64,000 bases of DNA, taken from assembly GCF_003018255.1 (NCBI RefSeq), contig NZ_CP027440.1; one strand, 5' to 3'. A model generated the notes under the pieces. That model ran no database searches. It was given only the letters and a program-made list of their open reading frames with translations, and had not been told where the DNA came from. The translations under genes and the position numbers were made by a program. This DNA is from Escherichia coli (GTDB lineage Bacteria; Pseudomonadota; Gammaproteobacteria; Enterobacterales; Enterobacteriaceae). This document shows positions 1-64,000 of this stretch, one piece after another (positions within the stretch are counted from its first letter, which is position 1; the number at the start of each line of letters is the position of its first letter).

Positions 1-1065
1 GAGGATCACAATACTGCGGCCTTCCGGCGTTTCGTCGGCCAGCGAAGCCAGTTGTGCTGCGTCGGCCAGCGTTTTTTCCTCTACGCCCTGCGCAGGGATA
101 AACTCTGATGCCTGACGGTTACCGAGGGTGATGGTGCCAGTTTTATCCAGCAGCAGGACGTCCACGTCGCCCGCCGCTTCAACTGCACGCCCGCTGGTGG
201 CAATCACATTCGCGCCCAACATCCGGCTCATCCCGGCGACGCCGATCGCTGACAACAGGCCGCCAATAGTGGTTGGGATCAGACAGACCAACAGCGCCAC
301 CAGTACCGTTACGCTGACTGCATTACCACCCCATGCGGAAAACGGCCACAGCGTGGCGGTTGCCAGTAAAAAGACGATAGTCAGGGCAATCAGCAGGATG
401 GTCAGGGCAATCTCGTTCGGCGTTTTGCGTCGCTGCGCGCCTTCCACCATCGCGATCATCCGATCCAGAAATGTCTCGCCGGGGTTAACGCTGCACTCAA
501 TCACCAGCCAGTCAGAAAGAATACGCGTGCCGCCAGTGACGGAGGCAAAATCGCCGCCGGATTCACGGATCACCGGAGCCGATTCCCCGGTGATGGCGCT
601 TTCATCGACCGATGCGCCGCCTTCAATGACTTCACCATCGCAGGGGATAATATCGCCAGCTTCTACCAGTACGATATCGCCTTTACGCAGTTGATCTGCG
701 GGAACTTTGTCCGCCGCAGCGCCATATTTCGGCTCACGCAGCTTGCGGGCAAAGGCAGTTTTTTTCACCCCTTTCAGACTATTGGCTTGCGCTTTACTGC
801 GGCCTTCTGCCAGCGCCTCGGCGAAATTAGCGAACAGTACGGTGACCCACAGCCAGCCGCTAATTGCCGCGCTAAACAGCGCATTGCCAGGCATCGCGCC
901 GCTTGCCATTGCAATGCTAATAAAGGTGGTTAACAGACTGCCGATCCAGACGATAAACATCACTGGATTACGCCATTGCGCCTGCGGGTTTAATTTTTTC
1001 ACCGCTTCTTTCAGCGCCTGAACGACAAGTGTTGGTTCGAATAGCGCCAGTTGTTTACGACTCAT
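1..1065 (-). CDS. kdpB: Potassium-transporting P-type ATPase subunit B, N-terminal part; gene continues past window start
   Basis: Minus-strand frame starting [15 protein letters not shown] at 1065 (ATG complement 1063-1065), open to position 1; sits downstream of kdpA in kdpFABC order. Confidence 0.85.
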
Positions 1066-1087
1066 ATTCAGTGCTCACTCAATATCA

Positions 1088-2761
1088 TCAGGAGAGATAT
1101 TCCGCCACCGGACCAAGCGCCAGGGCAGGGATAAAGGTCAGTGCGCCAACCAGCAACACGGTGCCGATTAACAGGCCAACAAACAGCGGGCCGTGCGTTG
1201 GCAGCGTGCCGGAGCTGGCGGGCTGGCTCTTTTTACTCACCAGCGAACCGGCAATTGCCATCACCGGGATAATTACCCCGAAGCGACCGACAAACATGCA
1301 GAACGCCAGCAAACAGTTCCAGAATGGAGAGTTGGCGCTTAATCCGGCAAAGGCGCTGCCGTTGTTGTTAGCGGCGGATGACACGGCGTACAGCACTTCG
1401 CTAAAACCATGCGGGCCAGGGTTGAGCATGGCGCTACGTCCGGCGTCGGTCATCATTGCCAGCGCCGCGCCCATCAGCGCCAGCGTTGGGGTGACCAGAA
1501 TCGCCAGCGCGGTCAGTTTCATCTCGCGTACGTCGATTTTTTTACCCAGATATTCCGGTGTACGACCAATCATCAGCCCAGCAATAAACACCGCCAGCAG
1601 GACAAACAGCATCATGCCGTAAAGACCAGAACCGACACCGCCGAACACCACTTCACCAATTTGCATCAGCCACATCGGCACCATGCCACCAAGAGCGGTA
1701 AACGAATCATGCATCGCAATCACCGCGCCACAGGAAGCCGCCGTAGTCACGACCGCAAACAGGCTACTGACCAGCACGCCGAAACGACTCTCTTTACCTT
1801 CCATATTGATGCTGCTGTCCGCGCCCAGTGCCAGCAGATGCGGATTACCCTGAACTTCTGCCCACATCACCACGCCTGTGCAGATGATAAAAATCACTGA
1901 CATCGCCCACAGCAACATGCGCCCCTGACGGCGATCGCCCGCCACTTCGCCAAAGGCAAAGCACAGCGCTGTTGGGATCAAGAAGATCGCCAGCATCTGC
2001 ACGAAGTTGGTCAGTGCGGTTGGGTTTTCAAACGGATGCGACGAGTTGGCATTAAAGAAGCCACCGCCGTTAGTGCCGAGCATCTTGATCGCTTCCTGAG
2101 AAGCTACAGGCCCCATGGGTAACAGCTGTTGCGCTCCTTCAACGGTATTCACCGCCTGATAGGGCAGAAAGTTTTGCAGCGCACCTTGTTGAATAAAAAA
2201 CAATGCGATCAACAACGCCACAGGGACTAGCACCCATAACGTGATGCGTAGCAGATCGACCCAGGCATTCCCGAGTGTGCTCATGCTCTGGCGGGTAAAT
2301 GCACGTATGAGGGCAAAAATCACCGCAATCCCGCTGGCGGCAGAAAGAAAGTTTTGCACCGTTAAGCCCGCCATCTGGCTGAAATAGCTCAACGTGGTTT
2401 CACCGCTGTAAGATTGCCAGTTGGTATTTGTGACAAAGCTGACGGCGGTATTCAGCGCCAGATCCCACGACAGTCCTGGCAACTGCTGTGGATTAAGCGG
2501 CAGATAGTGCTGACCGAGCAACATAAAAAACAGCACCGCCAGCCCCAGTATATTCAGGCCAAGAATGGCTGAGAGATACTGCTTCCAGTTCATCTCGCGG
2601 TCAGAGACGCCAAGCGCGCGAAAAAGTACGCGCTCAACGCCCGTCGTACCGGGAAGAGGAATGTCATTAATCAGCCGCGCCAGCCCGCTGCCTAAAGGAC
2701 GCGCCAGCACCATTAACACCAGTAAAAACGTGGCAATCAGTAAGAACCCTTGCGCAGCCAT
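1088..2761 (-). CDS. kdpA: Potassium-transporting ATPase subunit A (557 aa)
   Basis: ORF 1088..2905 contains the KdpA sequence from [24 protein letters not shown]; start ATG at 2759-2761 overlaps the kdpF stop (ATGA). Confidence 0.95.
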
Positions 2762-2850
2762 CAGAACGCCTCCGCATTGATCAGGGCATAAACCAGATAA
2801 CCCAGTAATAAAAACACCAGCAACACGCCGGCTATCACGCCTGCACTCAC
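2761..2850 (-). CDS. kdpF: KdpF, 29-aa membrane peptide of the Kdp complex, GTG start
   Basis: Translation [30 protein letters not shown] read from the C-terminus of ORF 2761..2964; stop overlaps kdpA start. Confidence 0.85.
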
Positions 2851-2923
2851 AGTGCACCTCCAGTGGCCTAAAAGTGATACCGGAAGAGTAGAATTCTGGC
2901 TGCAAAGATTTCGCAAAAATCTG

Positions 2924-2955
2924 CGGGCGGGGTGTAAAAAAAGTATAAAAATGGC
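2924..2955 (-). promoter_or_regulatory. Probable KdpE response-regulator box upstream of kdpF
   Basis: Minus-strand sequence CATTTTTATACTTTTTTTACACCCCGCCCG with TTTATA/TTTACA half-sites, about 75-105 bp upstream of the kdpF start; matches the KdpE operator as I remember it. Confidence 0.55.
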
Positions 2956-3162
2956 AAAAGCCATGATTTAACTAATGTTTAGTATTAATTTAACCTTTGT
3001 GTAACTTAATTACGGTATGAATGTAAATAAACCATCAATAAGCAAAAATAAGTGGTCGGATGAGTAGTAAAATTACACAAAAGGCGGTACTATTTTCATC
3101 AGATAAACAAATTCATTTTTCCGGTGCTATTCACCGGGTAGATACAAAAGGGGGAGAAAAGT

Positions 3163-3369
3163 ATGGAACTCTACAGAGAATATCCTGCATGGCTTATCTT
3201 TTTACGCCGTACTTATGCGGTTGCAGCGGGCGTTCTGGCGCTGCCTTTCATGCTTTTCTGGAAAGACCGCGCCCGCTTTTACAGCTACCTGCACCGCGTC
3301 TGGTCGAAAACCAGCGATAAACCGGTGTGGATGGATCAGGCCGAAAAGGCGACTGGTGATTTTTACTGA
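3163..3369 (+). CDS. ybfA: Small conserved membrane protein YbfA (68 aa)
   Basis: [71 protein letters not shown]; GGAG-type RBS upstream. Confidence 0.85.
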
Positions 3370-3393
3370 TTGCTGAGTTCTGAATACATTGAA

Positions 3394-3427
3394 AACCGCC
3401 AGCGGAAACGCTGGCGGTTTTTTTTGT
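3394..3427 (+). terminator. Rho-independent terminator after ybfA
   Basis: Hairpin CCGCCAGCG-GAAA-CGCTGGCGG followed by a run of 8 T. Confidence 0.8.
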
Positions 3428-3613
3428 ATCAGGAAGATGTTCAGAGGAATATTTAGACACCGTTATACCAATCGAAACATATATTCATGAAATATATATA
3501 AATATTTTCCTAATTGTTCTTATCTGACAGATATCTCACTTAAGGCTTTCTTATAAATCTGTAGGGTTTCGCCTGTCAGCAGACAAATAACCCGATAAAA
3601 CAAGGATGAGCAG

Positions 3614-6600
3614 ATGAGCGGAAAACCGGCGGCGCGTCAGGGCGACATGACGCAGTATGGCGGTAGCATTGTTCAGGATTCAGCCGGGGTACGTATTGGT
3701 GCCCCCACCGGCGTGGCCTGTTCGGTGTGCCCCGGCGGGGTGACGTCCGGCCATCCGGTCAATCCGCTGCTCGGTGCGAAGGTCCTTCCCGGCGAAACCG
3801 ACCTTGCCCTGCCCGGCCCGCTGCCGTTCATCCTCTCCCGCACCTACAGCAGTTACCGGACAAAAACGCCCGCGCCGGTGGGGAGCCTCGGCCCCGGCTG
3901 GAAAATGCCTGCGGATATCCGCTTACAGCTGCGCGATAACACACTGATACTCAGTGATAACGGCGGCAGAAGCCTGTATTTTGAGCACCTGTTTCCCGGT
4001 GAGGACGGTTACAGCCGCAGCGAGTCACTCTGGCTGGTGCGCGGCGGCGTGGCGAAACTGGATGAAGGTCACCGGCTGGCCGCACTCTGGCAGGCGCTGC
4101 CGGAAGAGCTTCGCCTGAGTCCGCATCGTTATCTGGCGAAGAACAGTCCGCAGGGGCCGTGGTGGGTATTCGGCTGGTGTGAGCGGGTGCCGGAGGCGGA
4201 TGAGGTGCTGCCTGCGCCGCTGCCGCCGTACCGGATACTGACCGGGCTGGTGGACCGCTTCGGGCGCACACAGACGTTTCACCGTGAGGCTGGCGGCGAA
4301 TTCAGCGGCGAAATCACCGGCGTGACCGACGGCGCAGGCCGTCACTTCCGGCTGGTACTGACCACGCAGGCGCTGCGGGCAGAAGAGGCCCGGCAGAAGG
4401 CCACTTCCGGCGGGACGGAACCGTCCGCTTTTCCTGATACCCAGCCGGACTACACGGAATATGGCCGGGACAACGGTATCCGTCTGTCTGCCGTGTGGCT
4501 GACGCACGACCCGGAATACCCGGAGAATTTACCTGCCGCGCCGCTGGTACGCTATGGCTGGACGCCGCGCGGCGAACTGGCGGCGGTGTATGACCGCAGC
4601 AATACACAGGTGCGCAGCTTTACTTACGATGATAAATACCGGGGCCGGATGGTGGCGCACCGTCACACGGGCCGGCCGGAAATCCGTTACCGTTACGACA
4701 GTGACGGGCGGGTGACAGAACAGCTAAACCCGGCAGGCTTAAGCTACACGTATCAGTATGAGAAAGACCACATCACCATCACCGACAGCCTGGACCGCCG
4801 TGAAGTGCTGCACACGCAGGGCGAAGGCGGGCTGAAGCGGGTGGTGAAAAAGGAACACGCGGACGGCAGCGTCACGCAGAGTCAGTTTGACGCGGTGGGC
4901 AGGCTTAAGGCACAGACGGATGCCGCAGGCCGGACGACTGAGTACAGCCCGGATGTGGTGACCGGACTCATCACGCGCATCACCACGCCGGATGGCAGGG
5001 CATCGGCGTTTTACTATAACCACCACAGCCAGTTAACGTCAGCCACCGGGACTGACGGGCTGGAGTTGCGCAGGGAATATGATGAATCCGGCCGTCTGAT
5101 TCAGGAAACTGCCCCTGACGGCGATATCACCCGCTACCGTTATGATAATCTACACAGTGAATTACCCTGCGCAACGGAAGATGCCACCGGCAGCCGGAAA
5201 ACCATGACATGGAGCCGTTACGGTCAGTTGCTGACCGTCACTGACTGTTCCGGTTATGTAACCCGTTATGACCATGACCGTTTTGGTCAGATGACGGCGG
5301 CGCACCGCGAGGAAGGGCTGAGTCAGTATCGCGCATACGACAGCCGTGGACAGTTAATTGCGGTGAAAGACATGCAGGGCCATGAAACGCGGTATGAATA
5401 CAACGCCGCCGGTGACCTGACCGCCGTCATTGCCCCGGACGGCAGCAGAAACGGGACACAGTACGATACGTGGGGAAAGGCCATCCGTACCACGCAGGGT
5501 GGTCTGACGCGCAGTATGGAATACGATGCTGCCGGACGGGTCATCCGCCTGACCAGTGAAAACGGCAGCCACACCACCTTCCGTTACGATGTACTCGACC
5601 GGCTGATACAGGAAACCGGCTTTGACGGCCGCACACAGCGTTATCATCACGACCTGACCGGTAAACTTATCCGCAGCGAGGATGAGGGGCTGGTCACCCA
5701 CTGGCACTATGACGAAGCAGACCGCATCACGCACCGCACCGTGAAGGGTGAAACCGCAGAACAGTGGCGGTACGACGAACGCGGCTGGCTGACACAAATC
5801 AGCCATCTCAGCGAAGGCCACCGGGTGACGGTGCATTACGGGTATGATGAGAAAGGCCGCCTGACCGGTGAGCGCCAGACGGTACATCACCCGCAGACGG
5901 AAGCACTGCTCTGGCAGCATGAGACCAGACATGCGTACAACGCGCAGGGGCTGGCGAACCGCTGTATACCGGACAGCCTGCCCGCCGTGGAATGGCTGAC
6001 TTACGGCAGCGGCTGGCTGGCAGGCATGAAACTCGGCGACACACCGCTGGTGGATTTCACCCGTGACCGCCTGCACCGGGAAACGCTGCGCAGCTTCGGC
6101 CGTTATGAACTCACCACCGCTTATACCTCTGCCGGGCAGTTACAGAGCCAGCACCTGAACAGCCTGCAGTATGACCGCGATTACACCTGGAACGACAACG
6201 GCGAACTCATCCGCATCAGCAGCCCGCGACAGACCCGGAGTTACAGCTACAGCGACTCCGGCAGGCTGACCGGCGTCCACACCACCACCTCAAATCTGGA
6301 TATCCGCATCCCGTATGCCACGGACCCGGCAGGTAACCGCCTGCCCGACCCGGAGCTGCACCCGGACAGCACCCTCAGCATGTGGCCGGATAACCGTATC
6401 GCCCGTGACGCGCACTATCTTTACCAGTATGACCGTCACGGCAGGCTGACAGAGAAAACCGACCTCATCCCGGAAGGGGTTATCCGCACGGATGATGAGC
6501 GGACTCACCGGTACCATTACGACAGCCGGCACCGGCTGGTGCACTACACGCGGACACAATATGCAGAGCCGCTGGTCGAAAGTCGCTATCTTTACGACCC

Positions 6601-7300
6601 GCTGGGGCGCAGGGTGGCAAAACGGGTATGGCGGCGTGAACGGGACCTGACGGGCTGGATGTCGCTGTCACGGAAACCGGAAGTGACCTGGTACGGCTGG
6701 GACGGCGACCGGCTGACCACAATACAGAACGACAGAACCCGCATCCAGACGGTTTATCAGCCGGGGAGCTTCACGCCACTCATCAGGGTCGAAACTGCCA
6801 CCGGTGAGCTGGCGAAAACGCAGCGCCGCAGCCTGGCGGATGCGCTTCAGCAGTCCGGCGGTGAAGACGGTGGCAGTGTGGTGTTCCCGCCGGTGCTGGT
6901 GCAGATGCTCGACCGGCTGGAAAGTGAAATCCTGGCTGACCGGGTGAGTGAGGAAAGCCGCCGCTGGCTGGCATCGTGCGGCCTGACGGTGGAGCAGATA
7001 CAAAACCAGATGGACCCGGTGTACACGCCGGCGCGAAAAATCCACCTGTACCACTGCGACCATCGCGGCCTGCCGCTGGCGCTTGTCAGCACGGAAGGGG
7101 CAACAGAATGGTGCGCAGAATACGATGAATGGGGCAACCTGCTGAATGAAGAGAACCCGCACCAGCTGCAGCAGCTCATCCGCCTGCCGGGTCAGCAGTA
7201 TGATGAGGAGTCCGGCCTGTATTACAACCGCCACCGCTATTATGACCCGCTGCAGGGGCCAGGGAAAGATCACGTAACGCTGCTTTTTTGTACTAAATAA
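3614..7300 (+). CDS. rhsC: Rhs core protein of the RhsA/B/C subfamily (1228 aa), C-terminally truncated just before the DPxGL boundary; no toxin tip
   Basis: GC-rich ORF with YD-repeat core; N-terminus [21 protein letters not shown]; ends ...[13 protein letters not shown] then 13 unrelated codons ([13 protein letters not shown]) and stop. Confidence 0.9.
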
Positions 7301-8255
7301 TTCGCATTTTATGTTTAAAAATTGAGATATTCCTCATTACCTAAAGCTGTTTTTCATTGCTTATACATGATCAAATACTCCTTACATAATTAAGGAGAAC
7401 AAAATGGAACTTAAAAAATTGATGGAGCATATTTCTATTATCCCAGATTACAGACAAGCCTGGAAAGTGGAACATAAATTGTCTGATATTCTACTGTTGA
7501 CTATTTGTGACGTTATTTCTGGTGCAGAAGGTTGGGAAGATATAGAGGATTTTGGGGAAACACATCTCGATTTTTTAAAACAATATGGTGATTTTGAAAA
7601 TGGTATTCCTGTTCACGATACCATTGCCAGAGTTGTATCCTGTATCAGTCCTGCAAAATTTCACGAGTGCTTTATTAACTGGATGCGTGACTGCCATTCT
7701 TCAGATGATAAAGACGTCATTGCAATTGATGGAAAAACGCTCCGGCACTCTTATGACAAGAGTCGCCGCAAGGGAGCGATTCATGTCATTAGTGCGTTCT
7801 CAACAATGCACAGTCTGGTCATCGGACAGATCAAGACGGATGAGAAATCCAATGAGATCACAGCTATCCCGGAACTTCTTAACATGCTGAATATTAAAGG
7901 AAAAATAATCACAACTGATGCGATGGGTTGCCAGAAAGATATTGCAGAGAAGATACAAAAACAGGGCGGTGATTATTTATTCGCTGTAAAAGGAAACCAG
8001 GGGCGGCTAAATAAAGCCTTCGAGGAAAAATTTCCGCTGAAAGAATTAAATAATCCAGAGCATGGCAGTTACGCAATGAGTGAAAAGAGTCACGGCAGAG
8101 AAGAAATCCGTCTTCATATTGTTTGCGATGTCCCTGATGAACTTATTGATTTCACGTTTGAATGGAAAGGGCAGCCATGGACAGAAAATATCTGGCGTCA
8201 GTCCTTGCGGGGAGCGTGCTTTCGTAATTTTGCCCTGCTACAACAGGATTAACTT
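7258..8255 (+). mobile_element. H-repeat (ISAs1-family) element remnant fused to the 3-prime end of the Rhs core
   Basis: Rhs homology stops after the DPLQG codons at about 7257; AT-rich leader then an H-repeat transposase ORF with an internal deletion; no terminal inverted repeat seen at the right end. Confidence 0.7.
7404..8252 (+). pseudogene. H-repeat-associated (ISAs1-family) transposase, internally deleted and frameshifted (282 codons; intact homologs are about 378 aa as I recall)
   Basis: N-terminus [35 protein letters not shown] typical of YhhI/YdcC-like H-repeat proteins; after ...FEWKG the frame changes and the expected C-terminus ([16 protein letters not shown]) is readable in another frame at 8177-8227. 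Confidence 0.75.
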
Positions 8256-8312
8256 CACAAACATCATTTGCCAACGTCTACACTTACTCCTGTTAATATC
8301 TCAGGAGCAGTA

Positions 8313-8822
8313 ATGAATCAGCAACGATTTGATGAAAGCACTCTAATCCGTATCTTCGCGCTTTATGAGTTACATCGACTGAAAGAACATGGCTTAACGC
8401 GCGGGGCACTCAACGATTATCACAGCCGCTATAAACTCGTCTTTCTGGCCCATTCCCAGCCCGAGTACCGCAAACTTGGCCCGTTCGTGGCTGATATTCA
8501 CCAGTGGCAAAATCTGGATGACTATTACAACCAGTACCGCCAACGCGTAGTTGTTTTGCTTTCTCACCCCGCCAACCGACGTGACCACACCAATGTTTTG
8601 ATGCACGTTCAGGGTTATTTTCGCCCTCATATTGATTCCACAGAACGCCAGCAGCTGGCGGCGCTTATCGACAGTTATCGCGGTGGCGAGCAACCGCTTC
8701 TTGCGCCGCTGATGCGTATCAAACACTATATGGCGCTTTATCCTGACGCCTGGCTTTCAGGGCAGCGTTATTTCGAACTTTGGCCGCGTGTGATTAACTT
8801 GCGCCATTCAGGAGTTTTATGA
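8313..8822 (+). CDS. ybgA: DUF1722 protein YbgA (169 aa)
   Basis: ORF MNQQRFDESTLIRIFALYELHRLKEHGLTRG...; stop overlaps phr start. Confidence 0.85.
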   Translation: MNQQRFDESTLIRIFALYELHRLKEHGLTRGALNDYHSRYKLVFLAHSQPEYRKLGPFVADIHQWQNLDDYYNQYRQRVVVLLSHPANRRDHTNVLMHVQGYFRPHIDSTERQQLAALIDSYRGGEQPLLAPLMRIKHYMALYPDAWLSGQRYFELWPRVINLRHSGVL

Positions 8823-10237
8823 CTACCCATCTGGTCTGGTTTCGCCAGGATTTACGTCAGCATGATAATCTCGCGCTGGCTGCCGCCTGCCGCAATTCGT
8901 CTGCAAGCGTGCTGGCGTTGTATATCGCTACACCACGCCAGTGGGCGGCGCATAATATGTCGCCGCGTCAGGCTGAATTTATCAATGCACAACTGAACGG
9001 GCTACAAATCGCGCTGGCGGAAAAAGGCATTCCTTTGCTGTTTCATGAAGTGGATGACTTTGCCGCCAGCGTCGAAATAGTTAAACAGGTGTGCGCGGAA
9101 AATCGTGTTACCCATCTGTTTTATAACTATCAGTATGAGGTGAATGAGCGGGCGCGGGATGTGCAGGCTGAGAGGGCGCTGCGTAACGTGGTGTGTGAAG
9201 GATTTGACGACGGCGTGATCCTGCCGCCGGGGGCGGTGATGACTGGCAATCATGAGATGTACAAAGTCTTTACGCCATTTAAAAACGCCTGGCTTAAACG
9301 GCTGCGAGAAGGGATGCCGGAGTGCGTCGCTGCGCCAAAAGTACGTAGTAGCGGATCGATAGATCCCGCGCCATCCATTACGCTGAATTATCCTCGTCAG
9401 CCTTTCGATACTGCGCATTTCCCGGTGGAAGAGAAAGCGGCGATTGCGCAATTACGCCAGTTTTGCCAGAACGGTGCCGGAGAGTATGAGCAACAGCGAG
9501 ATTTCCCTGCGGTAGAAGGCACCAGCCGTTTGTCCGCCAGCCTGGCAACGGGCGGGTTATCGCCTCGCCAGTGTTTGCATCGCCTGTTGGCGGAACAGCC
9601 GCAGGCGCTGGACGGTGGGGCCGGTAGTATCTGGCTTAATGAGCTGATCTGGCGCGAGTTTTACCGTCATCTGATAACGTATTACCCCTCGCTGTGTAAA
9701 CATCGTCCGTTTATTGTCTGGACCGACCGCGTGCAGTGGCAGAGCAATTCCGCGCATTTAAAGGCCTGGCAGGAAGGCAAAACGGGATACCCGATTGTTG
9801 ATGCTGCCATGCGTCAGCTTAACAGCACCGGCTGGATGCATAACCGGCTACGGATGATTACAGCCAGTTTTTTGGTGAAAGATTTATTGATCGACTGGCG
9901 CGAAGGTGAGCGATATTTCATGTCGCAGCTGATTGATGGTGATTTGGCAGCCAATAACGGTGGCTGGCAGTGGGCCGCTTCAACCGGAACCGATGCAGCG
10001 CCGTATTTTCGTATTTTTAACCCGACAACCCAGGGCGAGAAATTTGACCGTGAGGGCGAGTTTATCCGCCAGTGGCTACCGGAACTGCGCGATGTGCCAG
10101 GGAAAGTGGTGCATGAGCCGTGGAAGTGGGCGCAGAAAGCAGGTGTGACGCTGGATTATCCGCAACCGATAGTTGATCACAAAGAGGCAAGGCTGCGAAC
10201 GCTGGCAGCGTACGAAGAAGCGAGGAAAGGAGCCTGA
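8819..10237 (+). CDS. phr: Deoxyribodipyrimidine photolyase (472 aa)
   Basis: MTTHLVWFRQDLR... with FAD-binding C-terminal region (GWMHNRLRMITASFLVKDL, WQWAASTGTDAAPYFRIFNP). Confidence 0.95.
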   Translation: MTTHLVWFRQDLRQHDNLALAAACRNSSASVLALYIATPRQWAAHNMSPRQAEFINAQLNGLQIALAEKGIPLLFHEVDDFAASVEIVKQVCAENRVTHLFYNYQYEVNERARDVQAERALRNVVCEGFDDGVILPPGAVMTGNHEMYKVFTPFKNAWLKRLREGMPECVAAPKVRSSGSIDPAPSITLNYPRQPFDTAHFPVEEKAAIAQLRQFCQNGAGEYEQQRDFPAVEGTSRLSASLATGGLSPRQCLHRLLAEQPQALDGGAGSIWLNELIWREFYRHLITYYPSLCKHRPFIVWTDRVQWQSNSAHLKAWQEGKTGYPIVDAAMRQLNSTGWMHNRLRMITASFLVKDLLIDWREGERYFMSQLIDGDLAANNGGWQWAASTGTDAAPYFRIFNPTTQGEKFDREGEFIRQWLPELRDVPGKVVHEPWKWAQKAGVTLDYPQPIVDHKEARLRTLAAYEEARKGA

Positions 10238-10279
10238 TAAAACGCAGCGAGCGTCTTATCAGGCATCGGTGCTGGCCTG

Positions 10280-11944
<1,665 letters not shown>

Positions 11945-12031
11945 TTAATATGTCAAAAGATTGGCTATCGACGAACAGGCGAGGTAACGCTATGTTAACG
12001 GTGTAGCTATCAGAATACGGAAGGCGCGAAG

Positions 12032-12775
12032 ATGAAAAACACCGAACTGGAACAACTGATTAACGAAAAACTGAACAGCGCGGCGATTAGTGATTACGCG
12101 CCGAATGGTTTGCAGGTGGAAGGCAAAGAGACGGTGCAAAAAATTGTTACCGGTGTCACCGCCAGCCAGGCTTTGCTCGATGAAGCGGTGCGTCTGGGCG
12201 CGGATGCGGTCATTGTGCATCATGGCTACTTCTGGAAAGGTGAATCTCCGGTCATTCGCGGAATGAAGCGTAACCGTTTAAAAACGTTGCTGGCGAATGA
12301 TATCAACCTGTATGGCTGGCATCTGCCCCTGGACGCGCATCCGGAGCTGGGTAATAACGCACAACTGGCGGCGTTACTGGGGATCACGGTCATGGGCGAA
12401 ATTGAGCCGTTGGTGCCGTGGGGCGAACTGACCATGCCTGTGCCGGGACTGGAACTGGCCTCCTGGATTGAAGCGCGTCTGGGACGTAAGCCGTTATGGT
12501 GTGGCGATACCGGACCTGAGGTGGTCCAGCGCGTCGCCTGGTGCACGGGCGGCGGGCAAAGTTTTATCGATAGCGCCGCGCGTTTTGGCGTGGATGCTTT
12601 TATTACTGGCGAAGTTTCTGAACAGACCATTCATTCAGCCCGCGAGCAGGGATTGCATTTTTATGCTGCGGGTCACCATGCCACTGAACGCGGTGGTATT
12701 CGCGCGTTGAGCGAGTGGCTGAATGAAAATACCGATCTTGATGTGACCTTTATTGATATTCCTAATCCTGCATAA
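12032..12775 (+). CDS. ybgI: NIF3-family metal-binding protein YbgI (247 aa)
   Basis: ORF MKNTELEQLINEKLNSAAISDYAPNGLQVEGKETVQKIVTGVTAS... Confidence 0.9.
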   Translation: MKNTELEQLINEKLNSAAISDYAPNGLQVEGKETVQKIVTGVTASQALLDEAVRLGADAVIVHHGYFWKGESPVIRGMKRNRLKTLLANDINLYGWHLPLDAHPELGNNAQLAALLGITVMGEIEPLVPWGELTMPVPGLELASWIEARLGRKPLWCGDTGPEVVQRVAWCTGGGQSFIDSAARFGVDAFITGEVSEQTIHSAREQGLHFYAAGHHATERGGIRALSEWLNENTDLDVTFIDIPNPA

Positions 12776-12797
12776 CGAATAATCAGAGGGATCGAAA

Positions 12798-13454
12798 GTG
12801 CAACGAGCGCGTTGTTATCTGATAGGTGAAACGGCGGTAGTGCTGGAGCTGGAACCGCCGGTGACGCTGGCTAGCCAGAAACGGATCTGGCGACTGGCGC
12901 AGCGTCTGGTGGATATGCCGAATGTGGTTGAAGCCATTCCCGGCATGAACAATATCACGGTGATTTTACGTAATCCTGAGTCGCTGGCGCTGGATGCCAT
13001 AGAGCGTTTGCAACGCTGGTGGGAGGAGAGTGAGGCGCTGGAGCCGGAGTCTCGCTTTATTGAAATTCCGGTGGTTTACGGTGGCGCAGCCGGACCGGAT
13101 TTGGCGGTGGTCGCGGCGCATTGTGGATTGAGCGAAAAACAGGTTGTTGAATTGCACTCCTCCGTGGAATACGTGGTCTGGTTTTTAGGTTTTCAACCGG
13201 GCTTCCCGTATCTCGGGAGTTTGCCGGAACAACTACACACGCCACGGCGCGCTGAACCGCGCTTGCTCGTTCCGGCAGGTTCTGTCGGGATCGGCGGGCC
13301 GCAGACTGGTATTTATCCGTTGGCAACGCCGGGTGGCTGGCAGTTGATTGGTCATACCTCACTCAGCCTGTTTGATCCGGCGCGTGACGAACCCATCTTA
13401 TTACGTCCGGGAGACAGCGTGCGCTTTGTACCGCAGAAGGAGGGAGTATGCTGA
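12798..13454 (+). CDS. pxpB: 5-oxoprolinase subunit B (218 aa), GTG start
   Basis: [25 protein letters not shown]...; first gene of the ybgJKL (pxpBCA) cluster. Confidence 0.88.
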
Positions 13455-14380
13455 AGATTATTCGTGCGGGTATGTATACCACTGTGCAGGATGGCGGTCG
13501 TCACGGTTTTCGCCAGTCGGGTATCAGCCACTGCGGCGCACTGGATATGCCTGCGCTGCGCATTGCTAACCTACTGGTGGGTAATGACGCCAATGCCCCC
13601 GCGCTGGAGATCACGCTCGGTCAGTTAACGGTTGAGTTCGAAACTGATGGGTGGTTTGCTCTGACGGGGGCCGGTTGCGAAGCGCGGCTGGATGATAACG
13701 CCGTCTGGACCGGCTGGCGATTGCCGATGAAAGCAGGCCAGCGTTTAACGCTTAAACGCCCGCAGCACGGGATGCGCAGTTATCTGGCGGTCGCGGGTGG
13801 TATTGATGTTCCGCCGGTAATGGGGTCATGCAGCACCGATCTCAAAGTGGGGATTGGCGGGCTGGAAGGCCGTTTACTGAAGGATGGTGACCGACTCCCG
13901 ATTGGCAAATCGAAGCGTGATTTTATGGAAGCGCAGGGCGTTAAACAGCTGCTGTGGGGCAACCGCATTCGCGCCTTGCCGGGGCCGGAATATCATGAGT
14001 TCGATCGCGCCTCGCAGGATGCATTCTGGCGTTCGCCCTGGCAGCTTAGCTCGCAAAGTAACCGAATGGGCTATCGCTTACAGGGGCAAATTTTAAAACG
14101 CACCACCGATCGCGAACTGTTATCTCACGGTTTGTTACCGGGCGTGGTGCAGGTGCCACATAACGGGCAGCCGATTGTGTTGATGAACGACGCACAGACC
14201 ACCGGTGGTTATCCGCGTATTGCCTGTATCATTGAGGCTGATATGTACCATCTGGCGCAAATTCCGCTCGGTCAGCCGATTCATTTTGTCCAGTGTTCAC
14301 TGGAAGAGGCACTGAAAGCACGGCAAGATCAACAACGTTATTTCGAACAATTAGCGTGGCGGCTGCACAATGAAAATTGA
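13448..14380 (+). CDS. pxpC: 5-oxoprolinase subunit C (310 aa)
   Basis: [36 protein letters not shown]...; overlaps pxpB end. Confidence 0.9.
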
Positions 14381-15104
14381 CCTGAACGCCGATCTGGGCG
14401 AAGGCTGCGCCAGCGACGCAGAGCTATTAACGCTGGTTTCCTCTGCCAATATTGCCTGTGGATTTCATGCAGGCGATGCGCAAACCATGCAGGCTTGCGT
14501 GCGTGAAGCCATAAAAAATGGTGTTGCGATTGGCGCTCACCCGAGTTTTCCCGACAGGGAAAATTTTGGGCGCAGCGTCATGCAGCTGCCGCCAGAAACC
14601 ATTTACGCCCAGACGCTGTATCAAATTGGCGCGCTGGCAACGATTGCCCGTGCGCAAGGCGGTGTTATGCGTCATGTCAAACCTCACGGCATGTTATACA
14701 ACCAGGCAGTGAAAGAGGCACAACTGGCAGACGCCATCGCCAGAGCGGTATACGCTTGCGATCCGGCATTGATTCTCGTCGGACTGGCGGGAAGCGAGCT
14801 GATTCGTGCAGGCAAGCAATATGGCCTGACAACGCGCGAGGAAGTGTTTGCCGATCGCGGTTACCAGGCTGACGGCTCGCTGGTGCCGCGAAGCCAGCCA
14901 GGCGCGTTGATTGAAGACGAAGAACAGGCGCTGGCGCAAACGTTGGAGATGGTGCAACACGGCAGAGTCAAAAGTATCACCGGCGAATGGGCAACGGTCA
15001 CGGCGCAAACGGTCTGCCTGCATGGCGACGGCGAGCACGCACTGGCATTCGCCCGCCGACTACGCTCTACATTTGCCGAAAAGGGGATTGTTGTCGCAGC
15101 ATAA
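14370..15104 (+). CDS. pxpA: 5-oxoprolinase subunit A, LamB/YcsF family (244 aa)
   Basis: [43 protein letters not shown]... Confidence 0.9.
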
Positions 15105-15139
15105 CCCCGTTTAATAAAGAATGAAAAAAGGATATCACC

Positions 15140-15931
15140 ATGCCTGAAGGCCCGGAGATCCGCCGTGCAGCGGATAACCTGGAGGCGGCGATCAAAGGCA
15201 AACCACTAACTGATGTCTGGTTTGCCTTCCCGCAGTTAAAACCTTATCAATCACAACTTATCGGTCAACACGTTACCCATGTGGAAACGCGTGGTAAGGC
15301 GTTGTTAACTCATTTTTCCAACGACTTAACGCTCTACAGCCATAATCAGCTTTACGGCGTCTGGCGCGTGGTTGATACCGGCGAAGAGCCGCAGACTACG
15401 CGAGTATTGCGGGTAAAACTGCAAACGGTTGACAAAACCATTCTGCTTTATAGCGCCTCGGATATTGAGATGTTGACGCCGGAACAACTGATCACGCATC
15501 CGTTTTTACAACGAGTCGGCCCCGATGTGCTGGATCCGAATCTGACGCCGGAGGTGGTAAAGGAACGGTTATTGTCGCCGCGCTTTCGTAACCGTCAGTT
15601 TGCTGGATTACTGCTCGATCAGGCGTTTCTGGCTGGGCTTGGCAATTATTTGCGGGTGGAGATCCTCTGGCAGGTTGGGTTGACTGGAAATCATAAAGCG
15701 AAAGATCTCAGTGCGGCGCAACTGGATGCACTCGCACACGCGTTACTGGATATTCCTCGATTTTCCTACGCTACGCGGGGGCAGGTGGATGAGAATAAGC
15801 ATCATGGGGCGCTGTTTCGCTTTAAGGTTTTTCATCGTGATGGCGAACTGTGCGAACGCTGTGGCGGCATCATTGAGAAAACCACGCTGTCATCTCGCCC
15901 GTTTTACTGGTGCCCTGGCTGTCAGCACTAG
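15140..15931 (+). CDS. nei: Endonuclease VIII (263 aa)
   Basis: [21 protein letters not shown]... with C-terminal zinc finger [25 protein letters not shown]. Confidence 0.95.
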
Positions 15932-16974
15932 GCCGTACGTTTCGGCGCATAGGTTGAAATAAACCGCGCAATGGCAGGTCCCGTCAGCAAAATACTGAAC
16001 AGGCGCAGGGTTTGCATCGCCATGATGAGCGCCATATCGGCATTGCTCCCTGCGGCGATGACCGCCACGGTATCAAGCCCGCCGGGGCTGGTGGCGAGGT
16101 AGGCGGTCATAAAATCAATATGCATAAACCGGGTCAGCCCCCACGCCATACCCGCACAAATAGCCAGCAGAGCAAAAATCGACAGCAGGATTTGCGGTAG
16201 CGGGCGCAATGCCCGCAGTAAGATTTGTTTATCGAAACCAAGACCAATCCGCCAACCAATTGCCATATACGCCATCGCAAGCAGCCATTCCGGTAGTTCG
16301 ATGGTGATGAGCTGACCAGACTGGAGCACTGCGCCCGCCAGCATCGGGATGAGCATCGTGCCGGAAGGAAGACGTAGCAAGCATCCCACTGTACCGGCAA
16401 CGACCGCGAGCAAAATCGTAAGCAGGAGATTAATGCTCACTGGCGGAAACCAGACGATCTGCTGGTTAACCGCTTCAGCGTTATCGCCCAGCATCATGCG
16501 GGTGACCAGAACAGCGGCCCCTGCGACGAACAGCACTCGCAGATATTGCATAAACGCCACCAGGCGAATATCTGCGCCGTAATCTTGCGCCATAGCGACC
16601 ATTGCCGCCGCGCCGCCAGGAGAAGAACCCCAGGCACCGGTATTTCCAGGCAGTGAGCTATAGCGCACCAATAACCAACCCACGATGGCGCTGGAAAGTA
16701 ACGTCACCAGTAAAATAGCTAACACAATCGGCCAGTTCACCGCTAGCGTGGTCAGGATCGAACCGGTCAGGTTTTGCGCAATCATGCAGCCAAGAATGGC
16801 CTGGGCGGCGAGAAAAGCGGAGCGGGGAAGTTGCAGAGTAATTCCGCGCATACTAAAGATGATCCCGGCGATCATCGGCCCAAGTAATAGCGCCGCCGGG
16901 AGATGAACCGCGAGGAAACCAATTGAAAGGAGAAGTGAGAGCACACATAACATTCCCCACTGCAAAACTGGCAT
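15928..16974 (-). CDS. abrB: AbrB-family membrane transporter (348 aa)
   Basis: Start chosen at [23 protein letters not shown] inside the longer ORF 15928..17052; convergent 4-nt overlap with nei. Confidence 0.85.
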
Positions 16975-17126
16975 CCTTCGTTCCCTCATTATTTTTTCTT
17001 TGGTGTATCGATACAGCATAAAGAAAGCCGGGCCAGGAAAAAATAACAGCAATCAAGGAAAAGGGGAAAATCAGCAATTTTCTGAAAGAGAGGCCCTTTA
17101 CTAACTGCAAAGGGCATCATGATAAA

Positions 17127-18188
17127 TTAGTTATAGTTAATCTTAAAAAGCACCACTGTATCGAAGGGACCCGCTTCGATGGGGGTGCCGGGAATGGACG
17201 AAAGTTCAGCCGTATAGGTTTTTTCGTAGATCAGCATATCGCTGGTGAAATCAGCATATTCGCTGTATTTGTTGAAAGTATAGGGTGAAGAATTTTCATC
17301 CAGCAAACGTAGCTTCAGTCCATTACCAATCAGCAGTGCTTTATCCTCTTCAATCAATGTTTCTTCGGTATAAAACGAAGAGCTGACCTTAAATCCGTCG
17401 GTGCACTGGTCATTTTGTGATTTTGTCGTCTTAATACTGAATGTTTTCGACATTGTGTGGCGGCGAATATCCAGCAGGTTAAATTTACCAAAATCAATCA
17501 CCTGTGTTTCTGGTGAAATAGAAAAATTGACGCTGCAATCCAGTACACGAATGTTTTCCAGACCAGTAATATGGTATTTCAGGTTTTGGGCGGTAGGGTC
17601 TTCGTTAACGCTACCGGCACCATCAAATTGCACGACGATGTAGTCGCTAAGCGAACTTTGATAATCATGCGGCGGTATTTCGCGAATCTTAACGTATAAC
17701 CGCATACGAGCAAGAAAGGTTCGCGACATGTGAATATTAGCGGGGTCACCCGAGCATATTTTGTTCTGCCAGCCCATCGCGATAATCTGCTCAGGGGTAT
17801 AAATGTTAATGTTCTTACTGTCGATACACTGGTTGGTGTCGATGCGGCTTTTCCCCAGACTGGCATCGTAATCGACACCATTGTATGTCACGCCGAGTTG
17901 ATAATAACGATCCTGTACCCCCGGGTAGGGGTTTACCCATGCGTAGACATGTTCGCTTTCAAAGTTGCCGTTGGTATTGTTGTCACAATAGACGGGAATT
18001 TTAATATCGTCAGATTCCCAGATCTTATCGCCGGGTTTGGCATTACCTGGCACAGCAAAGGGTTGAATCGCTTCCGATTTTTCTACCGTTCCGCCGGAAG
18101 TACCAAAATAGCAGTTCAGCGCTAGCGCAGACTTCAATGGCAGAAATACCAGACAGATGACGAGCAACACTCCCTTGCCAGCACTCAT
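17127..18188 (-). CDS. ybgO: Fimbrial adhesin-like protein (353 aa)
   Basis: Signal peptide [23 protein letters not shown]; last gene of a chaperone-usher operon; start overlaps ybgP stop. Confidence 0.85.
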
Positions 18189-18913
18189 TTCTTCGCCTCC
18201 ACTGCTTGTAAACGGCATTGTCCGCTGCAGTTGAGCGTCGTCATGCGTAACGCGCCGTAATCATCCATATAACCGAGATAAAACTGACTGCCGCTATAAC
18301 TTCCGGTGTTTGTAATTACTGTACTAAAAGGCGCAACCATCACGGTTTTGAAGCCGGGAAGAACGCCTTTTTCATTTCTCCCCAGATAGGCAATGGTCAG
18401 ATAATACGCGGTAGGATTTTTCAGTGTCAGTTGGTTGCCCTGCTGGCTGACCTGTAACTGCAGTTCGACCTTTTCTCCTGCTTTCTTGCGTAATGCAGCC
18501 GGTCGCCAGAATACCTTGATACGACTCTGAATGGCGACTTGCAGAACGGCATGGCCGCTGTTTTTTTCTGGGGAGGGAGGAATTTCACGCATATTGTAGA
18601 AAAATAGCGTTTCGCGATCGCCCGGTAATTTTGTGGTCGAGGCTTGCTTTACTATCCGTACCTGCGTTGTTGCTTTCGGTTCCAGACGTTGTATCGGTGG
18701 CAGGGCAACCAGAAGATCATCGCTTTTCTCCCCTTTTTCATTTTCGAGCCAGGAATAAGCGAGGTAGGGGAGTTTATCGCTACGATTATCCACGCGCAGA
18801 CTGGTAGCTTTATCATTAGCGTTAAACACAATACGAGTGCGATCGGGTTGTAGTGCAGCGTGGCTGCACAGACTGGCAACCAACAACAAAAGGGGTAGTC
18901 CTTTCATAAATGT
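18185..18913 (-). CDS. ybgP: Periplasmic fimbrial chaperone, PapD-like (242 aa)
   Basis: [44 protein letters not shown]... Confidence 0.88.
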
Positions 18914-18930
18914 CATTTTCATTTCCTTAA

Positions 18931-21390
18931 TTAATGACAAGGTAAAATCAGGCGATTTGCGGTGTCTTCCATATGTTCAGGAAGATGGAGCGAGCAACGC
19001 TGGCTATCACCCCAGATCACGGTAAATTGTTGATTTTCAGCGACTCCGCTTAACCAGGCATGTCCTTCCTCGCCAACCATCCCCACGCTAATGCCGCTGT
19101 TATCCTGGCGGATATCCGCACCGAGGGGAGGGAACTGACCGCTGGCGTTGCGAATGATGACGTTAACGTCTTTACCGGAACGGGAAGCCAGCGATTTGTA
19201 ACCTATCGCGCCTTCAATCCACGTTTCTTTGATAACGTTTTCTGCCACTGTTACGCCGTCGGGTAAGTCATTCATGTTCACCGCCACGGTGGAAGGCTGA
19301 TAACTGGAAATCAACGGCACCACCGCAATGCCAAAATGGTTGGTGTAGTCGAGATTGCCCTGAACCGGAATATCTGCCACGCCATCGGTACTGACCATCA
19401 GACGTGGTTCATTGGTGGAGCTGCGACGATGGAACGCCGCACCATATTGAGTTGCCGTGAAAGAACCGCTCCAGCTGCTGCTGACGGAACTGTAATCATT
19501 GGCGGCATAGGTACCAGAAATATCCCACTCACCCGCTGAACTCAGGTGCTGATAGTTACCGCTCACCTGGGCTCCATTATCCGGACGGTCGGATTGCAGT
19601 CCGGTAGACATGCCCCAGCTATTACGTTCATCTAACGTATCATTCCACGACATGCGGTGCGTGGTGCTGTGACTACTGTTTTGCATGTCATAACCGACCC
19701 GCCCCCCGTTACCGAAGGGGAGCGAAATCGACAGGTAAATCTGATTGTCGCGATCTTTATCTTCGTAATGGGTTGTATTGAATGACGTCGAGATCGAGAT
19801 ATCTCTCCAGTTACCAATATCAACATTAAAACCCGCCGTGATGTTGGCGGTCGTGGAGGCGTCTGCATTCCACCAGGTTTGATGCAGCAGGTTGGCGTAC
19901 AGATTGAGGTTCAGTGGGGTAATCGGTTGGCCCACGGATAAGCTGATCGTCTGTTTTTCGTCCTGCGCATCGCTGTTGTTGTATTTGTGATCCAGATAGT
20001 TGGCGTAGCTGTGAAAATGACGATCGGAGAAACGATAAGCGGCGAGCGAAATCGTGCTGTCGGTGGCATCCACTTGTTTGCTGTAATTAAAGCGGTAACT
20101 TAAGCCCCGCTCGTCCTGCTGAGTATCAAACTGACTACTGGCCCACGTGACATCAAACGACAATGCACCAAGCCACAGCATATTTTGCCCGATACCCATT
20201 GCGGCAGAATGGTAGTCGTCACCCGAAATCAGCAGGCCGCCGTACAGTGAGGTATTTGACAGCATCCCCCAGGAAACTTCATTGCTAAAAAAGGTTTCAT
20301 TTTCAGTTTGATGAGACATAGATGTTCGCGGCTGACCGGCAGCAAGTTTATAGCGAACCTGCCCCTGGCGCGTAAGGAAAGGCGTCGATGCTGCCGAAAC
20401 CTGGAAATTGTTCGCCCGACCATCTTCTTCCGTCACTTTGACATCTAACGTACCCTGGACGGACTGATTAAGGTCATCAATGATAAACGGACCTGGTGGG
20501 ACTTTCTTCTGGTAAATAACTCGCCCTGAGTGACTCACGGTGACGGTGGCGTTGGTTTGTGCAATGCCGCTGATTTGTGGGGCGTAGCCGCGTAGCTCCC
20601 ACGGTAACATCCGATCGTCACTTGCCAGTGCCGCGCCGGTATAAGAAAAGCCGTCGAAAATATTGGAACTGAAATCCGTTTCACCAAGGGTTAATTTTGA
20701 ACCTAATTGCGGTAATGGACGAAAAAGATAGGTGCGTGATATTTCGCCTGACTGTTCATGGTTATCATCGCTATCGGTCTGATTCAATTGGTAATCACTG
20801 CGTAAACGCCATGCTCCCGCGTTAATTCCGGCTGTTCCATAGGCGTTCAGGTTAGTGCTGTTGCTACCATCCTGTGGGCGGTAGCTGCTTGCAAACAGGT
20901 TGTAGTCCATCAGGACGCCGGCGACACCTTCTTTCCATGTTGAGGGGGGAGTCCAGTTATCTGAGTGCCACGCCAGCCAGGCTTGTGGAATAGTGATATT
21001 CAGTTGCTGGCTAGCCTGATCAAAAATGAAGAGAATTTCAGGCCGGGAGCTAAAATCGACGCACTGGTTTAACCGTGGTAACGACTGACGAACTTCAGGT
21101 TTTAAACCAAATTTATCTACCAGTAAATCATTAATACACGGAATGGTTTGGTCACCGTTCTTTTTCCAGTCAATTTTTTGTCCGTTACTGATTTGGTTGT
21201 TATTTACTGCAACGCTAACAAAATATTCACCGGGAACAATGACCCCTTTTCCCTTTAATAATGAAATATCAATGCGATCTCGCATCGATTTATCGAGGAC
21301 ATTCAGGTTGAATTCGACCGCCAATGCGCAAGGCATCGCCATGACCAGACAGGATATAAAAGAGAGTCGATAAATATTCACGGTGTCCAT
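18931..21390 (-). CDS. ybgQ: Fimbrial outer-membrane usher (about 819 aa)
   Basis: Large beta-barrel usher ORF; start taken at MDTVNIYRLSFISCLVMAMPCALA; exact start codon uncertain. Confidence 0.85.
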   Translation of the reverse strand: MDTVNIYRLSFISCLVMAMPCALAVEFNLNVLDKSMRDRIDISLLKGKGVIVPGEYFVSVAVNNNQISNGQKIDWKKNGDQTIPCINDLLVDKFGLKPEVRQSLPRLNQCVDFSSRPEILFIFDQASQQLNITIPQAWLAWHSDNWTPPSTWKEGVAGVLMDYNLFASSYRPQDGSNSTNLNAYGTAGINAGAWRLRSDYQLNQTDSDDNHEQSGEISRTYLFRPLPQLGSKLTLGETDFSSNIFDGFSYTGAALASDDRMLPWELRGYAPQISGIAQTNATVTVSHSGRVIYQKKVPPGPFIIDDLNQSVQGTLDVKVTEEDGRANNFQVSAASTPFLTRQGQVRYKLAAGQPRTSMSHQTENETFFSNEVSWGMLSNTSLYGGLLISGDDYHSAAMGIGQNMLWLGALSFDVTWASSQFDTQQDERGLSYRFNYSKQVDATDSTISLAAYRFSDRHFHSYANYLDHKYNNSDAQDEKQTISLSVGQPITPLNLNLYANLLHQTWWNADASTTANITAGFNVDIGNWRDISISTSFNTTHYEDKDRDNQIYLSISLPFGNGGRVGYDMQNSSHSTTHRMSWNDTLDERNSWGMSTGLQSDRPDNGAQVSGNYQHLSSAGEWDISGTYAANDYSSVSSSWSGSFTATQYGAAFHRRSSTNEPRLMVSTDGVADIPVQGNLDYTNHFGIAVVPLISSYQPSTVAVNMNDLPDGVTVAENVIKETWIEGAIGYKSLASRSGKDVNVIIRNASGQFPPLGADIRQDNSGISVGMVGEEGHAWLSGVAENQQFTVIWGDSQRCSLHLPEHMEDTANRLILPCH

Positions 21391-21440
21391 ACCTGATAAA
21401 TATTTGAAGAAAGGCAGCGATAGCGCCGCCAAAGTGATAC

Positions 21441-22007
21441 TTATTTATAATCCAGCACGTAGGTTGCATTCGCCGTAACTGCACCTGGCGTTACAGGTGT
21501 TGCCTGATCAATTTGTTCCATCCAGGCAAAGAAATTCAGCGTTTGCTCGCTGGAGGTCGGAGCCAGGTCGATATCTGGAGTCGCGGTGCCTAAAACGATA
21601 TTGCTTTGATCTTTATTCATTAAACGCACGCCGACACCGGTGGCTTCACCCGTGCTGGTGTTGTTGAGAATCGGATCTGCGCCGGTGGTTTTCGCTGAGC
21701 TGTCAAAGGTGACTGCAACTTTAGAAATCTTGCCGCCGGAACCGTTGTTGGAGTTTTCCAAATCGCAGTTGACTAAGCGCAGGTCGACAGCAACGGCATC
21801 GCTGTGATGTGACTGATTAATGTGGCTGGTGGTCACCTGACCGAGTTCAACCTCTTTATCAATATCATCCTGATGTATTTCACACGGTGCTTCAATAACT
21901 TCACCTTTAAAGTGAATTTCACCGGATCCTTCATCAGCCGCATAAACAGGTGCTGTGAATAGCAGAGATATGGCCAGTGCGGCCAATGTTTTTTGTCCTT
22001 TAAACAT
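21441..22007 (-). CDS. ybgD: Fimbrial major subunit (188 aa)
   Basis: MFKGQKTLAALAISLLFTAPVYA signal peptide; AGGA RBS 7 nt upstream. Confidence 0.88.
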   Translation of the reverse strand: MFKGQKTLAALAISLLFTAPVYAADEGSGEIHFKGEVIEAPCEIHQDDIDKEVELGQVTTSHINQSHHSDAVAVDLRLVNCDLENSNNGSGGKISKVAVTFDSSAKTTGADPILNNTSTGEATGVGVRLMNKDQSNIVLGTATPDIDLAPTSSEQTLNFFAWMEQIDQATPVTPGAVTANATYVLDYK

Positions 22008-22334
22008 AGCTGAGTCCTTTAAATAATGAGATAGAGTGTTGCGAGGCAAGAATATATTAACTGACAGTTGAATGTATTTGGTTTTATTTAACAATATTAA
22101 AAAGCTTGTTATATAAAGAATGGAATAATTGAGTGCATAAATTTATTGTTTAATGAGATGAAAGATGGGGTGGGATGGATATGCATAATTTTCATTGGGT
22201 TAACAATGCTACCGGCAGGAAAGTAAAAAAATAAACTTATCATTCTGCTCAGTATGTGGCTTGTCACATTTTTTCACCTTATTAATGGGTATTTGCATCT
22301 GGTTTAATTTTTACAATTTATTATGTTCAGCCAT

Positions 22335-22370
22335 ATAAAAAAGAACCCGCTCTATTAAAGGCGGGTCCGG
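22335..22370 (-). terminator. Rho-independent terminator after gltA
   Basis: Minus-strand hairpin GACCCGCC...GGCGGGTTC followed by a run of 6 T. Confidence 0.7.
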
Positions 22371-22396
22371 AAAGTAAACGGCTTAGCAATCAACCA

Positions 22397-23680
22397 TTAA
22401 CGCTTGATGTCGCTTTTAAAGTCGCGTTTTTCATATCCTGTATACAGTTGACGCGGACGGGCAATCTTCATACCGTCACTGTGCATTTCGCTCCAGTGGG
22501 CGATCCAGCCAACGGTGCGTGCCATAGCGAAGATCACGGTGAACATAGAAGACGGAATACCCATCGCTTTCAGGATGATACCAGAGTAGAAATCGACGTT
22601 CGGATAGAGTTTCTTCTCGATAAAGTACGGGTCGTTCAGCGCGATGTTTTCCAGCTCCATAGCCACTTCCAGCAGGTCATCTTTGGTACCCAGCTCTTTC
22701 AGCACTTCATGGCAGGTTTCACGCATTACGGTGGCGCGCGGGTCGTAATTTTTGTACACGCGGTGACCGAAGCCCATCAGGCGGAAAGAATCATTTTTAT
22801 CTTTCGCACGACGAACAAATTCCGGAATGTGTTTAACGGAGCTGATTTCTTCCAGCATTTTCAGCGCCGCTTCGTTAGCACCACCGTGCGCAGGTCCCCA
22901 CAGTGAAGCAATACCTGCTGCGATACAGGCAAACGGGTTCGCCCCCGAAGAGCCAGCGGTACGCACGGTGGAGGTGGAGGCGTTCTGTTCATGGTCAGCG
23001 TGCAGGATCAGAATACGGTCCATAGCACGTTCCAGAATCGGATTAACTTCATACGGTTCGCACGGCGTAGAGAACATCATATTCAGGAAGTTACCGGCGT
23101 AGGAGAGATCGTTGCGCGGGTAAACAAATGGCTGACCAATGGAATACTTGTAACACATCGCGGCCATGGTCGGCATTTTCGACAGCAGGCGGAACGCGGC
23201 AATTTCACGGTGACGAGGATTGTTAACATCCAGCGAGTCGTGATAGAACGCCGCCAGCGCGCCGGTAATACCACACATGACTGCCATTGGATGCGAGTCG
23301 CGACGGAAAGCATGGAACAGACGGGTAATCTGCTCGTGGATCATGGTATGACGGGTCACCGTAGTTTTAAATTCGTCATACTGTTCCTGAGTCGGTTTTT
23401 CACCATTCAGCAGGATGTAACAAACTTCCAGGTAGTTAGAATCGGTCGCCAGCTGATCGATCGGGAAACCGCGGTGCAGCAAAATACCTTCATCACCATC
23501 AATAAAAGTAATTTTAGATTCGCAGGATGCGGTTGAAGTGAAGCCTGGGTCAAAGGTGAATACACCTTTTGAACCGAGAGTACGGATATCAATAACATCT
23601 TGACCCAGCGTGCCTTTCAGCACATCCAGTTCAACAGCTGTATCCCCGTTGAGGGTGAGTTTTGCTTTTGTATCAGCCAT
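22397..23680 (-). CDS. gltA: Citrate synthase (427 aa)
   Basis: [71 protein letters not shown]... Confidence 0.97.
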
Positions 23681-24388
23681 TTAAGGTCTCCTTAGCGCCT
23701 TATTGCGTAAGACTGCCGGAACTTAAATTTGCCTTCGCACATCAACCTGGCTTTACCCGTTTGTTATTTGGCTCGCCGCTCTGTGAAAGAGGGGAAAACC
23801 TGGGTACAGAGCTCTGGGCGCTTGCAGGTAAAGGATCCATTGATGACGAATAAATGGCGAATCAAGTACTTAGCAATCCGAATTATTAAACTTGTCTACC
23901 ACTAATAACTGTCCCGAATGAATTGGTCAATACTTCCACACTGTTACATAAGTTAATCTTAGGTGAAATACCGACTTCATAACTTTTACGCATTATATGC
24001 TTTTCCTGGTAATGTTTGTAACAACTTTGTTGAATGATTGTCAAATTAGATGATTAAAAATTAAATAAATGTTGTTATCGTGACCTGGATCACTGTTCAG
24101 GATAAAACCCGACAAACTATATGTAGGTTAATTGTAATGATTTTGTGAACGGCCTATACTGCCGCCAGGTCTCCGGAACACCCTGCAATCCCGAGCCACC
24201 CAGCGTTGTAACGTGTCGTTTTCGCATCTGGAAGCAGTGTTTTGCATGACGCGCAGTTATAGAAAGGACGCTGTCTGACCCGCAAGCAGACCGGAGGAAG
24301 GAAATCCCGACGTCTCCAGGTAACAGAAAGTTAACCTCTGTGCCCGTAGTCCCCAGGGAATAATAAGAACAGCATGTGGGCGTTATTC

Positions 24389-24778
24389 ATGATAAGAAAT
24401 GTGAAAAAACAAAGACCTGTTAATCTGGACCTACAGACCATCCGGTTCCCCATCACGGCGATAGCGTCCATTCTCCATCGCGTTTCCGGTGTGATCACCT
24501 TTGTTGCAGTGGGCATCCTGCTGTGGCTTCTGGGTACCAGCCTCTCTTCCCCTGAAGGTTTCGAGCAAGCTTCCGCGATTATGGGCAGCTTCTTCGTCAA
24601 ATTTATCATGTGGGGCATCCTTACCGCTCTGGCGTATCACGTCGTCGTAGGTATTCGCCACATGATGATGGATTTTGGCTATCTGGAAGAAACATTCGAA
24701 GCGGGTAAACGCTCCGCCAAAATATCCTTTGTTATTACTGTCGTGCTTTCACTTCTCGCAGGAGTCCTCGTATGGTAA
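24389..24778 (+). CDS. sdhC: Succinate dehydrogenase cytochrome b556 subunit (129 aa)
   Basis: [34 protein letters not shown]... Confidence 0.95.
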
Positions 24779-25119
24779 GCAACGCCTCCGCATTAGGACG
24801 CAATGGCGTACATGATTTCATCCTCGTTCGCGCTACCGCTATCGTCCTGACGCTCTACATCATTTATATGGTCGGTTTTTTCGCTACCAGTGGCGAGCTG
24901 ACATATGAAGTCTGGATCGGTTTTTTCGCCTCTGCGTTCACCAAAGTGTTCACCCTGCTGGCGCTGTTTTCTATCTTGATCCATGCCTGGATCGGCATGT
25001 GGCAGGTGTTGACCGACTACGTTAAACCGCTGGCCTTGCGCCTGATGCTGCAACTGGTGATTGTCGTTGCTCTGGTGGTTTACGTGATTTATGGATTCGT
25101 TGTGGTGTGGGGTGTGTGA
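24772..25119 (+). CDS. sdhD: Succinate dehydrogenase hydrophobic anchor subunit (115 aa)
   Basis: [37 protein letters not shown]... Confidence 0.95.
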
Positions 25120-26885
25120 TGAAATTGCCAGTCAGAGAATTTGATGCAGTTGTGATTGGTGCCGGTGGCGCAGGTATGCGCGCGGCGCTGCAAATTTCCC
25201 AGAGCGGCCAGACCTGTGCGCTGCTCTCTAAAGTCTTCCCGACCCGTTCCCATACCGTTTCTGCGCAAGGCGGCATTACCGTTGCGCTGGGTAATACCCA
25301 TGAAGATAACTGGGAATGGCATATGTACGACACCGTAAAAGGGTCGGACTATATCGGTGACCAGGACGCGATTGAATATATGTGTAAAACCGGGCCGGAA
25401 GCGATTCTGGAACTGGAACATATGGGCCTGCCGTTCTCGCGTCTTGATGATGGTCGTATCTATCAACGTCCGTTTGGCGGTCAGTCGAAAAACTTCGGCG
25501 GCGAGCAGGCGGCACGTACTGCGGCGGCAGCTGACCGTACCGGTCACGCACTGTTGCACACCCTTTATCAGCAGAACCTGAAAAACCACACCACCATTTT
25601 CTCCGAGTGGTATGCGCTGGATCTGGTGAAAAACCAGGATGGCGCGGTGGTCGGTTGTACCGCACTGTGCATCGAAACTGGTGAAGTGGTTTACTTCAAA
25701 GCTCGCGCTACCGTGCTGGCGACTGGCGGGGCAGGGCGTATTTATCAGTCCACTACCAACGCCCACATTAACACTGGCGACGGCGTCGGCATGGCTATCC
25801 GTGCAGGCGTACCAGTGCAGGATATGGAAATGTGGCAGTTCCACCCGACCGGTATTGCCGGTGCGGGCGTACTGGTCACCGAAGGTTGCCGTGGTGAAGG
25901 CGGTTATCTGCTGAACAAACATGGCGAACGCTTTATGGAGCGTTATGCGCCGAACGCCAAAGACCTGGCGGGCCGTGACGTGGTGGCGCGTTCCATCATG
26001 ATCGAAATCCGTGAAGGCCGCGGCTGTGATGGTCCGTGGGGGCCACACGCAAAACTGAAACTTGACCATCTGGGGAAAGAAGTTCTCGAATCCCGTCTGC
26101 CGGGTATTCTGGAACTCTCCCGCACCTTCGCTCACGTTGATCCGGTGAAAGAGCCGATTCCGGTAATTCCAACCTGTCACTACATGATGGGCGGTATTCC
26201 GACCAAAGTGACCGGTCAGGCGCTGACTGTGAATGAGAAAGGCGAAGATGTGGTTGTTCCGGGGCTGTTTGCCGTTGGTGAAATCGCTTGTGTATCGGTA
26301 CATGGCGCTAACCGTCTGGGCGGCAACTCGCTGCTGGACCTGGTCGTATTTGGTCGTGCGGCAGGTCTGCATCTGCAAGAGTCTATTGCCGAGCAGGGCG
26401 CACTGCGCGATGCCAGCGAGTCTGATGTAGAAGCGTCTCTGGATCGCCTGAACCGCTGGAACAATAACCGTAACGGTGAAGATCCGGTGGCGATCCGTAA
26501 AGCACTGCAAGAATGTATGCAGCATAACTTCTCGGTCTTCCGTGAAGGTGATGCGATGGCGAAAGGGCTTGAGCAGTTGAAAGTTATCCGCGAGCGTCTG
26601 AAAAATGCCCGTCTGGATGACACTTCCAGCGAGTTCAACACCCAGCGCGTTGAGTGCCTGGAACTGGATAACCTGATGGAAACGGCGTATGCAACGGCTG
26701 TTTCTGCCAACTTCCGTACCGAAAGCCGTGGCGCGCATAGCCGCTTCGACTTCCCGGATCGCGATGATGAAAACTGGCTGTGCCACTCCCTGTATCTGCC
26801 AGAGTCGGAATCCATGACGCGCCGAAGCGTCAACATGGAACCGAAACTGCGCCCGGCATTCCCGCCGAAGATTCGTACTTACTAA
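25119..26885 (+). CDS. sdhA: Succinate dehydrogenase flavoprotein subunit (588 aa)
   Basis: [24 protein letters not shown]... FAD-binding fold; start inside the longer ORF 25107..26885. Confidence 0.97.
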
Positions 26886-26900
26886 TGCGGAGACAGGAAA

Positions 26901-27617
26901 ATGAGACTCGAGTTTTCAATTTATCGCTATAACCCGGATGTTGATGATGCTCCGCGTATGCAGGATTACACCCTGGAAGCGGAAGAAGGTCGTGACATGA
27001 TGCTGCTGGATGCGCTTATCCAGCTGAAAGAGAAAGATCCCAGCCTGTCGTTCCGTCGCTCCTGCCGTGAAGGTGTGTGCGGTTCCGACGGTCTGAACAT
27101 GAACGGCAAGAATGGTCTGGCCTGTATTACCCCGATTTCGGCACTCAACCAGCCGGGCAAGAAGATTGTGATTCGCCCGCTGCCAGGTTTACCGGTGATC
27201 CGCGATTTGGTGGTAGACATGGGACAATTCTATGCGCAATATGAGAAAATTAAGCCTTACCTGTTGAATAATGGACAAAATCCGCCAGCTCGCGAGCATT
27301 TACAGATGCCAGAGCAGCGCGAAAAACTCGACGGGTTGTATGAATGTATTCTCTGCGCATGTTGTTCAACCTCTTGTCCGTCTTTCTGGTGGAATCCCGA
27401 TAAGTTTATCGGCCCGGCAGGCTTGTTAGCGGCATATCGTTTCCTGATCGATAGCCGTGATACCGAGACTGACAGCCGCCTCGACGGTTTGAGCGATGCA
27501 TTCAGTGTATTCCGCTGTCACAGCATCATGAACTGCGTCAGTGTATGTCCGAAGGGGCTGAACCCGACGCGCGCCATCGGCCATATCAAGTCGATGTTGT
27601 TGCAACGTAATGCGTAA
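26901..27617 (+). CDS. sdhB: Succinate dehydrogenase iron-sulfur subunit (238 aa)
   Basis: MRLEFSIYRYNPDVDDAPRMQDYTLEAEEGRDMMLLDALIQLK... with Cys clusters. Confidence 0.97.
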   Translation: MRLEFSIYRYNPDVDDAPRMQDYTLEAEEGRDMMLLDALIQLKEKDPSLSFRRSCREGVCGSDGLNMNGKNGLACITPISALNQPGKKIVIRPLPGLPVIRDLVVDMGQFYAQYEKIKPYLLNNGQNPPAREHLQMPEQREKLDGLYECILCACCSTSCPSFWWNPDKFIGPAGLLAAYRFLIDSRDTETDSRLDGLSDAFSVFRCHSIMNCVSVCPKGLNPTRAIGHIKSMLLQRNA

Positions 27618-27618
27618 A

Positions 27619-27742
27619 CCGTAGGCCTGAGAAGACGCGCAAGCGTCGCATCAGGCAACCAGTGCCGGATGCGGCGTGAACGCCTTATCCGGCCTACAAG
27701 TCATTACCCGTAGGCCTGATAAGCGCAGCGCATCAGGCGTAA
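27619..27742. repeat. Cluster of REP (BIME-type) palindromic elements between sdhB and sucA
   Basis: Three imperfect palindromes of the GCCTGATGCGACGC / GCCGGATGCGGCGTGAACGCCTTATCCGGCCTAC type in alternating orientation. Confidence 0.8.
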
Positions 27743-27917
27743 CAAAGAAATGCAGGAAATCTTTAAAAACTGCCCCTGACACTAAGACAGTTTTTAAAGG
27801 TTCCTTCGCGAGCCACTACGTAGACAAGAGCTCGCAAGTGAACCCCGGCACGCACATCACTGTGCGTGGTAGTATCCACGGCGAAGTAAGCATAAAAAAG
27901 ATGCTTAAGGGATCACG

Positions 27918-30719
27918 ATGCAGAACAGCGCTTTGAAAGCCTGGTTGGACTCTTCTTACCTCTCTGGCGCAAACCAGAGCTGGATAGAACAGCTCTATGA
28001 AGACTTCTTAACCGATCCTGACTCGGTTGACGCTAACTGGCGTTCGACGTTCCAGCAGTTACCTGGTACGGGAGTCAAACCGGATCAATTCCACTCTCAA
28101 ACGCGTGAATATTTCCGCCGCCTGGCGAAAGACGCTTCACGTTACTCTTCAACGATCTCCGACCCTGACACCAATGTGAAGCAGGTTAAAGTCCTGCAGC
28201 TCATTAACGCATACCGCTTCCGTGGTCACCAGCATGCGAATCTCGATCCGCTGGGACTGTGGCAGCAAGATAAAGTGGCCGATCTGGATCCGTCTTTCCA
28301 CGATCTGACCGAAGCAGACTTCCAGGAGACCTTCAACGTCGGTTCATTTGCCAGCGGCAAAGAAACCATGAAACTCGGCGAGCTGCTGGAAGCCCTCAAG
28401 CAAACCTACTGCGGCCCGATTGGTGCCGAGTATATGCACATTACCAGCACTGAAGAAAAACGCTGGATCCAACAGCGTATCGAGTCTGGTCGCGCGACTT
28501 TCAATAGCGAAGAGAAAAAACGCTTCTTAAGCGAACTGACCGCCGCTGAAGGCCTTGAACGTTACCTCGGCGCAAAATTCCCTGGCGCAAAACGCTTCTC
28601 GCTGGAAGGTGGTGACGCGTTAATCCCGATGCTTAAAGAGATGATCCGCCACGCTGGCAACAGCGGCACCCGCGAAGTGGTTCTCGGGATGGCGCACCGT
28701 GGTCGTCTGAACGTGCTGGTGAACGTGCTGGGTAAAAAACCGCAAGACTTGTTCGACGAGTTTGCCGGTAAACATAAAGAACACCTCGGCACGGGCGACG
28801 TGAAATACCACATGGGCTTCTCGTCTGACTTCCAGACCGATGGCGGCCTGGTGCACCTGGCGCTGGCGTTTAACCCGTCTCACCTTGAGATTGTAAGCCC
28901 GGTCGTTATCGGTTCTGTTCGTGCCCGTCTGGACAGACTTGATGAGCCGAGCAGCAACAAAGTGCTGCCAATCACCATTCATGGTGACGCCGCAGTGACC
29001 GGGCAGGGCGTGGTTCAGGAAACCCTGAACATGTCGAAAGCGCGTGGTTATGAAGTTGGCGGTACGGTACGTATCGTTATCAACAACCAGGTTGGCTTCA
29101 CCACCTCTAACCCGCTGGATGCCCGTTCGACGCCGTACTGTACTGATATCGGCAAGATGGTACAGGCACCGATTTTCCACGTTAATGCGGATGATCCGGA
29201 AGCCGTTGCTTTTGTGACCCGTCTGGCGCTCGATTTCCGTAACACCTTTAAACGTGATGTCTTCATCGACCTGGTGTGCTACCGCCGTCACGGCCACAAC
29301 GAAGCCGACGAGCCGAGCGCAACCCAGCCGCTGATGTATCAGAAAATCAAAAAACATCCGACGCCGCGCAAAATCTATGCTGACAAGCTGGAGCAGGAAA
29401 AAGTCGCGACGCTGGAAGATGCCACCGAGATGGTTAACCTGTACCGCGATGCGCTGGATGCTGGCGATTGCGTTGTAGCAGAGTGGCGTCCGATGAACAT
29501 GCACTCTTTCACCTGGTCGCCGTACCTCAACCACGAATGGGACGAAGAGTACCCGAACAAAGTTGAGATGAAGCGCCTGCAGGAACTGGCTAAACGCATC
29601 AGCACGGTGCCGGAAGCAGTTGAAATGCAGTCTCGCGTTGCCAAGATTTATGGCGATCGCCAGGCGATGGCTGCTGGTGAGAAACTGTTCGACTGGGGCG
29701 GCGCGGAAAACCTCGCTTACGCCACGCTGGTTGATGAAGGCATTCCGGTTCGCCTGTCGGGTGAAGACTCCGGTCGCGGTACCTTCTTCCACCGCCACGC
29801 GGTGATCCACAACCAGTCTAACGGTTCCACTTACACGCCGCTGCAACATATCCATAACGGTCAGGGCGCGTTCCGTGTCTGGGACTCCGTACTGTCAGAA
29901 GAAGCCGTGCTGGCGTTTGAATACGGTTATGCCACCGCAGAACCACGCACTCTGACCATCTGGGAAGCGCAGTTCGGTGACTTCGCCAACGGTGCGCAGG
30001 TGGTTATCGACCAGTTCATCTCCTCTGGCGAACAGAAATGGGGCCGGATGTGTGGCCTGGTGATGTTGCTGCCGCACGGTTACGAAGGGCAGGGGCCGGA
30101 GCACTCCTCCGCGCGTCTGGAACGTTATCTGCAACTTTGCGCTGAGCAAAACATGCAGGTGTGCGTACCTTCTACCCCGGCACAGGTTTACCACATGCTG
30201 CGTCGTCAGGCGTTGCGCGGGATGCGTCGTCCACTGGTCGTGATGTCGCCGAAATCCCTGCTGCGTCATCCGCTGGCGGTATCCAGCCTCGAAGAACTGG
30301 CGAACGGCACCTTCCTGCCAGCCATCGGTGAAATCGACGAGCTTGATCCGAAGGGCGTGAAGCGCGTAGTGATGTGTTCTGGTAAGGTTTATTACGACCT
30401 GCTGGAACAACGTCGTAAGAACAATCAACACGATGTCGCCATTGTGCGTATCGAGCAACTCTACCCGTTCCCGCATAAAGCGATGCAGGAAGTGTTGCAG
30501 CAGTTTGCTCACGTCAAGGATTTTGTCTGGTGCCAGGAAGAGCCGCTCAATCAGGGCGCATGGTACTGCAGCCAGCATCATTTCCGTGAAGTGATTCCGT
30601 TTGGGGCTTCTCTGCGTTATGCAGGCCGCCCGGCCTCCGCCTCTCCGGCGGTAGGGTATATGTCCGTTCACCAGAAACAGCAACAAGATCTGGTTAATGA
30701 CGCGCTGAACGTCGAATAA
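27918..30719 (+). CDS. sucA: 2-oxoglutarate dehydrogenase E1 component (933 aa)
   Basis: [48 protein letters not shown]... Confidence 0.97.
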
Positions 30720-30733
30720 ATAAAGGATACACA

Positions 30734-31951
30734 ATGAGTAGCGTAGATATTCTGGTCCCTGACCTGCCTGAATCCGTAGCCGATGCCACCGTCGCAACCT
30801 GGCATAAAAAACCCGGCGACGCAGTCGTACGTGATGAAGTGCTGGTAGAAATCGAAACTGACAAAGTGGTACTGGAAGTACCGGCATCAGCAGACGGCAT
30901 TCTGGATGCGGTTCTGGAAGATGAAGGTACAACGGTAACGTCTCGTCAGATCCTTGGTCGCCTGCGTGAAGGCAACAGCGCGGGTAAAGAAACCAGCGCC
31001 AAATCTGAAGAGAAAGCGTCCACTCCGGCGCAACGCCAGCAGGCGTCTCTGGAAGAGCAAAACAACGATGCGTTAAGCCCGGCGATCCGTCGCCTGCTGG
31101 CTGAACATAACCTCGACGCCAGCGCCATTAAAGGCACCGGTGTGGGTGGTCGTCTGACCCGTGAAGATGTGGAAAAACATCTGGCGAAAGCCCCGGCGAA
31201 AGAGTCTGCACCGGCAGCGGCTGCTCCGGCGGCGCAACCGGCTCTGGCTGCACGTAGCGAAAAACGTGTCCCGATGACTCGCCTGCGTAAGCGTGTGGCA
31301 GAGCGTCTGCTGGAAGCGAAAAACTCCACCGCCATGCTGACCACGTTCAACGAAGTCAACATGAAGCCGATTATGGATCTGCGTAAGCAGTACGGTGAAG
31401 CGTTTGAAAAACGCCACGGCATCCGTCTGGGCTTTATGTCCTTCTACGTGAAAGCGGTGGTTGAAGCTCTGAAACGTTACCCGGAAGTGAACGCGTCTAT
31501 CGACGGCGATGACGTGGTTTACCACAACTATTTCGACGTCAGCATGGCGGTTTCTACGCCGCGCGGCCTGGTGACGCCGGTACTGCGTGATGTCGATACC
31601 CTCGGTATGGCAGACATTGAGAAGAAAATTAAAGAGCTGGCTGTTAAAGGTCGTGACGGCAAGCTGACGGTTGAAGATCTGACCGGTGGCAACTTCACCA
31701 TCACCAACGGTGGTGTGTTCGGTTCCCTGATGTCTACGCCTATCATCAACCCGCCGCAGAGCGCAATTTTGGGTATGCACGCTATCAAAGATCGTCCGAT
31801 GGCGGTGAATGGTCAGGTTGAGATCCTGCCGATGATGTACCTGGCGCTGTCCTACGATCACCGTCTGATCGATGGTCGCGAATCCGTGGGCTTCCTGGTA
31901 ACGATCAAAGAGTTGCTGGAAGATCCGACGCGTCTGCTGCTGGACGTGTAG
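30734..31951 (+). CDS. sucB: Dihydrolipoyllysine-residue succinyltransferase E2 (405 aa)
   Basis: [29 protein letters not shown]... lipoyl domain and catalytic domain. Confidence 0.97.
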
Positions 31952-32044
31952 TAGTTTAAGTTTCACCTGCACTGTAGACCGACGTGGATAGGGTGTCGGT
32001 CTACGGTTTAAAAGATAACGATTACTGAAGGATGGACAGAACAC

Positions 32045-33211
32045 ATGAACTTACATGAATATCAGGCAAAACAACTTTTTGCCCGCTATGGCTTACCAGC
32101 ACCGGTGGGTTATGCCTGTACTACTCCGCGCGAAGCAGAAGAAGCCGCTTCAAAAATCGGTGCCGGTCCGTGGGTAGTGAAATGTCAGGTTCACGCTGGT
32201 GGCCGCGGTAAAGCGGGCGGTGTGAAAGTGGTAAACAGCAAAGAAGACATCCGTGCTTTTGCAGAAAACTGGCTGGGCAAGCGTCTGGTAACGTATCAAA
32301 CAGATGCCAATGGCCAACCGGTTAACCAGATTCTGGTTGAAGCAGCGACCGATATCGCTAAAGAGCTGTATCTCGGTGCCGTTGTAGACCGTAGTTCACG
32401 TCGCGTGGTCTTTATGGCCTCCACCGAAGGCGGCGTGGAAATCGAAAAAGTGGCGGAAGAAACTCCGCACCTGATCCACAAAGTTGCGCTTGATCCGCTG
32501 ACTGGCCCGATGCCGTATCAGGGACGCGAGCTGGCGTTCAAACTGGGTCTGGAAGGTAAACTGGTTCAGCAGTTCACCAAAATCTTCATGGGCCTGGCGA
32601 CCATTTTCCTGGAGCGCGACCTGGCGCTGATCGAAATCAACCCGCTGGTCATCACCAAACAGGGCGATCTGATTTGCCTCGACGGCAAACTGGGCGCTGA
32701 CGGCAACGCATTGTTCCGCCAGCCTGATCTGCGCGAAATGCGTGACCAGTCGCAGGAAGATCCGCGTGAAGCACAGGCTGCACAGTGGGAACTGAACTAC
32801 GTTGCGCTGGACGGTAACATCGGTTGTATGGTTAACGGCGCAGGCCTGGCGATGGGCACCATGGACATCGTTAAACTGCACGGCGGCGAACCAGCTAACT
32901 TCCTGGACGTTGGCGGCGGCGCAACCAAAGAACGTGTAACCGAAGCGTTCAAAATCATCCTCTCTGACGACAAAGTGAAAGCCGTTCTGGTTAACATCTT
33001 CGGCGGTATCGTTCGTTGCGACCTGATCGCTGACGGTATCATCGGCGCGGTAGCGGAAGTGGGTGTTAACGTACCGGTCGTGGTACGTCTGGAAGGTAAC
33101 AACGCCGAACTCGGCGCGAAGAAACTGGCTGACAGCGGCCTGAATATTATTGCAGCAAAAGGTCTGACGGATGCAGCTCAGCAGGTTGTTGCCGCAGTGG
33201 AGGGGAAATAA
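32045..33211 (+). CDS. sucC: Succinyl-CoA synthetase beta subunit (388 aa)
   Basis: [36 protein letters not shown]... Confidence 0.97.
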
Positions 33212-34080
33212 TGTCCATTTTAATTGATAAAAACACCAAGGTTATCTGCCAGGGCTTTACCGGTAGCCAGGGGACTTTCCACTCAGAACAGGCCATTGCA
33301 TACGGCACTAAAATGGTTGGCGGCGTAACCCCAGGTAAAGGCGGCACCACCCACCTCGGCCTGCCGGTGTTCAACACCGTGCGTGAAGCTGTTGCTGCTA
33401 CTGGCGCTACCGCTTCTGTTATCTACGTACCAGCACCGTTCTGCAAAGACTCCATTCTGGAAGCTATTGATGCAGGCATCAAACTAATTATCACCATCAC
33501 TGAAGGCATCCCGACGCTGGATATGCTGACCGTGAAAGTGAAACTGGATGAAGCAGGCGTTCGTATGATCGGCCCGAACTGCCCAGGCGTTATCACTCCG
33601 GGTGAATGCAAAATCGGTATCCAGCCGGGTCACATTCACAAACCGGGTAAAGTGGGTATCGTTTCCCGTTCCGGTACACTGACCTATGAAGCGGTTAAAC
33701 AGACCACGGATTACGGTTTCGGTCAGTCGACCTGTGTCGGTATCGGCGGTGACCCGATCCCTGGCTCTAACTTTATCGACATCCTCGAAATGTTCGAAAA
33801 AGATCCGCAGACCGAAGCGATCGTGATGATCGGTGAGATCGGCGGTAGCGCTGAAGAAGAAGCGGCTGCGTACATCAAAGAGCACGTTACCAAGCCTGTT
33901 GTGGGTTACATCGCTGGTGTGACTGCGCCGAAAGGCAAACGTATGGGCCACGCGGGTGCGATCATTGCCGGTGGGAAAGGGACTGCGGATGAGAAATTCG
34001 CTGCTCTGGAAGCCGCAGGCGTGAAAACCGTTCGCAGCCTGGCGGATATCGGTGAAGCACTGAAAACTGTTCTGAAATAA
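33211..34080 (+). CDS. sucD: Succinyl-CoA synthetase alpha subunit (289 aa)
   Basis: [45 protein letters not shown]... Confidence 0.97.
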
Positions 34081-34180
34081 ATATCTGTAATAAGAAATAG
34101 CCCTCGCCGCTTCCTTCTACAGGAATGGCGAAGGGCTGTCGGTTTCGACATGGTTGGCCATCATATGATGGCCTTTTTTG
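34081..34180 (+). ncRNA. sdhX: 3-prime-UTR-derived small RNA region of sucD (SdhX/RybD-like) with intrinsic terminator
   Basis: About 100 nt after the sucD stop with two hairpins (AGCCCTCGCC...GGCGAAGGGCT and GGCCATCATATGATGGCC) followed by a T run at 34173-34179; ends not determined. Confidence 0.5.
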
Positions 34181-34183
34181 TGC

Positions 34184-34906
34184 TTATCGCGATGATTTTC
34201 GCTGCGCTATCAGGGTAAATTTATAGTCATCGGTATTAAAAGCGTTGCGGCTATATTCAAACACCCGGCCATCAACTAAATATCCACGCGATACTTTTTC
34301 AAGAATCGGCTTAGTCTGGCTGATATTAAGCAGACGGCTCATTTCTTCGGTTGGCATCAGAGGAATGATTTCCTGTTCGCTACGATCGATAACCATTTTC
34401 TTCACTTCTTCAATAAAGTGATATTTCGAATTTTCCATGACCTGCCAGGTGAGATCCGGGAACAACGCAAGCGGCATCCAGGTTTCTTCCAGCGCCATTG
34501 GCTTTTGCTTGCGATAGCGCACGCGCTTCACATGCCACACACGATCCTGCGCGGTGATTTGTAGCTGTTGCTGAAGAAAATCGTCAGCCGGAATCACTTC
34601 GAATATCAGAACTTCACTGTGTGTATCGACGTGACGGTCCGTCAGTTTTTCATCAAAACTGGTTAACTGAAAAATATCGTAATTGACCCGCTCTTCTTTT
34701 ACGTAAGTCCCGCTGCCCTGAATGCTTTCGAGGATCTGCTGTTCAACTAACTGGCGCAAAGCCTGACGCACCGTAACCCGGCTGACGCCAAACTCTGTTT
34801 GTAGCGCTGATTCAGTGGGTAACGCATCGCCAGGTTTAAGCTCGCCACGCGCAATTTGCTCACGAATGCGATCAGCAATCTGTCGGTATAAGGGTTTCCG
34901 TCCCAT
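34184..34906 (-). CDS. mngR: GntR-family transcriptional regulator of the mannosyl-D-glycerate operon (240 aa)
   Basis: N-terminal GntR HTH (MGRKPLYRQIADRIREQIARGELKPGDALPTESALQTEFGVSRVTVRQAL) plus UTRA-type C-terminal domain. Confidence 0.93.
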   Translation of the reverse strand: MGRKPLYRQIADRIREQIARGELKPGDALPTESALQTEFGVSRVTVRQALRQLVEQQILESIQGSGTYVKEERVNYDIFQLTSFDEKLTDRHVDTHSEVLIFEVIPADDFLQQQLQITAQDRVWHVKRVRYRKQKPMALEETWMPLALFPDLTWQVMENSKYHFIEEVKKMVIDRSEQEIIPLMPTEEMSRLLNISQTKPILEKVSRGYLVDGRVFEYSRNAFNTDDYKFTLIAQRKSSR

Positions 34907-35015
34907 GATTTAGCATCTCATTAATACGAATTTAGCCATTATGCCCGATAAATTCATCCTGTAAATAATACAAATACAATACAAATAATTTCAATCAAGT
35001 GAAATTGATCACATA

Positions 35016-36992
35016 ATGGTATTGTTTTATCGGGCACACTGGCGCGACTATAAAAACGATCAAGTGAGGATCATGATGAACCTGACGACTCTGACCCACC
35101 GCGATGCGTTGTGTCTGAATGCGCGCTTTACCAGCCGTGAAGAGGCCATCCACGCGTTGACTCAACGTCTTGCTGCTCTGGGGAAAATTTCCAGTACTGA
35201 GCAATTTCTGAAAGAAGTGTATCGCCGTGAAAGCCTTGGCCCGACCGCCTTAGGTGAAGGGCTGGCTGTGCCGCATGGCAAAACTGCTGCGGTAAAAGAA
35301 GCGGCGTTTGCGGTCGCCACACTCAGCGAGCCGCTTCAGTGGGAAGGCGTGGATGGCCCGGAAGCGGTTGATTTAGTGGTGTTGCTGGCGATTCCCCCCA
35401 ATGAAGCGGGTACTACGCACATGCAACTGCTGACAGCGCTGACCACGCGCCTGGCGGATGATGAGATACGGGCGCGTATACAGTCGGCGACGACGCCTGA
35501 TGAATTGCTCTCGGCGCTGGATGACAAGGGAGGCACGCAACCCTCAGCTTCTTTTTCCAACGCGCCAACTATCGTCTGCGTAACGGCCTGCCCGGCGGGT
35601 ATTGCTCACACCTATATGGCTGCGGAGTATCTGGAAAAAGCCGGACGCAAACTCGGCGTGAATGTCTACGTTGAAAAGCAAGGTGCTAACGGCATTGAAG
35701 GGCGTTTAACGGCAGAGCAACTCAATAGTGCAACCGCCTGTATTTTTGCGGCTGAAGTCGCCATCAAGGAGAGTGAGCGTTTTAACGGCATTCCCGCGCT
35801 TTCTGTGCCTGTTGCCGAGCCGATTCGCCATGCAGAAGCGTTGATCCAACAAGCGCTTAACCTCAAGCGTAGCGATGAGACGCGTACCGTACAGCAAGAT
35901 ACGCAACCGGTGAAAAGCCTCAAAACGGAGCTAAAACAGGCACTGTTGAGCGGGATCTCTTTTGCAGTGCCGTTGATTGTCGCGGGGGGCACGGTGCTGG
36001 CGGTTGCGGTATTACTGTCGCAAATCTTCGGGCTACAAGATTTGTTTAATGAAGAAAACTCCTGGCTGTGGATGTACCGCAAACTGGGCGGAGGGCTGCT
36101 CGGGATTTTGATGGTACCGGTGCTGGCAGCCTACACCGCCTATTCACTGGCTGATAAACCGGCGTTAGCGCCAGGCTTTGCGGCTGGACTTGCCGCCAAC
36201 ATGATCGGTTCCGGGTTTCTCGGTGCTGTCGTTGGCGGATTGATAGCCGGTTATCTGATGCGCTGGGTGAAAAATCACTTGCGTCTTAGCAGTAAATTCA
36301 ATGGATTCCTGACTTTTTATCTCTACCCGGTGCTCGGTACGTTGGGAGCGGGCAGTCTGATGCTGTTTGTGGTGGGGGAACCTGTCGCCTGGATCAATAA
36401 CTCGCTTACCGCCTGGCTGAACGGTCTGTCAGGAAGTAACGCGCTGTTGCTGGGTGCCATTCTCGGTTTTATGTGTTCCTTTGACCTTGGAGGGCCAGTG
36501 AACAAAGCCGCTTATGCATTCTGCCTGGGCGCAATGGCGAACGGCGTTTACGGCCCGTATGCCATTTTCGCCTCCGTCAAAATGGTTTCGGCATTTACCG
36601 TAACCGCTTCCACGATGCTCGCACCGCGCCTGTTTAAAGAGTTTGAAATTGAGACCGGGAAATCCACCTGGCTGTTAGGGCTGGCAGGTATTACCGAAGG
36701 GGCGATCCCGATGGCGATTGAAGATCCGCTGCGGGTTATTGGTTCGTTTGTGCTGGGCTCTATGGTAACGGGCGCTATCGTCGGCGCGATGAATATCGGC
36801 CTTTCGACACCCGGTGCCGGCATTTTCTCGCTCTTTTTACTTCATGATAATGGCGCGGGCGGTGTTATGGCGGCAATTGGCTGGTTTGGTGCGGCATTGG
36901 TGGGGGCTGCAATCTCGACTGCAATTCTTCTGATCTGGCGGCGTCACGCGGTTAAGCATGGCAACTATCTGACTGATGGCGTAATGCCATAA
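35016..36992 (+). CDS. mngA: PTS 2-O-alpha-mannosyl-D-glycerate-specific EIIABC component (658 aa)
   Basis: EIIA (PTS-type) N-terminal domain, EIIB, and polytopic EIIC domain; divergent from mngR. Confidence 0.9.
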
Positions 36993-37009
36993 ACAAAAAG
37001 GAAACGACG

Positions 37010-39643
37010 ATGAAAGCGGTATCTCGCGTTCACATCACCCCGCATATGCACTGGGATCGGGAGTGGTATTTCACCACCGAAGAGTCACGCATTCTGCTGG
37101 TCAATAATATGGAAGAGATCCTGTGCCGACTGGAACAGGACAACGAATACAAATATTACGTACTCGACGGGCAAACGGCGATCCTCGAAGATTATTTCGC
37201 GGTGAAACCGGAAAACAAAGACCGTGTGAAGAAACAGGTAGAAGCAGGCAAGTTGATTATCGGCCCCTGGTATACCCAGACCGATACCACGATTGTTTCT
37301 GCGGAATCCATCGTCCGTAATCTGATGTACGGAATGCGTGACTGCCTCACGTTTGGCGAGCCGATGAAAATAGGTTATTTACCAGATTCCTTTGGCATGT
37401 CCGGGCAACTGCCGCATATTTACAATGGATTTGGCATTACCCGCACCATGTTCTGGCGCGGATGTTCTGAGCGCCACGGTACTGATAAAACCGAGTTTTT
37501 GTGGCAAAGCAGTGACGGTAGCGAAGTGACGGCGCAGGTGCTGCCGCTGGGCTACGCCATCGGTAAGTACTTACCTGCCGACGAAGACGGATTACGCAAA
37601 CGCCTCGACAGTTATTTTGATGTGCTGGAAAAAGCGTCAGTAACCAAAGAGATTTTGCTGCCGAATGGTCATGACCAGATGCCATTGCAGCAAAATATCT
37701 TCGAAGTGATGGATAAGCTACGTGAGATCTACCCTCAACGTAAGTTTGTGATGAGCCGCTTTGAAGAGGTATTTGAGAAGATCGAAGCGCAGCGAGATAA
37801 TCTGGCAACCCTGAAAGGGGAATTTATTGATGGCAAATATATGCGCGTGCATCGCACCATCGGTTCTACGCGTATGGATATCAAAATTGCCCACGCGCGT
37901 ATTGAAAATAAGATTGTTAATCTGCTGGAACCGCTGGCAACGCTGGCCTGGACGTTGGGTTTTGAATACCACCACGGCTTGCTGGAGAAATTGTGGAAAG
38001 AAATTTTAAAAAACCACGCCCATGACAGCATCGGCTGCTGCTGTAGTGACAAAGTTCATCGCGAGATTGTCGCCCGTTTCGAACTGGCAGAAGACATGGC
38101 GGATAATCTGCTGCGTTTCTATATGCGTAAAATTGCCGATAACATGCCACAGAGTGATGCCGACAAACTTGTGCTGTTTAACCTGATGCCCTGGCCGCGG
38201 GAAGAAGTGATCAACACCACTGTGCGGCTGCGCGCCAGCCAGTTTAATTTGCGGGACGATCGCGGTCAGCCTGTACCGTATTTTATTCGCCATGCCCGTG
38301 AGATCGATCCTGGCCTAATCGATCGGCAAATCGTTCATTACGGTAATTATGATCCCTTTATGGAGTTTGATATTCAGATCAACCAGATTGTCCCTTCTAT
38401 GGGCTATCGCACGCTTTATATCGAAGCGAATCAGCCTGGCAACGTGATTGCGGCAAAAAGTGACGCTGAAGGGATACTGGAAAATGCTTTCTGGCAAATT
38501 GCGCTCAATGAGGATGGAACGCTACAACTGGTAGATAAAGACAGCGGTGTGCGCTATGACCGGGTGTTGCAAATTGAAGAAAGCTCTGATGATGGTGATG
38601 AATATGACTATTCACCCGCAAAAGAAGAGTGGGTAATTACTTCGGCGAACGCGAAACCGCAATGCGAGATTACTCATGAGGCCTGGCAGAGTAGGGCTGT
38701 TATCCGCTATGACATGGCGGTGCCGCGTAATCTGCATGAACGCAGCGCAAGACAATCCACTGGCAGAGTAGGGGTGGAGTTGGCTGTCACTCTGAGTGAT
38801 AACAGCAGGCGCATTGATGTGGATATCAACCTTGATAACCAGGCTGACGATCATCGCCTTCGCGTCCTGGTCCCTACACCTTTTAACACCGACAGTGTTC
38901 TGGCCGATACCCAGTTTGGTTCGCTAACGCGCCCCGTGAACGACAGTGCAATGAACAACTGGCAGCAAGAAGGCTGGAAAGAAGCGCCGGTTCCGGTATG
39001 GAATATGCTCAACTATGCTGCCTTACAGGAAGGGCGTAACGGTCTGGCTGTCTTTAGCGAAGGGCTACGTGAATATGAAGTCATCGGTGAAGAGAAGAAA
39101 ACCTTTGCCATTACGTTGCTGCGTGGCGTGGGCTTACTGGGGAAAGAAGATCTGCTTTTAAGGCCTGGACGTCCTTCAGGAATAAAAATGCCGGTGCCCG
39201 ATTCACAATTACGTGGCTCCTTTAGCTGCCGTCTGAGCTTATTTAGTTATACAGGTACGCCTTCGACCGCCGGTGTAGCCCAGCAGGCGCGCGCATGGCT
39301 GACGCCAGTACAGTGTTACAACAAAATCCCGTGGGATGCGATGAAGTTAAATAAAGCCGGATTCAATGTGCCGGAAAGCTATAGCTTGCTGAAAATGCCC
39401 CCTGTGGGATGCCTGATTAGCGCTCTTAAAAAAGCGGAAGACCGGCAAGAAGTGGTATTGCGACTGTTTAATCCGGCAGAATCGACAACCTGTGAGGCAA
39501 CTGTCGCGTTCAGTCGTGAGGTGATTTCATGTACGCAAACGATGATGGATGAAAGCATCAGCACAGCGGAAAGAGATAATTTAAAGGAACTGGGGGCATT
39601 TTTACCGGGGCAGTCACGGACATTTAGCTACCGCCTTGGCTGA
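37010..39643 (+). CDS. mngB: Alpha-mannosidase, glycoside hydrolase family 38 (877 aa)
   Basis: [38 protein letters not shown]... GH38 signature. Confidence 0.93.
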
Positions 39644-39681
39644 TTATTGCGCTAAAAGTGTATCTGAGGGGGGCAATAATT

Positions 39682-39712
39682 TCAGGCCATCTTCGGATGG
39701 CCTGAGATTGTT
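39682..39712 (+). terminator. Probable terminator after mngB
   Basis: Hairpin TCAGGCCATC-TTCG-GATGGCCTGA followed by a T-rich stretch. Confidence 0.55.
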
Positions 39713-39787
39713 GATAAACAAGTTTGTTAGCTTACGCAGATACCAGATTTGACCTGCGTGAGAACCGCAGGCCATTTATCATTTCAG

Positions 39788-41185
39788 TTACCCCTTAAAC
39801 GTTAACCACGGTCGAAATCTGACCGCTGGCTGAATTAATCCGGCTTCTTGTTGGGCTTCGATAACCGGACCAATATCTTTATAAGCCGCTGGCGCTTCTT
39901 CAAAACGTCGTTCTTCGCGCAATGTGACGCATTGCCACGGCAGCGTTGACTCTTCAGTCGCGCGTGAGCGCATGGCCTGCCGACGCTGGCTGCGTCCTGC
40001 TCCGTGACTGCATGACCACAGCCACTCCGGGTTGCCGCAACCTACCGCAAGCCACGAATAATCGCCCATTGAACCGGGGATTAACGCCAGATTGCCCACT
40101 CGTGCCGGTGTTGCGCCTTTGCGATGAATATTCATTTCATGCTCGCGAAGGATGATGTTATGTGGCACATCCACCACCAGATGCGAATTGTCCTGATGAA
40201 AGAGATTGGCAAGACATACGCGCACCATTTCGGCAATTGTGACGCGATTTAACCATGCGTAACGCGCCGCCATTCCTATCGCTTGTAGATATTCCTCCGC
40301 CAGTCCGCCTGCCAGACCATATAACCCGCTTTGTGGATGTTTATGTCCGGTGGGCCATTCAGCACGGGCGCGATCCATCCAGCGTCTTCCGACGTAAAAG
40401 CCAACATCTCGCGATCCACTGTGGATCATCACCACAATATCGCCTGTTTTCAGCCCTTGTTGCCAGGCTACATGGCGATCAACCACGCTATCAACGACCT
40501 GAAGTTCAATAAAATGATTACCTGAACCCGGCGTACCCAGACAAGGATCGCGGAGTAATGCGCGGTCCGTTGCCTGCAGGGCGGGTGGGGCATAACGCGA
40601 ATGACTGTTATGCTCGTTAAGCCCAATGCAGCGGTCAATCTCTTGTACCATTCGGGGGATATTCGTGCGTATCCAGAGACCTTCTGATGGCAAGGTCGAC
40701 ACGCAATCTGCCGGTCCGCCATCAAAAAGCGCGGTGAACGCCTGTGCGGATAACGGAACATCGCGCTCATTTTGCAGTAGCACTTGCGTTAACCGCTGAG
40801 CGATGACGTCTTTATGCGCTTCGGCTTGCTCAAGTGTTAATCCGGTCGTCAGCAGCCGCATGCCACAAGAAATATCGGTGCCGATGGCGGCGGGAATGAC
40901 TAAATCCGGCGTTGAGGCCACCACCGCGCCAACGGGGACGCCATTGCCGGGATGAAAATCTGGCGTCGCGCACGTCTGGCGCACATAACCTGGGTGGTCT
41001 GGTAGCTTCACTTCTGCAAAATCAAGCAGTTGTGTTACTGCTTTTTCTTCCAGCGGCAGTTCGTCCGGCAGCAGTACGCGGGCACTGGCACCTGATGGAC
41101 GAGATAATGAAACAATATTGTTGGCGCGGGAAAGTTGGATCCCTTTGCGCAGAAAGGCTTTATCAAGCCTTGAAAGATGATGCAT
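39788..41185 (-). CDS. RtcB-family RNA 3-prime-phosphate ligase paralog (465 aa), orphan
   Basis: Conserved RtcB motifs: TPDFHPGNG, IPAAIGTDISCGMRLL, GTPGSGNHFIELQ, MIHSGSRDVG, IPGSMG, CSHGAGR, AYKDIGPVIEAQ; N-terminus about 30 aa longer than canonical RtcB; start codon uncertain. Confidence 0.85.
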   Translation of the reverse strand: MHHLSRLDKAFLRKGIQLSRANNIVSLSRPSGASARVLLPDELPLEEKAVTQLLDFAEVKLPDHPGYVRQTCATPDFHPGNGVPVGAVVASTPDLVIPAAIGTDISCGMRLLTTGLTLEQAEAHKDVIAQRLTQVLLQNERDVPLSAQAFTALFDGGPADCVSTLPSEGLWIRTNIPRMVQEIDRCIGLNEHNSHSRYAPPALQATDRALLRDPCLGTPGSGNHFIELQVVDSVVDRHVAWQQGLKTGDIVVMIHSGSRDVGFYVGRRWMDRARAEWPTGHKHPQSGLYGLAGGLAEEYLQAIGMAARYAWLNRVTIAEMVRVCLANLFHQDNSHLVVDVPHNIILREHEMNIHRKGATPARVGNLALIPGSMGDYSWLAVGCGNPEWLWSCSHGAGRSQRRQAMRSRATEESTLPWQCVTLREERRFEEAPAAYKDIGPVIEAQQEAGLIQPAVRFRPWLTFKG

Positions 41186-41490
41186 AACGCTGTCCTGAAA
41201 TATAGACGTTAAACAACCCCCTGTATGGCGAGGGTAATTTTGTCTTTCCGGTCAGCAGCCAGCAAAAGGGAAAGAAAACGCGCGTAGTGTATGTGGCGAT
41301 AGCAAGTGTTACAAGTGGTAAATCTGGCTTATTGTTAAAGAGGAATTATCTTTTGTGAAGTCTTTTAAGGCCATGACTCATTCAATTTAACCGGACATAG
41401 ATAATATATAACATAGGGTATCTAAATTTATCATTGTATACTTGTCATAATTCAAGTTGCATGTGCTGCATCGATGTTCGCTCACCCAGG

Positions 41491-42060
41491 TCACTTACTT
41501 ATGTAAGCTTCTGGAAATTCATTATTTGTTCCCTTCCTGCAACTTGACTTATTTAGAGTATATTCATGTATACACATCGAGATTTCAGCCAGCAGACGCG
41601 CATCTGGCGTGCCGTGGCGGATCTGTAGCGGTTTTTGCAGAGTTTCGGTGAGGCGACGGCAAGCTGCAACGCCGTGGTTAACGACCGGTAAACCGTTCAG
41701 TTTAGAGGTTCCGGCTTCGATGGATTTTTTAATCCCTACAGCCGCTTCTTCGTACCGATTCAGACGGGTATATGCATCGATGGTGCTCGGCAGCAGATCG
41801 CACTCTTCTTGTAGTGTTTTCAGTAGTTCGATGTGTTCGTCCATCAGCGCCACACCTGCGCGCGGTTGGCTAAGGGTTTTACCTTCCTTGTCTGCTTTCA
41901 ACAGCGCAAGAGAGAAGCGTTTATGCTCAGGAATGGTTTGTTGGTATTTAACGCCATCTTCAAAGTTTTCAACATCCTTGCCGGTTTCCCAGGTTTTCAG
42001 TACCTGTTGCCGCTCGGTCATGAATTCGTCATGGGTTAATTTCTTATTTCGAAGTTCCAT
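41491..42060 (-). pseudogene. glmE: Glutamate mutase E (epsilon) subunit, truncated: 189 codons versus about 480 in intact homologs
   Basis: [33 protein letters not shown]...[20 protein letters not shown]...[15 protein letters not shown]...[13 protein letters not shown] resembles the GlmE N-terminus; similarity ends near codon 165, then 24 unrelated codons and stop. Confidence 0.75.
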
Positions 42061-42078
42061 TGATTGCAGCCTTAATTG

Positions 42079-43467
42079 TTATAGGGTTAAGCATTGAATA
42101 CTGGTGCGCGCGGCGGCCAGCGGATCGACTCTGGCGACGTTTGCCAGCAGTGGTAATAGCCCCCGGGAATCGCGGTAATATTCAAATTCGGTCGGTAAGA
42201 GAATGCGTTTACCGTCGTCGTTTAACTCGCGGTATTTCAACCAGTGATGCATATCGAACTGACTGGCACGCGAGAGCCATCCGCCGGATCCGACGACTTT
42301 ACGCACGGTTGTCAGGTCACGTCCCATCTGTAAATCGACATTGCCGACGCAGGTGCAGACCTCTTTTTTGGTGCCCGCATGTCTTTCGGTGGCATAACCC
42401 ACACACAGTCCGGCCAGGACGGTATCGAAATATTTTTCTTCTGCATTCGCGGGTAAGTAGTCGGGATGAGCGACTAGATGACGGAGGTAATGATAAAAAG
42501 CGTCCAGCTGTGCGGGTTGCTGAGCAAAATTCACATTGACTAACTCTTTCGCACTTTCACCAACCACCATTGCCGAGACGCGCATTCCCAGATCTCCTTC
42601 CACCGTCCGTTTTACGAAGGGTTCCGGTACGCCATGTAAAACAGTGTCGGGCGAGAGCGTGTTGGCACTGGCGGAATAGACATCGGTGGTTGCGCCACCC
42701 ATGTCGATCAGCATGAACTCTTTCCAGCTGTGATCGACATTACTGATTGCCTTAACCAGTTCAAAGACTGTCCACGGTGTCGGCATTGGTTCTTCGCCTG
42801 TTTTATCAACAACGACATCCAGCCCTTTCCCTTTAACGATGCGTTTAAGGAATATGTCGCAGATAGCCTGGCGTGCAGCTAAAGGGTTCGGATGGTCAAG
42901 ATCGGGCAGAACGTTGTCGACGATGGTCAGGTCTTTATGCCCGAGGATCTCCTGCACCTCGTCCTGAATATCCCGGTTTCCGGCATAAATAATGGCGCAG
43001 TCGAGTTTGGATTCTGCCAACACACGGGCGTTATTCAGTCCGTAGCTTTCTTCTCCGCCATCGGTGCCGCCGGTGAACAAGAGAATATCGGGCTGCGTTT
43101 CTTCCAGTGCCTGGATATCACGGCGGTTCAGCTTGTAGGCGTAAGATTGCGCAATTTTAGCACCCGCAGAGTGAGCGGTTACTTTCGCGGTTTCCAGGGT
43201 GATAGAAGGCACCAATCCCATTGCGGCAACCGCCAGCCCACCTTTGGCAGAGGAGGAATACTTCAATGCAACCTCACCACTGTTTAACAGGGGGAGGGCA
43301 TCATCTACGTTTAACACCTGGTCCAGGCTGGAGAAAAACCCCTTCGCCAGATGATGGGTGGTGGTTGGGGTCAGTACGTGGTTAACCAACGTTAACGCGT
43401 CCCCCTCCCGGGCGAAGAGGGCTGCTTTGGTCCACGTCGATCCAATATCGACAGAGACGATTTGCAT
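42079..43467 (-). CDS. glmL: Glutamate mutase accessory protein GlmL/MutL-like (462 aa)
   Basis: [18 protein letters not shown]... actin/Hsp70-like ATPase fold; translationally coupled to glmS (TGATG overlap); placed between glmS and glmE as in clostridial operons. Confidence 0.75.
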   Translation of the reverse strand: MQIVSVDIGSTWTKAALFAREGDALTLVNHVLTPTTTHHLAKGFFSSLDQVLNVDDALPLLNSGEVALKYSSSAKGGLAVAAMGLVPSITLETAKVTAHSAGAKIAQSYAYKLNRRDIQALEETQPDILLFTGGTDGGEESYGLNNARVLAESKLDCAIIYAGNRDIQDEVQEILGHKDLTIVDNVLPDLDHPNPLAARQAICDIFLKRIVKGKGLDVVVDKTGEEPMPTPWTVFELVKAISNVDHSWKEFMLIDMGGATTDVYSASANTLSPDTVLHGVPEPFVKRTVEGDLGMRVSAMVVGESAKELVNVNFAQQPAQLDAFYHYLRHLVAHPDYLPANAEEKYFDTVLAGLCVGYATERHAGTKKEVCTCVGNVDLQMGRDLTTVRKVVGSGGWLSRASQFDMHHWLKYRELNDDGKRILLPTEFEYYRDSRGLLPLLANVARVDPLAAARTSIQCLTL

Positions 43468-43916
43468 CAGATTGCCTCTTCAAGAATACGAGTATCAACG
43501 TCATGACGTTGGTTGATATCGTGGGCCATCAGCTGACAAACATCTTCTAAGTCATGACTTGGGGCAAAGACGCGATCAAATCCCATCTCTTTGAATTTGG
43601 TTTCCACGTCAGCGAAGTCATGTTTTCCGACCACCAGGTTACCGCCCACATAGAGCAGGATGTCCCCCAGTCCACGCTCGATGCAGCGTTCGCGCATGCC
43701 CAGACAGTCGATATCGCCATGCCCATAGATAGAGGAGACGACAATCGCGTCAGCACCAGTTTCAATGGCAGCATCAATATATTCGTCCTGGCTGACCATT
43801 ACGCCCAGATTAATAACTCTGAAGTCATGGTTGCTAAAAACGCGGTCCAGAACTTTATTGCCTACTGCATGGCAGTCCGCGCCAATAACGCCAATCACAA
43901 GTGTTGCTTTCTTCAT
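43467..43916 (-). CDS. glmS: Glutamate mutase S (sigma) subunit, B12-binding (149 aa)
   Basis: [24 protein letters not shown]... with the DxHxxG cobalamin-binding motif; AGGA RBS 7 nt upstream of this ATG (the listed ORF extends 21 codons further upstream). Confidence 0.8.
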
Positions 43917-44463
43917 GGGTAATCCTTTGTAAGACAGAGAGTAAAATAAGTTACACACGTCGTATTTATGGCCGCTCATAACGGCACAGGTTTAATATCA
44001 CAGGAGTGTCTTTATCTGACCGTAATGTTGCAATTGATCTATTTTCAAAATGTCTTTCGGGAAATGATTGTTTAAAGTGTGTTTTCAAATTCTCATGTTA
44101 ATTCAGTGTGTTATGTCAACTAATGTCATGAATGTTAAATTTTTAAAATTAACTTGATTTGATGTATTGAGATAATTGTGATCAACTTCTAATTTGCATT
44201 TTAGTGATATGGGGTTAGCCATGAGTAAATGCATTTCATAAAAGTTAAGTCGAATTTCACTGCAATTCATCTCTGCTTAATGTAAAAATAATGTTGAAAA
44301 TAACAAATAATTAATGATTCATGCGAATTATGACCTTTGTTAGCTCTTTTGATTTTTCGTAAAAAAGAAAAGTACATGAAGGTGCTACCAGTACGAGAAA
44401 CGTTAATCAAAAGTTTTATTACGTCTGGCAATAACGCAGGCCATTTTTCGCGACAGGAGGGAT

Positions 44464-44886
44464 TTAATCAGTATAATCCTCATACAATAGGTCAGGATTT
44501 ACAGAACCGTTAACGGGGTTTTGGTGTTGAAATTTAGAAATGGTGGAGTCAATCAATGAAGACAGTATCGAAAAAATGACTGTGTCAGAATTAATTTCAA
44601 TTAATCCTTCTCGTTGTTGACCAAAAAAGATATTTATCTTGATTTCATTTGTACTACGGAAATCAATATGTAGTAATTTTTGATCGCTGAGATTTTCTGT
44701 TTCATAAATGTTTTTGGCGATAGTCGGATGTATTGATGCCAGACATCTGCTCAGATAAGCCAGATCCTTTAGGGAACACCCCGCTGAGTAGAGGATGTCA
44801 GAGAATTTTTGTGTGTCAACTGTTGGCTCTGAAGCGTATGTTGCATTGACTGGAAGGGTGTTGAAGGAGATTTGAGATGGGATCAT
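44464..44886 (-). CDS. Hypothetical protein (140 aa), small and acidic, low GC
   Basis: Intact ORF MIPSQISFNTLPVNATYASEPTVDTQKF...; no recognisable motif; sits in an AT-rich segment of the island. Confidence 0.5.
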   Translation of the reverse strand: MIPSQISFNTLPVNATYASEPTVDTQKFSDILYSAGCSLKDLAYLSRCLASIHPTIAKNIYETENLSDQKLLHIDFRSTNEIKINIFFGQQREGLIEINSDTVIFSILSSLIDSTISKFQHQNPVNGSVNPDLLYEDYTD

Positions 44887-44966
44887 TATTTAAATCTTTC
44901 CGTGAGTAATAAAAATTAATCCCCGGGCATTGTTTAGTAATATTTGCCACAGGGGATATATAAAAA

Positions 44967-45911
44967 TTAAAGTATTTGATTGGCATCGGTTAACTGATCA
45001 ATAACCAGTGCCAGATTGGTAAACATTTTGAAAAAGCGATACTGGCTCGGAATATCTCTTTCAAAGACGAAACATTCAATGTCATTGTTTGAAAAATAAA
45101 GGACTAGTGATGCTGATTCGTCAGGAAAAATATGGAAATATATCTGGTTACCAGAAGGAGGATAGTCCAGAAGAAGGGTATCTTTGCCCGTCACATACCT
45201 GTTGTGGTCGTGGATGCTGCGCTCACACTTCATCAGAGGTGTCATGATACTCATGTATTCATCTGATGTTAATATATTAAAATCACCATCCATTTTAAAG
45301 AAACGATAAAGTAACAGTACATCCTCTTGCGTAACCGGTTCGTTTGTTTTTAGAGGGAAATAAGTGGGAACCAGAAGATGAGGTTCTAATCTATTTTGTT
45401 GAGCGCTATAACTAAATTTGAACATAAATTCCGGATCGCTCATCAATTGAGCGACATAATTATGCCTGGCTTCAAAAATTTTAACTTTTATCAGGTTAAA
45501 TAAGTCTGTTTCGTCATCCTGTATTAAAAGACATTGGCCATAGCAGCCAGGCTTTTTTTCATTATAAGCAGAAACGGTTATTCTGTCAGGAGTGTCAACG
45601 TTATATCCAAAAGCCAGATAGTGACCTTCCTCATCGAGATTTGTTTCCAGGTTATTTAAATTCATCACATGAAGTGTTTGCAATGCTGATTCAATGAGCT
45701 GTTGACTCTCTGAGGTAAATGTTTCGCGCTGCGTTGTATAAAGTGTATCGATTCCAACGACTATCCGATGTGGGTCAAGGATGGCGGCAATCATCTTTAT
45801 TACCTGCACAGTCATGGGTGATGTCATTGATTCTTTATCTGTTTTTAGAGGATCATTAGATGGCCAACCTGAGAAGCGATTGACAGCAGAACTGATAATA
45901 TCAGGACTCAT
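44967..45911 (-). CDS. Hypothetical protein (314 aa), low GC
   Basis: Intact ORF MSPDIISSAVNRFSGWPSNDPLKTDKESM...; GAGG RBS 8 nt upstream of ATG; no signal peptide or TM helix evident; no family recognised. Confidence 0.6.
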   Translation of the reverse strand: MSPDIISSAVNRFSGWPSNDPLKTDKESMTSPMTVQVIKMIAAILDPHRIVVGIDTLYTTQRETFTSESQQLIESALQTLHVMNLNNLETNLDEEGHYLAFGYNVDTPDRITVSAYNEKKPGCYGQCLLIQDDETDLFNLIKVKIFEARHNYVAQLMSDPEFMFKFSYSAQQNRLEPHLLVPTYFPLKTNEPVTQEDVLLLYRFFKMDGDFNILTSDEYMSIMTPLMKCERSIHDHNRYVTGKDTLLLDYPPSGNQIYFHIFPDESASLVLYFSNNDIECFVFERDIPSQYRFFKMFTNLALVIDQLTDANQIL

Positions 45912-46365
45912 AGCAGCAACCTCATTGTAATCAAGCGAGGCGCTGAGCGTACTCGGCTATAGAAAAACTAACTTGCAAAAATCGCTCATTTTTCATTTAT
46001 CAGGCGAAAGTGGTCTCTGTTCACTCAGAAACAATCACTCCCGCTAAGTCATACCTGTTTCATCGATACATTTAAGTGATTATTACTAATGAAACAATAA
46101 CATAATGGGCTTACGGCCGGTGCTCATAAACGCAACAATCAATTAACTTTGATAAAAATATGTTATGTAAAATAGCAACAAATTGGCTAATCTAATCAAT
46201 TGGTATTATAAAAAGTGGATAAGGCGGTTCTGTTAAATAAAACACTGGTTTTTTATCTATACCTTTTCATTGTAATAATTGTGTTGCATAAATATTTCAC
46301 AATAAATTAACAATAAAATCACCAATGATCTATGGTTTATACATAATTAACATATTTGGTTGATT

Positions 46366-46379
46366 TTGATATAAATCAA
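46366..46379. promoter_or_regulatory. FNR/CRP-type palindromic site in the cydA upstream region
   Basis: Perfect TTGAT-ATAA-ATCAA (TTGAT N4 ATCAA) about 340 bp upstream of cydA in an AT-rich leader. Confidence 0.55.
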
Positions 46380-46716
46380 TTTTTAATTCTTGAAAAAAAT
46401 CTGCAAAACACGATAAATTGTCGTAGATCAAATTGGTGAGATCGTGACAATTTCGCTATAAATTGATCACTGTCGAAAAATGCAAATTTGCTCAATAAAA
46501 ACCTGTTTATTGTAAGGATTTTGCGGCGTAATATAATTACGGGATCAATTTGGTTTATTCATTAACACATTTGTAACTTTTTTATCATTGTCTTTTCCTC
46601 TTTTGATGAAATGGCAACGATAGAGGCGAGCAAATAATTTTGTATTGGGGCATGCGTGTGACCCTTTCTAACGGGGTTCACTCTCGGAGTCTTCATGCGA
46701 TGAGCAAGGAGTCATG

Positions 46717-48285
46717 ATGTTAGATATAGTCGAACTGTCGCGCTTACAGTTTGCCTTGACCGCGATGTACCACTTCCTTTTTGTGCCACTGACGCTCGGT
46801 ATGGCGTTCCTGCTGGCCATTATGGAAACGGTCTACGTCCTTTCCGGCAAACAGATTTATAAAGATATGACCAAGTTCTGGGGCAAGTTGTTTGGTATCA
46901 ACTTCGCTCTGGGTGTGGCTACCGGTCTGACCATGGAGTTCCAGTTCGGGACTAACTGGTCTTACTATTCCCACTATGTAGGGGATATCTTCGGTGCGCC
47001 GCTGGCAATCGAAGGTCTGATGGCCTTCTTCCTCGAATCCACCTTTGTAGGTCTGTTCTTCTTCGGTTGGGATCGTCTGGGTAAAGTTCAGCATATGTGT
47101 GTCACCTGGCTGGTGGCGCTCGGTTCAAACCTGTCCGCACTGTGGATTCTGGTTGCGAACGGCTGGATGCAAAACCCAATCGCGTCCGATTTCAACTTTG
47201 AAACTATGCGTATGGAGATGGTGAGCTTCTCCGAGCTGGTGCTTAACCCGGTTGCTCAGGTGAAATTCGTTCACACTGTAGCGTCTGGTTATGTGACTGG
47301 CGCGATGTTCATCCTCGGTATCAGCGCATGGTATATGCTGAAAGGTCGTGACTTCGCCTTCGCTAAACGCTCTTTTGCTATCGCTGCCAGCTTCGGTATG
47401 GCTGCCGTTCTGTCTGTTATTGTTCTGGGTGATGAATCTGGTTACGAAATGGGCGACGTGCAGAAAACCAAACTGGCTGCTATTGAAGCCGAGTGGGAAA
47501 CGCAACCTGCGCCTGCTGCCTTTACTCTGTTCGGCATTCCTGATCAGGAAGAGGAGACGAACAAATTTGCGATCCAGATCCCTTACGCGCTGGGCATCAT
47601 TGCAACGCGTTCCGTGGATACTCCAGTTATCGGCCTGAAAGAACTGATGGTGCAGCATGAAGAACGCATTCGTAACGGGATGAAGGCGTACTCTCTGCTC
47701 GAGCAACTGCGTTCTGGTTCTACCGACCAGGCGGTTCGTGACCAGTTCAATAGCATGAAGAAAGACCTCGGTTACGGTCTGCTGCTGAAACGCTATACGC
47801 CAAACGTGGCTGATGCGACTGAAGCGCAGATTCAACAGGCAACCAAAGACTCCATTCCGCGTGTAGCGCCGCTGTACTTCGCGTTCCGTATCATGGTGGC
47901 GTGTGGCTTCCTGCTGCTGGCAATCATCGCGCTCTCTTTCTGGAGTGTCATCCGCAACCGCATTGGCGAGAAAAAATGGCTGCTGCGCGCCGCGCTGTAC
48001 GGTATTCCGCTGCCGTGGATTGCTGTAGAAGCGGGCTGGTTCGTGGCTGAATATGGTCGCCAACCGTGGGCTATCGGTGAAGTGCTGCCGACAGCTGTGG
48101 CGAACTCGTCACTGACCGCAGGCGATCTCATCTTCTCAATGGTGCTGATTTGCGGCCTGTATACCCTGTTCCTGGTGGCAGAATTGTTCTTAATGTTCAA
48201 ATTTGCACGCCTCGGCCCAAGCAGCCTGAAAACCGGTCGCTATCACTTTGAGCAGTCTTCCACGACTACTCAGCCGGCACGCTAA
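46717..48285 (+). CDS. cydA: Cytochrome bd-I ubiquinol oxidase subunit I (522 aa)
   Basis: [41 protein letters not shown]... Confidence 0.97.
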
Positions 48286-48300
48286 GACAGGAGTCGTCAA

Positions 48301-49440
48301 ATGATCGATTATGAAGTATTGCGTTTTATCTGGTGGCTGCTGGTTGGCGTTCTGCTGATTGGTTTTGCAGTCACTGACGGTTTCGACATGGGGGTGGGCA
48401 TGCTCACTCGTTTCCTCGGTCGTAACGACACCGAGCGTCGAATTATGATTAACTCCATTGCACCACACTGGGACGGTAACCAGGTATGGCTTATCACCGC
48501 GGGCGGCGCACTCTTTGCTGCCTGGCCGATGGTCTATGCCGCTGCGTTCTCCGGCTTCTATGTGGCGATGATCCTCGTGCTGGCGTCTTTGTTCTTCCGT
48601 CCGGTCGGTTTTGACTACCGCTCCAAGATTGAAGAAACCCGCTGGCGTAACATGTGGGACTGGGGCATCTTCATTGGTAGCTTCGTTCCGCCGTTGGTGA
48701 TTGGTGTAGCGTTCGGTAACCTGTTGCAGGGCGTACCGTTCAACGTTGATGAATATCTGCGTCTGTACTACACCGGTAACTTCTTCCACCTGCTTAATCC
48801 GTTCGGCCTGCTGGCAGGCGTGGTGAGCGTAGGGATGATCATTACTCAGGGCGCAACCTATCTGCAAATGCGTACCGTGGGCGAACTGCACCTGCGTACC
48901 CGTGCAACGGCTCAGGTGGCGGCACTGGTGACACTGGTCTGTTTCGCACTGGCTGGCGTATGGGTGATGTACGGTATCGATGGTTATGTCGTGAAATCGA
49001 CAATGGACCATTACGCAGCCTCTAACCCACTGAATAAAGAAGTGGTTCGTGAAGCTGGCGCATGGCTGGTTAACTTCAACAACACGCCAATTCTGTGGGC
49101 TATTCCGGCACTGGGTGTGGTTCTGCCGCTGCTGACCATCCTGACTGCACGTATGGATAAAGCGGCGTGGGCGTTTGTGTTCTCCTCCCTGACGCTGGCC
49201 TGCATCATCCTGACAGCCGGTATCGCAATGTTCCCGTTTGTGATGCCGTCCAGCACCATGATGAACGCAAGTCTGACAATGTGGGATGCAACTTCCAGCC
49301 AGCTGACGCTTAACGTCATGACCTGGGTTGCGGTGGTTCTGGTACCGATCATTCTGCTCTACACCGCCTGGTGTTACTGGAAAATGTTCGGTCGTATCAC
49401 CAAAGAAGATATTGAACGTAACACCCACTCTCTGTACTAA
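48301..49440 (+). CDS. cydB: Cytochrome bd-I ubiquinol oxidase subunit II (379 aa)
   Basis: MIDYEVLRFIWWLLVGVLLIGFAVTDGFDMGVGML... Confidence 0.97.
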   Translation: MIDYEVLRFIWWLLVGVLLIGFAVTDGFDMGVGMLTRFLGRNDTERRIMINSIAPHWDGNQVWLITAGGALFAAWPMVYAAAFSGFYVAMILVLASLFFRPVGFDYRSKIEETRWRNMWDWGIFIGSFVPPLVIGVAFGNLLQGVPFNVDEYLRLYYTGNFFHLLNPFGLLAGVVSVGMIITQGATYLQMRTVGELHLRTRATAQVAALVTLVCFALAGVWVMYGIDGYVVKSTMDHYAASNPLNKEVVREAGAWLVNFNNTPILWAIPALGVVLPLLTILTARMDKAAWAFVFSSLTLACIILTAGIAMFPFVMPSSTMMNASLTMWDATSSQLTLNVMTWVAVVLVPIILLYTAWCYWKMFGRITKEDIERNTHSLY

Positions 49441-49454
49441 GTAAGGAGCTAAAA

Positions 49455-49568
49455 ATGTGGTATTTCGCATGGATTCTGGGAACGCTTCTTGCCTGTTCGT
49501 TTGGGGTAATCACCGCGCTGGCGCTTGAGCACGTCGAATCAGGCAAAGCCGGTCAAGAAGACATCTGA
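49455..49568 (+). CDS. cydX: Cytochrome bd-I accessory small protein CydX (37 aa)
   Basis: MWYFAWILGTLLACSFGVITALALEHVESGKAGQEDI with AGGAG RBS; below the ORF-track length cut-off; stop overlaps ybgE start. Confidence 0.85.
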   Translation: MWYFAWILGTLLACSFGVITALALEHVESGKAGQEDI

Positions 49569-49861
49569 TGAGTAAGATTATCGCAACCTTGTATGCGGTA
49601 ATGGACAAGCGCCCCCTGCGGGCGCTTTCCTTCGTGATGGCGCTTCTGTTAGCAGGATGTATGTTTTGGGACCCATCACGTTTCGCCGCGAAGACCAGTG
49701 AACTGGAAATCTGGCATGGTTTATTGCTGATGTGGGCCGTCTGTGCTGGTGTGATTCACGGCGTGGGCTTTCGTCCGCAGAAGGTTCTTTGGCAAGGGAT
49801 TTTTTGCCCATTGCTTGCCGATATTGTTCTCATTGTCGGGCTGATTTTCTTCTTCTTTTAA
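49568..49861 (+). CDS. ybgE: Small membrane protein YbgE of the cyd operon (97 aa)
   Basis: MSKIIATLYAVMDKRPLRALSFVMALLLAGCMFWDP... Confidence 0.85.
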   Translation: MSKIIATLYAVMDKRPLRALSFVMALLLAGCMFWDPSRFAAKTSELEIWHGLLLMWAVCAGVIHGVGFRPQKVLWQGIFCPLLADIVLIVGLIFFFF

Positions 49862-50010
49862 ATCAGAATTCTCTTTAAAAAATTATGGGCCGCTCCAGGC
49901 CCATAAATTTTTACGCTCCCTTAACTTGCCCTCATTCCCAAACCTCAATCGCGCGCGTATAGTAGCAGCGTTTAAAAGCTCTAACTTTTGTTGCATTACC
50001 GGGATGTAAA

Positions 50011-51104
<1,094 letters not shown>

Positions 51105-51107
51105 GCC

Positions 51108-51536
51108 ATGGCCAGAGCGCGTGGACGAGGTCGTCGCGATCTCAAGTCCGAAATCAACATTGTACCGTTGCTGGACGTACTGCTGGTGCTGTTGCTGATC
51201 TTTATGGCGACAGCGCCCATCATCACCCAGAGCGTGGAGGTCGATCTGCCAGACGCTACTGAATCACAGGCGGTGAGCAGTAACGATAATCCGCCAGTGA
51301 TTGTTGAAGTGTCTGGTATTGGTCAGTACACCGTGGTGGTTGAGAAAGATCGCCTGGAGCGTTTACCACCAGAGCAGGTGGTGGCGGAAGTGTCCAGCCG
51401 TTTCAAGGCCAACCCGAAAACGGTCTTTCTGATCGGTGGCGCAAAAGATGTGCCTTACGATGAAATAATTAAAGCACTGAACTTGTTACATAGTGCGGGT
51501 GTGAAATCGGTTGGTTTAATGACGCAGCCTATCTAA
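51108..51536 (+). CDS. tolR: Tol-Pal system protein TolR (142 aa)
   Basis: MARARGRGRRDLKSEINIVPLLDVLLVLLLIFMATAPIITQSVEVDLP... Confidence 0.97.
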   Translation: MARARGRGRRDLKSEINIVPLLDVLLVLLLIFMATAPIITQSVEVDLPDATESQAVSSNDNPPVIVEVSGIGQYTVVVEKDRLERLPPEQVVAEVSSRFKANPKTVFLIGGAKDVPYDEIIKALNLLHSAGVKSVGLMTQPI

Positions 51537-51600
51537 ACATCTGCGTTTCCCTTGCTTGAAAGAGAGCGGGTAACAGGCGAACAGTTTTTGGAAACCGAGA

Positions 51601-52866
51601 GTGTCAAAGGCAACCGAACAAAACGACAAGCTCAAGCGGGCGATAATTATTTCAGCAGTGCTGCATGTCATCTTATTTGCGGCGCTGATCTGGAGTTCGT
51701 TCGATGAGAATATAGAAGCTTCAGCCGGAGGCGGCGGTGGTTCATCCATCGACGCTGTCATGGTTGATTCAGGTGCGGTAGTTGAGCAGTACAAACGCAT
51801 GCAAAGCCAGGAATCAAGCGCGAAGCGTTCTGATGAGCAGCGCAAGATGAAGGAACAGCAGGCTGCGGAAGAGCTGCGTGAGAAACAAGCGGCTGAACAG
51901 GAACGCCTGAAGCAACTTGAGAAAGAGCGGTTAGCTGCTCAGGAGCAGAAAAAGCAGGCTGAAGAAGCCGCAAAACAGGCCGAGTTAAAGCAGAAGCAAG
52001 CGGAAGAAGCGGCAGCGAAAGCGGCGGCAGATGCTAAAGCGAAGGCCGAAGCGGATGCTAAAGCTGCGGAAGAAGCTGCGAAGAAAGCGGCTGCAGACGC
52101 GAAGAAAAAAGCAGAAGCAGAAGCCGCCAAAGCCGCAGCCGAAGCGCAGAAAAAAGCCGAGGCAGCCGCGGCGGCACTGAAGAAGAAAGCGGAAGCGGCA
52201 GAAGCAGCTGCAGCTGAAGCAAGAAAGAAAGCGGCAACTGAAGCTGCTGAAAAAGCCAAAGCAGAAGCTGAGAAGAAAGCGGCTGCTGAAAAGGCTGCAG
52301 CTGATAAGAAAGCGGCAGCAGAGAAAGCTGCAGCCGACAAAAAAGCAGCAGAAAAAGCGGCTGCTGAAAAGGCAGCAGCTGATAAGAAAGCAGCGGCAGA
52401 AAAAGCCGCCGCAGACAAAAAAGCGGCAGCTGCAAAAGCAGCAGCTGAAAAAGCCGCTGCAGCAAAAGCTGCCGCAGAGGCAGATGATATTTTCGGTGAG
52501 CTAAGCTCTGGTAAGAATGCACCGAAAACGGGGGGAGGGGCGAAAGGGAACAATGCTTCGCCAGCCGGGAGTGGTAATACTAAAAACAATGGCGCATCAG
52601 GGGCCGATATCAATAACTATGCCGGGCAGATTAAATCTGCTATCGAAAGTAAGTTCTATGACGCATCGTCCTATGCAGGCAAAACCTGTACGCTGCGCAT
52701 AAAACTGGCTCCCGATGGTATGTTACTGGATATCAAACCTGAAGGTGGCGATCCCGCACTTTGTCAGGCTGCGTTGGCAGCAGCTAAACTTGCGAAGATC
52801 CCGAAACCACCAAGCCAGGCAGTATATGAAGTGTTCAAAAACGCGCCATTGGACTTCAAACCGTAA
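51601..52866 (+). CDS. tolA: Tol-Pal system protein TolA (421 aa), GTG start, Ala/Lys/Glu-rich central helical repeat domain
   Basis: V/MSKATEQNDKLKRAIIISAVLHVILFAALIWSSF...; long low-complexity (E/K/A)n region; conserved C-terminal domain. Confidence 0.95.
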   Translation: MSKATEQNDKLKRAIIISAVLHVILFAALIWSSFDENIEASAGGGGGSSIDAVMVDSGAVVEQYKRMQSQESSAKRSDEQRKMKEQQAAEELREKQAAEQERLKQLEKERLAAQEQKKQAEEAAKQAELKQKQAEEAAAKAAADAKAKAEADAKAAEEAAKKAAADAKKKAEAEAAKAAAEAQKKAEAAAAALKKKAEAAEAAAAEARKKAATEAAEKAKAEAEKKAAAEKAAADKKAAAEKAAADKKAAEKAAAEKAAADKKAAAEKAAADKKAAAAKAAAEKAAAAKAAAEADDIFGELSSGKNAPKTGGGAKGNNASPAGSGNTKNNGASGADINNYAGQIKSAIESKFYDASSYAGKTCTLRIKLAPDGMLLDIKPEGGDPALCQAALAAAKLAKIPKPPSQAVYEVFKNAPLDFKP

Positions 52867-52998
52867 TCGCGATGTTGACTGTTCCGACGGTCAACATCAG
52901 GCACCGGTTGCCACGGGGTTCTGGTAGTTTTGTGTATTTTAGTTTGTTAACATTCTGCTAAATTATCGTGGGCCATCGGTCCAGATAAGGGAGATATG

Positions 52999-54291
52999 AT
53001 GAAGCAGGCATTACGAGTAGCATTTGGTTTTCTCATACTGTGGGCATCAGTTCTGCATGCTGAAGTCCGCATTGTGATCGACAGCGGTGTAGATTCCGGT
53101 CGTCCTATTGGAGTTGTTCCTTTCCAGTGGGCGGGCCCTGGTGCGGCACCTGAAGATATTGGCGGCATCGTTGCTGCCGACTTGCGTAACAGCGGTAAAT
53201 TTAATCCGTTAGATCGCGCTCGTCTGCCACAGCAGCCGGGTAGTGCGCAGGAAGTACAACCAGCTGCATGGTCCGCGCTGGGTATTGACGCTGTAGTTGT
53301 CGGTCAGGTCACTCCGAATCCGGATGGTTCTTACAATGTTGCTTATCAACTTGTTGACACTGGCGGCGCACCGGGTACTGTACTTGCTCAGAACTCGTAC
53401 AAAGTGAACAAGCAGTGGCTGCGTTATGCTGGTCATACCGCCAGTGATGAAGTGTTTGAAAAACTGACCGGCATTAAAGGTGCGTTCCGTACCCGTATTG
53501 CCTACGTTGTTCAGACCAACGGCGGTCAGTTCCCGTATGAACTGCGCGTATCTGACTATGACGGTTACAACCAGTTTGTCGTTCACCGTTCACCGCAGCC
53601 GCTGATGTCTCCGGCGTGGTCACCAGACGGTTCTAAACTGGCTTATGTGACCTTCGAAAGCGGTCGTTCCGCGCTGGTCATCCAAACGCTGGCAAATGGC
53701 GCTGTACGTCAGGTGGCTTCATTCCCGCGTCACAACGGTGCACCTGCATTCTCGCCAGACGGCAGCAAACTGGCATTCGCCTTGTCGAAAACCGGTAGTC
53801 TGAACCTGTACGTAATGGATTTGGCTTCTGGTCAGATCCGCCAGGTGACGGATGGTCGCAGTAACAATACCGAACCGACCTGGTTCCCGGACAGCCAGAA
53901 CCTGGCATTTACTTCTGACCAGGCCGGTCGTCCACAGGTTTATAAAGTGAATATCAACGGCGGTGCGCCACAACGTATTACCTGGGAAGGTTCGCAGAAC
54001 CAGGATGCGGATGTCAGCAGCGACGGTAAATTTATGGTAATGGTCAGCTCCAATGGTGGGCAGCAGCACATTGCCAAACAAGATCTGGCAACGGGAGGCG
54101 TACAAGTTCTGTCGTCCACGTTCCTGGATGAAACGCCAAGTCTGGCACCTAACGGCACTATGGTAATCTACAGCTCTTCTCAGGGGATGGGATCCGTGCT
54201 GAATTTGGTTTCTACAGATGGGCGTTTCAAAGCGCGTCTTCCGGCAACTGATGGACAGGTCAAATTCCCTGCCTGGTCGCCGTATCTGTGA
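52999..54291 (+). CDS. tolB: Tol-Pal system periplasmic beta-propeller protein TolB (430 aa)
   Basis: [44 protein letters not shown]... Confidence 0.97.
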
Positions 54292-54301
54292 TAATAATTA
54301 A

Positions 54302-54847
<546 letters not shown>

Positions 54848-54856
54848 GAGAATTGC

Positions 54857-55648
54857 ATGAGCAGTAACTTCAGACATCAACTATTGAGTCTGTCGTTACT
54901 GGTTGGTATAGCGGCCCCCTGGGCCGCTTTTGCTCAGGCACCAATCAGTAGTGTCGGCTCAGGCTCGGTCGAAGACCGCGTCACTCAACTTGAGCGTATT
55001 TCAAATGCTCACAGCCAGCTTTTAACCCAACTCCAGCAACAACTCTCTGATAATCAATCCGATATTGATTCCCTGCGCGGTCAGATTCAGGAAAATCAGT
55101 ATCAACTGAATCAGGTCGTGGAGCGGCAAAAGCAGATCCTGTTGCAGATCGATAGCCTCAGCAGCGGTGGTGCAGCGGCGCAATCAACCAGCGGTGATCA
55201 AAGCGGTGCGGCGGCATCAACGACGCCGACAGCTGATGCTGGTACTGCGAATGCTGGCGCGCCGGTGAAAAGCGGCGATGCAAACACGGATTACAATGCA
55301 GCAATTGCGCTGGTGCAGGATAAATCCCGCCAGGATGAAGCAATAGTGGCATTTCAGAATTTCATCAAAAATTACCCTGATTCAACTTACCTGCCAAACG
55401 CCAATTATTGGCTGGGTCAGTTAAACTACAACAAGGGTAAAAAAGATGATGCGGCGTATTATTTTGCTTCGGTAGTGAAAAACTATCCGAAGTCACCGAA
55501 GGCTGCAGATGCGATGTTTAAAGTCGGCGTCATCATGCAGGACAAAGGTGACACCGCAAAAGCGAAAGCCGTATACCAGCAGGTTATCAGTAAATACCCT
55601 GGTACTGATGGCGCTAAACAGGCGCAAAAACGTCTGAACGCGATGTAA
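54857..55648 (+). CDS. cpoB: Cell division coordinator CpoB (YbgF), TPR protein (263 aa)
   Basis: MSSNFRHQLLSLSLLVGIAAPWAAFAQ signal peptide, coiled coil, TPR repeats. Confidence 0.95.
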   Translation: MSSNFRHQLLSLSLLVGIAAPWAAFAQAPISSVGSGSVEDRVTQLERISNAHSQLLTQLQQQLSDNQSDIDSLRGQIQENQYQLNQVVERQKQILLQIDSLSSGGAAAQSTSGDQSGAAASTTPTADAGTANAGAPVKSGDANTDYNAAIALVQDKSRQDEAIVAFQNFIKNYPDSTYLPNANYWLGQLNYNKGKKDDAAYYFASVVKNYPKSPKAADAMFKVGVIMQDKGDTAKAKAVYQQVISKYPGTDGAKQAQKRLNAM

Positions 55649-55812
55649 TGCATAACACACGACCAGAAGTCGCATTATTTCTGGTCGTGTCGTGCGAATC
55701 ATAAGCAGTTGAGTGATCTGCATCGAAATTTTTGTTGCGCTCAAGTCTGAAATCAGTAATATATGCCGCCGTTGCCACGGGATATCAAACAAACCGAAAG
55801 CAACGAAAAAGT

Positions 55813-55888
55813 GGGTCGTTAGCTCAGTTGGTAGAGCAGTTGACTTTTAATCAATTGGTCGCAGGTTCGAATCCTGCACGACCCACCA
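55813..55888 (+). tRNA. lysT: tRNA-Lys (anticodon UUU)
   Basis: GGGTCGTTAGCTCAGTTGGTAGAGCAGTTGACTTTTAATCAATTGGTCGCAGGTTCGAATCCTGCACGACCCACCA. Confidence 0.95.
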
Positions 55889-56023
55889 ATCGCTAAGGTG
55901 GAAGCGGTAGTAAAACGTGAAGGATAACGTTGCGTCAGCAACGGCCCGAAGGGCGAGACGAAGTCGAGTCATCCTGCACGACCCACCACTAACCTAGTTA
56001 GTTGTAGTATCCAGCGTAGTATC

Positions 56024-56099
56024 GGGTGATTAGCTCAGCTGGGAGAGCACCTCCCTTACAAGGAGGGGGTCGGCGGTTCGATCCCGTCATCACCCACCA
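56024..56099 (+). tRNA. valT: tRNA-Val (anticodon UAC)
   Basis: GGGTGATTAGCTCAGCTGGGAGAGCACCTCCCTTACAAGGAGGGGGTCGGCGGTTCGATCCCGTCATCACCCACCA. Confidence 0.95.
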
Positions 56100-56101
56100 C
56101 C

Positions 56102-56177
56102 GGGTCGTTAGCTCAGTTGGTAGAGCAGTTGACTTTTAATCAATTGGTCGCAGGTTCGAATCCTGCACGACCCACCA
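56102..56177 (+). tRNA. lysW: tRNA-Lys (UUU)
   Basis: Identical to the lysT sequence. Confidence 0.95.
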
Positions 56178-56228
56178 CTAATTACGGTGGGTTCGGTGGA
56201 AGTAGTTTGTAGTATTCAGCGCAGTATC

Positions 56229-56304
56229 GGGTGATTAGCTCAGCTGGGAGAGCACCTCCCTTACAAGGAGGGGGTCGGCGGTTCGATCCCGTCATCACCC
56301 ACCA
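56229..56304 (+). tRNA. valZ: tRNA-Val (UAC)
   Basis: Identical to the valT sequence. Confidence 0.95.
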
Positions 56305-56307
56305 CTC

Positions 56308-56383
56308 GGGTCGTTAGCTCAGTTGGTAGAGCAGTTGACTTTTAATCAATTGGTCGCAGGTTCGAATCCTGCACGACCCACCA
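56308..56383 (+). tRNA. lysY: tRNA-Lys (UUU)
   Basis: Identical to the lysT sequence. Confidence 0.95.
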
Positions 56384-56529
56384 GTTTTAACATCAAACTC
56401 AGATGTTAAGCGTGAAGGATAACGTTGCGCCAGCAACGGCCCGTAGGGCGAGCGAAGCGAGTCATCCTGCACGACCCACCAATTTTAAAGATTGGTTCCG
56501 AGTAGAAATCTTTCAGGTAACACCCGTAT

Positions 56530-56605
56530 GGGTCGTTAGCTCAGTTGGTAGAGCAGTTGACTTTTAATCAATTGGTCGCAGGTTCGAATCCTGCACGACC
56601 CACCA
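56530..56605 (+). tRNA. lysZ: tRNA-Lys (UUU)
   Basis: Identical to the lysT sequence. Confidence 0.95.
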
Positions 56606-56638
56606 TCCTGAATGATTAAAGCAGCATAATCCCGCAAG

Positions 56639-56714
56639 GGGTCGTTAGCTCAGTTGGTAGAGCAGTTGACTTTTAATCAATTGGTCGCAGGTTCGAATCC
56701 TGCACGACCCACCA
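56639..56714 (+). tRNA. lysQ: tRNA-Lys (UUU)
   Basis: Identical to the lysT sequence. Confidence 0.95.
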
Positions 56715-57063
56715 ATGTAAAAAAGCGCCCTAAAGGCGCTTTTTTGCTATCTGCGATACTCAAAGATTCGAACCTGCAGCAGGTTCGAGTTGAGCGCAGC
56801 GAAACAACGGAGCCGCTCGCGGCGACGGCCCGTAGGGCGAGCGAAGCGAGTTATCCTGCACGACCCACCAATGTAAAAAAGCGCCCTAAAGGCGCTTTTT
56901 TGCTATCTGCGATACTCAAAGATTCGAACCTGCAGCAGGTTCGAGTTGAGCGCAGCGAAATAACGGAGCCGCTCGCGGCGACGGCCCGTAGGGCGAGCGA
57001 AGCGAGTCATCCTGCACGACCCACCAATGTAAAAAAGCGCCCTAAAGGCGCTTTTTTGCTATT
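56715..57063 (+). repeat. Tandem direct repeat, 156-bp period, about 2.2 copies; each unit carries a terminator hairpin and a tRNA-Lys 3-prime-end fragment
   Basis: Units 56715-56870 and 56871-57026 differ at about 3 positions; a partial third copy (terminator part) follows at 57027-57063; each unit ends ...ATCCTGCACGACCCACCA. Confidence 0.9.
56719..56747 (+). terminator. Rho-independent terminator after lysQ (repeated at about 56875 and 57031)
   Basis: AAAAAAGCGCCC-TAAA-GGCGCTTTTTTG hairpin with T run. Confidence 0.85.
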
Positions 57064-57273
57064 CAGGCATCCTCAATTTCACTTTGTAACCTGATGACAT
57101 CTTCAGAGCTTACTTTGCAAGCAACTCTACGTCGGTGGAATTAGGCGTAATTCGAGTGACTTTTCCCCACCATTCGACTATCTTGTTTAGCATATAAAAC
57201 AAATTTCACCGATAACAGCGAATATTACGCTCATGTCGGTTTTAACGTTAAGCCTGTAAAACGAGATGGTAAG

Positions 57274-58317
57274 ATGAGCGTGATGTTTGATCCAGACACG
57301 GCGATTTATCCTTTTCCCCCGAAGCCGACGCCGTTAAGCATTGATGAAAAAGCGTATTACCGCGAGAAGATAAAACGTCTGCTAAAAGAACGTAATGCGG
57401 TGATGGTTGCCCACTACTATACCGATCCCGAAATTCAACAACTGGCAGAAGAAACCGGTGGCTGTATTTCTGATTCTCTGGAAATGGCGCGCTTCGGTGC
57501 AAAGCATCCCGCTTCTACGTTGTTAGTCGCTGGGGTGAGATTTATGGGAGAAACCGCCAAAATTCTCAGTCCGGAAAAAACAATTCTGATGCCGACACTT
57601 CAGGCTGAATGTTCACTGGATCTCGGCTGCTCTGTTGAAGAATTTAACGCATTTTGCGATGCCCATCCCGATCGTACTGTCGTCGTCTACGCCAACACTT
57701 CTGCTGCGGTAAAAGCGCGCGCAGATTGGGTGGTAACTTCAAGCATTGCCGTCGAACTTATTGATCATCTGGATAGTTTGGGTGAAAAAATCATCTGGGC
57801 ACCCGACAAACATCTGGGGCGTTACGTGCAAAAACAGACGGGCGCAGACATATTATGCTGGCAGGGTGCCTGCATTGTGCATGATGAGTTTAAGACTCAG
57901 GCGTTAACCCGCTTGCAAGAAGAATACCCGGATGCTGCCATACTGGTGCATCCAGAATCACCGCAAGCTATTGTAGAGATGGCGGATGCGGTCGGTTCCA
58001 CCAGTCAACTGATCGCTGCTGCGAAAACATTGCCACATCAGAGGCTTATTGTGGCAACCGATCGGGGTATTTTCTACAAAATGCAGCAGGCGGTGCCAGT
58101 TAAAGAGTTACTGGAAGCACCAACCGCAGGTGAGGGTGCAACCTGCCGCAGCTGCGCGCATTGTCCGTGGATGGCCATGAATGGCCTTCAGGCCATCGCA
58201 GAGGCATTAGAACAGGAAGGAAGCAATCACGAGGTTCATGTTGATGAAAGGCTGCGAGAGAGGGCGCTGGTGCCGCTCAATCGTATGCTGGATTTTGCGG
58301 CTACACTACGTGGATAA
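57274..58317 (+). CDS. nadA: Quinolinate synthase A (347 aa)
   Basis: [63 protein letters not shown]... Confidence 0.97.
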
Positions 58318-58354
58318 CGAATAATAAGGCGTAACGTTACGCTTTGGGGGAAAG

Positions 58355-59074
58355 ATGGATTTTTTTAGTGTGCAGAATATCCTGGTACATATACCAATAG
58401 GTGCAGGCGGTTATGATCTCTCATGGATCGAAGCGGTAGGCACGATCGCCGGGTTGCTGTGTATTGGCCTTGCCAGTCTGGAGAAGATCAGCAACTACTT
58501 CTTTGGCCTGATCAACGTCACCTTGTTTGGCATTATTTTCTTTCAGATTCAGCTGTATGCCAGCCTGCTATTACAGATGTTTTTCTTTGCCGCGAATATT
58601 TACGGCTGGTATGCGTGGTCGCGACAAACCAGTCAGAACGAGGCGGAGTTGAAAATTCGCTGGTTGCCATTGCCGAAGGCGCTAAGCTGGTTGGCGGTTT
58701 GCGTTGTTTCGATTGGTCTGATGACGGTATTTATCAATCCGGTGTTTGCATTTTTGACCCGCGTGGCAGTCATGATCATGCAAGCATTAGGATTACAGGT
58801 TGCGATGCCTGAACTACAGCCGGACGCTTTCCCGTTCTGGGATTCATGCATGATGGTGTTATCTATCGTGGCAATGATTCTGATGACGCGTAAGTATGTG
58901 GAAAACTGGCTGTTGTGGGTGATTATTAACGTGATTAGCGTCGTTATTTTTGCACTTCAGGGCGTTTACGCCATGTCTCTGGAGTACATCATCCTGACCT
59001 TTATTGCCCTCAACGGCAGCCGGATGTGGATCAACAGCGCACGCGAAAGAGGTTCACGCGCGCTGTCCCATTAA
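58355..59074 (+). CDS. pnuC: Nicotinamide riboside transporter PnuC (239 aa)
   Basis: [51 protein letters not shown]... Confidence 0.95.
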
Positions 59075-60012
59075 TGGTGATGATGTGAATGGCCAGACAC
59101 CCCTTCATTCAGGTGGCAGTCTGGCCCATGACAAGGTTGATATTCCATCTGAATAGTGGCGTGCTCAATCTGATAGTGATCCATCAGGTAGTGTTGGATC
59201 TGATCTAACAAGGCATCGTGATCGTGTGGCGGGATCACCTGCACATGCAGCGTCATCACCGGCTTCTCGCCTACCATCCATACATGCACATGGTGCACAT
59301 TGCGGACTTCCGGGATTTCCCGGCACATACGACGCTTCAGTTCGGCGATATCCAGCGATACCGGTGCACCTTCAAGTAATTCATTCACGCTATCTTTCAA
59401 CAGTCGCCACGCGCTACGCAGAACCAGAAGCGACACCAGTATTGAGAGAATGGGGTCAGCAGGTGTCCAGCCGGTCCAGATAATAATCAACGCGGCAATA
59501 ATAGCCCCAACCGAACCCAGCAGGTCCCCGAGCACATGCAGTGCCGCTGCTCGCACGTTGAGGTTTTTCTCTTCGCTGCCGTGATGAAGTAACCAGAAAG
59601 AAAGTATATTTGCCAGCAGCCCAGCCACGGCAATTGCCATCATCATGCCGCCCTCGACCGGACGCGGAGTGCGGAAGCGTTCTATCGCCTCCCAGACAAT
59701 CAAAATAGTAATCACCACCAGGGCGATGGCATTCACAAACGCCGCGAGCGTGGTCAATCTTAGCCAACCGAAAGTGTGGCGAATGGTGGGAGGACGACGG
59801 GAAAATTGCACTGCGAGTAGGGCGAAAAGCAGGGCGGCAGTATCGGTCAACATATGACCCGCATCGGCCAGCAATGCCAGAGAACCGGAAAGAAAACCAC
59901 CAATGACTTCTACGAGCATAAACCCGGCAGTCACGCCGAAAGCATACAACAAGCGACGAGCATTATTATCTTCTGGCAGGTGTGAGGAAGTGTGTGAGTG
60001 TGAGTGCGCCAT
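59071..60012 (-). CDS. zitB: Zinc efflux transporter, cation diffusion facilitator family (313 aa)
   Basis: His-rich N-terminus [11 protein letters not shown] and C-terminus SGHSHHHH; CDF membrane core; convergent overlap with pnuC. Confidence 0.95.
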
Positions 60013-60126
60013 GACGAGTCATCCCTTAATTATTCTCACTTAACTTTATGACATCATACTGCTTTTAGAAGGGAAAAATTAAAAGGGAGAGACTCCGCTC
60101 TCCCATTATTGGCTATTTTCGCAGGG

Positions 60127-60507
60127 TTACTGCGTGGTACCGTCGGTTTTGGTATCGACATCATTGTTGATGCCATCACCGGTTTGGACTTTTTTATTGA
60201 TATCCGGGCAGCGACCATCTTTGCACATGGTGTTCTTGTGCTCTTCATCTTTGGTCATGCCGTCATTGTTCATTGAAGAACCATCCGGATGCAGCATTGT
60301 GCCGCCAGAACCGGTATTTACCCCGTTATTGTCGACGTTATTTGGCGCGACATTTTCACGGGCATCAGGGGCTACCTGGCCCGCATCAGCTGCGGCGTTT
60401 GCCTGGCCGTTATTGCTTTGCGCTCCGCTATCGGCAGCCAGTGCGGCACCGCTGGCAAGGCTTAGAGTGGCAGTCAAAAATAGTGTGGCCAGTTTTGTCA
60501 TTTTCAT
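60127..60507 (-). CDS. ybgS: Secreted Gly/Asn/Asp-rich small protein YbgS (126 aa)
   Basis: [24 protein letters not shown] signal peptide followed by a low-complexity N/G/D-rich region. Confidence 0.88.
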
Positions 60508-60822
60508 AGGATGCTCCTGTTATGGTCGTTATGTCGGATAACCTCTTCCAACAGTGCATTTGCAGGTGAATATAAGGCAATGGTTTAAGATTTCAGCCAG
60601 GCAAAGATACCCAGCAGAGAATCTTGAAATAATTAACAAACAAAGGAGTTACAGTTAGAAATTGTAGGAGAGATCTCGTTTTTCGCGACAATCTGGCGAT
60701 TTTCTTGCTAATTCCAGGATTAATCCGTTCATAGTGTAAAACCCCGTTTACACATTCTGACGGAAGATATAGATTGGAAGTATTGCATTCACTAAGATAA
60801 GTATGGCAACACTGGAACAGAC

Positions 60823-61875
60823 ATGAATTATCAGAACGACGATTTACGCATCAAAGAAATCAAAGAGTTACTTCCTCCAGTCGCATTGCTGGAAAAATTC
60901 CCCGCTACTGAAAATGCCGCGAATACGGTCGCCCATGCCCGAAAAGCGATCCATAAGATCCTGAAAGGTAATGATGATCGCCTGTTGGTGGTGATTGGTC
61001 CGTGCTCAATTCATGATCCTGTCGCGGCGAAAGAGTATGCCACTCGCTTGCTGACGCTGCGTGAAGAGCTGCAAGATGAGCTGGAAATCGTGATGCGCGT
61101 CTATTTTGAAAAGCCGCGTACCACGGTGGGCTGGAAAGGGCTGATTAACGATCCGCATATGGATAACAGCTTCCAGATCAACGACGGTCTGCGTATTGCC
61201 CGTAAATTGCTGCTTGATATTAACGACAGCGGTCTGCCAGCGGCGGGTGAATTCCTGGATATGATCACCCCACAATATCTCGCTGACCTGATGAGCTGGG
61301 GCGCAATTGGCGCACGTACCACCGAATCGCAGGTGCACCGCGAACTGGCATCAGGGCTTTCTTGTCCGGTCGGCTTCAAAAATGGCACCGACGGTACGAT
61401 TAAAGTGGCTATCGATGCCATTAATGCCGCCGGTGCGCCGCACTGCTTCCTGTCCGTAACGAAATGGGGGCATTCGGCGATTGTGAATACCAGCGGTAAC
61501 GGCGATTGCCATATCATTCTGCGCGGCGGTAAAGAGCCTAACTACAGCGCGAAGCACGTTGCTGAAGTGAAAGAAGGGCTGAACAAAGCAGGCCTGCCAG
61601 CACAGGTGATGATCGATTTCAGCCATGCTAACTCGTCAAAACAATTCAAAAAGCAGATGGATGTTTGTGCTGACGTTTGCCAGCAGATTGCCGGTGGCGA
61701 AAAGGCTATTATTGGCGTGATGGTGGAAAGCCATCTGGTGGAAGGCAATCAGAGCCTCGAGAGTGGGGAACCGCTGGCCTATGGTAAGAGCATCACCGAT
61801 GCCTGCATTGGCTGGGATGATACCGATGCTCTGTTACGTCAACTGGCGAATGCAGTAAAAGCGCGTCGCGGGTAA
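60823..61875 (+). CDS. aroG: Phe-sensitive 3-deoxy-7-phosphoheptulonate (DAHP) synthase (350 aa)
   Basis: MNYQNDDLRIKEIKELLPPVALLEKFPATENAANTVAHARKAIHKILKGNDDRLLVVIGPCSIHDP... Confidence 0.97.
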   Translation: MNYQNDDLRIKEIKELLPPVALLEKFPATENAANTVAHARKAIHKILKGNDDRLLVVIGPCSIHDPVAAKEYATRLLTLREELQDELEIVMRVYFEKPRTTVGWKGLINDPHMDNSFQINDGLRIARKLLLDINDSGLPAAGEFLDMITPQYLADLMSWGAIGARTTESQVHRELASGLSCPVGFKNGTDGTIKVAIDAINAAGAPHCFLSVTKWGHSAIVNTSGNGDCHIILRGGKEPNYSAKHVAEVKEGLNKAGLPAQVMIDFSHANSSKQFKKQMDVCADVCQQIAGGEKAIIGVMVESHLVEGNQSLESGEPLAYGKSITDACIGWDDTDALLRQLANAVKARRG

Positions 61876-61907
61876 TTTATAGTCGAATCGCCATGACTGT
61901 ACGTTTG

Positions 61908-61945
61908 CAGCCCTGATAAGACGCGCAGCGTAGCATCAGGCAATG
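61908..61945. repeat. REP palindromic element downstream of aroG
   Basis: GCCCTGATAAGACGCGCAGCGTAGCATCAGGC palindrome. Confidence 0.7.
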
Positions 61946-61970
61946 TGCTCCATTGTTAGCAACGACAAAC

Positions 61971-62004
61971 AAAAAAGCCGACTCACTTGCAGTCGGCTTT
62001 CTCA
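61971..62004. terminator. Bidirectional intrinsic terminator between convergent aroG and gpmA
   Basis: AAAAAAGCCGACTCACTTGCAGTCGGCTTTCTCATTTTT hairpin flanked by A and T runs. Confidence 0.75.
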
Positions 62005-62022
62005 TTTTTAAGCGAATGACGT

Positions 62023-62775
62023 TTACTTCGCTTTACCCTGGTTCGCAACGGCCGCTGCTTTCGCCGCGATCTCGTCAGCATTACCCAGATAATAGCGTTT
62101 CAACGGTTTGAAATTCTCGTCGAACTCATACACCAGTGGCACACCAGTCGGGATATTCAGCTCAAGAATCTCTTCTTCGCTCATGTTATCAAGATATTTC
62201 ACCAGCGCACGTAACGAGTTACCGTGTGCAGCGATGATTACGCGCTCACCGCTCTTCATACGCGGCAGAATGGTTTCATTCCAGTAAGGGATCACGCGGT
62301 CAATGGTCAGCGCCAGGCTTTCCGTCAGTGGCAGTTCTTTCTCGCTCAGCTTCGCGTAACGTGGATCGTGACCCGGATAACGCTCATCATCTTTAGTCAG
62401 TTCCGGCGGAGTCACTGCAAAACCACGACGCCACTGTTTCACCTGCTCGTCGCCATACTTTTCAGCGGTTTCTGCTTTGTTCAGACCCTGCAACGCACCG
62501 TAGTGACGTTCGTTCAGTTTCCAGGATTTCTCAACGGGCAGCCATGCCTGATCCAGTTCGTCCAGCACATTCCACAGGGTATGGATAGCGCGTTTCAGCA
62601 CAGAGGTGTAAGCAAAGTCAAAGCTGTAACCTTCCTCTTTCAGCAGCTTACCTGCTGCTTTTGCTTCGCTTACGCCTTTCTCAGACAGATCCACGTCGTA
62701 CCAACCGGTGAAACGGTTTTCTTTGTTCCACTGACTTTCGCCATGACGAACCAGAACCAGCTTAGTTACAGCCAT
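62023..62775 (-). CDS. gpmA: 2,3-bisphosphoglycerate-dependent phosphoglycerate mutase (250 aa)
   Basis: [46 protein letters not shown]... with RHG catalytic motif; start inside the longer ORF. Confidence 0.97.
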
Positions 62776-62977
62776 ATACTTACTCCTCAAATCATCTTTT
62801 AATGATAATAATTCTCATTATATTGCCGTGACGAAGCAACAGCAATGCTTACGCATAACCATAGCGAAAATAGTGTCGCAGTGTAAGGTTGTTGTGAATA
62901 TTGAGTTGCAAATATGTCGGTGTTTGCTGGTGATTTGAACAATATGAAGATAAAGCCCTCATGACGAGGGCTTAACA

Positions 62978-64000
62978 TTACTGAGCAATAAACTGATATT
63001 CCGTCAGGCTGGAATACTCTTCGCCAGGACGCAGGAAACAGTCCGGTTGCGGCCATTCAGGGTGGTTCGGGCTGTCCGGCAGAAACTCGCTTTCCAACGC
63101 CAGCCCTTGCCAGTCGGTGTAAGGTTCGGTTCCCCGCGACGGTGTGCCGCCGAGGTAGTTGCCGGAGTAGAATTGCAGAGCCGGAGCGGTGGTGTAGACC
63201 TTCAGCTGCAATTTTTCATCTGCTGACCAGACATGCGCCGCCACTTTCTTGCCATCGCCTTTGGCCTGTAACAAGAACGCGTGATCGTAACCTTTCACTT
63301 TGCGCTGATCGTCGTCGGCAAGAAACTCACTGGCGATGATTTTGGCGCTGCGGAAATCAAAAGACGTTCCGGCGACAGATTTCAGGCCGTCGTGGGGAAT
63401 GCCGCCTTCATCAACCGGCAGATATTCGTCCGCCAGAATCTGCAACTTGTGATTGCGCACGTCAGACTGCTCGCCGTCAAGATTGAAATAGACGTGATTA
63501 GTCATATTCACCGGGCAAGGTTTATCAACTGTGGCGCGATAAGTAATAGAGATACGGTTATCGTCGGTCAGACGATATTGTACCGTCGCTCCGAGATTAC
63601 CCGGGAAGCCCTGATCGCCATCATCTGAACTCAGGGCAAACAGCACCTGACGATCGTTCTGGTTCACAATCTGCCAGCGACGTTTGTCGAACCCTTCCGG
63701 GCCGCCGTGCAGCTGGTTAACGCCCTGACTTGGTGAAAGCGTCACGGTTTCACCGTCAAAGGTATAACGGCTATTGGCGATACGGTTGGCATAACGACCA
63801 ATAGAGGCCCCCAGAAATGCGGCCTGATCCTGATAGCATTCCGGGCTGGCACAGCCGAGCAGCGCCTCGCGGACGCTGCCATCGGAAAACGGAATACGGG
63901 CGGAAAGTAAAGTCGCACCCCAGTCCATCAGCGTGACTACCATCCCTGCGTTGTTACGCAAAGTTAACAGTCGGTACGGCTGACCATCGGGTGCCAGTGC
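62978..64000 (-). CDS. galM: Aldose 1-epimerase (galactose mutarotase), C-terminal part; N-terminus lies beyond window end
   Basis: ...RNNAGMVVTLMDWGATLLSARIPFSDGSVREALLGCASPECYQDQAAFLGASIGRYANRI...; reading frame still open at the window edge. Confidence 0.93.
   Translation of the reverse strand, partial: ALAPDGQPYRLLTLRNNAGMVVTLMDWGATLLSARIPFSDGSVREALLGCASPECYQDQAAFLGASIGRYANRIANSRYTFDGETVTLSPSQGVNQLHGGPEGFDKRRWQIVNQNDRQVLFALSSDDGDQGFPGNLGATVQYRLTDDNRISITYRATVDKPCPVNMTNHVYFNLDGEQSDVRNHKLQILADEYLPVDEGGIPHDGLKSVAGTSFDFRSAKIIASEFLADDDQRKVKGYDHAFLLQAKGDGKKVAAHVWSADEKLQLKVYTTAPALQFYSGNYLGGTPSRGTEPYTDWQGLALESEFLPDSPNHPEWPQPDCFLRPGEEYSSLTEYQFIAQ

Follow-up and report, generated by a model that had tools for sequence, protein, structure and literature searches.

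A stand-alone RtcB-family ligase gene of Escherichia coli and its conserved leader RNA with two predicted folds

RtcB ligases are widespread in bacteria. To our knowledge, their physiological substrates and the signals they answer to are known for only two arrangements, the rtcBA genes under the control of RtcR and sigma54, and RtcB2 linked to PrfH. The RtcB2-PrfH pair has been described as a ribosome-repair module in E. coli ATCC 25922 (PMC9304027, PMC9223846).

The DNA analysed here (64,000 nucleotides of the E. coli contig NZ_CP027440.1, hereafter the window) carries an RtcB-family gene, whose subfamily represents a third, stand-alone arrangement. The glutamate-fermentation island in which this gene is found is already known; what is new is the region upstream of the gene, comprising a putative promoter and a structured 5' leader. 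Both are conserved, travel with the subfamily and constitute its most distinctive feature, which the initial annotation of this DNA overlooked.

An RtcB paralog and its subfamily

39788..41185, minus strand: RtcB-family 3'-phosphate/5'-OH ligase gene, activity predicted (ORF, Pfam, active-site alignment, AlphaFold2, dN/dS)

The open reading frame is full length (465 aa) with an intact frame, and the RefSeq call ('RtcB family protein', WP_096122540.1) agrees with it. Residues 63-465 match the Pfam RtcB model PF01139 at positions 7-426 of 426 (E 6.9e-95), and the translation contains all five motifs, DISCGMR, SGNHF, HSGSR, IPGSMG and SHGAGR. Aligning the metal and GTP sites with those of P. horikoshii RtcB, D104/C107 correspond to D95/C98, N223/H224/E227 to N202/H203/E206, H255 to H234 and H342 to H329, and residues P370-G374 (PGSMG) as well as the C-terminal Lys (K464) find their counterparts, too. 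The window SHGAGR motif, with H394, aligns with the archaeal CHGAGR motif bearing the GMP-accepting histidine, which we take to be H404 of the archaeal enzyme. Each of these window residues, from D104 to K464, is invariant among 20 subfamily members (alignment A1). The initial annotation had considered the protein catalytically competent on account of its motifs, a view with which this careful alignment is in line, all catalytic His and Cys residues being retained. The AlphaFold2 model (pLDDT 83.8, pTM 0.88) found the GMP- and Mn-bound RtcB structure 4dwq with Foldseek (E 4e-29, TM 0.79), and 16 out of 16 significant matches were RtcB structures. Sequence and predicted structure together place the protein firmly in the RtcB family, with an active site that appears intact; GTP/Mn-dependent 3'-P/5'-OH ligase activity can be predicted from this. 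The dN/dS values, calculated within Escherichia and with an ortholog of 86% identity, are 0.08-0.25 and indicate purifying selection.

An N-terminal extension had also been proposed. About 23 additional residues are indeed present, only in relation to E. coli RtcB1, but archaeal and Thermus RtcB have an N-terminus with which this segment aligns, and it is kept through the subfamily and is hence an ordinary family feature; the extra length compared to RtcB1 is mostly internal. Because of this same alignment, the annotated start codon can be regarded as sound.

Over the 7.1 kb that were compared (window 39600-46700), one genome is 100% identical, and it also possesses rtcR-rtcB-rtcA at 4.174-4.178 Mb. 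Since the two coexist, the window gene can be regarded, by sequence comparison, as the second RtcB of its E. coli lineage and a true paralog, as the initial annotation had suggested. Intact genes of the window type were found in 289 of 5,426 E. coli genomes (about 5% of the complete genomes), whereas in approximately 400 only a 39-bp remnant of the RtcB 3' end is left, accompanied by an additional 57-bp RtcB fragment in the one remnant-bearing genome examined. Judging by this distribution, the gene is dispensable in E. coli.

The subfamily, proteobacterial RtcB proteins of about 465 aa, occurs in 288 of 100,044 species genomes, including Pseudomonas aeruginosa, Burkholderia, Comamonas, Pectobacterium, Xenorhabdus, bee-gut symbionts and E. 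coli. The window protein shares 30% identity with E. coli RtcB1, and it remains under the cut-offs of both TIGR03073 (171.8 bits, cut-off 271.8) and NF007153 (208.7 bits, cut-off 407), which a PrfH-type positive control (P0249) passes with 395.5 and 429.8, respectively. Neighbour-joining recovers the subfamily as monophyletic in 98 out of 100 bootstraps and the RtcB1-type clade in 96, so that the comparison with RtcB1 and RtcB2 proposed earlier yields a separate clade, and the subfamily appears distinct from both types.

None of the usual partners had been noticed beside the gene, and the homologous loci bear this out: tblastn searches of 92 loci turned up neither RtcA (E. coli RtcA as query) nor PrfH (K-12 PrfH fragment as query), and the orthologs with a full-length RtcR in their vicinity are confined to 8 of 80 genome loci and 2 of 37 genera, namely to Gilliamella (seven loci) and Enterobacillus tribolii (one locus). 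The closest homologs are accordingly not found consistently beside rtcA/rtcR or prfH. Apart from generic ones, no neighbour family recurred in the 80 genome loci and seven annotated contexts, which characterises this subfamily, at the level of gene context, as partnerless and stand-alone. PADLOC returned no defence-system match, and the matches in PHROGs were generic phage RtcB families only. LysR was considered as a dedicated regulator and discarded: 21 of 80 loci contain LysR-type genes, whose distance varies, and this frequency is to be expected because the family is very abundant.

The island and its deletion

41572..41575, no strand: deletion junction with 2-bp filler (BLAST break points L005 15929 / 24773; junction sequence; intact arrangement)
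41575..42060, minus strand: glmE remnant, first 162 codons (RefSeq: pseudogene)

The neighbours of the window RtcB are mngB, which is convergent, and the truncated glmE; rtcA, rtcR and prfH are absent from the neighbourhood of 39788-41185. According to the initial annotation, the gene was fused by a junction scar to glmE. The scar is real, but what it marks is a deletion, whose junction (41572|41575) lies 387 bp ahead of the ATG, and no gene fusion. Relative to E. coli strain 7/2, 8,843 bp are gone, and with them LysR, cobO, fumD, a gltP-like symporter, DUF4387, an AtuA-like gene, methylaspartate ammonia-lyase and the 3' two-thirds of glmE. The same arrangement with an intact RtcB is present in five complete genomes (98.4-100% identity) and can therefore not be an assembly artefact. 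Comparing both arrangements, the deletion took away the greater part of the known glutamate-fermentation island, and the RtcB cassette at its sucD-proximal edge remained apparently whole: the putative promoter, the leader and the coding sequence are conserved, the upstream elements all falling within the 387 bp retained ahead of the ATG.

The island decays in other ways as well, by a different deletion in strain A34 and by an ISEc31 insertion in fumD of an O158:H23 strain, and the O157-like island variants examined contain RtcB remnants only. In the hut variant of the E. coli island, hutU takes the place of LysR. The divergent LysR gene, deleted in the window strain, is not a conserved neighbour elsewhere. 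A functional link between RtcB and the catabolic island was considered and rejected, because the neighbours of the subfamily are wholly different in other taxa.

Promoter and structured leader

41286..41314, minus strand: putative sigma70-type promoter, -35 TTGTAA at 41309-41314, 17-nt spacer, -10 TACACT at 41286-41291
41186..41280, minus strand: structured 5' leader of about 95 nt (5' end estimated from the -10 box; 3' end abuts the ATG)
41269..41275, minus strand: alpha, UCUUUCC, partner of beta and 5' strand of hairpin P1 in the alternative fold (duplex energies)
41253..41263, minus strand: delta, GCUGGCUGCUG, includes GCUGCUG; P1 loop or 5' strand of basal helix H0 (invariant columns, alignment A3)
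41243..41249, minus strand: beta, GGAAAGA, partner of alpha (P1) or gamma (helix H1) (covariation, duplex energies)
41216..41235, minus strand: apical hairpin P2, CCCUC/GGGGG stem plus extension (covariation, MFE folds)
41204..41207, minus strand: gamma, GUCU, 3' strand of H1, rod partner of beta (covariation, duplex energies)
41183..41197, minus strand: translation initiation region, with the Shine-Dalgarno AGGA at 41193-41196, epsilon CAGC at 41189-41192 and the ATG at 41183-41185 (MFE structure)

The -35 and -10 hexamers are conserved in enteric variants whose upstream DNA differs, and a TAnnnT hexamer lies 15-33 nt upstream of delta (all but one 15-28 nt) in 80 of 86 loci, compared to 20 of 86 for a control window. 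This points to a sigma70-like promoter and a transcription start directly ahead of the leader. Another site, obtained by a generic promoter/terminator scan (41359-41331), was set aside, as it is not conserved where the upstream DNA differs. As stated in the initial annotation, a sigma54 promoter is missing: exact searches and those allowing up to three mismatches to TGGCAC-N5-TTGCA were empty on the gene strand of 41186-41572, the 387 bp upstream of the gene.

Enteric orthologs with a coding dS of around 1, at which synonymous sites are saturated, share about 93-100% identity in the leader, and the leader architecture is alike in approximately 40 genera. A GCTGCTG-like motif is present in 86 of 87 loci, in 72 of them 66-85 nt from the start codon, and outside the helices no sequence other than GCUGCUG is strongly constrained. 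The covariance model R2 matches the window at 41183-41281 with 17.8 bits (E 0.12), a weak value for the E. coli leader alone; over 1.27 Mb, its matches are found almost only at the RtcB start, the exceptions being a single weak off-target and some shadows on the reverse strand. Rfam 15 gave chance-level matches only for window 39500-42200 (E<=1) and for a Burkholderia leader (E<=10), and no match at gathering thresholds for eleven loci; a literature search yielded no paper on the subfamily or its leader.

Covariation was counted on a 45-row alignment (A8) that had been fitted to the model and so favours the modelled structure, and with this bias 85.2% of the cells are paired (69.8% in shuffles, 36-49% in slid controls), 155 cells are doubly changed (52.6 in shuffles, reached in 0 of 500), the covariation score is 0.459 (0.216 in shuffles, at most 0.11 in slid controls) and 16 of 20 pairs show changes on both sides. 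In the same model-fitted alignment, compensatory changes were found across genera in all six pairs of P2 and in seven out of seven pairs of H1. Folding each sequence independently, the MFE structure of nearly every genus folded contains P2, and the same applies to the long hairpin we call the rod. The alignment-free duplex energies point in the same direction: alpha and beta of the same species pair with -8.79 kcal/mol as opposed to -7.28 kcal/mol across species, beta and gamma with -6.80 as opposed to -3.95 kcal/mol (0 of 5000 permutations in either case), and the delta:epsilon duplex reaches -7.58 kcal/mol against -3.19 kcal/mol with a shuffled partner. As delta never varies across leaders, the evidence for the basal helix H0 is conserved complementarity and not covariation. 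Conservation and covariation hence back both folds, and beta co-varies with alpha as well as gamma, which predicts two mutually exclusive conformations, one of them occluding the ribosome-binding site.

In E. coli, the MFE rod (-29.2 kcal/mol) and the structure with P1 forced (-28.5 kcal/mol) have almost the same energy; the MFE z-score reaches only -1.72. The Shine-Dalgarno, epsilon and the AUG are all base-paired with the delta region in the E. coli rod; the mean unpaired probability of positions -15 to -1 is 0.31, and the unpaired fraction of -14 to +3 amounts to 0.32 in the rod compared to 0.52 in the P1 form. Considering 44 leaders, the rod is favoured over the P1 form by a median of 7.1 kcal/mol, and for this reason P1 may only be a transient, co-transcriptional fold. 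Scanning metagenomes for the Burkholderia-type leader pattern returned six stretches, one of which is a true leader followed by an RtcB N-terminus, the other five being copies of one unrelated, coding-looking sequence; since these are about what chance predicts, the scan is uninformative on leader exclusivity. Taking these data together, the leader is a previously undescribed conserved folded RNA, which probably gates the translation of RtcB.

Possible function and relation to known systems

We consider it reasonably probable that the gene encodes a functional RtcB ligase of a separate, mobile subfamily, organised as a one-gene cassette whose translation is gated by the two-fold leader. The cassette of this horizontally mobile proteobacterial subfamily would consist of its own sigma70-type promoter, the leader of about 95 nt and the coding sequence, and the enzyme would join RNA ends with 2',3'-cyclic phosphate or 3'-phosphate to 5'-OH ends, depending on GTP and Mn. 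In the rod, predicted to be the more stable form, GCUGCUG (delta) would pair with the bases just 5' of the start codon, in E. coli including the start codon itself, and the pairing of beta with gamma would bury the ribosome-binding site. In the other fold, alpha and beta would pair to form P1, leaving delta in the loop and the initiation region freer. Translation would be off in the rod and on when some signal stabilises P1 or breaks the rod, and the RtcB so produced may reseal tRNA or rRNA cut by endoribonuclease toxins. The initial annotation likewise put forward RNA repair following attack by ribotoxins or phages, a role that the gene may have. What we infer here comprises the ligase activity, the promoter with its transcription start, the assignment of the folds to an off and an on state, the trigger and the physiological substrates.

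Whether the leader could itself be the sensor of RNA damage in the mRNA of the ligase is a more speculative proposal, which we regard as unlikely. A toxin would cut the single-stranded GCUGCUG, leaving a 2',3'-cyclic phosphate and a 5'-OH end, the basal helix would be lost on cleavage, making the ribosome-binding site accessible, and the RtcB made would reseal its own leader together with the damaged tRNA or rRNA, and so switch itself off. Toxins of the MqsR type are GCU-specific, and the eukaryotic loops that IRE1 cuts ahead of ligation by RtcB follow a CNG/CNGN consensus, which both GCUGCUG and its partner CAGCAGC presumably fit. If true, a leader of this kind would be a self-contained feedback loop of breaking and resealing, replacing the canonical sensing by RtcR and sigma54.

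Among the other explanations, the one in which the leader is real and acts in a different mode deserves most attention, although we doubt it: as a transcription attenuator (H1 and P2, with a U-rich tract behind them), as an RNA thermometer or as a platform to which a global regulator such as CsrA/RsmA binds. Gamma and the bases following it are U-rich in many genera, resembling a terminator tail or fourU-type pairing, but the E. coli leader has no U-run after the hairpin. Motifs containing GGA are carried by beta and the 3' strand of P2, and in E. coli also by the Shine-Dalgarno (CAGGACAG), but they are mostly located in stems and not in loops. In a preprint (PMC11888443), 'a homolog of RtcB' is named among the new Gac/Rsm targets of P. 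aeruginosa, but no locus tag is given there that would identify this RtcB as a member of the window subfamily or of another. The strict invariance of GCUGCUG is explained by none of these models. The gene could further be a decaying passenger of a degrading island, intact-looking RtcB whose expression or use has been lost in the lineage, in agreement with the repeated decay of the island (the 8.8-kb deletion, that of strain A34, ISEc31 in the fumD of O158:H23), the reduction of RtcB to short remnants in approximately 400 genomes and an AT-rich upstream region (37.7% GC), which could be silenced. We consider this quite unlikely, considering the intact frame, the low dN/dS (0.08-0.25), the retention and conservation of promoter, leader and coding sequence, and the persistence of the deletion arrangement with intact RtcB in five genomes at 98.4-100% identity.

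Even less can be said in favour of an enzyme working mainly on DNA ends, by capping or sealing 3'-phosphates, instead of RNA. E. coli RtcB reportedly caps and joins DNA 3'-phosphate ends, and capping activity is said to be unequal among the RtcB paralogs of Myxococcus. Das et al. 2013 and Maughan and Shuman 2015 are cited for DNA activities of RtcB in PMC10630183. Nothing in the sequence or context of the window gene suggests DNA repair, recurring DNA-repair genes are absent from its vicinity and a regulatory leader at the RNA level suits a role in RNA damage at least as well, so that we hold this very unlikely. Hardly credible, finally, is a displaced copy of the rtcBA/RtcR or the RtcB2-PrfH operon, whose partners were lost in the window strain. 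The orthologs of Gilliamella and E. tribolii are located within a few kb of an RtcB1-type gene and of an RtcR that is full-length and shares 58-63% identity with its E. coli counterpart, and this proximity indicates some historical or functional tie to Rtc loci. However, RtcR is absent from 72 of the 80 genome loci (35 of 37 genera) and RtcA and PrfH from all 92, both PrfH-type NCBIfam cut-offs are failed and the tree sets the subfamily apart from the RtcB1 and RtcB2 types (96-98% bootstrap). Even the Gilliamella ortholog has its own promoter-like hexamers and leader, the sigma54 promoter belonging to the neighbouring RtcB1-type gene. The displaced-operon explanation is thereby largely refuted already.

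For the gated one-gene cassette, a leader backed by covariation, with two competing folds and an invariant heptamer, offers a concrete experimental handle, as whatever flips or cuts it would be the signal answered by this RtcB repair enzyme. Finding that signal would reveal how cells perceive RNA breakage when no protein sensor is involved, and the known structured regulatory RNAs would gain a new class.

Compared to the systems described, the window RtcB shares the Pfam family and catalytic residues, and presumably the ligation chemistry, with E. coli RtcB1 of the RtcR/sigma54-controlled rtcBA, with which it coexists in the same genome. Nevertheless, at 30% identity it is approximately 57 residues longer, mostly by internal insertions besides the 23 or so at the N-terminus, and in place of rtcA, RtcR and a sigma54 promoter, it has its own putative sigma70-like promoter and leader. 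Like RtcB2 with PrfH, thought to counter ribotoxins, it is an accessory second RtcB of some E. coli strains, but it comprises about 465 aa instead of about 360 aa, fails TIGR03073 and NF007153, and is accompanied by prfH in 0 of 92 loci. The best matches among solved structures are P. horikoshii PH1602, TTHA1785 and human RTCB, proteins of similar length with an equivalent N-terminal segment, which superpose on the window model over the full length (TM 0.74-0.80). Their identity in structural alignments is only 22-28%, the window subfamily stands on a separate deep branch and it has neither a recurring partner gene (archease was not searched by name) nor a tRNA-splicing context.

The flanking glmS-glmL-glmE' and, in intact strains, LysR-cobO-fumD-gltP-mal correspond to the glutamate-fermentation (methylaspartate/mesaconate, FumD) cluster of E. 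coli O157:H7 published by Kronen and Berg 2015 (PMC4682846). A term search of that paper found no RtcB in the descriptions of the cluster, to which the gene has no functional link, the subfamily elsewhere being unrelated to glutamate or histidine catabolism. With translational riboregulators and riboswitch platforms, the leader has in common two exclusive folds, one of which is predicted to bury the Shine-Dalgarno and the AUG. In contrast to riboswitches, its conserved nucleotides are mostly confined to helices and one heptamer instead of forming a large conserved ligand pocket, and its effector may be something other than a small molecule.

Identity and lineage of the RtcB-family protein

39788-41185, (-) strand: RtcB-family gene, 465 aa; open reading frame annotated with identical coordinates in RefSeq ('RtcB family protein')

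The Pfam RtcB domain covers residues 63-465 of the encoded protein (E 6.9e-95), and all RtcB motifs listed in the initial annotation are found in the translation and align to the active site of P. horikoshii RtcB. At the metal site, D104/C107, H255 and H342 correspond to D95/C98, H234 and H329 of the archaeal enzyme, N223/H224/E227 to N202/H203/E206, and SHGAGR (H394) lies opposite the archaeal CHGAGR, the motif with the GMP-accepting histidine (H404). These residues are invariant in the 20 subfamily members aligned, and the AlphaFold2 model (pLDDT 83.8) superposes over its full length on RtcB-GMP/Mn with a TM of 0.79. The catalytic site is intact and family membership is established; dN/dS values of 0.08-0.25 show that the gene is kept by selection. 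The N-terminal extension noted initially amounts to about 23 extra residues relative to E. coli RtcB1, but an equivalent is present at the N-terminus of archaeal and Thermus RtcB. As this segment is conserved across the subfamily from residue 1 and aligns with those proteins, the annotated start codon, for which N-terminal alignment had been suggested as a check, can be regarded as validated.

The gene was rightly called a paralog: strain JNE23-011, 100% identical to the window over the compared 7.1 kb (39600-46700), carries its own rtcR-rtcB-rtcA, as most E. coli genomes do (4,837 of 5,426), and the window protein shares 30% identity with RtcB1. The PrfH-type models are not passed (TIGR03073, 171.8 bits, cut-off 271.8; NF007153, 208.7, cut-off 407), while a true PrfH-type representative, taken as positive control, scores above both cut-offs. 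The proposed phylogeny, a neighbour-joining tree of 120 RtcB representatives (100 bootstraps), separates the monophyletic subfamily (98/100) from a likewise monophyletic RtcB1-type clade (96/100); together with 18 more distant representatives, mostly 39-46% identical and metagenomic where checked, the subfamily splits from all other RtcBs (82/100). Homologs of the same length, 55-67% identical, are abundant across beta- and gammaproteobacteria, and scanning one genome per species revealed a subfamily member in 288 of 100,044 species.

Genomic setting and neighbouring genes

The window contains the E. coli sucD-to-cydA region, which in strain 7/2 reads sucD, mngRAB, RtcB (-), LysR (+), cobO, fumD, symporter, DUF4387, AtuA-like, mal, glmE, glmL, glmS, two hypothetical genes and cydA; the genes from LysR onward are the published O157:H7 glutamate-fermentation cluster (PMC4682846). 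Relative to strain 7/2, 8,843 bp are absent from the window, comprising LysR through the 3' two-thirds of glmE.

41572/41575: deletion junction with a 2-bp filler, from comparison with strain 7/2

The 'junction scar' to a truncated glmE is thus a real deletion junction, common to five complete genomes, but RtcB is not fused, since the junction lies 387 bp upstream of its ATG. RtcB is intact in 289 of 5,426 complete E. coli genomes. An alternative island variant runs sucD, RtcB, hut genes, LysR and onward, and the O157-like variant (about 400 E. coli genomes) retains only a 39-bp leftover of the RtcB 3' end. The single such genome examined, that of strain 118UI (L013, 3001-3160), has this remnant between sucD and LysR; next to it are another RtcB fragment, of 57 bp, and remnants of the hut-cluster end. 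The O157-like form is therefore a deletion derivative of an ancestor bearing RtcB and hut. The glutamate-fermentation island has decayed independently elsewhere, too: in strain A34 (L002, 5176-6527) a different deletion has brought partial LysR and AtuA-like genes together, and in an O158:H23 strain (L003, 650-3563) an ISEc31 insertion splits fumD. The two hypothetical genes between glmS and cydA (44464-44886, 140 aa; 44967-45911, 314 aa; both (-)) are present in every island variant examined; they are strongly AT-rich (GC 37-38% vs a window mean of 51%) and matched nothing in PADLOC and PHROGs.

Seven annotated contexts of subfamily members have wholly different neighbours, and three of more distant relatives hold no known RtcB partner. 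Clustering of every ORF lying up to 6 kb from the gene in 80 genome loci, with no partner assumed, brought up only generic recurring neighbours (LysR, ABC ATPase, SDR and, mainly in Burkholderia, NmrA). RtcA and PrfH were found by tblastn in 0/92 homologous loci each. The exceptions are seven Gilliamella loci and one of Enterobacillus tribolii, where a full-length RtcR adjoins the subfamily gene and is divergent from an SPFH-like gene, with RtcA absent; the two of these loci that were examined in full also hold an RtcB1-type gene. The latter has a clear sigma54 promoter in Gilliamella (TTGGCACGCTTTTCGCA), and the subfamily gene there has its own signals. These are two independent cases in 37 genera, which by rough estimate exceed chance expectation, yet are far from the consistent association with rtcA/rtcR or prfH that would have made this a displaced copy; the orphan status holds, and the window RtcB is independent of known partners.

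Both loci (G. apicola L055, 75-7398; E. tribolii L022, 6001-13260) unite two RtcB types in one neighbourhood: RtcR stands divergent from an operon of an SPFH/band-7-like gene, the RtcB1-type gene and an unknown gene, with the stand-alone-type RtcB and its own leader alongside. Elsewhere, the Pseudogulbenkiania ortholog directly follows VgrG, an Rhs toxin and a small 99-aa ORF (L017, 1-5689), and some 5 kb upstream of the Ralstonia ortholog (L015, 1-1218) is a 1,338-aa protein with a reverse-transcriptase domain; these single cases hint at conflict-system neighbourhoods. In P. aeruginosa isolates (L006-L008) the ortholog is flanked by a methyltransferase gene, itself downstream of nuoN, and by an AI-2E transporter gene; going by PAO1 gene numbering, it may be an accessory insertion at that site. 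An unnamed RtcB homolog is reported as a Gac/Rsm target in a preprint (PMC11888443).

A conserved leader with two folds

41183-41281, (-) strand: leader, matched by R2 (iterated covariance model) with 17.8 bits
41309-41314 (-35) and 41286-41291 (-10), (-) strand: putative sigma70-type promoter

The initial account of the locus was incomplete in that it missed a regulatory RNA. About 110 nt 5' of the ATG are 93-100% identical among enteric orthologs in the upstream alignment, even against an ortholog with a coding dS of about 1.06, and a look through every locus showed one shared architecture in some 40 genera: a -10-like hexamer (TAnnnT in 80/86 loci vs 20/86 in a control window), the pyrimidine strand alpha, delta, the purine strand beta, the hairpin P2 of variable sequence, gamma, epsilon and the start codon. 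Delta is a near-invariant GCUGCUG (86/87 loci; 66-85 nt before the start in 72 of those), and epsilon, its complement, directly abuts the start codon. Independent MFE folds gave the same rod (delta:epsilon, beta:gamma and P2) in nearly every genus folded. R2, seeded on ten betaproteobacterial leaders and iterated once, was run over both strands of 1.27 Mb. In almost all loci it hit immediately 5' of the RtcB start; beyond these hits it gave one weak off-target match, plus some reverse-strand shadows. The sole sense-strand match without an RtcB gene behind it (window 1786-1840 (+), 16.2 bits, E 0.34) is probably due to chance.

In a 45-row alignment, itself fitted to the model, 85.2% of cells are paired (69.8% in shuffles, 36-49% with partners slid), both sides changed in 155 cells (52.6 in shuffles, 0/500), the covariation score is 0.459 (0.216 in shuffles, at most 0.11 in slid controls), and compensatory changes occur in 7/7 beta:gamma and 6/6 P2 pairs. 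Because of this fitting, an alignment-free test was added. Native duplexes were stronger than cross-species ones for beta:gamma (mean -6.80 vs -3.95 kcal/mol) and alpha:beta (-8.79 vs -7.28), each with 0/5000 permutations; the alpha:gamma control gave no significance. Beta therefore has two co-evolving, mutually exclusive partners. Delta:epsilon does not co-vary in this test because delta is invariant, but its duplexes are much more stable than those with a shuffled partner (-7.58 vs -3.19). The E. coli rod (-29.2 kcal/mol) pairs both Shine-Dalgarno and AUG, and the P1 form, in which alpha:beta forms a hairpin with delta in its loop, is just 0.7 kcal/mol less stable. In a set of 44 leaders the rod has a median advantage of 7.1 kcal/mol, and the P1 form leaves more of the initiation region unpaired.

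Several variations were observed. In Variovorax, Delftia, Acidovorax, Roseateles, Rubrivivax, Methylibium and Albitalea (e.g. L016, L083, L037, L070) the leader is longer, with 100-134 nt separating GCUGCUG from the start and an additional hairpin or two between H1 (beta:gamma)/P2 and the 3' strand of the basal helix. The P2 3' strand is Shine-Dalgarno-like (e.g. L010, 7906-8003), being invariantly CGGAGG in the Burkholderia/Ralstonia/Undibacterium/Chromobacterium group and GGAGG, GGGGG or GGAGA in others, and the 5' strand of P2 resembles CCUCC. Beta, too, looks like a Shine-Dalgarno sequence, and anti-Shine-Dalgarno similarity is seen in alpha and gamma. In Snodgrassella gandavensis (L082) the leader (1226-1323) lies 4.7 kb upstream of the RtcB body (6001-7344), whose protein match begins only at residue 18, suggesting that the cassette was split by an insertion.

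Proposed regulation and comparison with the Rtc system

A sigma70-type promoter would yield a transcript whose leader folds into a translation-blocking rod; a signal stabilising the P1 form or disrupting the rod would release translation, and the ligase made could reseal broken RNAs. That GCUGCUG does not vary implies some sequence-specific interaction besides its pairing with epsilon. The motif holds two GCU sites, GCU being the sequence for which MqsR-type toxins are specific, and the 16S 530 loop contains its complement, CAGCAGC.

The window protein adds a member to a known family; the leader itself appears previously undescribed. No matching family was found in Rfam 15, and the main structured-RNA discovery papers retrieved make no mention of rtcB. 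The leader, more than the enzyme alone, gives the locus its interest, because it makes the signal answered by a stand-alone bacterial RtcB a directly testable question. Where the canonical Rtc system employs RtcR and sigma54, this cassette instead couples an orphan RtcB to a dedicated structured leader.

Follow-up and report, generated by a model that had tools for sequence, protein, structure and literature searches.

A glmE-truncated remnant of the methylaspartate-pathway island in Escherichia coli, probably left by a single 8,843-bp deletion

Introduction

The methylaspartate-pathway island of Escherichia coli O157:H7 spans ECs_0755-ECs_0764 and comprises glmS, glmL, glmE, mal, a DUF1446 gene, a DUF4387 gene, a gltP-like gene, fumD, cobA/cobO, and a LysR-type regulator (LTTR) gene (Kronen and Berg, 2015, PMC4682846). 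FumD is a mesaconase, and the cluster is found in 26.5% of E. coli. No condition with expression of the cluster was found in O157:H7, and the strain did not grow on glutamate (PMC4682846). A natural partial cluster has been described in Clostridium kluyveri, whose rudimentary glutamate fermentation cluster keeps a single mutase subunit (PMC4682846). Solved structures of the GlmE and GlmS subunits are available for Clostridium cochlearium (1CB7, 1CCW, 1I9C, and 6H9E).

The locus described here lies in a 64,000-nt stretch of E. coli DNA (contig NZ_CP027440.1, assembly GCF_003018255.1), hereafter called the window. It shares the sucD-cydA neighbourhood of the island of O157:H7 Sakai, with 98-99% nucleotide identity over the 2.3 kb that the window retains and with the same two hypothetical genes between glmS and cydA. 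Compared with Sakai, the window lacks seven genes along with two thirds of glmE at its 3' end, and it has mngRAB and rtcB, both of which are missing from Sakai. Strains of the EE72d type are collinear with the window on both sides of its junction, and their architecture, mngRAB-rtcB-LTTR-cobO-fumD-...-glmE-glmL-glmS, is probably the ancestral one. The window GlmS has the same DxHxxG base-off/His-on motif as its C. cochlearium counterpart; in contrast, the glmE product of the window leaves the GlmE sequence at the equivalent of residue 163 and is without most of the barrel. The C. kluyveri cluster, although likewise partial, belongs to another organism, retains other genes, and is of independent origin.

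In this study, we describe the locus as the remnant of an enterobacterial methylaspartate-pathway island left by a single 8,843-bp deletion, a reading to which we assign a probability of about 0.93. The intact island is already known (Kronen and Berg, 2015, PMC4682846) and the truncated glmE is already a pseudogene in RefSeq; our literature search found no description of this particular deletion or pseudogene.

Materials and methods

Window positions 37000-48300 were compared with E. coli EE72d (NZ_CP065136.1) by BLAST. The lost genes were listed from the EE72d annotation (methylaspartate ammonia-lyase, AtuA-family protein, DUF4387 protein, dicarboxylate/amino acid symporter, class I fumarate hydratase, cobO, and LysR). 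Haplotypes of the remnant were compared in a panel of 12 strains, ten of them intact.

Results

Organization of the locus

Positions 39600-44200 of the window are 100% identical to E. coli strain JNE23-011 (NZ_AP045067.1). The gene order is sucD, mngR, mngA, and mngB on the plus strand, then rtcB, the glmE open reading frame (ORF), glmL, glmS, and two hypothetical genes on the minus strand, and then cydA on the plus strand. The features are as follows.

39788..41185, minus strand: RtcB-family gene on the left flank, 465 aa; Pfam PF01139 at residues 63-465, E 7e-95
41186..41572: retained rtcB upstream region, 387 nt, about 43% GC; 98.9% identical to EE72d and others through 41572
41491-42060, minus strand: glmE fusion ORF, 189 codons, consisting of 162 native codons and 27 codons of former intergenic DNA
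41491..41574, minus strand: alien tail of the fusion ORF, 27 codons and a stop, made of filler and rtcB upstream intergenic DNA
41573..41574: deletion junction, CA, present in neither EE72d flank (GTATA-CA-CATCGAG)
41575..42060, minus strand: native glmE 5' fragment, codons 1-162 of 481; collinear with EE72d, Sakai, and eight other intact strains up to 41575
42079..43467, minus strand: glmL, accessory (reactivase/chaperone-type) protein, intact, 462 aa
43467..43916, minus strand: glmS, methylaspartate (glutamate) mutase subunit S, intact, 149 aa (RefSeq WP_000710390.1)
43917..44463, minus strand: AT-rich intergenic region (about 31-36% GC by composition) upstream of glmS
44464-44886 and 44967-45911, minus strand: two low-GC hypothetical genes between glmS and cydA

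The genes stand in the order S-L-E', with glmL between glmS and the glmE remnant. GlmS scores 253 bits against NCBIfam NF002612 (cutoff 110) and is 98% identical to EE72d GlmS over 149 aa. GlmL scores 509 bits against the equivalog NF040745 (cutoff 475). A first-pass annotation, made from the sequence alone, had taken both genes as intact, with a preserved cobalamin-binding motif in glmS and translational coupling to glmL. These observations are confirmed: the DxHxxG motif is present as D14-C-H-A-V-G19 (nt 43860-43877), and the glmL start overlaps the glmS stop in the sequence TGATG.

The RtcB-family protein scores under the NCBIfam equivalog cutoffs, and its RefSeq name is 'RtcB family protein'. 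Pfam returned no significant match for the 314-aa hypothetical protein, and the PADLOC defence-system models matched neither RtcB nor the two hypothetical proteins. The region 43917-44463 is presumed to be the site of the operon promoter. An Rfam scan of 27.7-54.7 kb, which covers the region upstream of glmS, found no cobalamin riboswitch and no other RNA element, and promoter and terminator scans of 39600-46800 gave nothing above the shuffled expectation.

Deletion and junction

The comparison with EE72d yielded two collinear blocks. Window positions 37000-41572 correspond to EE72d L5rc 64-4636 with 97.6% identity, and positions 41575-48300 correspond to L5rc 13480-20204 with 98.8% identity. 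Between the two blocks, EE72d holds 8,843 bp that are absent from the window. The lost DNA contains the 3' part of glmE (codons 163-481) and seven whole genes, namely mal, AtuA/DUF1446, DUF4387, the symporter gene, fumD, cobO, and the LysR gene. It also contains 202 nt of the originally 589-nt rtcB-LysR intergenic region, of which the 387 nt next to rtcB are kept. The locus had been described earlier as a decayed operon. That it is a remnant is confirmed, but the EE72d comparison points to one deletion of 8,843 bp rather than to gradual decay.

A deletion breakpoint had been proposed near 41565. A junction is indeed present, and alignment with intact strains places it at exactly 41573-41574. 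The filler amounts to 1-2 nt, as its A equals the GGACATCG allele of some intact strains. The stretch 41186-41565, whose homologs were in question, is the rtcB upstream intergenic DNA of EE72d and about 148 other genomes. These genomes share the EE72d order, and their rtcB upstream region matches through 41572; rtcB and the retained upstream region together are covered to at least 80% in 153 genomes.

Neither an insertion sequence (IS) element nor microhomology was found at the breakpoints. A mobile element or repeat as the cause of the deletion was thus rejected, and the bare 1-2-nt filler indicates a one-off deletion by illegitimate recombination.

The glmE remnant

The full-length E. coli GlmE has 481 aa. 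Against the GlmE model (480 positions), the product of the window matches at positions 1-162 only and scores 254 bits, below the cutoff of 390. In each of the five complete genomes with the deletion, this 486-nt stretch is annotated by RefSeq (PGAP) as an incomplete pseudogene. It had been noted from the sequence that the ORF resembles GlmE for about 165 codons and stops at 189 where about 480 are expected; the ORF of 189 codons and the expected length agree with our data, while the native part is exactly 162 codons.

The DNA that encodes the tail is intergenic in EE72d, where it lies between rtcB and the LysR gene. The first-pass annotation had considered that the 189-aa product might be a naturally short form of GlmE. 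This is refuted by the origin of the 27-codon tail, which is rtcB upstream DNA that does not code for protein in about 148 other genomes. The annotation had also considered a frameshift with the remainder of GlmE encoded elsewhere; tblastn found no continuation of GlmE in a shifted frame or at any other place in the 64-kb window. When the ten island proteins were searched by tblastn against all 64 kb of the window, the only matches were GlmS, GlmL, GlmE residues 1-163, and the flanking RtcB, which served as a control. MAL, FumD, the cobO adenosyltransferase, the transporter, and the LysR regulator had no match there. The earlier statement that no methylaspartase or mesaconase gene follows is therefore correct, and both genes lie inside the deleted 8,843 bp.

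Consequence for the enzyme

The alignment of E. coli GlmE (481 aa) with the epsilon subunit of C. cochlearium, for which structures are solved (1CB7/1CCW/1I9C and 6H9E; E 1e-189), covers both proteins from end to end. The end of the GlmE fragment aligns with clostridial residue 163, 8 residues before Glu171, which we take to be the active-site glutamate of clostridial GlmE. Roughly two thirds of the catalytic subunit, a TIM barrel, are thus absent from the fragment, among them the Glu171 position. Since these parts are missing, the E2S2 holoenzyme is predicted not to form in carriers, and glutamate mutase activity would be lost. The proposal that the catalytic subunit is inactivated is supported by the alignment, in which only 162 of 481 codons are left and the fragment ends before the Glu171 equivalent.

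The mal region is matched by 1,126 of the 5,426 complete E. coli genomes and the junction query by 1,131. The difference of 5 is consistent, if indirectly, with the absence of a second copy of mal from the five carriers.

Distribution of the deletion allele

The island is carried by about 1,130 of 5,426 complete E. coli genomes. The retained island segment (41575-44200) is 98.0-98.8% identical to more than 1,100 E. coli genomes, and the site is between sucD and cydA. The junction is spanned in five of the 5,426 genomes, in each case with an identical GTATACACATCGAG join and a remnant of 486 nt. The carriers are JNE23-011 and JNE112863 (human, Japan), DETEC-S792 (human, China), A25 (monkey, Mexico), and DCE7 (pig, China). 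The filler is identical in these five genomes, and glmL and glmS are intact in all of them. The exact 189-aa product is encoded on 771 contigs of public assemblies (E. coli KTE75 among them), and the assembly collection indexes it in 1,018 blocks; the context was the same in 24 of 24 contigs examined. The allele is fixed in a well-sampled lineage or lineages, and the loss is lineage-specific, as had been suspected, with an identical junction in all five complete genomes.

An artefact of sequencing or assembly can be dismissed as the source of the truncation. The same junction was recovered in the independent assemblies of five complete genomes, which come from Japan, China, and Mexico, and it is found in assemblies from NCBI, ENA, JGI, and Logan.

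The carriers fall into sub-lineages. Of about 11,600 positions, 166 distinguish the JNE type from the A25/DCE7 type, and the differences are clustered like recombination patches. Independent recurrence of the deletion was considered and rejected, as both breakpoints and the untemplated CA filler are identical in all carriers and a 360-nt zone around the junction is free of SNPs between the carrier sub-lineages.

Origin of the locus

The ancestor very probably had the arrangement sucD-mngRAB-rtcB-LysR...glmS-hyp-hyp-cydA, as in EE72d. Its intact island ran glmS-glmL-glmE-mal-AtuA/DUF1446-DUF4387-symporter-fumD-cobO, with the LysR gene at the far end in the opposite orientation. A single event of illegitimate recombination very probably then removed the DNA from 387 nt upstream of rtcB to glmE codon 163. 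As a consequence, every downstream pathway gene and the cluster regulator are missing.

The same arrangement might instead have arisen from a Sakai-type island, which has neither mngRAB nor rtcB, if an incoming mngRAB-rtcB segment took the place of part of it through a homologous crossover near sucD and an illegitimate crossover inside glmE. The interval between sucD and cydA is a mosaic hot spot, and at least four configurations of it were observed, namely those of Sakai, EE72d, LD67-1 (rtcB and a hut operon), and the window, and the patchy clustering of SNPs between carriers is in line with such an exchange. However, the left-hand DNA that was kept spans 387 nt of the rtcB-LysR region, and this region borders the island in exactly the same way in some 148 genomes of the EE72d type. 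Because the retained DNA matches the EE72d-type architecture, a one-step deletion is more parsimonious, and we regard replacement as highly improbable. Replacement and deletion lead to the same end product and to the same functional consequence.

Variation in the remnant

Between the two sub-lineages, 30 of the 2,342 nt of the remnant differ. Synonymous and non-synonymous differences between them number 6 and 0 in the 162-codon glmE fragment, 4 and 1 in glmS, and 11 and 8 in glmL. The A25 haplotype is 9 nt from that of the intact strain e1-39 and 30 nt from that of the window. In the 12-strain panel, four changes are private to the window haplotype, two of them synonymous and two non-synonymous (GlmL Y108S and C267S), and two are private to the A25 haplotype. 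Low dN/dS was rejected as a sign of selection on the remnant, because nearly all differences recur as polymorphisms among the intact strains of the 12-strain panel. Such standing polymorphism, exchanged with intact operons, is therefore uninformative on selection acting on the remnant itself.

glmS and glmL are intact in five of five complete carriers and in most public assemblies examined. In the carrier assembly L022, an IS transposase gene lies in the 5' end of glmL, which indicates that further decay is tolerated.

These data bear on the possibility that the remnant is functional. GlmS, possibly together with GlmL, might serve in cobalamin binding, or the glmS promoter might drive read-through into rtcB, and selection would then keep the glmS-glmL-glmE' unit. 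Few non-synonymous differences separate the sub-lineages in glmS, glmL, and the 162-codon fragment. After the deletion, 305 nt separate the glmE' stop from the RtcB-family gene downstream; all four genes share the same strand, and no terminator-like site lies between the glmE' stop and rtcB. The allele is also common, given the contigs counted above. If a functional role were real, fusion of the glmS-glmL-glmE' unit to rtcB would rewire the expression of a stand-alone RtcB-family RNA ligase; alternatively, GlmS and GlmL would be under selection as a cobalamin-binding/handling pair in a widespread E. coli lineage.

Several observations speak against such a role. Nearly all of the variation is shared with intact strains, and thus reflects selection in intact operons followed by transfer through recombination, and the changes private to the window haplotype are evenly divided between synonymous and non-synonymous. 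glmL carries an IS insertion in one carrier, and the LysR regulator of the cluster is deleted. Moreover, intact islands had no detectable expression in the conditions tested (PMC4682846). The functional readings have no positive support, and we consider them very unlikely. Intact glmS and glmL are compatible with a retained function, yet they are no more than a recent deletion would give; in our view, both genes are still intact because too little time has passed since the deletion. glmS and glmL are thus most likely functionless passengers. This agrees with the first-pass annotation, which had called the B12-binding and chaperone genes intact but probably functionless, and it is consistent with the disrupted glmL of L022.

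Discussion

We regard the locus as an ordinary scar of gene loss in an accessory island that is already published. The locus had been interpreted as a lineage-specific loss of a glutamate fermentation capability. The genes are lost, but even in intact strains they represent merely genetic potential (PMC4682846): since neither expression of the cluster nor growth on glutamate was seen in O157:H7, the lost 'capability' is not a demonstrated phenotype.

The GTATACACATCGAG junction can be used as a PCR or k-mer marker of the lineage. In metabolic reconstruction, strains with the deletion allele should be scored as lacking glutamate mutase, despite the intact glmS and glmL annotation. Exact breakpoints are now documented for a lineage-marking 8.8-kb deletion in an accessory island, which has little import beyond bookkeeping. 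The deletion is one more example to suggest that the island is dispensable in E. coli, and this fits the published lack of expression of the intact O157:H7 islands.

Mosaic structure of the sucD-cydA interval

The interval between sucD and cydA (window about 33600-46700; retrieved loci L002, L003, and L004) is a mosaic hot spot in E. coli, in which at least four architectures were found, as exemplified by three island-bearing strains and the window.

Architectures of the sucD-cydA interval
Sakai: methylaspartate island only
EE72d: mngRAB, rtcB, and island
LD67-1: rtcB, hut operon, and island
Window: mngRAB, rtcB, and island remnant

The rtcB component is a stand-alone gene.

39788-41185, (-), RtcB-family gene, 465 aa (Pfam RtcB domain, residues 63-465)

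The protein scored under every NCBIfam equivalog cutoff, PADLOC returned no match, and no archease or prfH-like partner was visible adjoining the gene. Several hundred E. coli genomes carry this gene, and its neighbourhood takes at least three forms: beside mngB, beside sucD with the hut operon (LD67-1), and as arranged in the window.

Hypothetical genes and RNA elements

Two hypothetical genes of low GC content (about 33-40%) lie between glmS and cydA.

44464-44886, (-), hypothetical gene, 140 aa
44967-45911, (-), hypothetical gene, 314 aa

Neither was matched by Pfam, NCBIfam, or PADLOC. Both travel with the island: Sakai has them as ECs_0766 and ECs_0767, and they also occur in EE72d and in every carrier of the deletion junction. 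In DETEC-S792, a carrier from China, the 140-aa gene contains a frameshift. Non-synonymous differences are numerous in the 314-aa gene (8 against 2 synonymous in comparison with A25; 22 against 11 with Sakai).

Outside the glm remnant, gathering-level Rfam matches were obtained for the following elements.

27624-27694, (-), naRNA4
54748-54886, (+), CpoB/ybgF thermometer
55813-57026, (+), seven-tRNA cluster of the lysT-valT type, including RtT-like repeats

Lesions and SNP clusters in relatives

Additional, independent lesions occur in relatives. The glmL gene of one carrier holds an IS transposase gene with DDE_Tnp_1 and Tnp_DNA_bind domains (L022 2107-3480), and in strain EC21Z-144 (NZ_CP101222.1, hit H8) an IS1 element lies under the glmL-glmE match. 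In one carrier assembly (L021 7418-10050), mngB is broken into two ORFs, and mngA of DCE7 has an internal stop (L007 1-1218).

Between the two deletion-carrying sub-lineages (window versus locus L006), the zone around the junction (41309-41667) is free of SNPs; in contrast, dense SNP clusters occur in mngB and rtcB (37942-38128 and 40671-41027), a sequence pattern typical of what short recombination imports would leave.

Follow-up and report, generated by a model that had tools for sequence, protein, structure and literature searches.

Organization of the RtcB–glmE locus

The window analyzed here is a continuous stretch of 64,000 nt of Escherichia coli DNA (contig NZ_CP027440.1). It contains an intact gene for an RtcB-family RNA ligase and a truncated glmE, with an AT-rich segment (41186–41565) between them. 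The left bound of this segment is the start of the RtcB-family gene (ATG at 41185, minus strand) and the right bound had been placed at the end of GlmE similarity. The following features were assigned.

39788–41185, minus strand: intact RtcB-family RNA ligase gene, 465 aa (Pfam PF01139)
41186–41284, minus strand: structured 5' leader of the RtcB mRNA, about 100 nt, assigned from conservation, orthologue architecture and covariation
41286–41314, minus strand: predicted sigma-70-type RtcB promoter (–35 TTGTAA at 41309–41314, 17-nt spacer, –10 TACACT at 41286–41291)
41321–41436, no strand: AT-rich spacer, 29% GC, specific to the RtcB–LysR intergenic version of the locus
41437–41562, no strand: ERIC (IRU) dispersed repeat, 126 nt, bounded by its terminal inverted repeat and the extent of similarity
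41491–42060, minus strand: truncated glmE, the 162 N-terminal codons of 481 (41575–42060) plus 27 codons from intergenic DNA and ERIC
41572–41575, no strand: deletion joint (RtcB side ends at 41572, CA at 41573–41574 is untemplated, glmE side begins at 41575)

The GC content of the segment is 38.2%, compared with about 50–58% in both flanking genes. Its parts have 46.7% (41186–41320), 29.3% (41321–41436) and 37.3% (41437–41562). About two thirds of the segment are recognizable non-coding sequence. A preliminary description of this DNA had noted an AT-rich, non-coding stretch between the truncated glmE and the RtcB start, and this stretch is real (38% GC). The claim that it lacks coding capacity holds for conserved coding sequence. 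It does not hold for the right-hand 80 bases, which belong to an open reading frame because the truncated glmE frame remains open for 27 codons into the segment. The similarity to GlmE does not end at 41565 as described, but at 41575, which is also the end of the PGAP pseudogene call in identical genomes.

The RtcB-family gene

The Pfam RtcB profile (PF01139) matches residues 63–465 over profile positions 7–426 of 426 (E = 5.3e-95), and identical genomes carry the annotation 'RtcB family protein'. For both canonical RtcB (PRK09588) and release-factor-linked RtcB, the protein falls short of the NCBIfam cut-off. The closest solved structures are Thermus TTHA1785 and Pyrococcus RtcB (E of the PDB relatives, 3e-43 to 1e-40). 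Cys107, His224, His255, His354 and His394, which we take to be the catalytic residues, are invariant among eight orthologues. The gene occurs together with its leader in 295 of the 5,426 complete genomes of E. coli. In most of 12 loci inspected the gene is monocistronic. Its neighbors are mngB (convergent) and glmE' or the LysR gene, and sucD and hutU in other strains.

Canonical E. coli RtcB is induced through RtcR and sigma-54. The rtcBA operon likewise encodes an RtcB-family 3'-phosphate/5'-OH RNA ligase, but the gene described here belongs to a different subfamily (below the NCBIfam equivalog cut-off) and has neither an adjacent divergent rtcR nor a downstream rtcA. A sigma-54 motif is also missing, and a sigma-70-type promoter with a structured leader is found instead. 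A search of both strands of 41048–41599 for TGGCAC-N5-TTGCW with up to three mismatches gave no match, in agreement with the preliminary description. For the many RtcB genes that have no RtcR, no mode of control is known to us.

E. coli is already known to have a second RtcB paralogue that varies between strains, namely that of the RtcB2–PrfH module, which some strains carry for ribosome repair (PMC9223846, PMC13166195). The protein described here differs from it in reaching only 171.8 of the 271.8 bits needed for the release-factor-linked family, and its gene is monocistronic with no prfH neighbor. These two reports on RtcB2–PrfH do not mention the present paralogue.

The deletion joint

Strain ETEC1738, in which the cluster is intact, aligns collinearly with 39793–41572 at 98.9%, and strain WCHEC040047 with 33001–41572 at 97.7%. 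Positions 39793–41572 and 41575–48000 align (98.9%) to parts of ETEC1738 that are 8,843 bp apart, and the same gap is found in WCHEC040047. About 145 complete genomes with a full-length glmE and the LysR gene carry the same RtcB–LysR intergenic DNA, and no intact-cluster genome was seen whose RtcB–LysR spacer is without 41186–41572. In the ancestor, a leftward RtcB gene was followed by a divergent intergenic region of 590 bp, a rightward LysR regulator and then the leftward genes of the mesaconate pathway. In intact clusters these leftward genes are cobO, a class I fumarate hydratase, a symporter, DUF4387, an AtuA-family gene, methylaspartate ammonia-lyase and glmE-glmL-glmS.

The deletion took out 8,843 bp, with the LysR regulator at one end and the 3' two-thirds of glmE at the other; its limits are a point 203 bp upstream of the start of LysR and codon 162 of glmE. 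The joint (GTATA/CA/CATCGAG) is identical in all five deletion genomes found among 5,426 complete E. coli genomes, and thus the deletion happened once. Strain A25 has the same joint, yet its flanks differ by 1.35%. At the joint no base is shared between the two ends, and the two untemplated bases CA are found instead of microhomology. There is no IS end, att core or target-site duplication at this position, and all bases except CA are explained by the intact sequence. One illegitimate deletion of 8,843 bp made the joint 41572/CA/41575.

These alignments agree with the earlier proposal that a deletion cut glmE short and brought its remnant beside RtcB. They are not compatible with the further proposal that the 380 bp are a junction scar and the breakpoint region. 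The break maps to one position only, on the right-hand side of the segment (41572/41575), and in the pairwise alignment to intact-cluster genomes the segment is ordinary RtcB–LysR intergenic DNA. We give a probability of about 0.8 to the reading as a whole, in which the segment is pre-existing intergenic DNA made up of ERIC, spacer, RtcB promoter and leader, with a point joint at its right edge and with the leader acting as proposed below. That the 380 bp themselves are a scar of scrambled DNA or an IS or prophage att remnant, with a makeshift RtcB promoter, is almost certainly wrong. The segment is AT-rich, sits between a truncated and an intact gene and holds a repeat with terminal inverted repeats, as such a scar might. 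Over the whole of 41186–41572, however, the alignment with strains carrying a full-length glmE is collinear at about 99%, and new sequence is limited to the two bases CA. As for the repeat, intact strains have this ERIC element at the same place; it is older than the deletion, and no IS or phage att remnant accompanies it. Furthermore, promoter and leader are conserved along with the gene across genera.

The truncated glmE frame ends with TGA at 41491–41493. The Pfam profile Met_asp_mut_E matches residues 43–162 over its positions 1–122 of 441, and the frame is called a pseudogene in identical genomes. Compared with the O157:H7-type mesaconate (methylaspartate) island between sucD and cydA, the locus represents the same island, with the same gene order on the glmS-glmL-glmE side and the same two AT-rich hypothetical genes beside cydA. 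It differs in that seven genes and most of glmE are deleted, so that the mesaconate pathway cannot work here. In the O157-type island RtcB was lost instead, and two short remnants of it are left. The joint itself is of minor weight, being one more strain-level deletion in a variable island; through it, a few E. coli lineages have lost the methylaspartate (mesaconate) route for using glutamate.

No terminator-like site was found on the minus strand between 41000 and 41800, so read-through from glmE' into RtcB is possible. After the deletion RtcB lies downstream of glmS-glmL-glmE' on the same strand, and such read-through could enter RtcB via the ERIC hairpin.

The ERIC repeat and its relation to the deletion

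ERIC has been described as an imperfect palindrome of 127 bp (PMC6066780). The repeat at 41437–41562 shares with known ERIC/IRU elements the length, a long hairpin from terminal and central inverted repeats, the ERIC2 core and an intergenic site. Apart from a degenerate ERIC1R half, nothing essential differs. The ERIC2 primer matches with two mismatches at 41479–41500 (minus strand; zero matches expected by chance). ERIC1R has no match with up to three mismatches, and by eye one with four. The terminal inverted repeat of 25 nt is 80% complementary, and the predicted RNA fold has –32.5 kcal/mol (z = –4.04), which none of 200 shuffles equals. Rfam yields only a weak full-length match to V_AS5. 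A stretch of 135 bases at the repeat matches at 82–85% in 5,425 of 5,426 E. coli genomes, at 2–11 places each (median 6), and none of the places listed lies under an annotated feature. The best match is the ybhI–ybhJ copy, which in K-12 is located between ybhI and ybhJ. As a result of the deletion, the element falls inside the tail of the truncated glmE frame. An ERIC repeat beside a joint is routine.

The end of the repeat (41562) is only 10 bp from the left breakpoint (41572), and the intact sequence TATTCAT-GTAT-ATGAATA can form a small hairpin, with the break at the junction of loop and right arm. The filler CA completes an 8-bp palindrome (TGTATACA), as snap-back synthesis would. The deletion might accordingly have been caused by ERIC, through a hairpin-stimulated break or MITE-like activity, or by the small palindrome at the breakpoint. 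We regard this as improbable. The right breakpoint inside glmE has no second ERIC copy or other homologous sequence, and a target-site duplication is not present. No recombination activity of ERIC is known to us, which likewise speaks against such a cause. At least one other independent deletion at the locus has different end points, and for a single event the proximity may be due to chance.

The spacer 41321–41436 is found in intact-cluster strains. Unrelated DNA takes its place in a hut-context E. coli strain, in Citrobacter and in Escherichia sp.

Promoter and module boundary

The –10 element and the CTTGT of the –35 element are conserved in three unrelated upstream contexts. In most representative loci a –35/17/–10 pair is located 7–12 nt before the 5' hairpin H1 described below, the commonest –10 being TAnAnT. 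The conserved RtcB promoter has eight of 12 consensus matches, which is below the cut-off of the simple promoter scanner; it is therefore missing from the scan list. The only site in that scan, with nine of 12 matches (41331–41359), was rejected, as it is no better than in shuffles. The RtcB transcript probably starts at about 41279–41284, a few bases before 41278.

The conserved promoter–leader block ends at about 41293–41318 in the three unrelated contexts. The module lies about 260 bp from the joint, and the deletion left the promoter–leader–gene unit untouched. By position and conservation, RtcB travels as a self-contained promoter–leader–gene module, which is presumably active as such. 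The preliminary description correctly placed the RtcB promoter in the segment; the view that a junction has to supply it does not apply, as the promoter belongs to this conserved module. The module explains how RtcB would stay expressible wherever it landed, whether beside the glm cluster, beside hut genes or after the deletion.

Elements of the leader in E. coli

The leader is near-invariant in three unrelated upstream contexts, and the DNA further upstream is unrelated. Among enterobacteria its identity is 98.1% and 93.5%, compared with 92.3% and 86.4% at the synonymous third positions of the gene. The elements in the E. coli copy are listed from the start codon towards the 5' end of the transcript.

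41188–41197, minus strand: CAGGACAGCG, a weak Shine-Dalgarno sequence (AGGA) and a CAGC strand able to pair with GCUG of the leader loop
41197–41207, minus strand: strand c (GUCUAUAUUUC), pyrimidine-rich, pairs with the purine strand in a long 'rod'
41216–41235, minus strand: hairpin H2, ACCCUC/GGGGGU stem with an 8-nt loop
41243–41250, minus strand: strand b (CGGAAAGA), purine-rich, common to hairpin H1 and rod
41253–41259, minus strand: GCUGCUG heptamer in the H1 loop, here GCUG-GCUGCUG (41253–41263)
41269–41278, minus strand: strand a (UUUUCUUUCC), pyrimidine-rich, 5' arm of H1 at the 5' end of the transcript

In the single-sequence fold, a base helix is formed by GCUGGCUGCUGACC and GGACAGCGUUAUGC. 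The minimum-energy fold of the E. coli leader is the rod, but this fold is not exceptional (z = –1.31). The covariance model of H1 (R1) matches 41241–41278 on the minus strand as CUUUCC/GGAAAG with a 19-nt loop, and aligns GGAAAG of strand b as the 3' arm. The score is 15.1 bits (E = 9.3e-5 in a targeted search of 301 nt and 0.17 in the full search of 546 kb). GCUGCUG is located at –74, and the –10 element TACACT lies 7 nt before the H1 arm. The rod model (R3) reaches only 3.8 bits (E = 0.51), with the elements aligned in the right order. The E. coli copy is a divergent member of the RtcB-leader family; as the model scores are weak, orthology, position and a common order of elements are the main grounds for its membership.

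Rfam 15 gave only noise for 41150–41330 (Phe_leader with 14.4 bits against a cut-off of 55, E = 4.6) and no match for the leaders of eight other loci. A literature search for an RtcB-associated RNA motif or for this RtcB paralogue found no description.

Covariation in the leader family

Among 84 loci from Beta- and Gammaproteobacteria, 80 have the leader architecture in front of the orthologous RtcB gene. An exact GCTGCTG is located 62–134 nt upstream of the start codon in 80 of the 84 loci, and GCUGCUG is invariant in alignments A4 and A7. Model R1 has 57 matches with E < 0.01 in 546 kb, all of them just upstream of RtcB and on its strand. RNAalifold found no structure on a plain MAFFT alignment of 40 leaders, and MAFFT on subsets was no better, because the lengths of loops and spacers differ. 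Pairing was therefore assessed by anchored pair counts, partner-swap tests and covariance models from gapless or near-identical seeds. Alignments made by the covariance models are fitted to the very structures under test; the partner-swap tests are independent of them and favor H1, H2, b:c and the base helix.

In H1, 94.5% of the positions pair, compared with 85.6% after shuffling, and seven of eight pairs show compensatory changes. Cells with double changes number 39 in H1 (shuffled 13.7 ± 3.4, the observed value being reached in none of 500 shuffles) and 182 in the rod (shuffled 60.1 ± 7.1); as the metagenomic loci are related to one another, these shuffle counts are not probabilities. The rod pairs at 90.4% compared with 68.1%, and its covariation score is 0.479, compared with 0.06–0.10 for slid partners. 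All 12 pairs of b:c have compensatory changes, and own partners are more stable than swapped ones (–9.81 and –6.97 kcal/mol, p = 1.4e-8). The same is true for H2, with compensatory changes in seven of seven pairs and –13.25 kcal/mol for own halves compared with –7.52 kcal/mol for swapped ones (p = 3e-13). The base helix (GCUGCU:AGCAGC) is 93.9% paired in 34 non-enterobacterial loci recovered by the covariance model, the E. coli copy not being included. It has one-sided changes only, and the partner-swap test gives it a weak signal (p = 0.026).

Covariation in the wider family thus shows the structure of two predicted, mutually exclusive folds of the leader, both of which use strand b. In nearly every member, energy minimization gives the rod, which pairs 9.1 of the final 14 nt ahead of AUG, compared with 6.0 in the hairpin form. 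The rod is calculated to be about 10 kcal/mol more stable than the H1 form, but this gap is uncertain as nested folding omits a possible pseudoknot.

A putative regulatory switch

The leader is a candidate for a new cis-regulatory RNA that is apparently undescribed. In the first form, strand b would pair with the 5'-terminal strand a, giving a 5' hairpin with the invariant GCUGCUG in its loop. In the second form, b would pair with c and GCUGCUG with the CAGC just before AUG, giving a rod that buries the translation start region. The hairpin form would leave the start site open and protect the 5' end, whereas in the rod form the start site would be paired and the 5' end single-stranded. By switching between these forms the leader might set the translation of RtcB and probably the stability of its mRNA. 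It is possible, though we hold it only tentatively, that the leader represents an undescribed class of regulatory RNA across Beta- and Gammaproteobacteria, which controls a stand-alone RNA-repair ligase by a signal-responsive switch. Under this equally tentative reading, the signal could be a small molecule, the ligase itself, or broken RNA, for instance fragments of tRNA or rRNA, that pairs with or competes for GCUGCUG.

The same conservation might reflect a real RNA structure that does not switch, with a constitutive 5' stability hairpin and a structured spacer that fixes translation at a low level. 5'-terminal hairpins, e.g. that of ompA, protect mRNAs from decay that depends on the 5' end, and H1 is placed at the extreme 5' end of the predicted transcript. 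No ligand, protein partner or condition is known, and with a rod about 10 kcal/mol more stable than the nested alternative, one form may dominate. This explanation is nevertheless unlikely: the two exclusive pairings of strand b both show compensatory changes, which is hard to explain unless both form, and GCUGCUG is invariant beyond the needs of pairing. Another explanation takes the block to act as DNA, with the inverted repeat CTTTCTTG...CAAGAAAG as a transcription-factor operator. The arms are indeed a conserved inverted repeat beside the promoter, and C-A combinations, which the opposite strand would read as wobble pairs, are not rare (34 compared with 60 G-U/U-G). On the other hand, G-U pairs outnumber this opposite-strand equivalent, and the repeat is located downstream of the –10 element and thus inside the transcript. 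The spacing of the arms varies from 8 to 23 nt, a poor fit to a dimeric DNA-binding site, and H2 and b:c stay paired although their sequences are hardly conserved. Most likely the block does not act as an operator, and we consider this explanation very improbable.

Leaders in which alternative pairings hide the ribosome-binding site are known from riboswitch expression platforms, the SAM-II and preQ1-II pseudoknot riboswitches and the autoregulatory operator of rpsO. The RtcB leader resembles them as a 5' UTR element with covarying helices that is tied to one gene family. Furthermore, one of its strands has two competing partners, and the more stable fold pairs the region by the start codon. 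Unlike these leaders, it matches no Rfam family, and neither a ligand nor a protein partner is known for it. Its set of polypyrimidine, polypurine and polypyrimidine strands with an invariant GCUGCUG loop could be matched to no described class.

The leader is the useful outcome of the analysis. This RtcB subfamily brings along a promoter and a conserved leader, in which two mutually exclusive folds covary and the loop heptamer is invariant. As a sensor, the leader would be a compact, testable system that couples RNA damage or a metabolite to RNA repair, and one more motif among the orphan regulatory RNAs. If the switch reading is true, it would be an RNA-based counterpart of RtcR, the protein sensor for RNA damage.

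Several other roles of the leader were considered and rejected. Transcription attenuation by H2 would need U-tracts after the extended stem, which the low-GC members alone possess and the GC-rich ones lack. No conserved start codon of an upstream small ORF was seen on reading the leader sequences. Pairing of GCUGCUG with the 530 loop of 16S rRNA, which we take to read CAGCAGC, gains no complementarity from the flanks of the heptamer, and a chance 7-mer match to rRNA is not unlikely. Strand b is probably not a displaced Shine-Dalgarno sequence, as the base helix separates it from AUG and both folds have it paired. Its complementarity to the anti-Shine-Dalgarno sequence is nevertheless better than that of the canonical window.

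Organization of the locus and of the joint

The window is chromosomal DNA of E. coli. The gene order is sucD, mngR-mngA-mngB, the RtcB-family gene, the segment (41186–41565), a truncated glmE, glmL, glmS, two hypothetical genes and cydA. The features discussed here are:

39788–41185, minus strand: RtcB-family gene
41186–41284, minus strand: predicted leader of the RtcB mRNA
right third of the segment: ERIC element, 126 nt, with 25-nt terminal inverted repeats
41573–41574: joint
right of the segment, minus strand: truncated glmE, with glmL and glmS next

The segment is indeed AT-rich, as described previously (38.2% GC compared with ~50–58% in the flanking genes). The similarity to GlmE, on the other hand, ends at 41575 and not at 41565, and the broken glmE frame runs on for 27 codons inside the segment (TGA at 41491–41493).

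With 40900–41900 as megablast query and 5,426 complete E. coli genomes as database, the same arrangement turned up in only five; many more match up to 41572 only. In intact strains the leftward RtcB gene is followed by a 590-bp spacer, a rightward gene for a LysR-type regulator and a run of leftward genes: cobO, class I fumarate hydratase, a dicarboxylate/amino-acid symporter, DUF4387, an AtuA-family gene, methylaspartate ammonia-lyase, glmE, glmL and glmS. Regions 39793–41572 and 41575–48000 (98.9% identity each, pairwise BLAST) map 8,843 bp apart in the intact strain ETEC1738. The gap is likewise 8,843 bp in WCHEC040047, which carries mngRAB like the window. Base by base, the joint reads ...TTCATGTATA, CA, CATCGAGATTTC... 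In intact strains its left side runs on as TGAATAATATT, and ...GCTGGC precedes its right side. Only the two bases CA are unaccounted for, and this reading against the intact strains reveals no microhomology.

The preliminary description regarded the whole segment as a junction scar. This is refuted, as the segment aligns as ordinary intergenic DNA where glmE is full-length; the complete RtcB-LysR spacer is present in ~145 genomes. The observation was correct and its reading partly wrong: the scar is the two-base joint, and the remaining segment is native DNA.

The joint is exactly alike in all five deletion genomes, which derive from humans in Japan, ICU staff (rectal swab) and a pig in China, and a monkey in Mexico. 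In one of these strains, A25, 1.35% of the flanking positions are not those of the window. An identical joint in genomes of such varied origin points to a single deletion event, afterwards inherited or spread by recombination. The left breakpoint is located 10 bp past the end of the ERIC element, where the loop of a small palindrome (TATTCAT-GTAT-ATGAATA) meets its right arm, and the filler CA makes the palindrome TGTATACA complete. These features are a lead on the deletion mechanism, not a finding. The deletion as such is ordinary.

The ERIC element

In a sensitive search with 41186–41572, region 41437–41571 was matched at 82–85% in 5,425 of the 5,426 genomes, in 2–11 places per genome; no annotated feature covers the places listed. 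In K-12 the best-matching copy is the one between ybhI and ybhJ. The ERIC2 primer matches with two mismatches (chance expectation none), and the element folds into a long hairpin (z −4.04). ERIC elements, which occur in enterobacteria and Vibrio, are imperfect palindromes of 127 bp (PMC6066780). The only Rfam match in the region is a weak but full-length one (1–129) to the Vibrio antisense RNA family V_AS5 (41441–41563, minus strand; score 19.5, threshold 96 bits), which suggests that this family may rest on ERIC-like repeats of Vibrio. Intact strains carry the element at the same place; it is thus older than the deletion. The element itself is ordinary.

Predicted promoter and leader of the RtcB gene

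The left third of the segment comprises the RtcB gene's own predicted promoter and leader. The junction does not have to supply this promoter, as had been assumed, since upstream alignments find it shared with other contexts. The same RtcB gene is located beside hut genes in E. coli ampC_0069 and a Citrobacter genome, and has different neighbours again in Escherichia sp. MOD1. Across the compared upstream regions, ~108 nt before the ATG are near-identical, plus the CTTGT of the −35 element; beyond these there is no similarity whatever. The 108 nt are 98.1% and 93.5% identical to the window, the synonymous third positions of the gene 92.3% and 86.4%. The few leader changes are found in the loop of hairpin H2 and the stretch directly after it. 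Gene and leader are present in 295 of the 5,426 genomes, always in a single chromosomal copy. The absence of a sigma-54 motif, remarked on earlier, stands, and RtcR and RtcA are likewise absent next to the gene. At the loci of ampC_0069 (L006, 2911–5078) and a Citrobacter MAG (L008), the neighbours of the promoter-leader-gene module of RtcB are hutU, a cytosine permease and hutD in place of the glm cluster; going upstream, the sequence resembles the window only as far as ~108–130 nt before the ATG.

Scanning genomes and metagenomes once each with the RtcB protein yielded 88 loci (55–95% amino-acid identity), the named genomes being those of Citrobacter, Escherichia, Massilia, Acidovorax, Undibacterium, Saezia, Gilliamella and Snodgrassella. 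An exact GCTGCTG is found 62–134 nt ahead of the start codon in 80 of 84 usable upstream regions. The order of the leader elements is constant across the family:

1: predicted sigma-70-type promoter (−35/17/−10), 7–12 nt before the first helix
2: pyrimidine strand a, consensus CUUUCUUG
3: loop with GCUGCUG at its end
4: purine strand b, CAAGAAAG
5: hairpin H2, GC-rich, without conserved sequence
6: pyrimidine strand c
7: one or two additional hairpins (longer forms)
8: (G)CAGC, a few bases before the AUG

These comparisons show a promoter-like element of constant geometry. In most of 12 inspected loci a convergent gene follows the RtcB gene, which is therefore monocistronic there.

Long forms make up about one third of the leaders (for example loci L022, L027–L032, L035–L038, L040, L050 and L062). 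In these, GCUGCUG is 100–134 nt from the AUG, there are one or two additional hairpins, and H2 is immediately followed by a conserved strand c resembling GUCCUUUCGCC. Neither GCUGCUG nor anything like the leader precedes the gene in two more distant homologues (L078 and L081, 56–57% identity); either their start codon is mis-assigned or these lineages are missing the leader. Acidovorax sp. CF316 (L011) has a tRNA gene upstream of the RtcB leader (3656–3742, minus strand; Rfam score 60.8 bits); the two are on opposite strands and slightly more than 100 nt apart.

Two alternative folds of the leader

A covariance model of H1, the hairpin of strands a and b, was built from nine gapless seeds. In 546 kb it gave 57 matches at E < 0.01, all just upstream of RtcB on the same strand. 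In the alignment 94.5% of cells are paired (85.6% shuffled), seven of eight pairs change on both sides and there are 39 double-change cells (13.7 ± 3.4 expected from shuffling; 0 of 500 shuffles as high).

Single-sequence folding of 45 short-form leaders, on the other hand, almost always results in one long rod, in which GCUGCU pairs with AGCAGC near the AUG and b with c, H2 forms the tip and strand a is single-stranded. A rod model (two starting sequences, one rebuild) recovered 34 loci, all on target. Here 90.4% of cells are paired (68.1% shuffled), with 182 double-change cells (60.1 ± 7.1) and a covariation score of 0.479, compared with 0.06–0.10 when partners are slid. Compensatory changes occur in 12 of 12 b:c pairs and 7 of 7 H2 pairs, and the base helix is conserved with G-U substitutions only.

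Because both alignments are fitted to the models they test, model-free partner-swap tests were run on 43 non-redundant leaders.

Partner-swap tests (own compared with swapped partners)
H2: −13.25 and −7.52 kcal/mol, p 3e-13
b:c: −9.81 and −6.97 kcal/mol, p 1.4e-8
a:b: −9.67 and −8.37 kcal/mol, p 4e-5
base helix: 6.84 and 6.40 bp, p 0.026 (4.86 bp with shuffled tails)

Together, the alignments and tests show two mutually exclusive predicted folds, both conserved and both covarying. Among nested folds, the average advantage of the rod over the best one containing H1 is 9.9 kcal/mol; a pseudoknot between the H1 loop and the CAGC strand, outside nested scoring, would narrow this gap.

The window's leader, like the enterobacterial leader in general, is a divergent family member. 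Its H1 (CUUUCC / GGAAAG, with a 19-nt loop holding GCUG-GCUGCUG) scores 15.1 bits (E-value 9.3e-5 in a targeted and 0.17 in the full search). It reaches only 3.8 bits with the rod model, and its single-sequence fold has a z of −1.31. Taken together, the orthology of the gene, a location between promoter and ATG identical to that in the family, an unchanged element order and strong enterobacterial conservation support its membership.

Pfam places the RtcB protein securely in its family (E 5e-95), outside both the equivalog of RtcR-controlled RtcB and the PrfH-linked RtcB2 group; the RtcB2 literature does not mention this paralogue. No Rfam family matched the leader and full-text searches returned no description of an RtcB-associated RNA motif. 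The leader appears to represent a new RNA family.

Proposed mechanism

In the proposed mechanism, the leader controls initiation of translation and probably also decay. In the a:b state the mRNA would carry a 5′-terminal hairpin, with strand c free beside the start site. In the b:c state the start region would be buried in the rod and the 5′ end single-stranded; of the 14 nt directly preceding the AUG, 9.1 are paired in the rod, compared with 6.0 in the H1 form. Since H1 is transcribed first, new transcripts may pass through the open form and later relax to the rod. A factor stabilizing either form would set the expression level. In kind, the leader is comparable to riboswitch expression platforms and to pseudoknot operators in which the ribosome-binding site is concealed.

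Two peculiarities may be relevant to such a factor: GCUGCUG is invariant while its partner varies, and 39 of 44 representatives have a weak Shine-Dalgarno window at the canonical position (mean anti-SD energy −2.1 kcal/mol). The remote purine strand b pairs clearly better with the anti-SD (−4.7 kcal/mol; the regions concerned are 41188–41207 and 41243–41250, the latter being b). GCUGCUG (41253–41259, and in all related loci) is the complement of CAGCAGC in the universally conserved 530 loop of 16S rRNA. This may be chance, as the bases flanking GCUGCUG do not lengthen the match.

Variants of the sucD-cydA island

The sucD-cydA interval is a presence/absence mosaic of blocks (mng, RtcB, glm cluster, hut). 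In the window, mngR-mngA-mngB (34187–39792) lie between sucD and RtcB, likewise in WCHEC040047; ETEC1738 and ampC_0069 are without them and RtcB directly adjoins sucD. The LysR gene and the full glm cluster are present in the O157:H7-type island (L007, E. coli O157:H7 strain 611) without RtcB, a form that ~980 genomes appear to have. Between sucD and LysR two short RtcB remnants (~93% identity) are left, one of 39 bp from the 3′ end and one of 57 bp from the interior (L007 about 3455–3551, matching 39793–39831 and 40005–40061 of the window), so RtcB was lost here by a separate deletion. No Pfam family matches the two hypothetical ORFs between glmS and cydA (44464–44886 and 44967–45911, minus strand; 140 and 314 aa), which are labelled hypothetical proteins in all island versions inspected. 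The DNA around them is very AT-rich (27–42% GC).

Follow-up and report, generated by a model that had tools for sequence, protein, structure and literature searches.

A probable promoter module joined to near-neutral AT-rich DNA upstream of glmS in a methylaspartate-island remnant of Escherichia coli

The 547-bp intergenic gap that lies upstream of glmS (positions 43917-44463) in a 64,000-nucleotide stretch of the Escherichia coli contig NZ_CP027440.1, hereafter the window, is quite probably the upstream regulatory region of a methylaspartate-pathway operon, in which a constrained proximal promoter module is joined to a near-neutral, AT-rich distal part. In intact islands, the glutamate fermentation operon glmS-glmL-glmE-mal-...-fumD would be driven from this gap. 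The proximal module (43917-44076) is proposed to comprise a leader of 82 nt, a weak promoter of the sigma-70 type, and an invariant operator that directly adjoins the -35 element, with a core at 44034-44048 and an extension to ~44070. The promoter would depend on an activator, and the likeliest binder is the GcvA-like LysR regulator of the island (ECs_0755 in Sakai). The distal part (44077-44463) would belong to a long AT-rich divergent region between cydA and glmS that is older than E. coli and within which a pair of orphan ORFs now lies. As the window strain has lost the regulator and most of the operon, its promoter may be regarded as an orphan relic that probably fires little. The feature is thus real but ordinary, a catabolic-operon regulatory region that has been orphaned here by deletion.

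The gene order around the gap begins with mngB on the plus strand and continues with a rtcB-family gene (39788-41185, minus strand), a 5' remnant of glmE annotated as a pseudogene (41491-42060), glmL (42079-43467, minus strand), and glmS (43467-43916, minus strand). The gap itself is bounded on its far side by a hypothetical ORF of 140 aa (44464-44886, minus strand), which is followed by a hypothetical ORF of 314 aa (44967-45911, minus strand), an 802-bp AT-rich region, and then cydA on the plus strand. The RefSeq annotation of near-identical genomes identifies glmS as the B12-binding subunit S of methylaspartate (glutamate) mutase, and the protein matches the Pfam B12-binding domain PF02310 (E=1e-13); a reading of glmS as the glucosamine-6-P synthase gene is consequently wrong. 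This gene is the first of the operon served by the spacer. Its start is the ATG at 43916 (MKK..., with the ribosome-binding site AGAGGA/AAGGA), as in RefSeq, and both the start and the ribosome-binding site are conserved in 40 species, while a 63-nt extension to an ATG at 43979 is not conserved. Because the conserved start of glmS is at 43916, the true gap runs from 43917 to 44463. The preliminary description had given the spacer as 43980-44463, or about 480 bp, which located it correctly and misplaced its left edge.

Of 5426 complete E. coli genomes, 1135 carry this gap, which is unannotated in them. O157:H7 has the whole operon, which encodes glmS, glmL, glmE, methylaspartate ammonia-lyase, an AtuA-family protein, a DUF4387 protein, a transporter, the mesaconase fumD, and cobA (also described in PMC4682846). 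The gene for a LysR-type regulator (ECs_0755 in Sakai) lies at the far end of the island, convergent with the operon and ~10 kb away from the gap. In the window strain, everything past the first third of glmE has been replaced by rtcB and a K-12-type mngRAB. Homology to glmE begins at ~41574, where it is joined to the rtcB-family gene, and the junction region spans 41186-41574. The earlier wording of a glm remnant operon was therefore apt, as glmE is cut at ~41574 and this strain lacks the regulator along with most of the operon. The remnant arrangement (mngRAB, rtcB, glmE', glmL, glmS) is rare: the island LysR gene occurs in 1128 of the 5426 complete genomes as compared with 1135 for the spacer, and it is absent from about 7-15 of the 1135 spacer-bearing genomes.

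The candidate promoter lies on the minus strand at the glmS end of the gap. A -35-like hexamer TTGCAA (44028..44033), in which TTG is invariant, is separated by 17 bp from a -10-like hexamer GACACT (44005..44010), in which the A at position 2 and the T at position 6 do not vary between species. An invariant box, TTTTGAAAATAGATCAATTGC, adjoins the -35 hexamer of this weak sigma-70-like promoter. Its core is the invariant 15-mer TTGAAAATAGATCAA (44034-44048, minus strand), which contains the dyad TTGA-N7-TCAA and fits the pattern T-N11-A. The conserved operator block as a whole covers 44034..44070 on the minus strand, and its upstream part, ..TTTT..GAAAGAT.TT, is semi-conserved. The centre of the operator falls near -43, such that it directly abuts the -35 element. 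The order ATCAA, TTGnnn, 17 nt, nAnAnT is found in 51/51 sequences (49 unique) from more than 10 genera of the Enterobacterales, with GACACT, GAAACT, CACACT, CACATT, CATATT, and CATCGT as the variants of the -10 hexamer. Across these 51 sequences the 17-nt spacer is invariant in length and unconserved in sequence, and such a combination is characteristic of a -35/-10 pair.

The two hexamers have the spacing expected of a sigma-70 promoter (17 +/- 1 bp), and their match to consensus is weak (7/12 overall, with 3/6 for the -10 hexamer). A match of 7/12 is below the threshold of the consensus scanner used, which explains why its scan of the gap returned no minus-strand promoter; it returned no intrinsic terminator either, including on the downstream side of the 140-aa ORF. 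The poor match and the operator centre near -43 together suggest that the promoter requires an activator. It has been reported that methylaspartate ammonia-lyase, an enzyme of the pathway, shows no detectable activity in lab-grown O157:H7 (PMC4682846), which would fit a promoter that has to be induced. The geometry of the conserved -10 hexamer would place the transcription start near 43998, giving a predicted 82-nt glmS 5' leader (43917..43998, minus strand), which has a diversity of 0.01-0.03 among 13 alleles and carries the ribosome-binding site AAGGA at 43923-43927. The E. coli/Klebsiella/Citrobacter group also conserves an alternative -10 hexamer, TATTAA (43990-43995). The preliminary description regarded the whole spacer as the likely promoter region; purely comparative evidence upholds this for the ~70 bp at 44005-44070, at the glmS end, and the remaining ~390 bp evolve near-neutrally. 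Two promoter-like matches are present on the plus strand (44149-44176 and 44450-44477, with 9 and 10 of 12 positions, respectively), pointing away from glmS and antisense into the 140-aa ORF. The total number of promoter-like matches in the region equals the shuffle expectation, and such matches are typical of the spurious promoters of AT-rich DNA.

The depth of conservation was examined with a GlmS scan of one genome per species, which yielded 80 loci. The 15-mer is identical or differs by one mismatch in ~35 loci from Escherichia, Klebsiella, Citrobacter, Salmonella arizonae/diarizonae, Enterobacter, Lelliottia, Buttiauxella, Pluralibacter, and Pseudescherichia, and degenerate forms of the box are found in Yersinia, Hafnia, Morganella, Budvicia, and Yokenella. 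Conservation across genera is limited to the box, with its semi-conserved extension to ~44070, the two hexamers, and the ribosome-binding region. In Yersinia, Budvicia, Hafnia, and Morganella the module is located 170-283 nt before the glmS ATG (185-283 nt in the first three; e.g., L044:5481-6000 and L041:5700-6000), implying that these genera have long glmS leaders. Similarity to the region upstream of glmS was not found outside the Enterobacterales among the 80 GlmS loci. Furthermore, a weight-matrix scan of 938 kb (the window, the Sakai region, and 79 glmS loci) revealed no stray copy of the operator, and searches for the 15-mer with up to three mismatches in the window and the Sakai region gave chance-level matches only.

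The division of the gap into two parts is evident from an alignment of 13 Escherichia alleles, among them O157:H7, a minor lineage that shares 88-89% identity with the window, and a cryptic Escherichia species. Nucleotide diversity is 0.004-0.03 from 43917 to ~44076 and ~0.09 over 44077-44463, and the latter value is the same as that in the adjoining 140-aa ORF. Distances between pairs of alleles are 0.006-0.03 in the proximal part and 0.05-0.18 (Jukes-Cantor) in the distal part, as compared with a glmS dS of 0.05-0.12 for the same pairs of E. coli alleles; for the cryptic species (L029) the glmS dS is 0.55. The proximal ~160 bp evolve several-fold more slowly than the synonymous sites of glmS. 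Set against the glmS dS values, these pairwise distances indicate strong constraint on the proximal 160 bp and roughly neutral evolution of the distal ~390 bp. Consistent with the latter behaviour, distal alleles differ from one another by indels of 1-3 bp, and the distal part can be aligned to E. whittamii only in two patches (44154-44207 and 44281-44322).

A comparison of the segment 43917-45911 with L003 and L085-L089 shows two allelic lineages in E. coli, a major lineage with an identity to the window of 95% or more and a minor lineage of 88-89% identity that is present in 19 genomes. The flanking glmS and the proximal part of the cydA upstream region diverge far less between these two lineages, a pattern that suggests either an old polymorphism or recombinational import of the spacer and ORF pair.

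The wider intergenic space appears to be old. In Klebsiella, Citrobacter, Salmonella arizonae/diarizonae, Pseudescherichia, and E. whittamii, glmS diverges from cydA across 850-1580 bp of 32-40% GC that contain no hypothetical ORFs. The presence of this ORF-free gap in other genera indicates that the long AT-rich gap is ancestral and that the two ORFs are an addition specific to Escherichia. Both ORFs have a GC content of 37-38% and a dN/dS of about 0.3-0.5 (~0.3 for the 140-aa ORF). The pair is missing from E. whittamii and the other genera, and in Escherichia sp. MOD1-EC7003 (L029) it shows decay. Neither ORF has a match above the curated threshold in Pfam, NCBIfam, or PADLOC or a significant match in PHROGs, and searches with the 314-aa protein of 5.8 billion sequences and of 1.84 billion representatives both recovered only Escherichia-type relatives or fragments. 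By sequence comparison, the 140-aa and 314-aa ORFs are Escherichia-restricted orphans.

The identity of the protein that binds the box has been approached by searching each locus with its own site. A second copy of the operator, in which 25-26/32 bases are identical, was found in this way in Yokenella regensburgei (L056:1022-1076) and Enterobacter sp. ENT03 (L055:1022-1076), and it carries its own hexamer pair, TTGCCT-17-TATATA. On one side of the second copy lies the orthologous LysR gene and on the other, transcribed divergently from it, an operon that encodes FecCD/BtuC-like, ABC ATPase, TonB-dependent receptor, and periplasmic-binding (BtuF-like) proteins. From its gene content this operon is a B12-type uptake system (btuCD / TonB-receptor / BtuF-like), and through the second operator copy the glutamate mutase cluster is tied to B12 uptake. 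In Rhodoferax and Aromatoleum, a LysR gene is directly divergent from glmS; the box is absent from these beta-proteobacterial loci with a divergent LysR gene. The dyad TGA-N7-TCA within the 15-mer conforms to the generic T-N11-A pattern of LysR operators. A LysR gene adjacent to and divergent from the box is thus found at the second copy in Yokenella and ENT03, and not in E. coli, where the gene is distant and convergent. The upstream region of E. coli ECs_0755 contains a 12/15 match (TTAAAAATAGTTTAA) that is no better than chance.

The second copy beside a LysR gene, the divergence of LysR and glmS in Rhodoferax and Aromatoleum, and the T-N11-A dyad point to the box as the operator of the GcvA-like LysR-type regulator of the cluster, acting as an activator, and this assignment has something close to an even chance of being correct. 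To our knowledge, TTGAAAATAGATCAA matches no known site, and binding by the regulator is putative. Other regulators were considered by inspection. An FNR site requires TTGAT-N4-ATCAA (TTGA-N6-TCAA), and the TTGA-N7-TCAA of the box is one base too long; the half-sites of CRP are absent from the box. Together with FNR and CRP, sites for sigma-54, ArcA, GadE (the GadE-box), and CytR were ruled out by eye, on the basis of spacing or of non-conserved positions. We tentatively propose, as a possibility on which we would not yet rely, that the box and the GcvA-like LysR regulator form a previously undescribed regulon, extending from Escherichia to Yersinia and Morganella, that coordinates the acquisition of B12 with B12-dependent glutamate fermentation, and of which the window strain retains an orphan operator.

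Other explanations of the gap have been weighed against a regulatory region with a promoter module at one end. The preliminary description favoured a spacer that is mainly an H-NS nucleation or silencing element, made of curved AT-rich DNA, which keeps a horizontally acquired glm island off. H-NS prefers AT-rich DNA of such composition, and the description of the spacer as strongly AT-rich is accurate: the GC content is 0.312 for 43980-44463 and 0.322 for the full gap in a window of 0.512, and only 0.87% of 484-bp windows are equally AT-rich, falling in three clusters (21841-22474, 43831-44764, and 45831-46784). (The first of these clusters spans the 5' end of a ybgD-like fimbrial gene and the gap before gltA.) The density of TpA steps is likewise raised (0.082 in the gap vs 0.045 in the window), and the undetectable methylaspartate ammonia-lyase activity cited above would also be compatible with silencing. 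The predicted curvature does not follow suit. In an approximate wedge model, run with our own script and wedge parameters, the mean bend is 11.0 degrees, where the window gives 9.6 +/- 5.5 and random sequence of the same composition 12.5 +/- 1.2, and the maximum bend is exceeded by 88% of the composition-matched controls, such that the segment is no more bent than its composition predicts and the earlier suggestion of probable curvature is not supported. Nor is there enrichment of the high-affinity H-NS motif (TCGATAAATT-like), for which a single match with up to two mismatches was observed as compared with 1.5 +/- 1.2 expected in composition-matched controls; this sole near-match in the gap falls inside the conserved box. 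With curvature and motif density both within the range of composition-matched controls, H-NS binding is to be expected from AT content alone. H-NS probably coats the distal DNA owing to its composition, which holds equally for the entire 2.8-kb stretch 43917-46713 (GC 0.35), and such binding would be generic rather than specific to this interval. Of the proposed nucleation site, then, the AT-richness stands, and the curvature and motif enrichment do not. Selection, moreover, acts on a short, sequence-specific, spacing-constrained module while the AT-rich bulk drifts neutrally. A primarily silencing role is accordingly judged unlikely. Alternatively, the box might play an architectural part, as a site for IHF or as an UP element bound by the alpha subunit of RNA polymerase, and so boost a constitutively weak promoter. 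Its WATCAA followed by TTGC-TT comes near the IHF consensus WATCAANNNNTTR, and an A/T-rich stretch lies at about -57 to -38, the usual position of an UP element. Against this, 21 consecutive positions, including G and C, are invariant in more than 10 genera, which is stricter than is usual for IHF sites or UP elements, and in the E. coli-group site the W and R of the consensus are occupied by G and C, respectively. The identity of the second copy in Yokenella and ENT03 also extends to non-IHF positions, and that copy lies beside a LysR gene. An architectural role is hence improbable.

It has also been considered that the spacer hides a functional small protein, of the Z0896/ECs0765 type, or a small or structured RNA, for which a B12 riboswitch serving the B12-dependent mutase would be a biologically sensible candidate. 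The absence of any ORF of 60 codons or more from 43980-44463, as noted previously, was confirmed; the longest is 58 aa (44337-44513, plus strand, overrunning the interval), followed by 55 aa and 54 aa. The 55-aa ORF (44103..44270, minus strand) was once annotated as hypothetical protein Z0896 in EDL933, and an exact look-up, from which the name is taken, returned 113 database entries. Its frame is disrupted by frameshifts or stops in 6/13 alleles (L003, L085-L088, L029), and no ORF of 54-58 aa escapes stops or frameshifts in other alleles. Current RefSeq annotation leaves a gap in the locus tags at this position (ECs_0764 then ECs_0766; RS04320 then RS04330). Judged by its sequence, Z0896/ECs0765 is not a conserved gene; the old call was rightly dropped, and the gap needs no new call. 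The small intergenic genes identified by Ribo-seq in Sakai include none between 831793 and 855717 (PMC5597208, S2 Table), an interval that contains the Sakai gap (853164-853710); the coordinates of that table agree with NC_002695.2 at the end of ECs0767. The same study lists XECs075, a translated 93-nt intergenic gene at Sakai 855717-855809 (PMC5597208). These coordinates correspond to window positions ~46466-46561, upstream of cydA, and no open frame could be recovered there in either the window or NC_002695.2. With regard to RNA, Rfam covariance models, the cobalamin families included, gave no match in 43917-44463 at E values up to 10, and the only three hits across 41000-47000 lie outside the gap and are at chance level. 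Fold z-scores are unremarkable (-0.66 for the leader, -1.09 and +0.46 for the two distal strands), and RNAalifold found no consensus structure in a MAFFT alignment of 16 leaders. A small hairpin, GCCG-UUAUGAG-CGGC (43971..43985, minus strand), can be assigned with low confidence to ~+14 to +28 of the leader. A hairpin occurs at ~+10 to +30 in the leaders of 14/19 species, with differing sequences and a mean z of -1.19 over mutually related sequences; in the window sequence alone it is not significant (P=0.2), and a position-conserved leader hairpin is suggestive only. Neither a conserved protein gene nor a structured RNA was thus detected in the interval, and a hidden gene or RNA is highly improbable. 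Given its near-neutral evolution, the broken ORFs, the lack of an RNA family match, and the lack of unusual folding, the distal part (44077..44463) is best regarded as filler, a quickly evolving, non-coding sequence that follows the 140-aa ORF.

The preferred reading, a compact promoter module followed by drifting AT-rich DNA, is of interest for the biology of the island. About one in five E. coli genomes, that of O157:H7 among them, carry the methylaspartate island, as do many opportunistic enterobacteria. A search of the literature for the locus tags ECs0764-0767 and Z0894-Z0899, for H-NS ChIP in O157, and for how glutamate mutase is regulated returned nothing on this locus. What is new here is a precisely mapped, deeply conserved candidate operator-promoter for the enterobacterial glutamate-fermentation island, the regulation of which is undescribed in the literature searched. 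This operator-promoter could provide a handle on when these bacteria ferment glutamate.

Among known systems, the module most resembles the catabolic promoters of E. coli that are regulated by LysR-type proteins, such as those controlled by TtdR (ttdABT, L-tartrate fermentation), DmlR (dmlA), and TdcA (tdcABC). Like the candidate glmS promoter, these combine a weak sigma-70 promoter with a T-N11-A dyad near or overlapping the -35 element, and, as in the glm island, their cluster also encodes the regulator and the pathway serves the anaerobic catabolism of organic acids or amino acids. In contrast to these systems, the E. coli glm island has its LysR gene at the opposite end, where it converges on the operon, rather than divergent from the promoter. 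The neighbouring cydAB upstream region, which in K-12 is long, AT-rich, and multi-promoter and is bound by ArcA, FNR, and H-NS, shares its ancestral intergenic space with glmS. The glmS module is, however, separate and compact, and in E. coli the two orphan ORFs part the two regulatory regions. The gap also resembles H-NS-silenced, horizontally acquired DNA in its GC content of 31-35% and its location in a strain-variable island, but it differs from such imports in that it lacks excess curvature or motif density and is ancestral to several genera rather than recently acquired. Finally, the clostridial methylaspartate-pathway clusters contain glmS, glmL/mutL, glmE, mal, and mesaconase genes together with a cluster-encoded regulator, as does the glm island. 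The regulator in the clostridial clusters is of the GntR type (PMC4682846, Fig 4 legend), whereas that of the enterobacterial island belongs to the LysR type.

Follow-up and report, generated by a model that had tools for sequence, protein, structure and literature searches.

AT-rich, lineage-restricted orphan genes are a general class that is already known, and the enterobacterial ORFans silenced by H-NS belong to the closest described cases. In E. coli, effectors of type III secretion systems (T3SS) that are encoded on the chromosomal backbone and come with chaperones have also been described, e.g., the EspX/EspY-type non-LEE effectors and Tir-CesT, and for the ETT2 system few substrates are proposed at present and the role is unclear. 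Type II toxin-antitoxin and toxin-immunity pairs are further points of comparison for two-gene loci. Finally, the genes of the methylaspartate (glutamate fermentation) pathway form an enterobacterial glm cluster with the composition LTTR-CobA-FumD-GltP-DUF1446-Mal-GlmE/L/S (PMC4682846).

A stretch of 64,000 nucleotides of E. coli DNA (the window; contig NZ_CP027440.1, assembly GCF_003018255.1) contains a pair of genes that shares traits with these systems. Like silenced ORFans, the pair has 35-38% GC in a 51% GC genome, lacks homologs outside the genus, is annotated as hypothetical and is patchily retained; it also adjoins the cydAB promoter region, which in K-12 is bound by H-NS. Unlike many ORFans, its locus is old and stays in one position, and purifying selection on it is measurable. 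With the EspX/EspY-type effectors and Tir-CesT, by analogy and not homology, it has in common low GC, a narrow taxon range, fast evolution, soluble products with Ser/Thr/Pro-rich N-termini and no Sec signal, and a small acidic neighbour. The co-oriented two-gene layout with one small acidic product is also that of type II toxin-antitoxin or toxin-immunity pairs, and the methylaspartate cluster lies adjacent, on the same strand, and is co-inherited with the pair within E. coli.

Layout and composition of the locus

Both genes are encoded on the minus strand and appear in the ORF list with ATG starts, the first as an ORF of 314 codons (44967..45911) and the second as one of 140 codons (44464..44886). 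They lie in different reading frames and are separated by a spacer of 80 nt (44887..44966; minus strand), whose length differs by 1 nt among strains with both ORFs unaffected. Coordinates, strand and spacing were all confirmed for what the original prediction had described as two intact co-oriented ORFs 80 nt apart. No terminator-like site was found in a terminator scan of the spacer, so that the two ORFs are likely co-transcribed. The 314-aa ORF is preceded by a good Shine-Dalgarno sequence (GAGG, 8 nt before the ATG, 45920-45923), and the 140-aa ORF by a weak one only (GGAAAG, approximately 12 nt upstream).

The GC content of the segment 44464-45911 is 0.374 (0.382 and 0.371 for the two ORFs), compared with 0.512 for the window, 0.52 for glmS-glmL and 0.53 for cydAB, which bears out the low GC against a background of about 51% noted previously. 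The difference is also seen at third codon positions, with GC3 values of 0.35-0.36 in the pair versus 0.58-0.62 in the adjoining genes. The pair and its flanks make up an AT-rich tract (43980..46713; no strand) limited by glmS and cydA, with an overall GC of 0.35, and is thereby far richer in AT than the host genome, as expected of H-NS-silenced xenogeneic DNA. An alignment of cydA-upstream sequences indicates that the cydA-proximal part of this tract is the cydAB regulatory region, common to cydA and the divergent 314-aa gene. Two near-consensus TCGATAAATT H-NS nucleation motifs are present in 45912-46713, between the 314-aa gene and cydA, and in the work of Govantes and colleagues, in 2000, H-NS reportedly binds the K-12 cydAB promoter. 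Silencing of the locus by H-NS is plausible from its base composition.

The segment immediately preceding the 314-aa gene, a leader or promoter-proximal region of about 85 nt (45912..45996; minus strand), is conserved, showing approximately 90% identity to E. albertii versus 77.5% for the 314-aa ORF. A hairpin predicted in the leader, both in the RNAalifold consensus and in the centroid fold, pairs GCGCCUCG with the Shine-Dalgarno sequence. With a z-score of 0.26, this hairpin does not exceed shuffled sequence in stability, and it lacks covariation; it is only a lead. No family was detected in an Rfam scan of 43500-47000, and promoter and terminator scans gave results at or near chance level.

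The encoded proteins are both acidic, with 36.3 kDa and a pI of 4.69 for the 314-aa protein and 15.7 kDa and a pI of 4.65 for the 140-aa protein, the latter matching the acidic product of about 15 kDa anticipated in the original prediction. Maximum 19-residue Kyte-Doolittle hydropathy values of 1.25 (314 aa) and 1.37 (140 aa) indicate that neither has a transmembrane segment or signal peptide, again as anticipated. Ser, Thr, Pro, Asn and Gln account for 44% of the first 25 residues of the 314-aa protein (30% overall) and for 52% of those of the 140-aa protein (36% overall); each of these N-terminal stretches contains one Leu and is predicted to be disordered. The most conserved parts of the 314-aa protein are the N-terminal 100 residues, approximately, and the C-terminal 15 or so.

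Coding status, distribution and inheritance

At the composition of the locus, the chance of a stop-free run is approximately 3e-11 for 314 codons and 2e-5 for 140 codons. The dN/dS ratio is 0.32-0.52 for the 314-aa gene (P=5e-7 against E. albertii) and 0.2-0.4 for the 140-aa gene (P=6e-4), and it is significantly below 1 in every deep comparison (Fisher P of the tests on the pair: 5e-7, 1e-5 and 6e-4). As such long stop-free runs are not expected by chance and dN/dS values lie at 0.2-0.5, both ORFs are real protein-coding genes under selective constraint. Indeed, full-length copies were found in 38 out of 40 E. coli carriers, in a sample spread over the carriers, and most E. albertii variants have full-length 314-aa copies. 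The 314-codon frame is still open at a dS of about 0.5 despite the AT-rich DNA, where stops arise easily, and, partial and frameshifted copies aside, all relatives are 314 or 140 aa long. The two ORFs were also considered as pieces of one larger gene, a possibility discarded on the grounds of their different frames, the 80-nt gap and the lack of a longer fused ORF in relatives. De novo birth from the cydA upstream region was judged unlikely given the very low chance of 314 open codons at 35% GC; acquisition from an unsampled source, or divergence past recognition, is more plausible.

The pair is present in 1134 out of 5426 complete E. coli genomes, including strains of phylogroups D, E, and F, whereas phylogroup B2 and strain K-12 are without it. 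The locus also occurs in the cryptic clades and in E. albertii, and as fragments in Shigella dysenteriae; a scan of GTDB species genomes retrieved E. albertii, Escherichia sp. MOD1-EC7003 and two metagenome bins contaminated with E. coli. The locus is restricted to the genus Escherichia. In the genomes examined, the pair always adjoins cydA and is divergent from it, within the variable sucD-cydA interval and at its end next to cydA. No match to the pair was found in phages, and none in plasmids was genuine, the "plasmid" records of 0.73-4.9 Mb being chromosomal sequence filed as plasmids. The locus keeps a fixed position and has no mobile copies. It is older than the split between E. coli and E. 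albertii, and has been inherited vertically and repeatedly deleted or decayed.

The fate of the two genes differs among lineages. The E. albertii ortholog of the 314-aa protein is 64% identical and is found at the same position, with the same 314-codon frame and the same stop, whereas the 140-aa gene has decayed there to a 31-aa trace; this combination was seen in 5/5 strains examined. In single E. coli strains, either gene is frameshifted while the other is intact, as in strain 99-3311, where the 314-aa gene is intact beside a frameshifted 140-aa gene. A further apparent case of the latter kind (P0047) was rejected, as its assembly is frameshift-ridden, with cydA itself in fragments. Retention of one gene does not depend on that of the other. 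The 314-aa gene appears to be the autonomous and better conserved member of the pair, retained without its neighbour, and the 140-aa gene would be the dispensable one. Both the species-wide pattern in E. albertii and the single E. coli strains with one disrupted gene weaken the notion of an obligate two-part module. Overall, the original prediction is partly supported: it was right in describing real, intact, low-GC genes for soluble, acidic proteins, but the two-gene module that it proposed finds less support.

Homology searches and alternative explanations

Both genes are labelled "hypothetical protein" by RefSeq in every genome examined, and no paper mentioning either gene was found. In O157:H7 Sakai they probably correspond to ECs0765 and ECs0766. 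Searches of Pfam (with single sequences and with every alignment member) and NCBIfam, as well as of PDB sequences by phmmer and by profile, gave no significant match for either protein. In PADLOC-DB, no families were matched by either protein at E<=1, and in PHROGs there was one non-significant match (E=0.05) of the 140-aa protein, to a family of unknown function. No CesT or other chaperone or effector family appeared for the 140-aa protein in Pfam at E<=10, and neither protein has a nuclease, NTPase, TIR, SIR2 or membrane domain according to Pfam and hydropathy. A word-indexed search of 5.8 billion clusters with both proteins retrieved Escherichia and Shigella proteins only, and an HMMER profile search of 1.84 billion representatives with the 314-aa protein retrieved only Escherichia fragments of the same protein. 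A fused protein of 195 aa that includes a DUF5711 domain (P0038) was set aside, as it likely comes from a chimeric metagenome contig of 1.7 kb. No significant paralogy was detected by BLASTP or hhalign between the two proteins or between the halves of the 314-aa protein.

Structure-based searches were equally unproductive. AlphaFold2, run on shallow alignments, reached a pLDDT of 43.5 for the 314-aa protein and 41.2 for the 140-aa protein. Foldseek retrieved only the own family from AFDB50 and a best E-value of 0.25 from the PDB, and a fold search with the 140-aa model yielded only noise. Because structure prediction failed, the description of a soluble alpha/beta protein rests on low-confidence secondary structure. 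The model of the 140-aa protein, also of low confidence, has a disordered N-terminus rich in Ser, Thr, Pro and Asn, followed by three helices, a sheet of three strands, one long helix and a tail of acidic residues. With no family, structure or paper found, the pair is undescribed, as proposed, and so are both protein families. Moreover, the two outcomes that the original prediction had named as speaking against it were not observed, the proteins being neither methylaspartate pathway proteins nor pieces of a larger gene.

Among the explanations that assign a function to the pair, export by an Escherichia T3SS (ETT2 or LEE) has several features in its favour and is nevertheless unlikely. According to this explanation, the 314-aa protein, and perhaps the 140-aa protein too, would be a substrate; if not a second substrate, the 140-aa protein would serve as a class I chaperone. 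The disordered N-termini described above, rich in Ser, Thr, Pro, Asn and Gln and with one Leu each, fit a secretion signal, and the genes are low-GC, taxon-restricted and fast evolving, with a small acidic neighbour. The named carriers whose phylogroup is known (D, E, and F) and E. albertii overlap at the phylogroup level with lineages that keep ETT2 or LEE, an overlap confounded by phylogeny, and phylogroup B2, which is without ETT2 (PMC7058095), is also without the pair. However, unlike EspX/EspY-type effectors and Tir-CesT, the pair has no sequence or profile similarity to effector or chaperone families, not even at the permissive threshold applied to the 140-aa protein. The predicted helix-helix-helix-strand-strand-strand-helix order of the 140-aa protein, from an unreliable model with a pLDDT of 41, would not be that of class I chaperones, and in the 314-aa protein conservation is highest over the N-terminal 100 residues, which are not a loose signal. 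Furthermore, the supposed chaperone is lost throughout a whole species, E. albertii, in which the supposed effector is intact, and the locus is part of the chromosomal backbone, outside any prophage or effector island. More doubtful still is the specific proposal that the 314-aa protein founds an Escherichia-specific family of backbone-encoded T3SS substrates, with ETT2 (or LEE, in EHEC and E. albertii) as the exporter and the 140-aa protein as second substrate or dispensable chaperone. Equally unlikely as export in general is that the genes are relics, once functional, now effectively neutral in most lineages and kept by slow decay alone. Recurrent pseudogenes, found in the E. albertii type strain, MOD1-EC7003, Shigella dysenteriae and some E. 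coli strains, together with dN/dS values of 0.3-0.5, also fit a slow loss of function. Against it stand the significant constraint in every deep comparison, the persistence of the 314-codon frame in AT-rich DNA, the prevalence of full-length copies in both species and the conservation of the leader above the level of the coding sequence.

Taken together, the distribution of the locus and the independent loss of each gene speak against a toxin/antitoxin pair, against a mobile defence system and against a role in the methylaspartate pathway. The last of these, in which the pair would provide accessory or regulatory factors for the operon immediately downstream, is improbable, even though the genes have the same orientation, no terminator is predicted after the 140-aa gene and the distribution in E. 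coli is nearly identical (1134 genomes with the pair vs. 1135 with glmS-glmL, out of 5426). Such co-distribution is explained by physical linkage as well as by function, and E. albertii carries the locus, with its 314-aa gene, in the absence of the glm island. The glm clusters of Klebsiella, Citrobacter, Salmonella, Yersinia, Morganella, and E. fergusonii are without the pair (PMC4682846), which has no homolog outside Escherichia. Base composition also differs (37% GC in the pair vs. 52% in glm), and both ORFs are intact in this window although the pathway is already broken, with glmE truncated and mal and fumD absent. The locus and the glutamate mutase island have independent origins. Its earlier description as inside the island but unrelated to it therefore needs qualification: the pair is co-inherited with glm in E. 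coli, yet at the cydA flank it is a separate element of greater age. A toxin-antitoxin or toxin-immunity pair, suggested by two adjacent co-oriented genes in AT-rich DNA, one of them small and acidic, is very improbable. Toxin, antitoxin or immunity families were not matched in Pfam, NCBIfam, PADLOC or PDB sequences, both proteins are acidic, the genes are separated by 80 nt instead of overlapping, and the locus is immobile. The rule that a protective partner is never lost beside an intact toxic one does not hold for this pair, in which each gene is disrupted with the other intact, a situation that an active poison-antidote pair would not tolerate. Least probable of all is a small anti-phage defence system, which could come to mind for a cassette of two low-GC genes at a chromosomal position whose content varies between lineages: there is no PADLOC match and no domain of the kinds listed above, inheritance is strictly vertical at one locus, no relatives exist in another genus, phage or plasmid, and the members are retained independently. 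The original suggestion of a toxin/immunity or small defence module is consequently a poor fit, given the lack of PADLOC, toxin/antitoxin or immunity family matches and a fixed, vertically inherited locus with no phage or true plasmid copy.

A lineage-restricted orphan locus

The explanation that we favour, tentatively and at slightly less than even confidence, is an orphan locus of real genes, restricted to Escherichia and proximal to cydA, that is inherited vertically, evolves fast under weak purifying selection and is often lost, with silencing, a functional unit in the 314-aa protein and a helper in the 140-aa protein as its inferred components. According to this orphan-locus explanation, the foreign-like AT-rich DNA and the conserved leader would keep the operon normally silenced, probably by H-NS, and expression would occur only under particular conditions. 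The 314-aa protein would be the functional unit, a putative soluble and acidic alpha/beta protein acting alone in the cytoplasm or exported without a Sec signal. The 140-aa protein could be a helper of an adaptor or chaperone-like kind, one that is not essential and that only E. coli and close clades have kept, although this helper role is a guess, and the functions of the two proteins may be unrelated to each other. The pair would not be a poison-antidote module. Its benefit is likely niche-specific, in the gut or otherwise host-associated, which would explain retention in strains of phylogroups D, E, and F and in E. albertii as well as loss elsewhere.

The pair is an ordinary but undescribed orphan locus, and nothing points to a new mechanism. 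The main value of the analysis is that attractive module readings, i.e., toxin/antitoxin, defence and pathway accessory, appear to be ruled out, and that the larger gene seems to be an autonomous unit. Since neither protein has detectable relatives or a reliable structure prediction, solving either structure would add to fold space. If the T3SS-substrate explanation were true, ETT2 would gain cargo whose genes lie outside the ETT2 and eip islands. The carriers include O157:H7, O55:H7, O145:H28 and extraintestinal lineages such as ST38 and CE10, in addition to E. albertii. Thus, if their function is conditional, these genes would mark a subset of E. coli lineages and might contribute to the biology of those lineages.

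Coding status and novelty of the gene pair

As originally predicted, two intact low-GC ORFs were recovered on the minus strand, a 314-aa gene at 44967-45911 and a 140-aa gene at 44464-44886, in different reading frames and separated by 80 nt. The gene order in this E. coli chromosome segment is sdh-suc-mngRAB-rtcB-(glmE remnant)-glmL-glmS-[140 aa]-[314 aa]-cydAB-tol-pal. GC is 0.374 across the pair and 0.512 in the window; the whole glmS-cydA tract (43980-46713) has a GC of 0.35 and the flanking genes 0.52-0.53, and third-position GC is 0.35-0.36 in the pair compared with 0.58-0.62 in its neighbours. A good ribosome-binding site (GAGG, 8 nt 5' of the ATG) precedes the 314-aa ORF, and only a weak one the 140-aa ORF. 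A terminator scan found no terminator-like site between the two ORFs, so co-transcription is likely. The encoded proteins are both acidic, the larger with a pI of 4.69 and a mass of 36.3 kDa, the smaller with a pI of 4.65 and a mass of 15.7 kDa. As had been anticipated, neither contains a hydrophobic stretch suited to a signal peptide or membrane helix.

Both ORFs are real genes under constraint. At this composition, the chance of a stop-free run is about 3e-11 for 314 codons and about 2e-5 for 140 codons. When the window allele was set against four further alleles from E. coli and the ortholog in E. albertii, Nei-Gojobori dN/dS was 0.32-0.52 in the 314-aa gene; the 140-aa gene gave 0.2-0.4. 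The synonymous excess in the larger gene had P=5e-7 against E. albertii and P=1e-5 against the E. coli allele that diverges most; for the smaller gene, the latter comparison gave P=6e-4. The constraint is weak, with a dN to E. albertii of 0.22 for the 314-aa gene vs 0.0017 for the neighbouring cydA. Conservation between species peaks in the first ~100 residues of the 314-aa protein, especially IAAILDPHRIxVGIDTLYT, and in its last ~15. Full-length copies, as judged by alignment length alone, were present in 38 of 40 carrier genomes from a spread sample.

A lack of recognisable catalytic motifs was noted at the outset. In the database searches, neither protein matched Pfam (each alignment member also being scanned alone), NCBIfam, PADLOC or PDB sequences, the last by sequence and by profile, and the sole PHROGs match (E=0.05) was to a family of unknown function. 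Among 5.8 billion protein clusters, matches comprised Escherichia and Shigella sequences only, and when 1.84 billion representatives were searched with a full HMMER profile of the 314-aa protein, nothing but fragments of that protein came up. AlphaFold2 models built on shallow alignments reached pLDDT values of 43.5 (314 aa) and 41.2 (140 aa), and fold searches with them yielded noise, as expected from such low values, or the protein's own family only. No paralogy was detectable between the two proteins or between the halves of the larger one. RefSeq and UniProt label both as hypothetical or uncharacterised, and no published work on these genes was found in the literature searched. Judged by these searches, both protein families are undescribed, with no closest family by homology.

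Distribution, inheritance and separability of the two genes

Of 5426 complete E. coli genomes, 1134 carry the pair, at 91-99.9% nucleotide identity. Carriers include O157:H7, O55:H7, O145:H28, CE10 and ST38, which represent phylogroups E, F and D; the coding regions left no trace in K-12 and LF82 (B2). Among the GTDB species representatives scanned, the locus turned up in E. albertii and in the cryptic-clade genome Escherichia sp. MOD1-EC7003; a second cryptic-clade strain, MOD1-EC5189, carries the 314-aa gene intact, and Shigella dysenteriae retains fragments only. In every case the locus directly adjoins cydA, with transcription pointing away from it, and no phage copy was matched. The locus is real, constrained, genus-restricted and vertically inherited, and is most simply read as ancestral to Escherichia and lost several times.

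Two GTDB metagenome bins, one named as Collinsella sp. and the other as Citrobacter sp., also contain the 314-aa gene, at 98-99% identity, and were rejected as most likely E. coli contamination; three "plasmid" matches (records of 0.73-4.9 Mb) are chromosomal sequence filed as plasmids. In MOD1-EC7003 (sequence L011), both genes of the pair are decayed (8001-9400) and the neighbouring glmS-L-E is intact; the 314-aa gene holds an inserted ERIC-type repeat (8387-8408, one mismatch to ERIC2), and a second similar repeat appears near 9058-9318. In E. coli MEI003 (sequence L012), part of the 140-aa gene is repeated in tandem at its 3' end (301-405, ~327 bp extra); both full genes are intact.

The two genes do not form an obligate pair, and the larger functions without the smaller. 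All five E. albertii strains examined keep an intact 314-aa gene, whereas the 140-aa gene is reduced in each to a 31-residue trace (48-52% identity) broken by stops. The E. albertii 314-aa cluster lists 14 further members, 12 of them full length. E. coli 99-3311 has a frameshifted 140-aa gene and an intact 314-aa gene, and both genes are interrupted by IS4-family elements in Br_112. There are also 160-aa variants of the small protein in circulation, altered at the C-terminus.

The glutamate mutase island and the sucD-cydA interval

Within E. coli, the pair has the same distribution as the adjoining glmS-glmL (1134 vs 1135 genomes) and lies on the same strand. This link is physical, not functional. 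In E. albertii, the 314-aa gene is located between cydA and sucD, and the glm genes are wholly absent. The enterobacterial cluster comprises LTTR, CobA, FumD, GltP, DUF1446, Mal and GlmE/L/S (Kronen et al., PMC4682846) and is found in Klebsiella, Citrobacter, Salmonella, Yersinia, Morganella and E. fergusonii (PMC4682846), in none of which did the profile search and GTDB scan detect a homolog of the pair. Moreover, the pair and the glm genes differ by 15 points in GC, and in the window both ORFs are intact though the pathway is broken, with glmE ending prematurely at an ERIC element and all remaining cluster genes, mal and fumD among them, missing. The original view of the pair as lying inside the island but unrelated to its glutamate mutase genes needs one qualification: the pair travels with the glm genes in E. 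coli, but it belongs to the cydA flank, where it is the older and a separate occupant. Homology of the ORFs to methylaspartate pathway proteins, originally named as refuting a module of undescribed function, was not found.

The glmE remnant (41491-42060) retains the first ~160-190 codons; in the near-identical strain JNE23-011, glmE is annotated by RefSeq as a pseudogene. At the break lies an ERIC/IRU repeat (41479-41500) with two mismatches to the ERIC2 primer sequence, followed by an RtcB-family gene (rtcB, 39788-41185). Since mal, DUF1446, gltP, fumD, cobO and LTTR are missing, the pathway is defunct in this strain, whose glmS-glmL allele occurs at at least 99% identity in only ~11 complete genomes. 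The sucD-cydA interval (36000-46713) is variable and is occupied by different genes in different lineages: mngRAB in K-12; a 371-aa TPR protein in LF82 (B2; L017 697-1812); a 258-aa outer-membrane-type protein and the 314-aa gene in E. albertii (L002 11786-12562); the glm island and the pair, without mngRAB, in O157:H7; and mngRAB, rtcB, the truncated glm island and the pair in the window strain.

Leader, putative silencing and candidate roles

The leader at 45912-45996 (~85 nt directly 5' of the 314-aa start) is ~90% identical among E. coli, E. albertii and MOD1-EC7003, above the 77.5% of the 314-aa coding sequence. In a predicted hairpin, the Shine-Dalgarno of this gene pairs with the upstream GCGCCUCG; its stability was not above that of shuffled sequence and covariation was not detected, so it does no more than hint that the leader is regulated. 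Base composition and two near-consensus H-NS nucleation motifs would agree with silencing of the pair by H-NS, which binds the adjoining cydAB promoter in K-12. The motif TCGATAAATT has 12 near-consensus matches in the window, three of them clustered within 270 bp (21110-21376), distant from the pair. The cydAB upstream region (46341-46716) is only ~80% identical to that of K-12 MG1655 (L016 1501-1877) and ~90-100% alike among the window, O157:H7, LF82 and E. albertii, indicating a divergent promoter haplotype in K-12; CydA is identical or nearly so in all of them. A perfect FNR-type palindrome, TTGAT-N4-ATCAA, lies within conserved blocks at 46366-46379.

We tentatively propose, with slightly less than even confidence in the scheme as a whole, that silencing, most likely by H-NS, is the normal state of this AT-rich operon, which would be expressed conditionally through the conserved leader. 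The 314-aa protein would be a soluble acidic factor of niche-specific benefit, and the 140-aa protein may be a non-essential helper kept in E. coli and close clades. A type III secretion (T3SS) substrate, with or without a chaperone, would agree with the N-terminal composition of the proteins, the gene style and the overlap of carriers with ETT2 and LEE lineages, but there is no family match, the N-terminus is conserved, and the supposed 140-aa chaperone is lost across E. albertii, whereas a dedicated chaperone does not normally disappear from an entire species that retains its client. We consider this unlikely, and doubt somewhat more its particular form, a backbone-encoded substrate family of ETT2 or LEE. 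Decaying relics are likewise an unlikely account of genes with dN/dS significantly below 1 and a conserved leader.

An accessory role in the methylaspartate pathway is improbable, given E. albertii without glm genes, clusters of other genera without the pair, the GC difference and intact ORFs beside a broken pathway. The originally suggested toxin/immunity module fared worse, as did a toxin/antitoxin system: an active poison-antidote pair would not survive losing either partner, and the independent loss of each gene, vertical inheritance and the lack of a family match make both readings very improbable. Anti-phage defence, also raised originally as a small defence module, is the least probable role for genes that are vertically inherited, independently lost and without a PADLOC match.

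In style, the locus comes closest to the AT-rich orphan genes of restricted lineage that are common in enterobacterial chromosomes; unlike many of these, it is old and fixed in position, and its constraint is measurable. The locus is thus a further example of such genes, in which the protein families themselves are undescribed.

Follow-up and report, generated by a model that had tools for sequence, protein, structure and literature searches.

The 805-bp intergenic region at positions 45912-46716 of the window, by which we mean the whole 64,000-nucleotide stretch of Escherichia coli DNA that was analysed, is very probably (about 0.9) the oxygen-responsive regulatory region of cydABX-ybgE (cytochrome bd-I), present here in an allele that is not that of K-12. 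The cydAB control region with a matching FNR site is already known, and since our analysis re-identifies this textbook region, the assignment itself matters little beyond an annotation check and the right edge of the neighboring island. The region runs from an island ORF on the minus strand to cydA on the plus strand, and is the divergent intergenic region common to both. An earlier note on this DNA had given the region these limits and called it AT-rich, both of which were correct, as its G+C content is 33.0% vs. 51.2% for the whole window. The G+C content is 27.9% in 46100-46550, and the AT-rich tract (mostly 29-40% G+C) is unbroken from ~43850 to 46600. The entire region is 100% identical to that of strain JNE23-011, where it is directly upstream of cydA-cydB-cydX-ybgE. 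Its larger part, 46076-46716, is also found in E. coli strains with another upstream neighbor, while 45912-46075 is found in island-carrying strains only. The annotated ATG of cydA is at 46717, and there is a further in-frame ATG at 46714. The features that delimit the region are:

44967-45911, minus strand: island ORF of 314 aa, without a family match
46076-46716, unstranded: cydA regulatory module, common to all alleles of the W family (the family of the window, see below)
46717-48285, plus strand: cydA, 522 aa, protein identical to K-12 WP_000884361.1, followed by cydB, cydX and ybgE

The perfect FNR-type palindrome that the earlier note had placed at 46366-46379 is at exactly that position, with the sequence TTGATATAAATCAA. 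The note had proposed an alignment with the K-12 cydA promoter region as a check, and we conducted a pairwise alignment of the window with a K-12-type reference, strain EPI300 (locus L001), which comprises mngB, an 846-bp intergenic region and cydA. In this alignment the palindrome falls column for column on the K-12 sequence TTGATATTTATCAA. The latter, at U00096.2 770333, is the predicted site at the cydA FNR ChIP-seq peak, and a second predicted K-12 FNR site, TTGTTCTCGATCAA, at 770385, belongs to the same peak (Myers et al., 2013, PMC3688515, Table S6). The dyad starts 351 nt before the ATG in the window and 348 nt before it in K-12, and its spacer is ATAA in the window vs. ATTT in K-12. 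These comparisons support the assignment of 46366-46379 as a putative FNR operator, orthologous to the K-12 site under the ChIP-seq peak. The FNR sites of the window are:

46366-46379, unstranded: perfect upstream FNR dyad, TTGATATAAATCAA, orthologous to the K-12 site located at -53.5 relative to P1
46418-46431, unstranded: downstream FNR site TTGTCGTAGATCAA, orthologue of K-12 TTGTTCTCGATCAA, overlapping the predicted P1 start (-1.5)

The centers of the two dyads (46372.5 and 46424.5) are 52 bp apart, a spacing identical to that in K-12, with the dyads at -348 and -296 from the ATG in K-12 and at -351 and -299 in the window. To score them we used a PWM made from the 61 other ChIP-associated sites of Myers et al. 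(2013), from which the cydA sites had been left out. The upstream site scored 20.2 bits in the window vs. 16.6 bits in K-12, and the downstream site 14.1-14.6 bits vs. 13.2-13.8 bits, while no further FNR match of at least 9 bits was present within 45912-46716. The palindrome is also the sole perfect TTGAT-N4-ATCAA in the 64 kb, where 0.06 would be expected per window; for the 805-bp region the expectation is 0.007, and at least one perfect dyad was obtained in 36 of 5,000 dinucleotide-preserving shuffles.

The position of the FNR site relative to transcription allowed us to place the main regulated promoter. Table 1 of Myers et al. (2013, PMC3688515) gives the cydAB FNR site a position of -53.5 relative to the TSS, which puts the K-12 TSS at 770393, 288 nt before the ATG, and the second FNR site at -1.5. 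By alignment to this TSS, the P1 start is expected near 46426 in the window, and a consensus match, TTGAAA-18-TAAATT, is found at 46390-46419. The earlier description of a long cydA leader consequently holds in part only, as the K-12 P1 alignment indicates that ~291 nt would be transcribed from this promoter and that the remainder is upstream regulatory DNA. The promoter features of the window are:

46390-46426, plus strand: inferred promoter P1, with -35 TTGAAA (46390-46395), -10 TAAATT (46414-46419) and start at ~46426 (-291 from the ATG)
46451-46540, plus strand: most conserved core, 93-95% identical to K-12 and kept across genera
46510-46537, plus strand: promoter-like TTGTAA-16-TATAAT, predicted start ~46544 (-173)

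Multiple TSSs have been reported for K-12 cydA (Park et al., 2013, PMC3798270). In K-12, an anaerobic sigma-70 ChIP peak is located at 770509 (Myers et al., 2013, PMC3688515), -172 from the cydA ATG, and the predicted start at ~46544 (-173) in the window coincides with this position. A simple promoter consensus scan found four matches vs. 4.8 expected in shuffles, and hence no enrichment, and two of its matches are at the positions of K-12 P1 and of this sigma-70 peak. Cotter and colleagues in 1997 and Govantes and colleagues in 2000 reportedly described K-12 cydAB control by way of five promoters, with a pair of FNR sites, with ArcA sites and with H-NS.

Three ArcA binding regions are located upstream of K-12 cydA, namely cydA1 (U00096.2 770081-770111), cydA2 (770260-770311) and cydA3 (770526-770556) (Park et al., 2013, PMC3798270). 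We searched the window with a PWM derived from the 112 ArcA boxes of the same study. Seven boxes of at least 14 bits were found in 45912-46716 vs. 0.20 expected (none of 500 shuffles reached this number), and four of the six boxes of at least 16 bits in the whole 64 kb fall within the 805-bp region. The other two are a strong match (at least 19 bits, AATGTAAAAATAATGTTGAA context) at 44280-44297 on the plus strand, in the AT-rich gap between glmS and a 140-aa ORF, and one at 24016, the known sdhC ArcA site, which is in the training set. The ArcA boxes of the region are:

46132-46166, unstranded: distal candidate ArcA boxes, 14.3 and 17.7 bits, at -585 and -568
46270-46353, unstranded: ArcA-box cluster, equivalent to K-12 cydA2
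46270-46287, plus strand: cluster box, 14.3 bits
46296-46313, minus strand: cluster box, 21.0 bits
46307-46324, minus strand: cluster box, 14.9 bits
46336-46353, minus strand: cluster box, 16.5 bits
46562-46579, minus strand: promoter-proximal ArcA box AAGTTACAAATGTGTTAA, 19.0 bits, equivalent to K-12 cydA3

These direct-repeat boxes occupy three zones that parallel cydA1, cydA2 and cydA3 of K-12. Measured from the ATG, the boxes of the window are at -585 and -568 in the distal zone (K-12 PWM matches at -635 and -590), at -447, -421, -410 and -381 in the cluster zone (K-12 at -418, -407 and -387), and at -155 in the promoter-proximal zone (K-12 at -152), the K-12 matches at -590, -418 and -152 being the boxes of cydA1, cydA2 and cydA3, respectively. 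The best cluster box scores 21.0 bits in the window vs. 13.0 bits in K-12, but as the K-12 cydA boxes are in the ArcA training set, the K-12 scores are partly circular, and the window scores are less affected. The distal candidates are at a distance like that of the K-12 cydA1 box (-590), but the DNA there is unalignable with K-12; they are kept in all W sub-alleles. With FNR and ArcA sites that are orthologous to those of K-12 and at K-12-like positions, the earlier reading of the region as the FNR/ArcA-controlled cydAB region is supported.

A comparison with other genera provided a natural footprint of the bases that matter, as did the comparison of alleles within E. coli described below. 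Our sample consisted of cydA loci of other Enterobacterales obtained by a CydA search of genome contigs, among the matches listed, without Escherichia, Shigella and Salmonella. In each genus among the matches listed, homology upstream of cydA ends at about -350 to -420. Twelve of the 13 other Enterobacteriaceae among the matches listed have a perfect FNR dyad at -341 to -355 with flanking bases that vary, and 11 of these 13, again among the matches listed, have the perfect dyad paired, at a spacing of 52 bp, with a second site on its downstream side (about -350 and -298, respectively). FNR pairs with a spacing of 50-52 bp are also present in Yersinia, Brenneria, Arsenophonus and Vibrio, among the matches listed. 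The elements conserved across genera are both FNR dyads, the TTAACA ArcA cores, TTGTAA-16-TATAAT and the last ~75 nt of the leader, and the DNA between the conserved site cores varies.

As the FNR and ArcA sites are orthologous and conserved, and the promoter and leader are conserved as well, these data support the standard ArcA/H-NS/FNR model for the window. Under microaerobic conditions, H-NS silencing of the AT-rich cydA upstream DNA would be relieved by ArcA-P bound to direct-repeat boxes, some of them in the promoter region and others upstream of it, which is consistent with the finding that at K-12 cydA ArcA acts by disrupting H-NS repression (Park et al., 2013, PMC3798270). In full anaerobiosis, P1 transcription would be partly repressed by FNR bound at two positions, -53.5 (the perfect dyad at 46366-46379) and -1.5, where the weaker dyad at 46418-46431 overlaps the P1 start. 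Expression of cydA is proposed to peak at low oxygen as a result of ArcA derepression and anaerobic FNR repression, and additional promoters would be situated downstream in the conserved core at 46451-46540. We infer protein occupancy, TSSs and regulatory output in the window strain by carrying them over from K-12. At yfiD, FNR is mainly an activator, whereas FNR represses the cydA promoter, whose expression still rises anaerobically. The combination of a strong consensus dyad and a weaker second dyad nearby is one that cydA has in common with yfiD, ompW and ydfZ (Myers et al., 2013, Table S6), and ArcA co-regulation is stated for cydA, yfiD and ompW (Park et al., 2013, PMC3798270).

The allele of the window differs strongly from that of K-12, a point that the earlier note does not make. 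Identity between the two is 76-80% over the last 380-420 bp of the region, and farther upstream they are unalignable. The cydA gene that follows is 98.9% identical to that of K-12 at the nucleotide level (17 differences, with an identical protein), and the final 74 nt of the leader are identical in the window and K-12. The upstream neighbors also differ, as K-12 cydAB has mngB and the window has the island ORF on the opposite strand. From cydA outward, identity to K-12 changes as follows:

46643 into cydA: 100%
46589-46648: 42-57%
46451-46529: 93-95%
46331-46450: 65-75%
upstream of ~46330: unalignable

When 5,426 complete E. coli genomes were searched with the region by megablast, the match in most of them was confined to query positions 430-805, at ~80% identity. 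The corresponding query with the K-12 region gave a strictly bimodal result, with 3,177 genomes at 99% identity or above, four at 90-99% and 2,244 below 90%. We refer to the K-12 allele as K and to that of the window as W; their shares among complete E. coli genomes are ~59% and ~41%, respectively. One O157:H7 genome, ~81% identical to the K-12 region, is on the non-K side. The W family is found in two contexts, the island type (1,138 genomes), which includes a version with a full methylaspartate-pathway island (L005), or with a TPR-protein gene upstream, with or without mngRAB. The K-12 cydAB model (FNR, ArcA, H-NS and five promoters) was therefore built on an allele that is absent from ~41% of sequenced E. 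coli, including O157:H7.

Over -420 to -1, K and W are 76% identical, W and Citrobacter 78-80%, and K and Citrobacter 73-74%; the distance between the two E. coli alleles is thus about that between either of them and another genus. In a neighbor-joining tree, K forms a long branch that is a weak sister to W. The binding-site cores and their layout are kept between K and W, but the intervening sequence is not. The distal 470 bp of the K-12 region (L001 2531-3000) has no homologue in the window, TPR-type strains or outgroups, among the matches listed. This segment holds the most enriched ArcA ChIP peak (cydA1, -600 to -570) and an aerobic sigma-70 peak (-642) in K-12, and as W is without it, the mechanism may not be the same in its distal part. 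In some RefSeq records, a hypothetical protein is annotated in this K-12-specific segment. Within W, sub-alleles whose flanks are 95-100% identical diverge by 25-40% in a ~100-bp patch (46260-46355) that covers the ArcA cluster; the TTAACA cores are invariant inside this hypervariable patch.

On the basis of these comparisons, the K/W dimorphism appears to fit the known pattern of switched intergenic regions. The Piggy paper (Thorpe et al., 2018, PMC5890482), which refers to Oren et al. (2014), describes switched or horizontally replaced intergenic regions before core genes and associates such switches with expression differences elsewhere. The likeness is that cydA, itself 98.9% identical, lies behind discrete and highly divergent alternative alleles that are almost without intermediates. 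Two differences are that the cydA alleles are still homologous over the regulatory core with the same binding-site architecture, and that their divergence is tied to an adjacent hypervariable segment (mngRAB, TPR gene, methylaspartate island). An island-insertion scar was rejected as the sole cause of the divergence, since the divergence runs through the regulatory module to -75 and mngB beyond is also divergent. In the literature searched, we found no paper on cydA promoter polymorphism or on a switched cydA region, which is weak evidence of novelty.

A reading that goes further, and that we regard as possible but doubtful, is that W is not functionally equivalent to K, with its stronger predicted FNR and ArcA sites and its replaced distal segment giving another oxygen set-point or amplitude. 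Equally tentative is its corollary that both alleles persist through that difference or through linkage to an accessory cassette. Several observations are consistent with non-equivalence: the scores of W exceed those of K-12 (20.2 vs. 16.6 bits for FNR and 21.0 vs. 13.0 bits for the best ArcA-cluster box), the K-12 distal 470 bp with the strongest ArcA and aerobic sigma-70 peaks lacks a W homologue, the distribution is bimodal (3,177/2,244, with four between), and expression differences are linked to switched intergenic regions elsewhere (PMC5890482). However, conserved logic is suggested by the unchanged spacing of all mapped site types, PWM scores poorly predict occupancy, and the divergence, which mngB also shows, could have arisen neutrally by hitch-hiking with a recombination hot spot. 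We would place below even odds, and advance only cautiously, the proposal that K and W are two ancient haplogroups with the same FNR/ArcA skeleton but with different predicted site strengths, ArcA patch (46260-46355) and distal segment, which may shift the oxygen set-point. If this were true, cytochrome bd-I, a major gut-colonization determinant, would be regulated differently in K-12-like and in O157:H7-like/TPR-context strains, and K-12 promoter studies would not transfer to 41% of E. coli.

The divergent arrangement raises the question of whether the region also serves the island. As the 314-aa ORF is divergent, its promoter must be in the left part of the intergenic region. That the FNR and ArcA sites also or mainly control this ORF, and that the island genes are consequently oxygen-regulated, is in our estimation improbable. 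The intergenic region is shared, the AT-rich DNA is continuous into the island and there is a strong ArcA-like box within the island at ~44280, but the FNR dyad is 455 bp from the start codon of the island ORF and the sites keep their distance to cydA in strains and genera without the island. In addition, the island-specific segment 45912-46075 has no FNR match of at least 9 bits and no ArcA match of at least 10 bits. The suggestion in the earlier note that the island ORFs may be under the nucleoid-protein influence of the cydA region is plausible, as judged from sequence; in the table of Myers et al. (2013, PMC3688515), the K-12 cydA FNR sites are without enrichment of H-NS, Fis or IHF.

The second ORF of the island next to this region is:

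44464-44886, minus strand: island ORF of 140 aa, AT-rich

The 314-aa and 140-aa ORFs are annotated as hypothetical in RefSeq and are beside methylaspartate-mutase genes in every island-type locus examined; searches of Pfam, NCBIfam and PADLOC returned nothing significant for either. The island of the window (~39790-43980) is decayed, its methylaspartate mutase E being a truncated pseudogene, and also includes an RtcB-family gene. The island of THO-010 (L005) has the full set of mutase S, L and E, methylaspartate ammonia-lyase, an AtuA-like protein, DUF4387 and a dicarboxylate symporter. The sucD-cydA interval of E. coli has at least four different gene contents: mngRAB, mngRAB with TPR, TPR, and mngRAB with the island. 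The mngB gene of the window (37117-39646) is 93.6% identical to that of K-12 and ~84% identical to that of a TPR-type strain, and since mngB is also unusually divergent, the cydA control region is considered to be at the edge of a hypervariable sucD-cydA interval.

The weakest alternative, that the palindrome arose by chance in AT-rich DNA or is another kind of site (CRP, H-NS nucleation) and not a functional FNR operator, has in its favor the 28-33% G+C of the region and the many perfect or near-perfect genomic FNR motifs that are unbound in vivo (Myers et al., PMC3688515), but we consider it exceedingly unlikely, as only 0.007 such dyads are expected per region, the K-12 orthologue is under an FNR ChIP-seq peak and 12 of 13 other Enterobacteriaceae, among the matches listed, have a perfect dyad at the same distance; conservation and the K-12 ChIP data contradict chance, and the TTGAT half-sites are FNR-type and wrong for a CRP site (TGTGA-N6-TCACA).

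Two conserved elements without an Rfam entry are present in the cydA 5' UTR, downstream of the FNR and ArcA sites:

46658-46681, plus strand: 5'-UTR hairpin (GUGACCC / GGGU-U-CAC) at -59 to -36, with covariation among Enterobacteriaceae
46706-46711, plus strand: Shine-Dalgarno AAGGAG, inside a ~30-nt leader nearly invariant across Enterobacterales

In 12 Enterobacteriaceae sequences, 81% of the cells of the hairpin are paired vs. 69% in shuffles (0 of 500), with compensatory changes in six of the eight pairs, while controls in which the hairpin was slid gave 41-57%; these statistics are optimistic, since the hairpin was drawn by eye from the same sequences. Yersinia, Hafnia, Serratia and Edwardsiella also have hairpins at this position, of unrelated sequence. 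An Rfam scan of 45500-47000 at an E-value of 1 or below returned no family, and we found no paper on a cydA 5'-UTR element, the Salmonella report on CsrA being the only related one. The ~30-nt leader GAGTCTTCATGCGATGAGCAAGGAGTCATG (46685-46716) shows almost no variation across taxa as far apart as E. coli, Yersinia and Providencia. RNAalifold pairs CUUC with GGAG and UGC with GCA in this leader, a fold that sequesters the Shine-Dalgarno and is invariant, without covariation; folded as a single sequence, the leader is no more stable than shuffles (z = 0.6). Two GGA motifs ~20 nt apart are present in 46685-46716 and CsrA is reported to activate cydABX translation 3.5-fold in Salmonella (PMC6347204), which together make this leader a candidate CsrA site that we offer as a lead.
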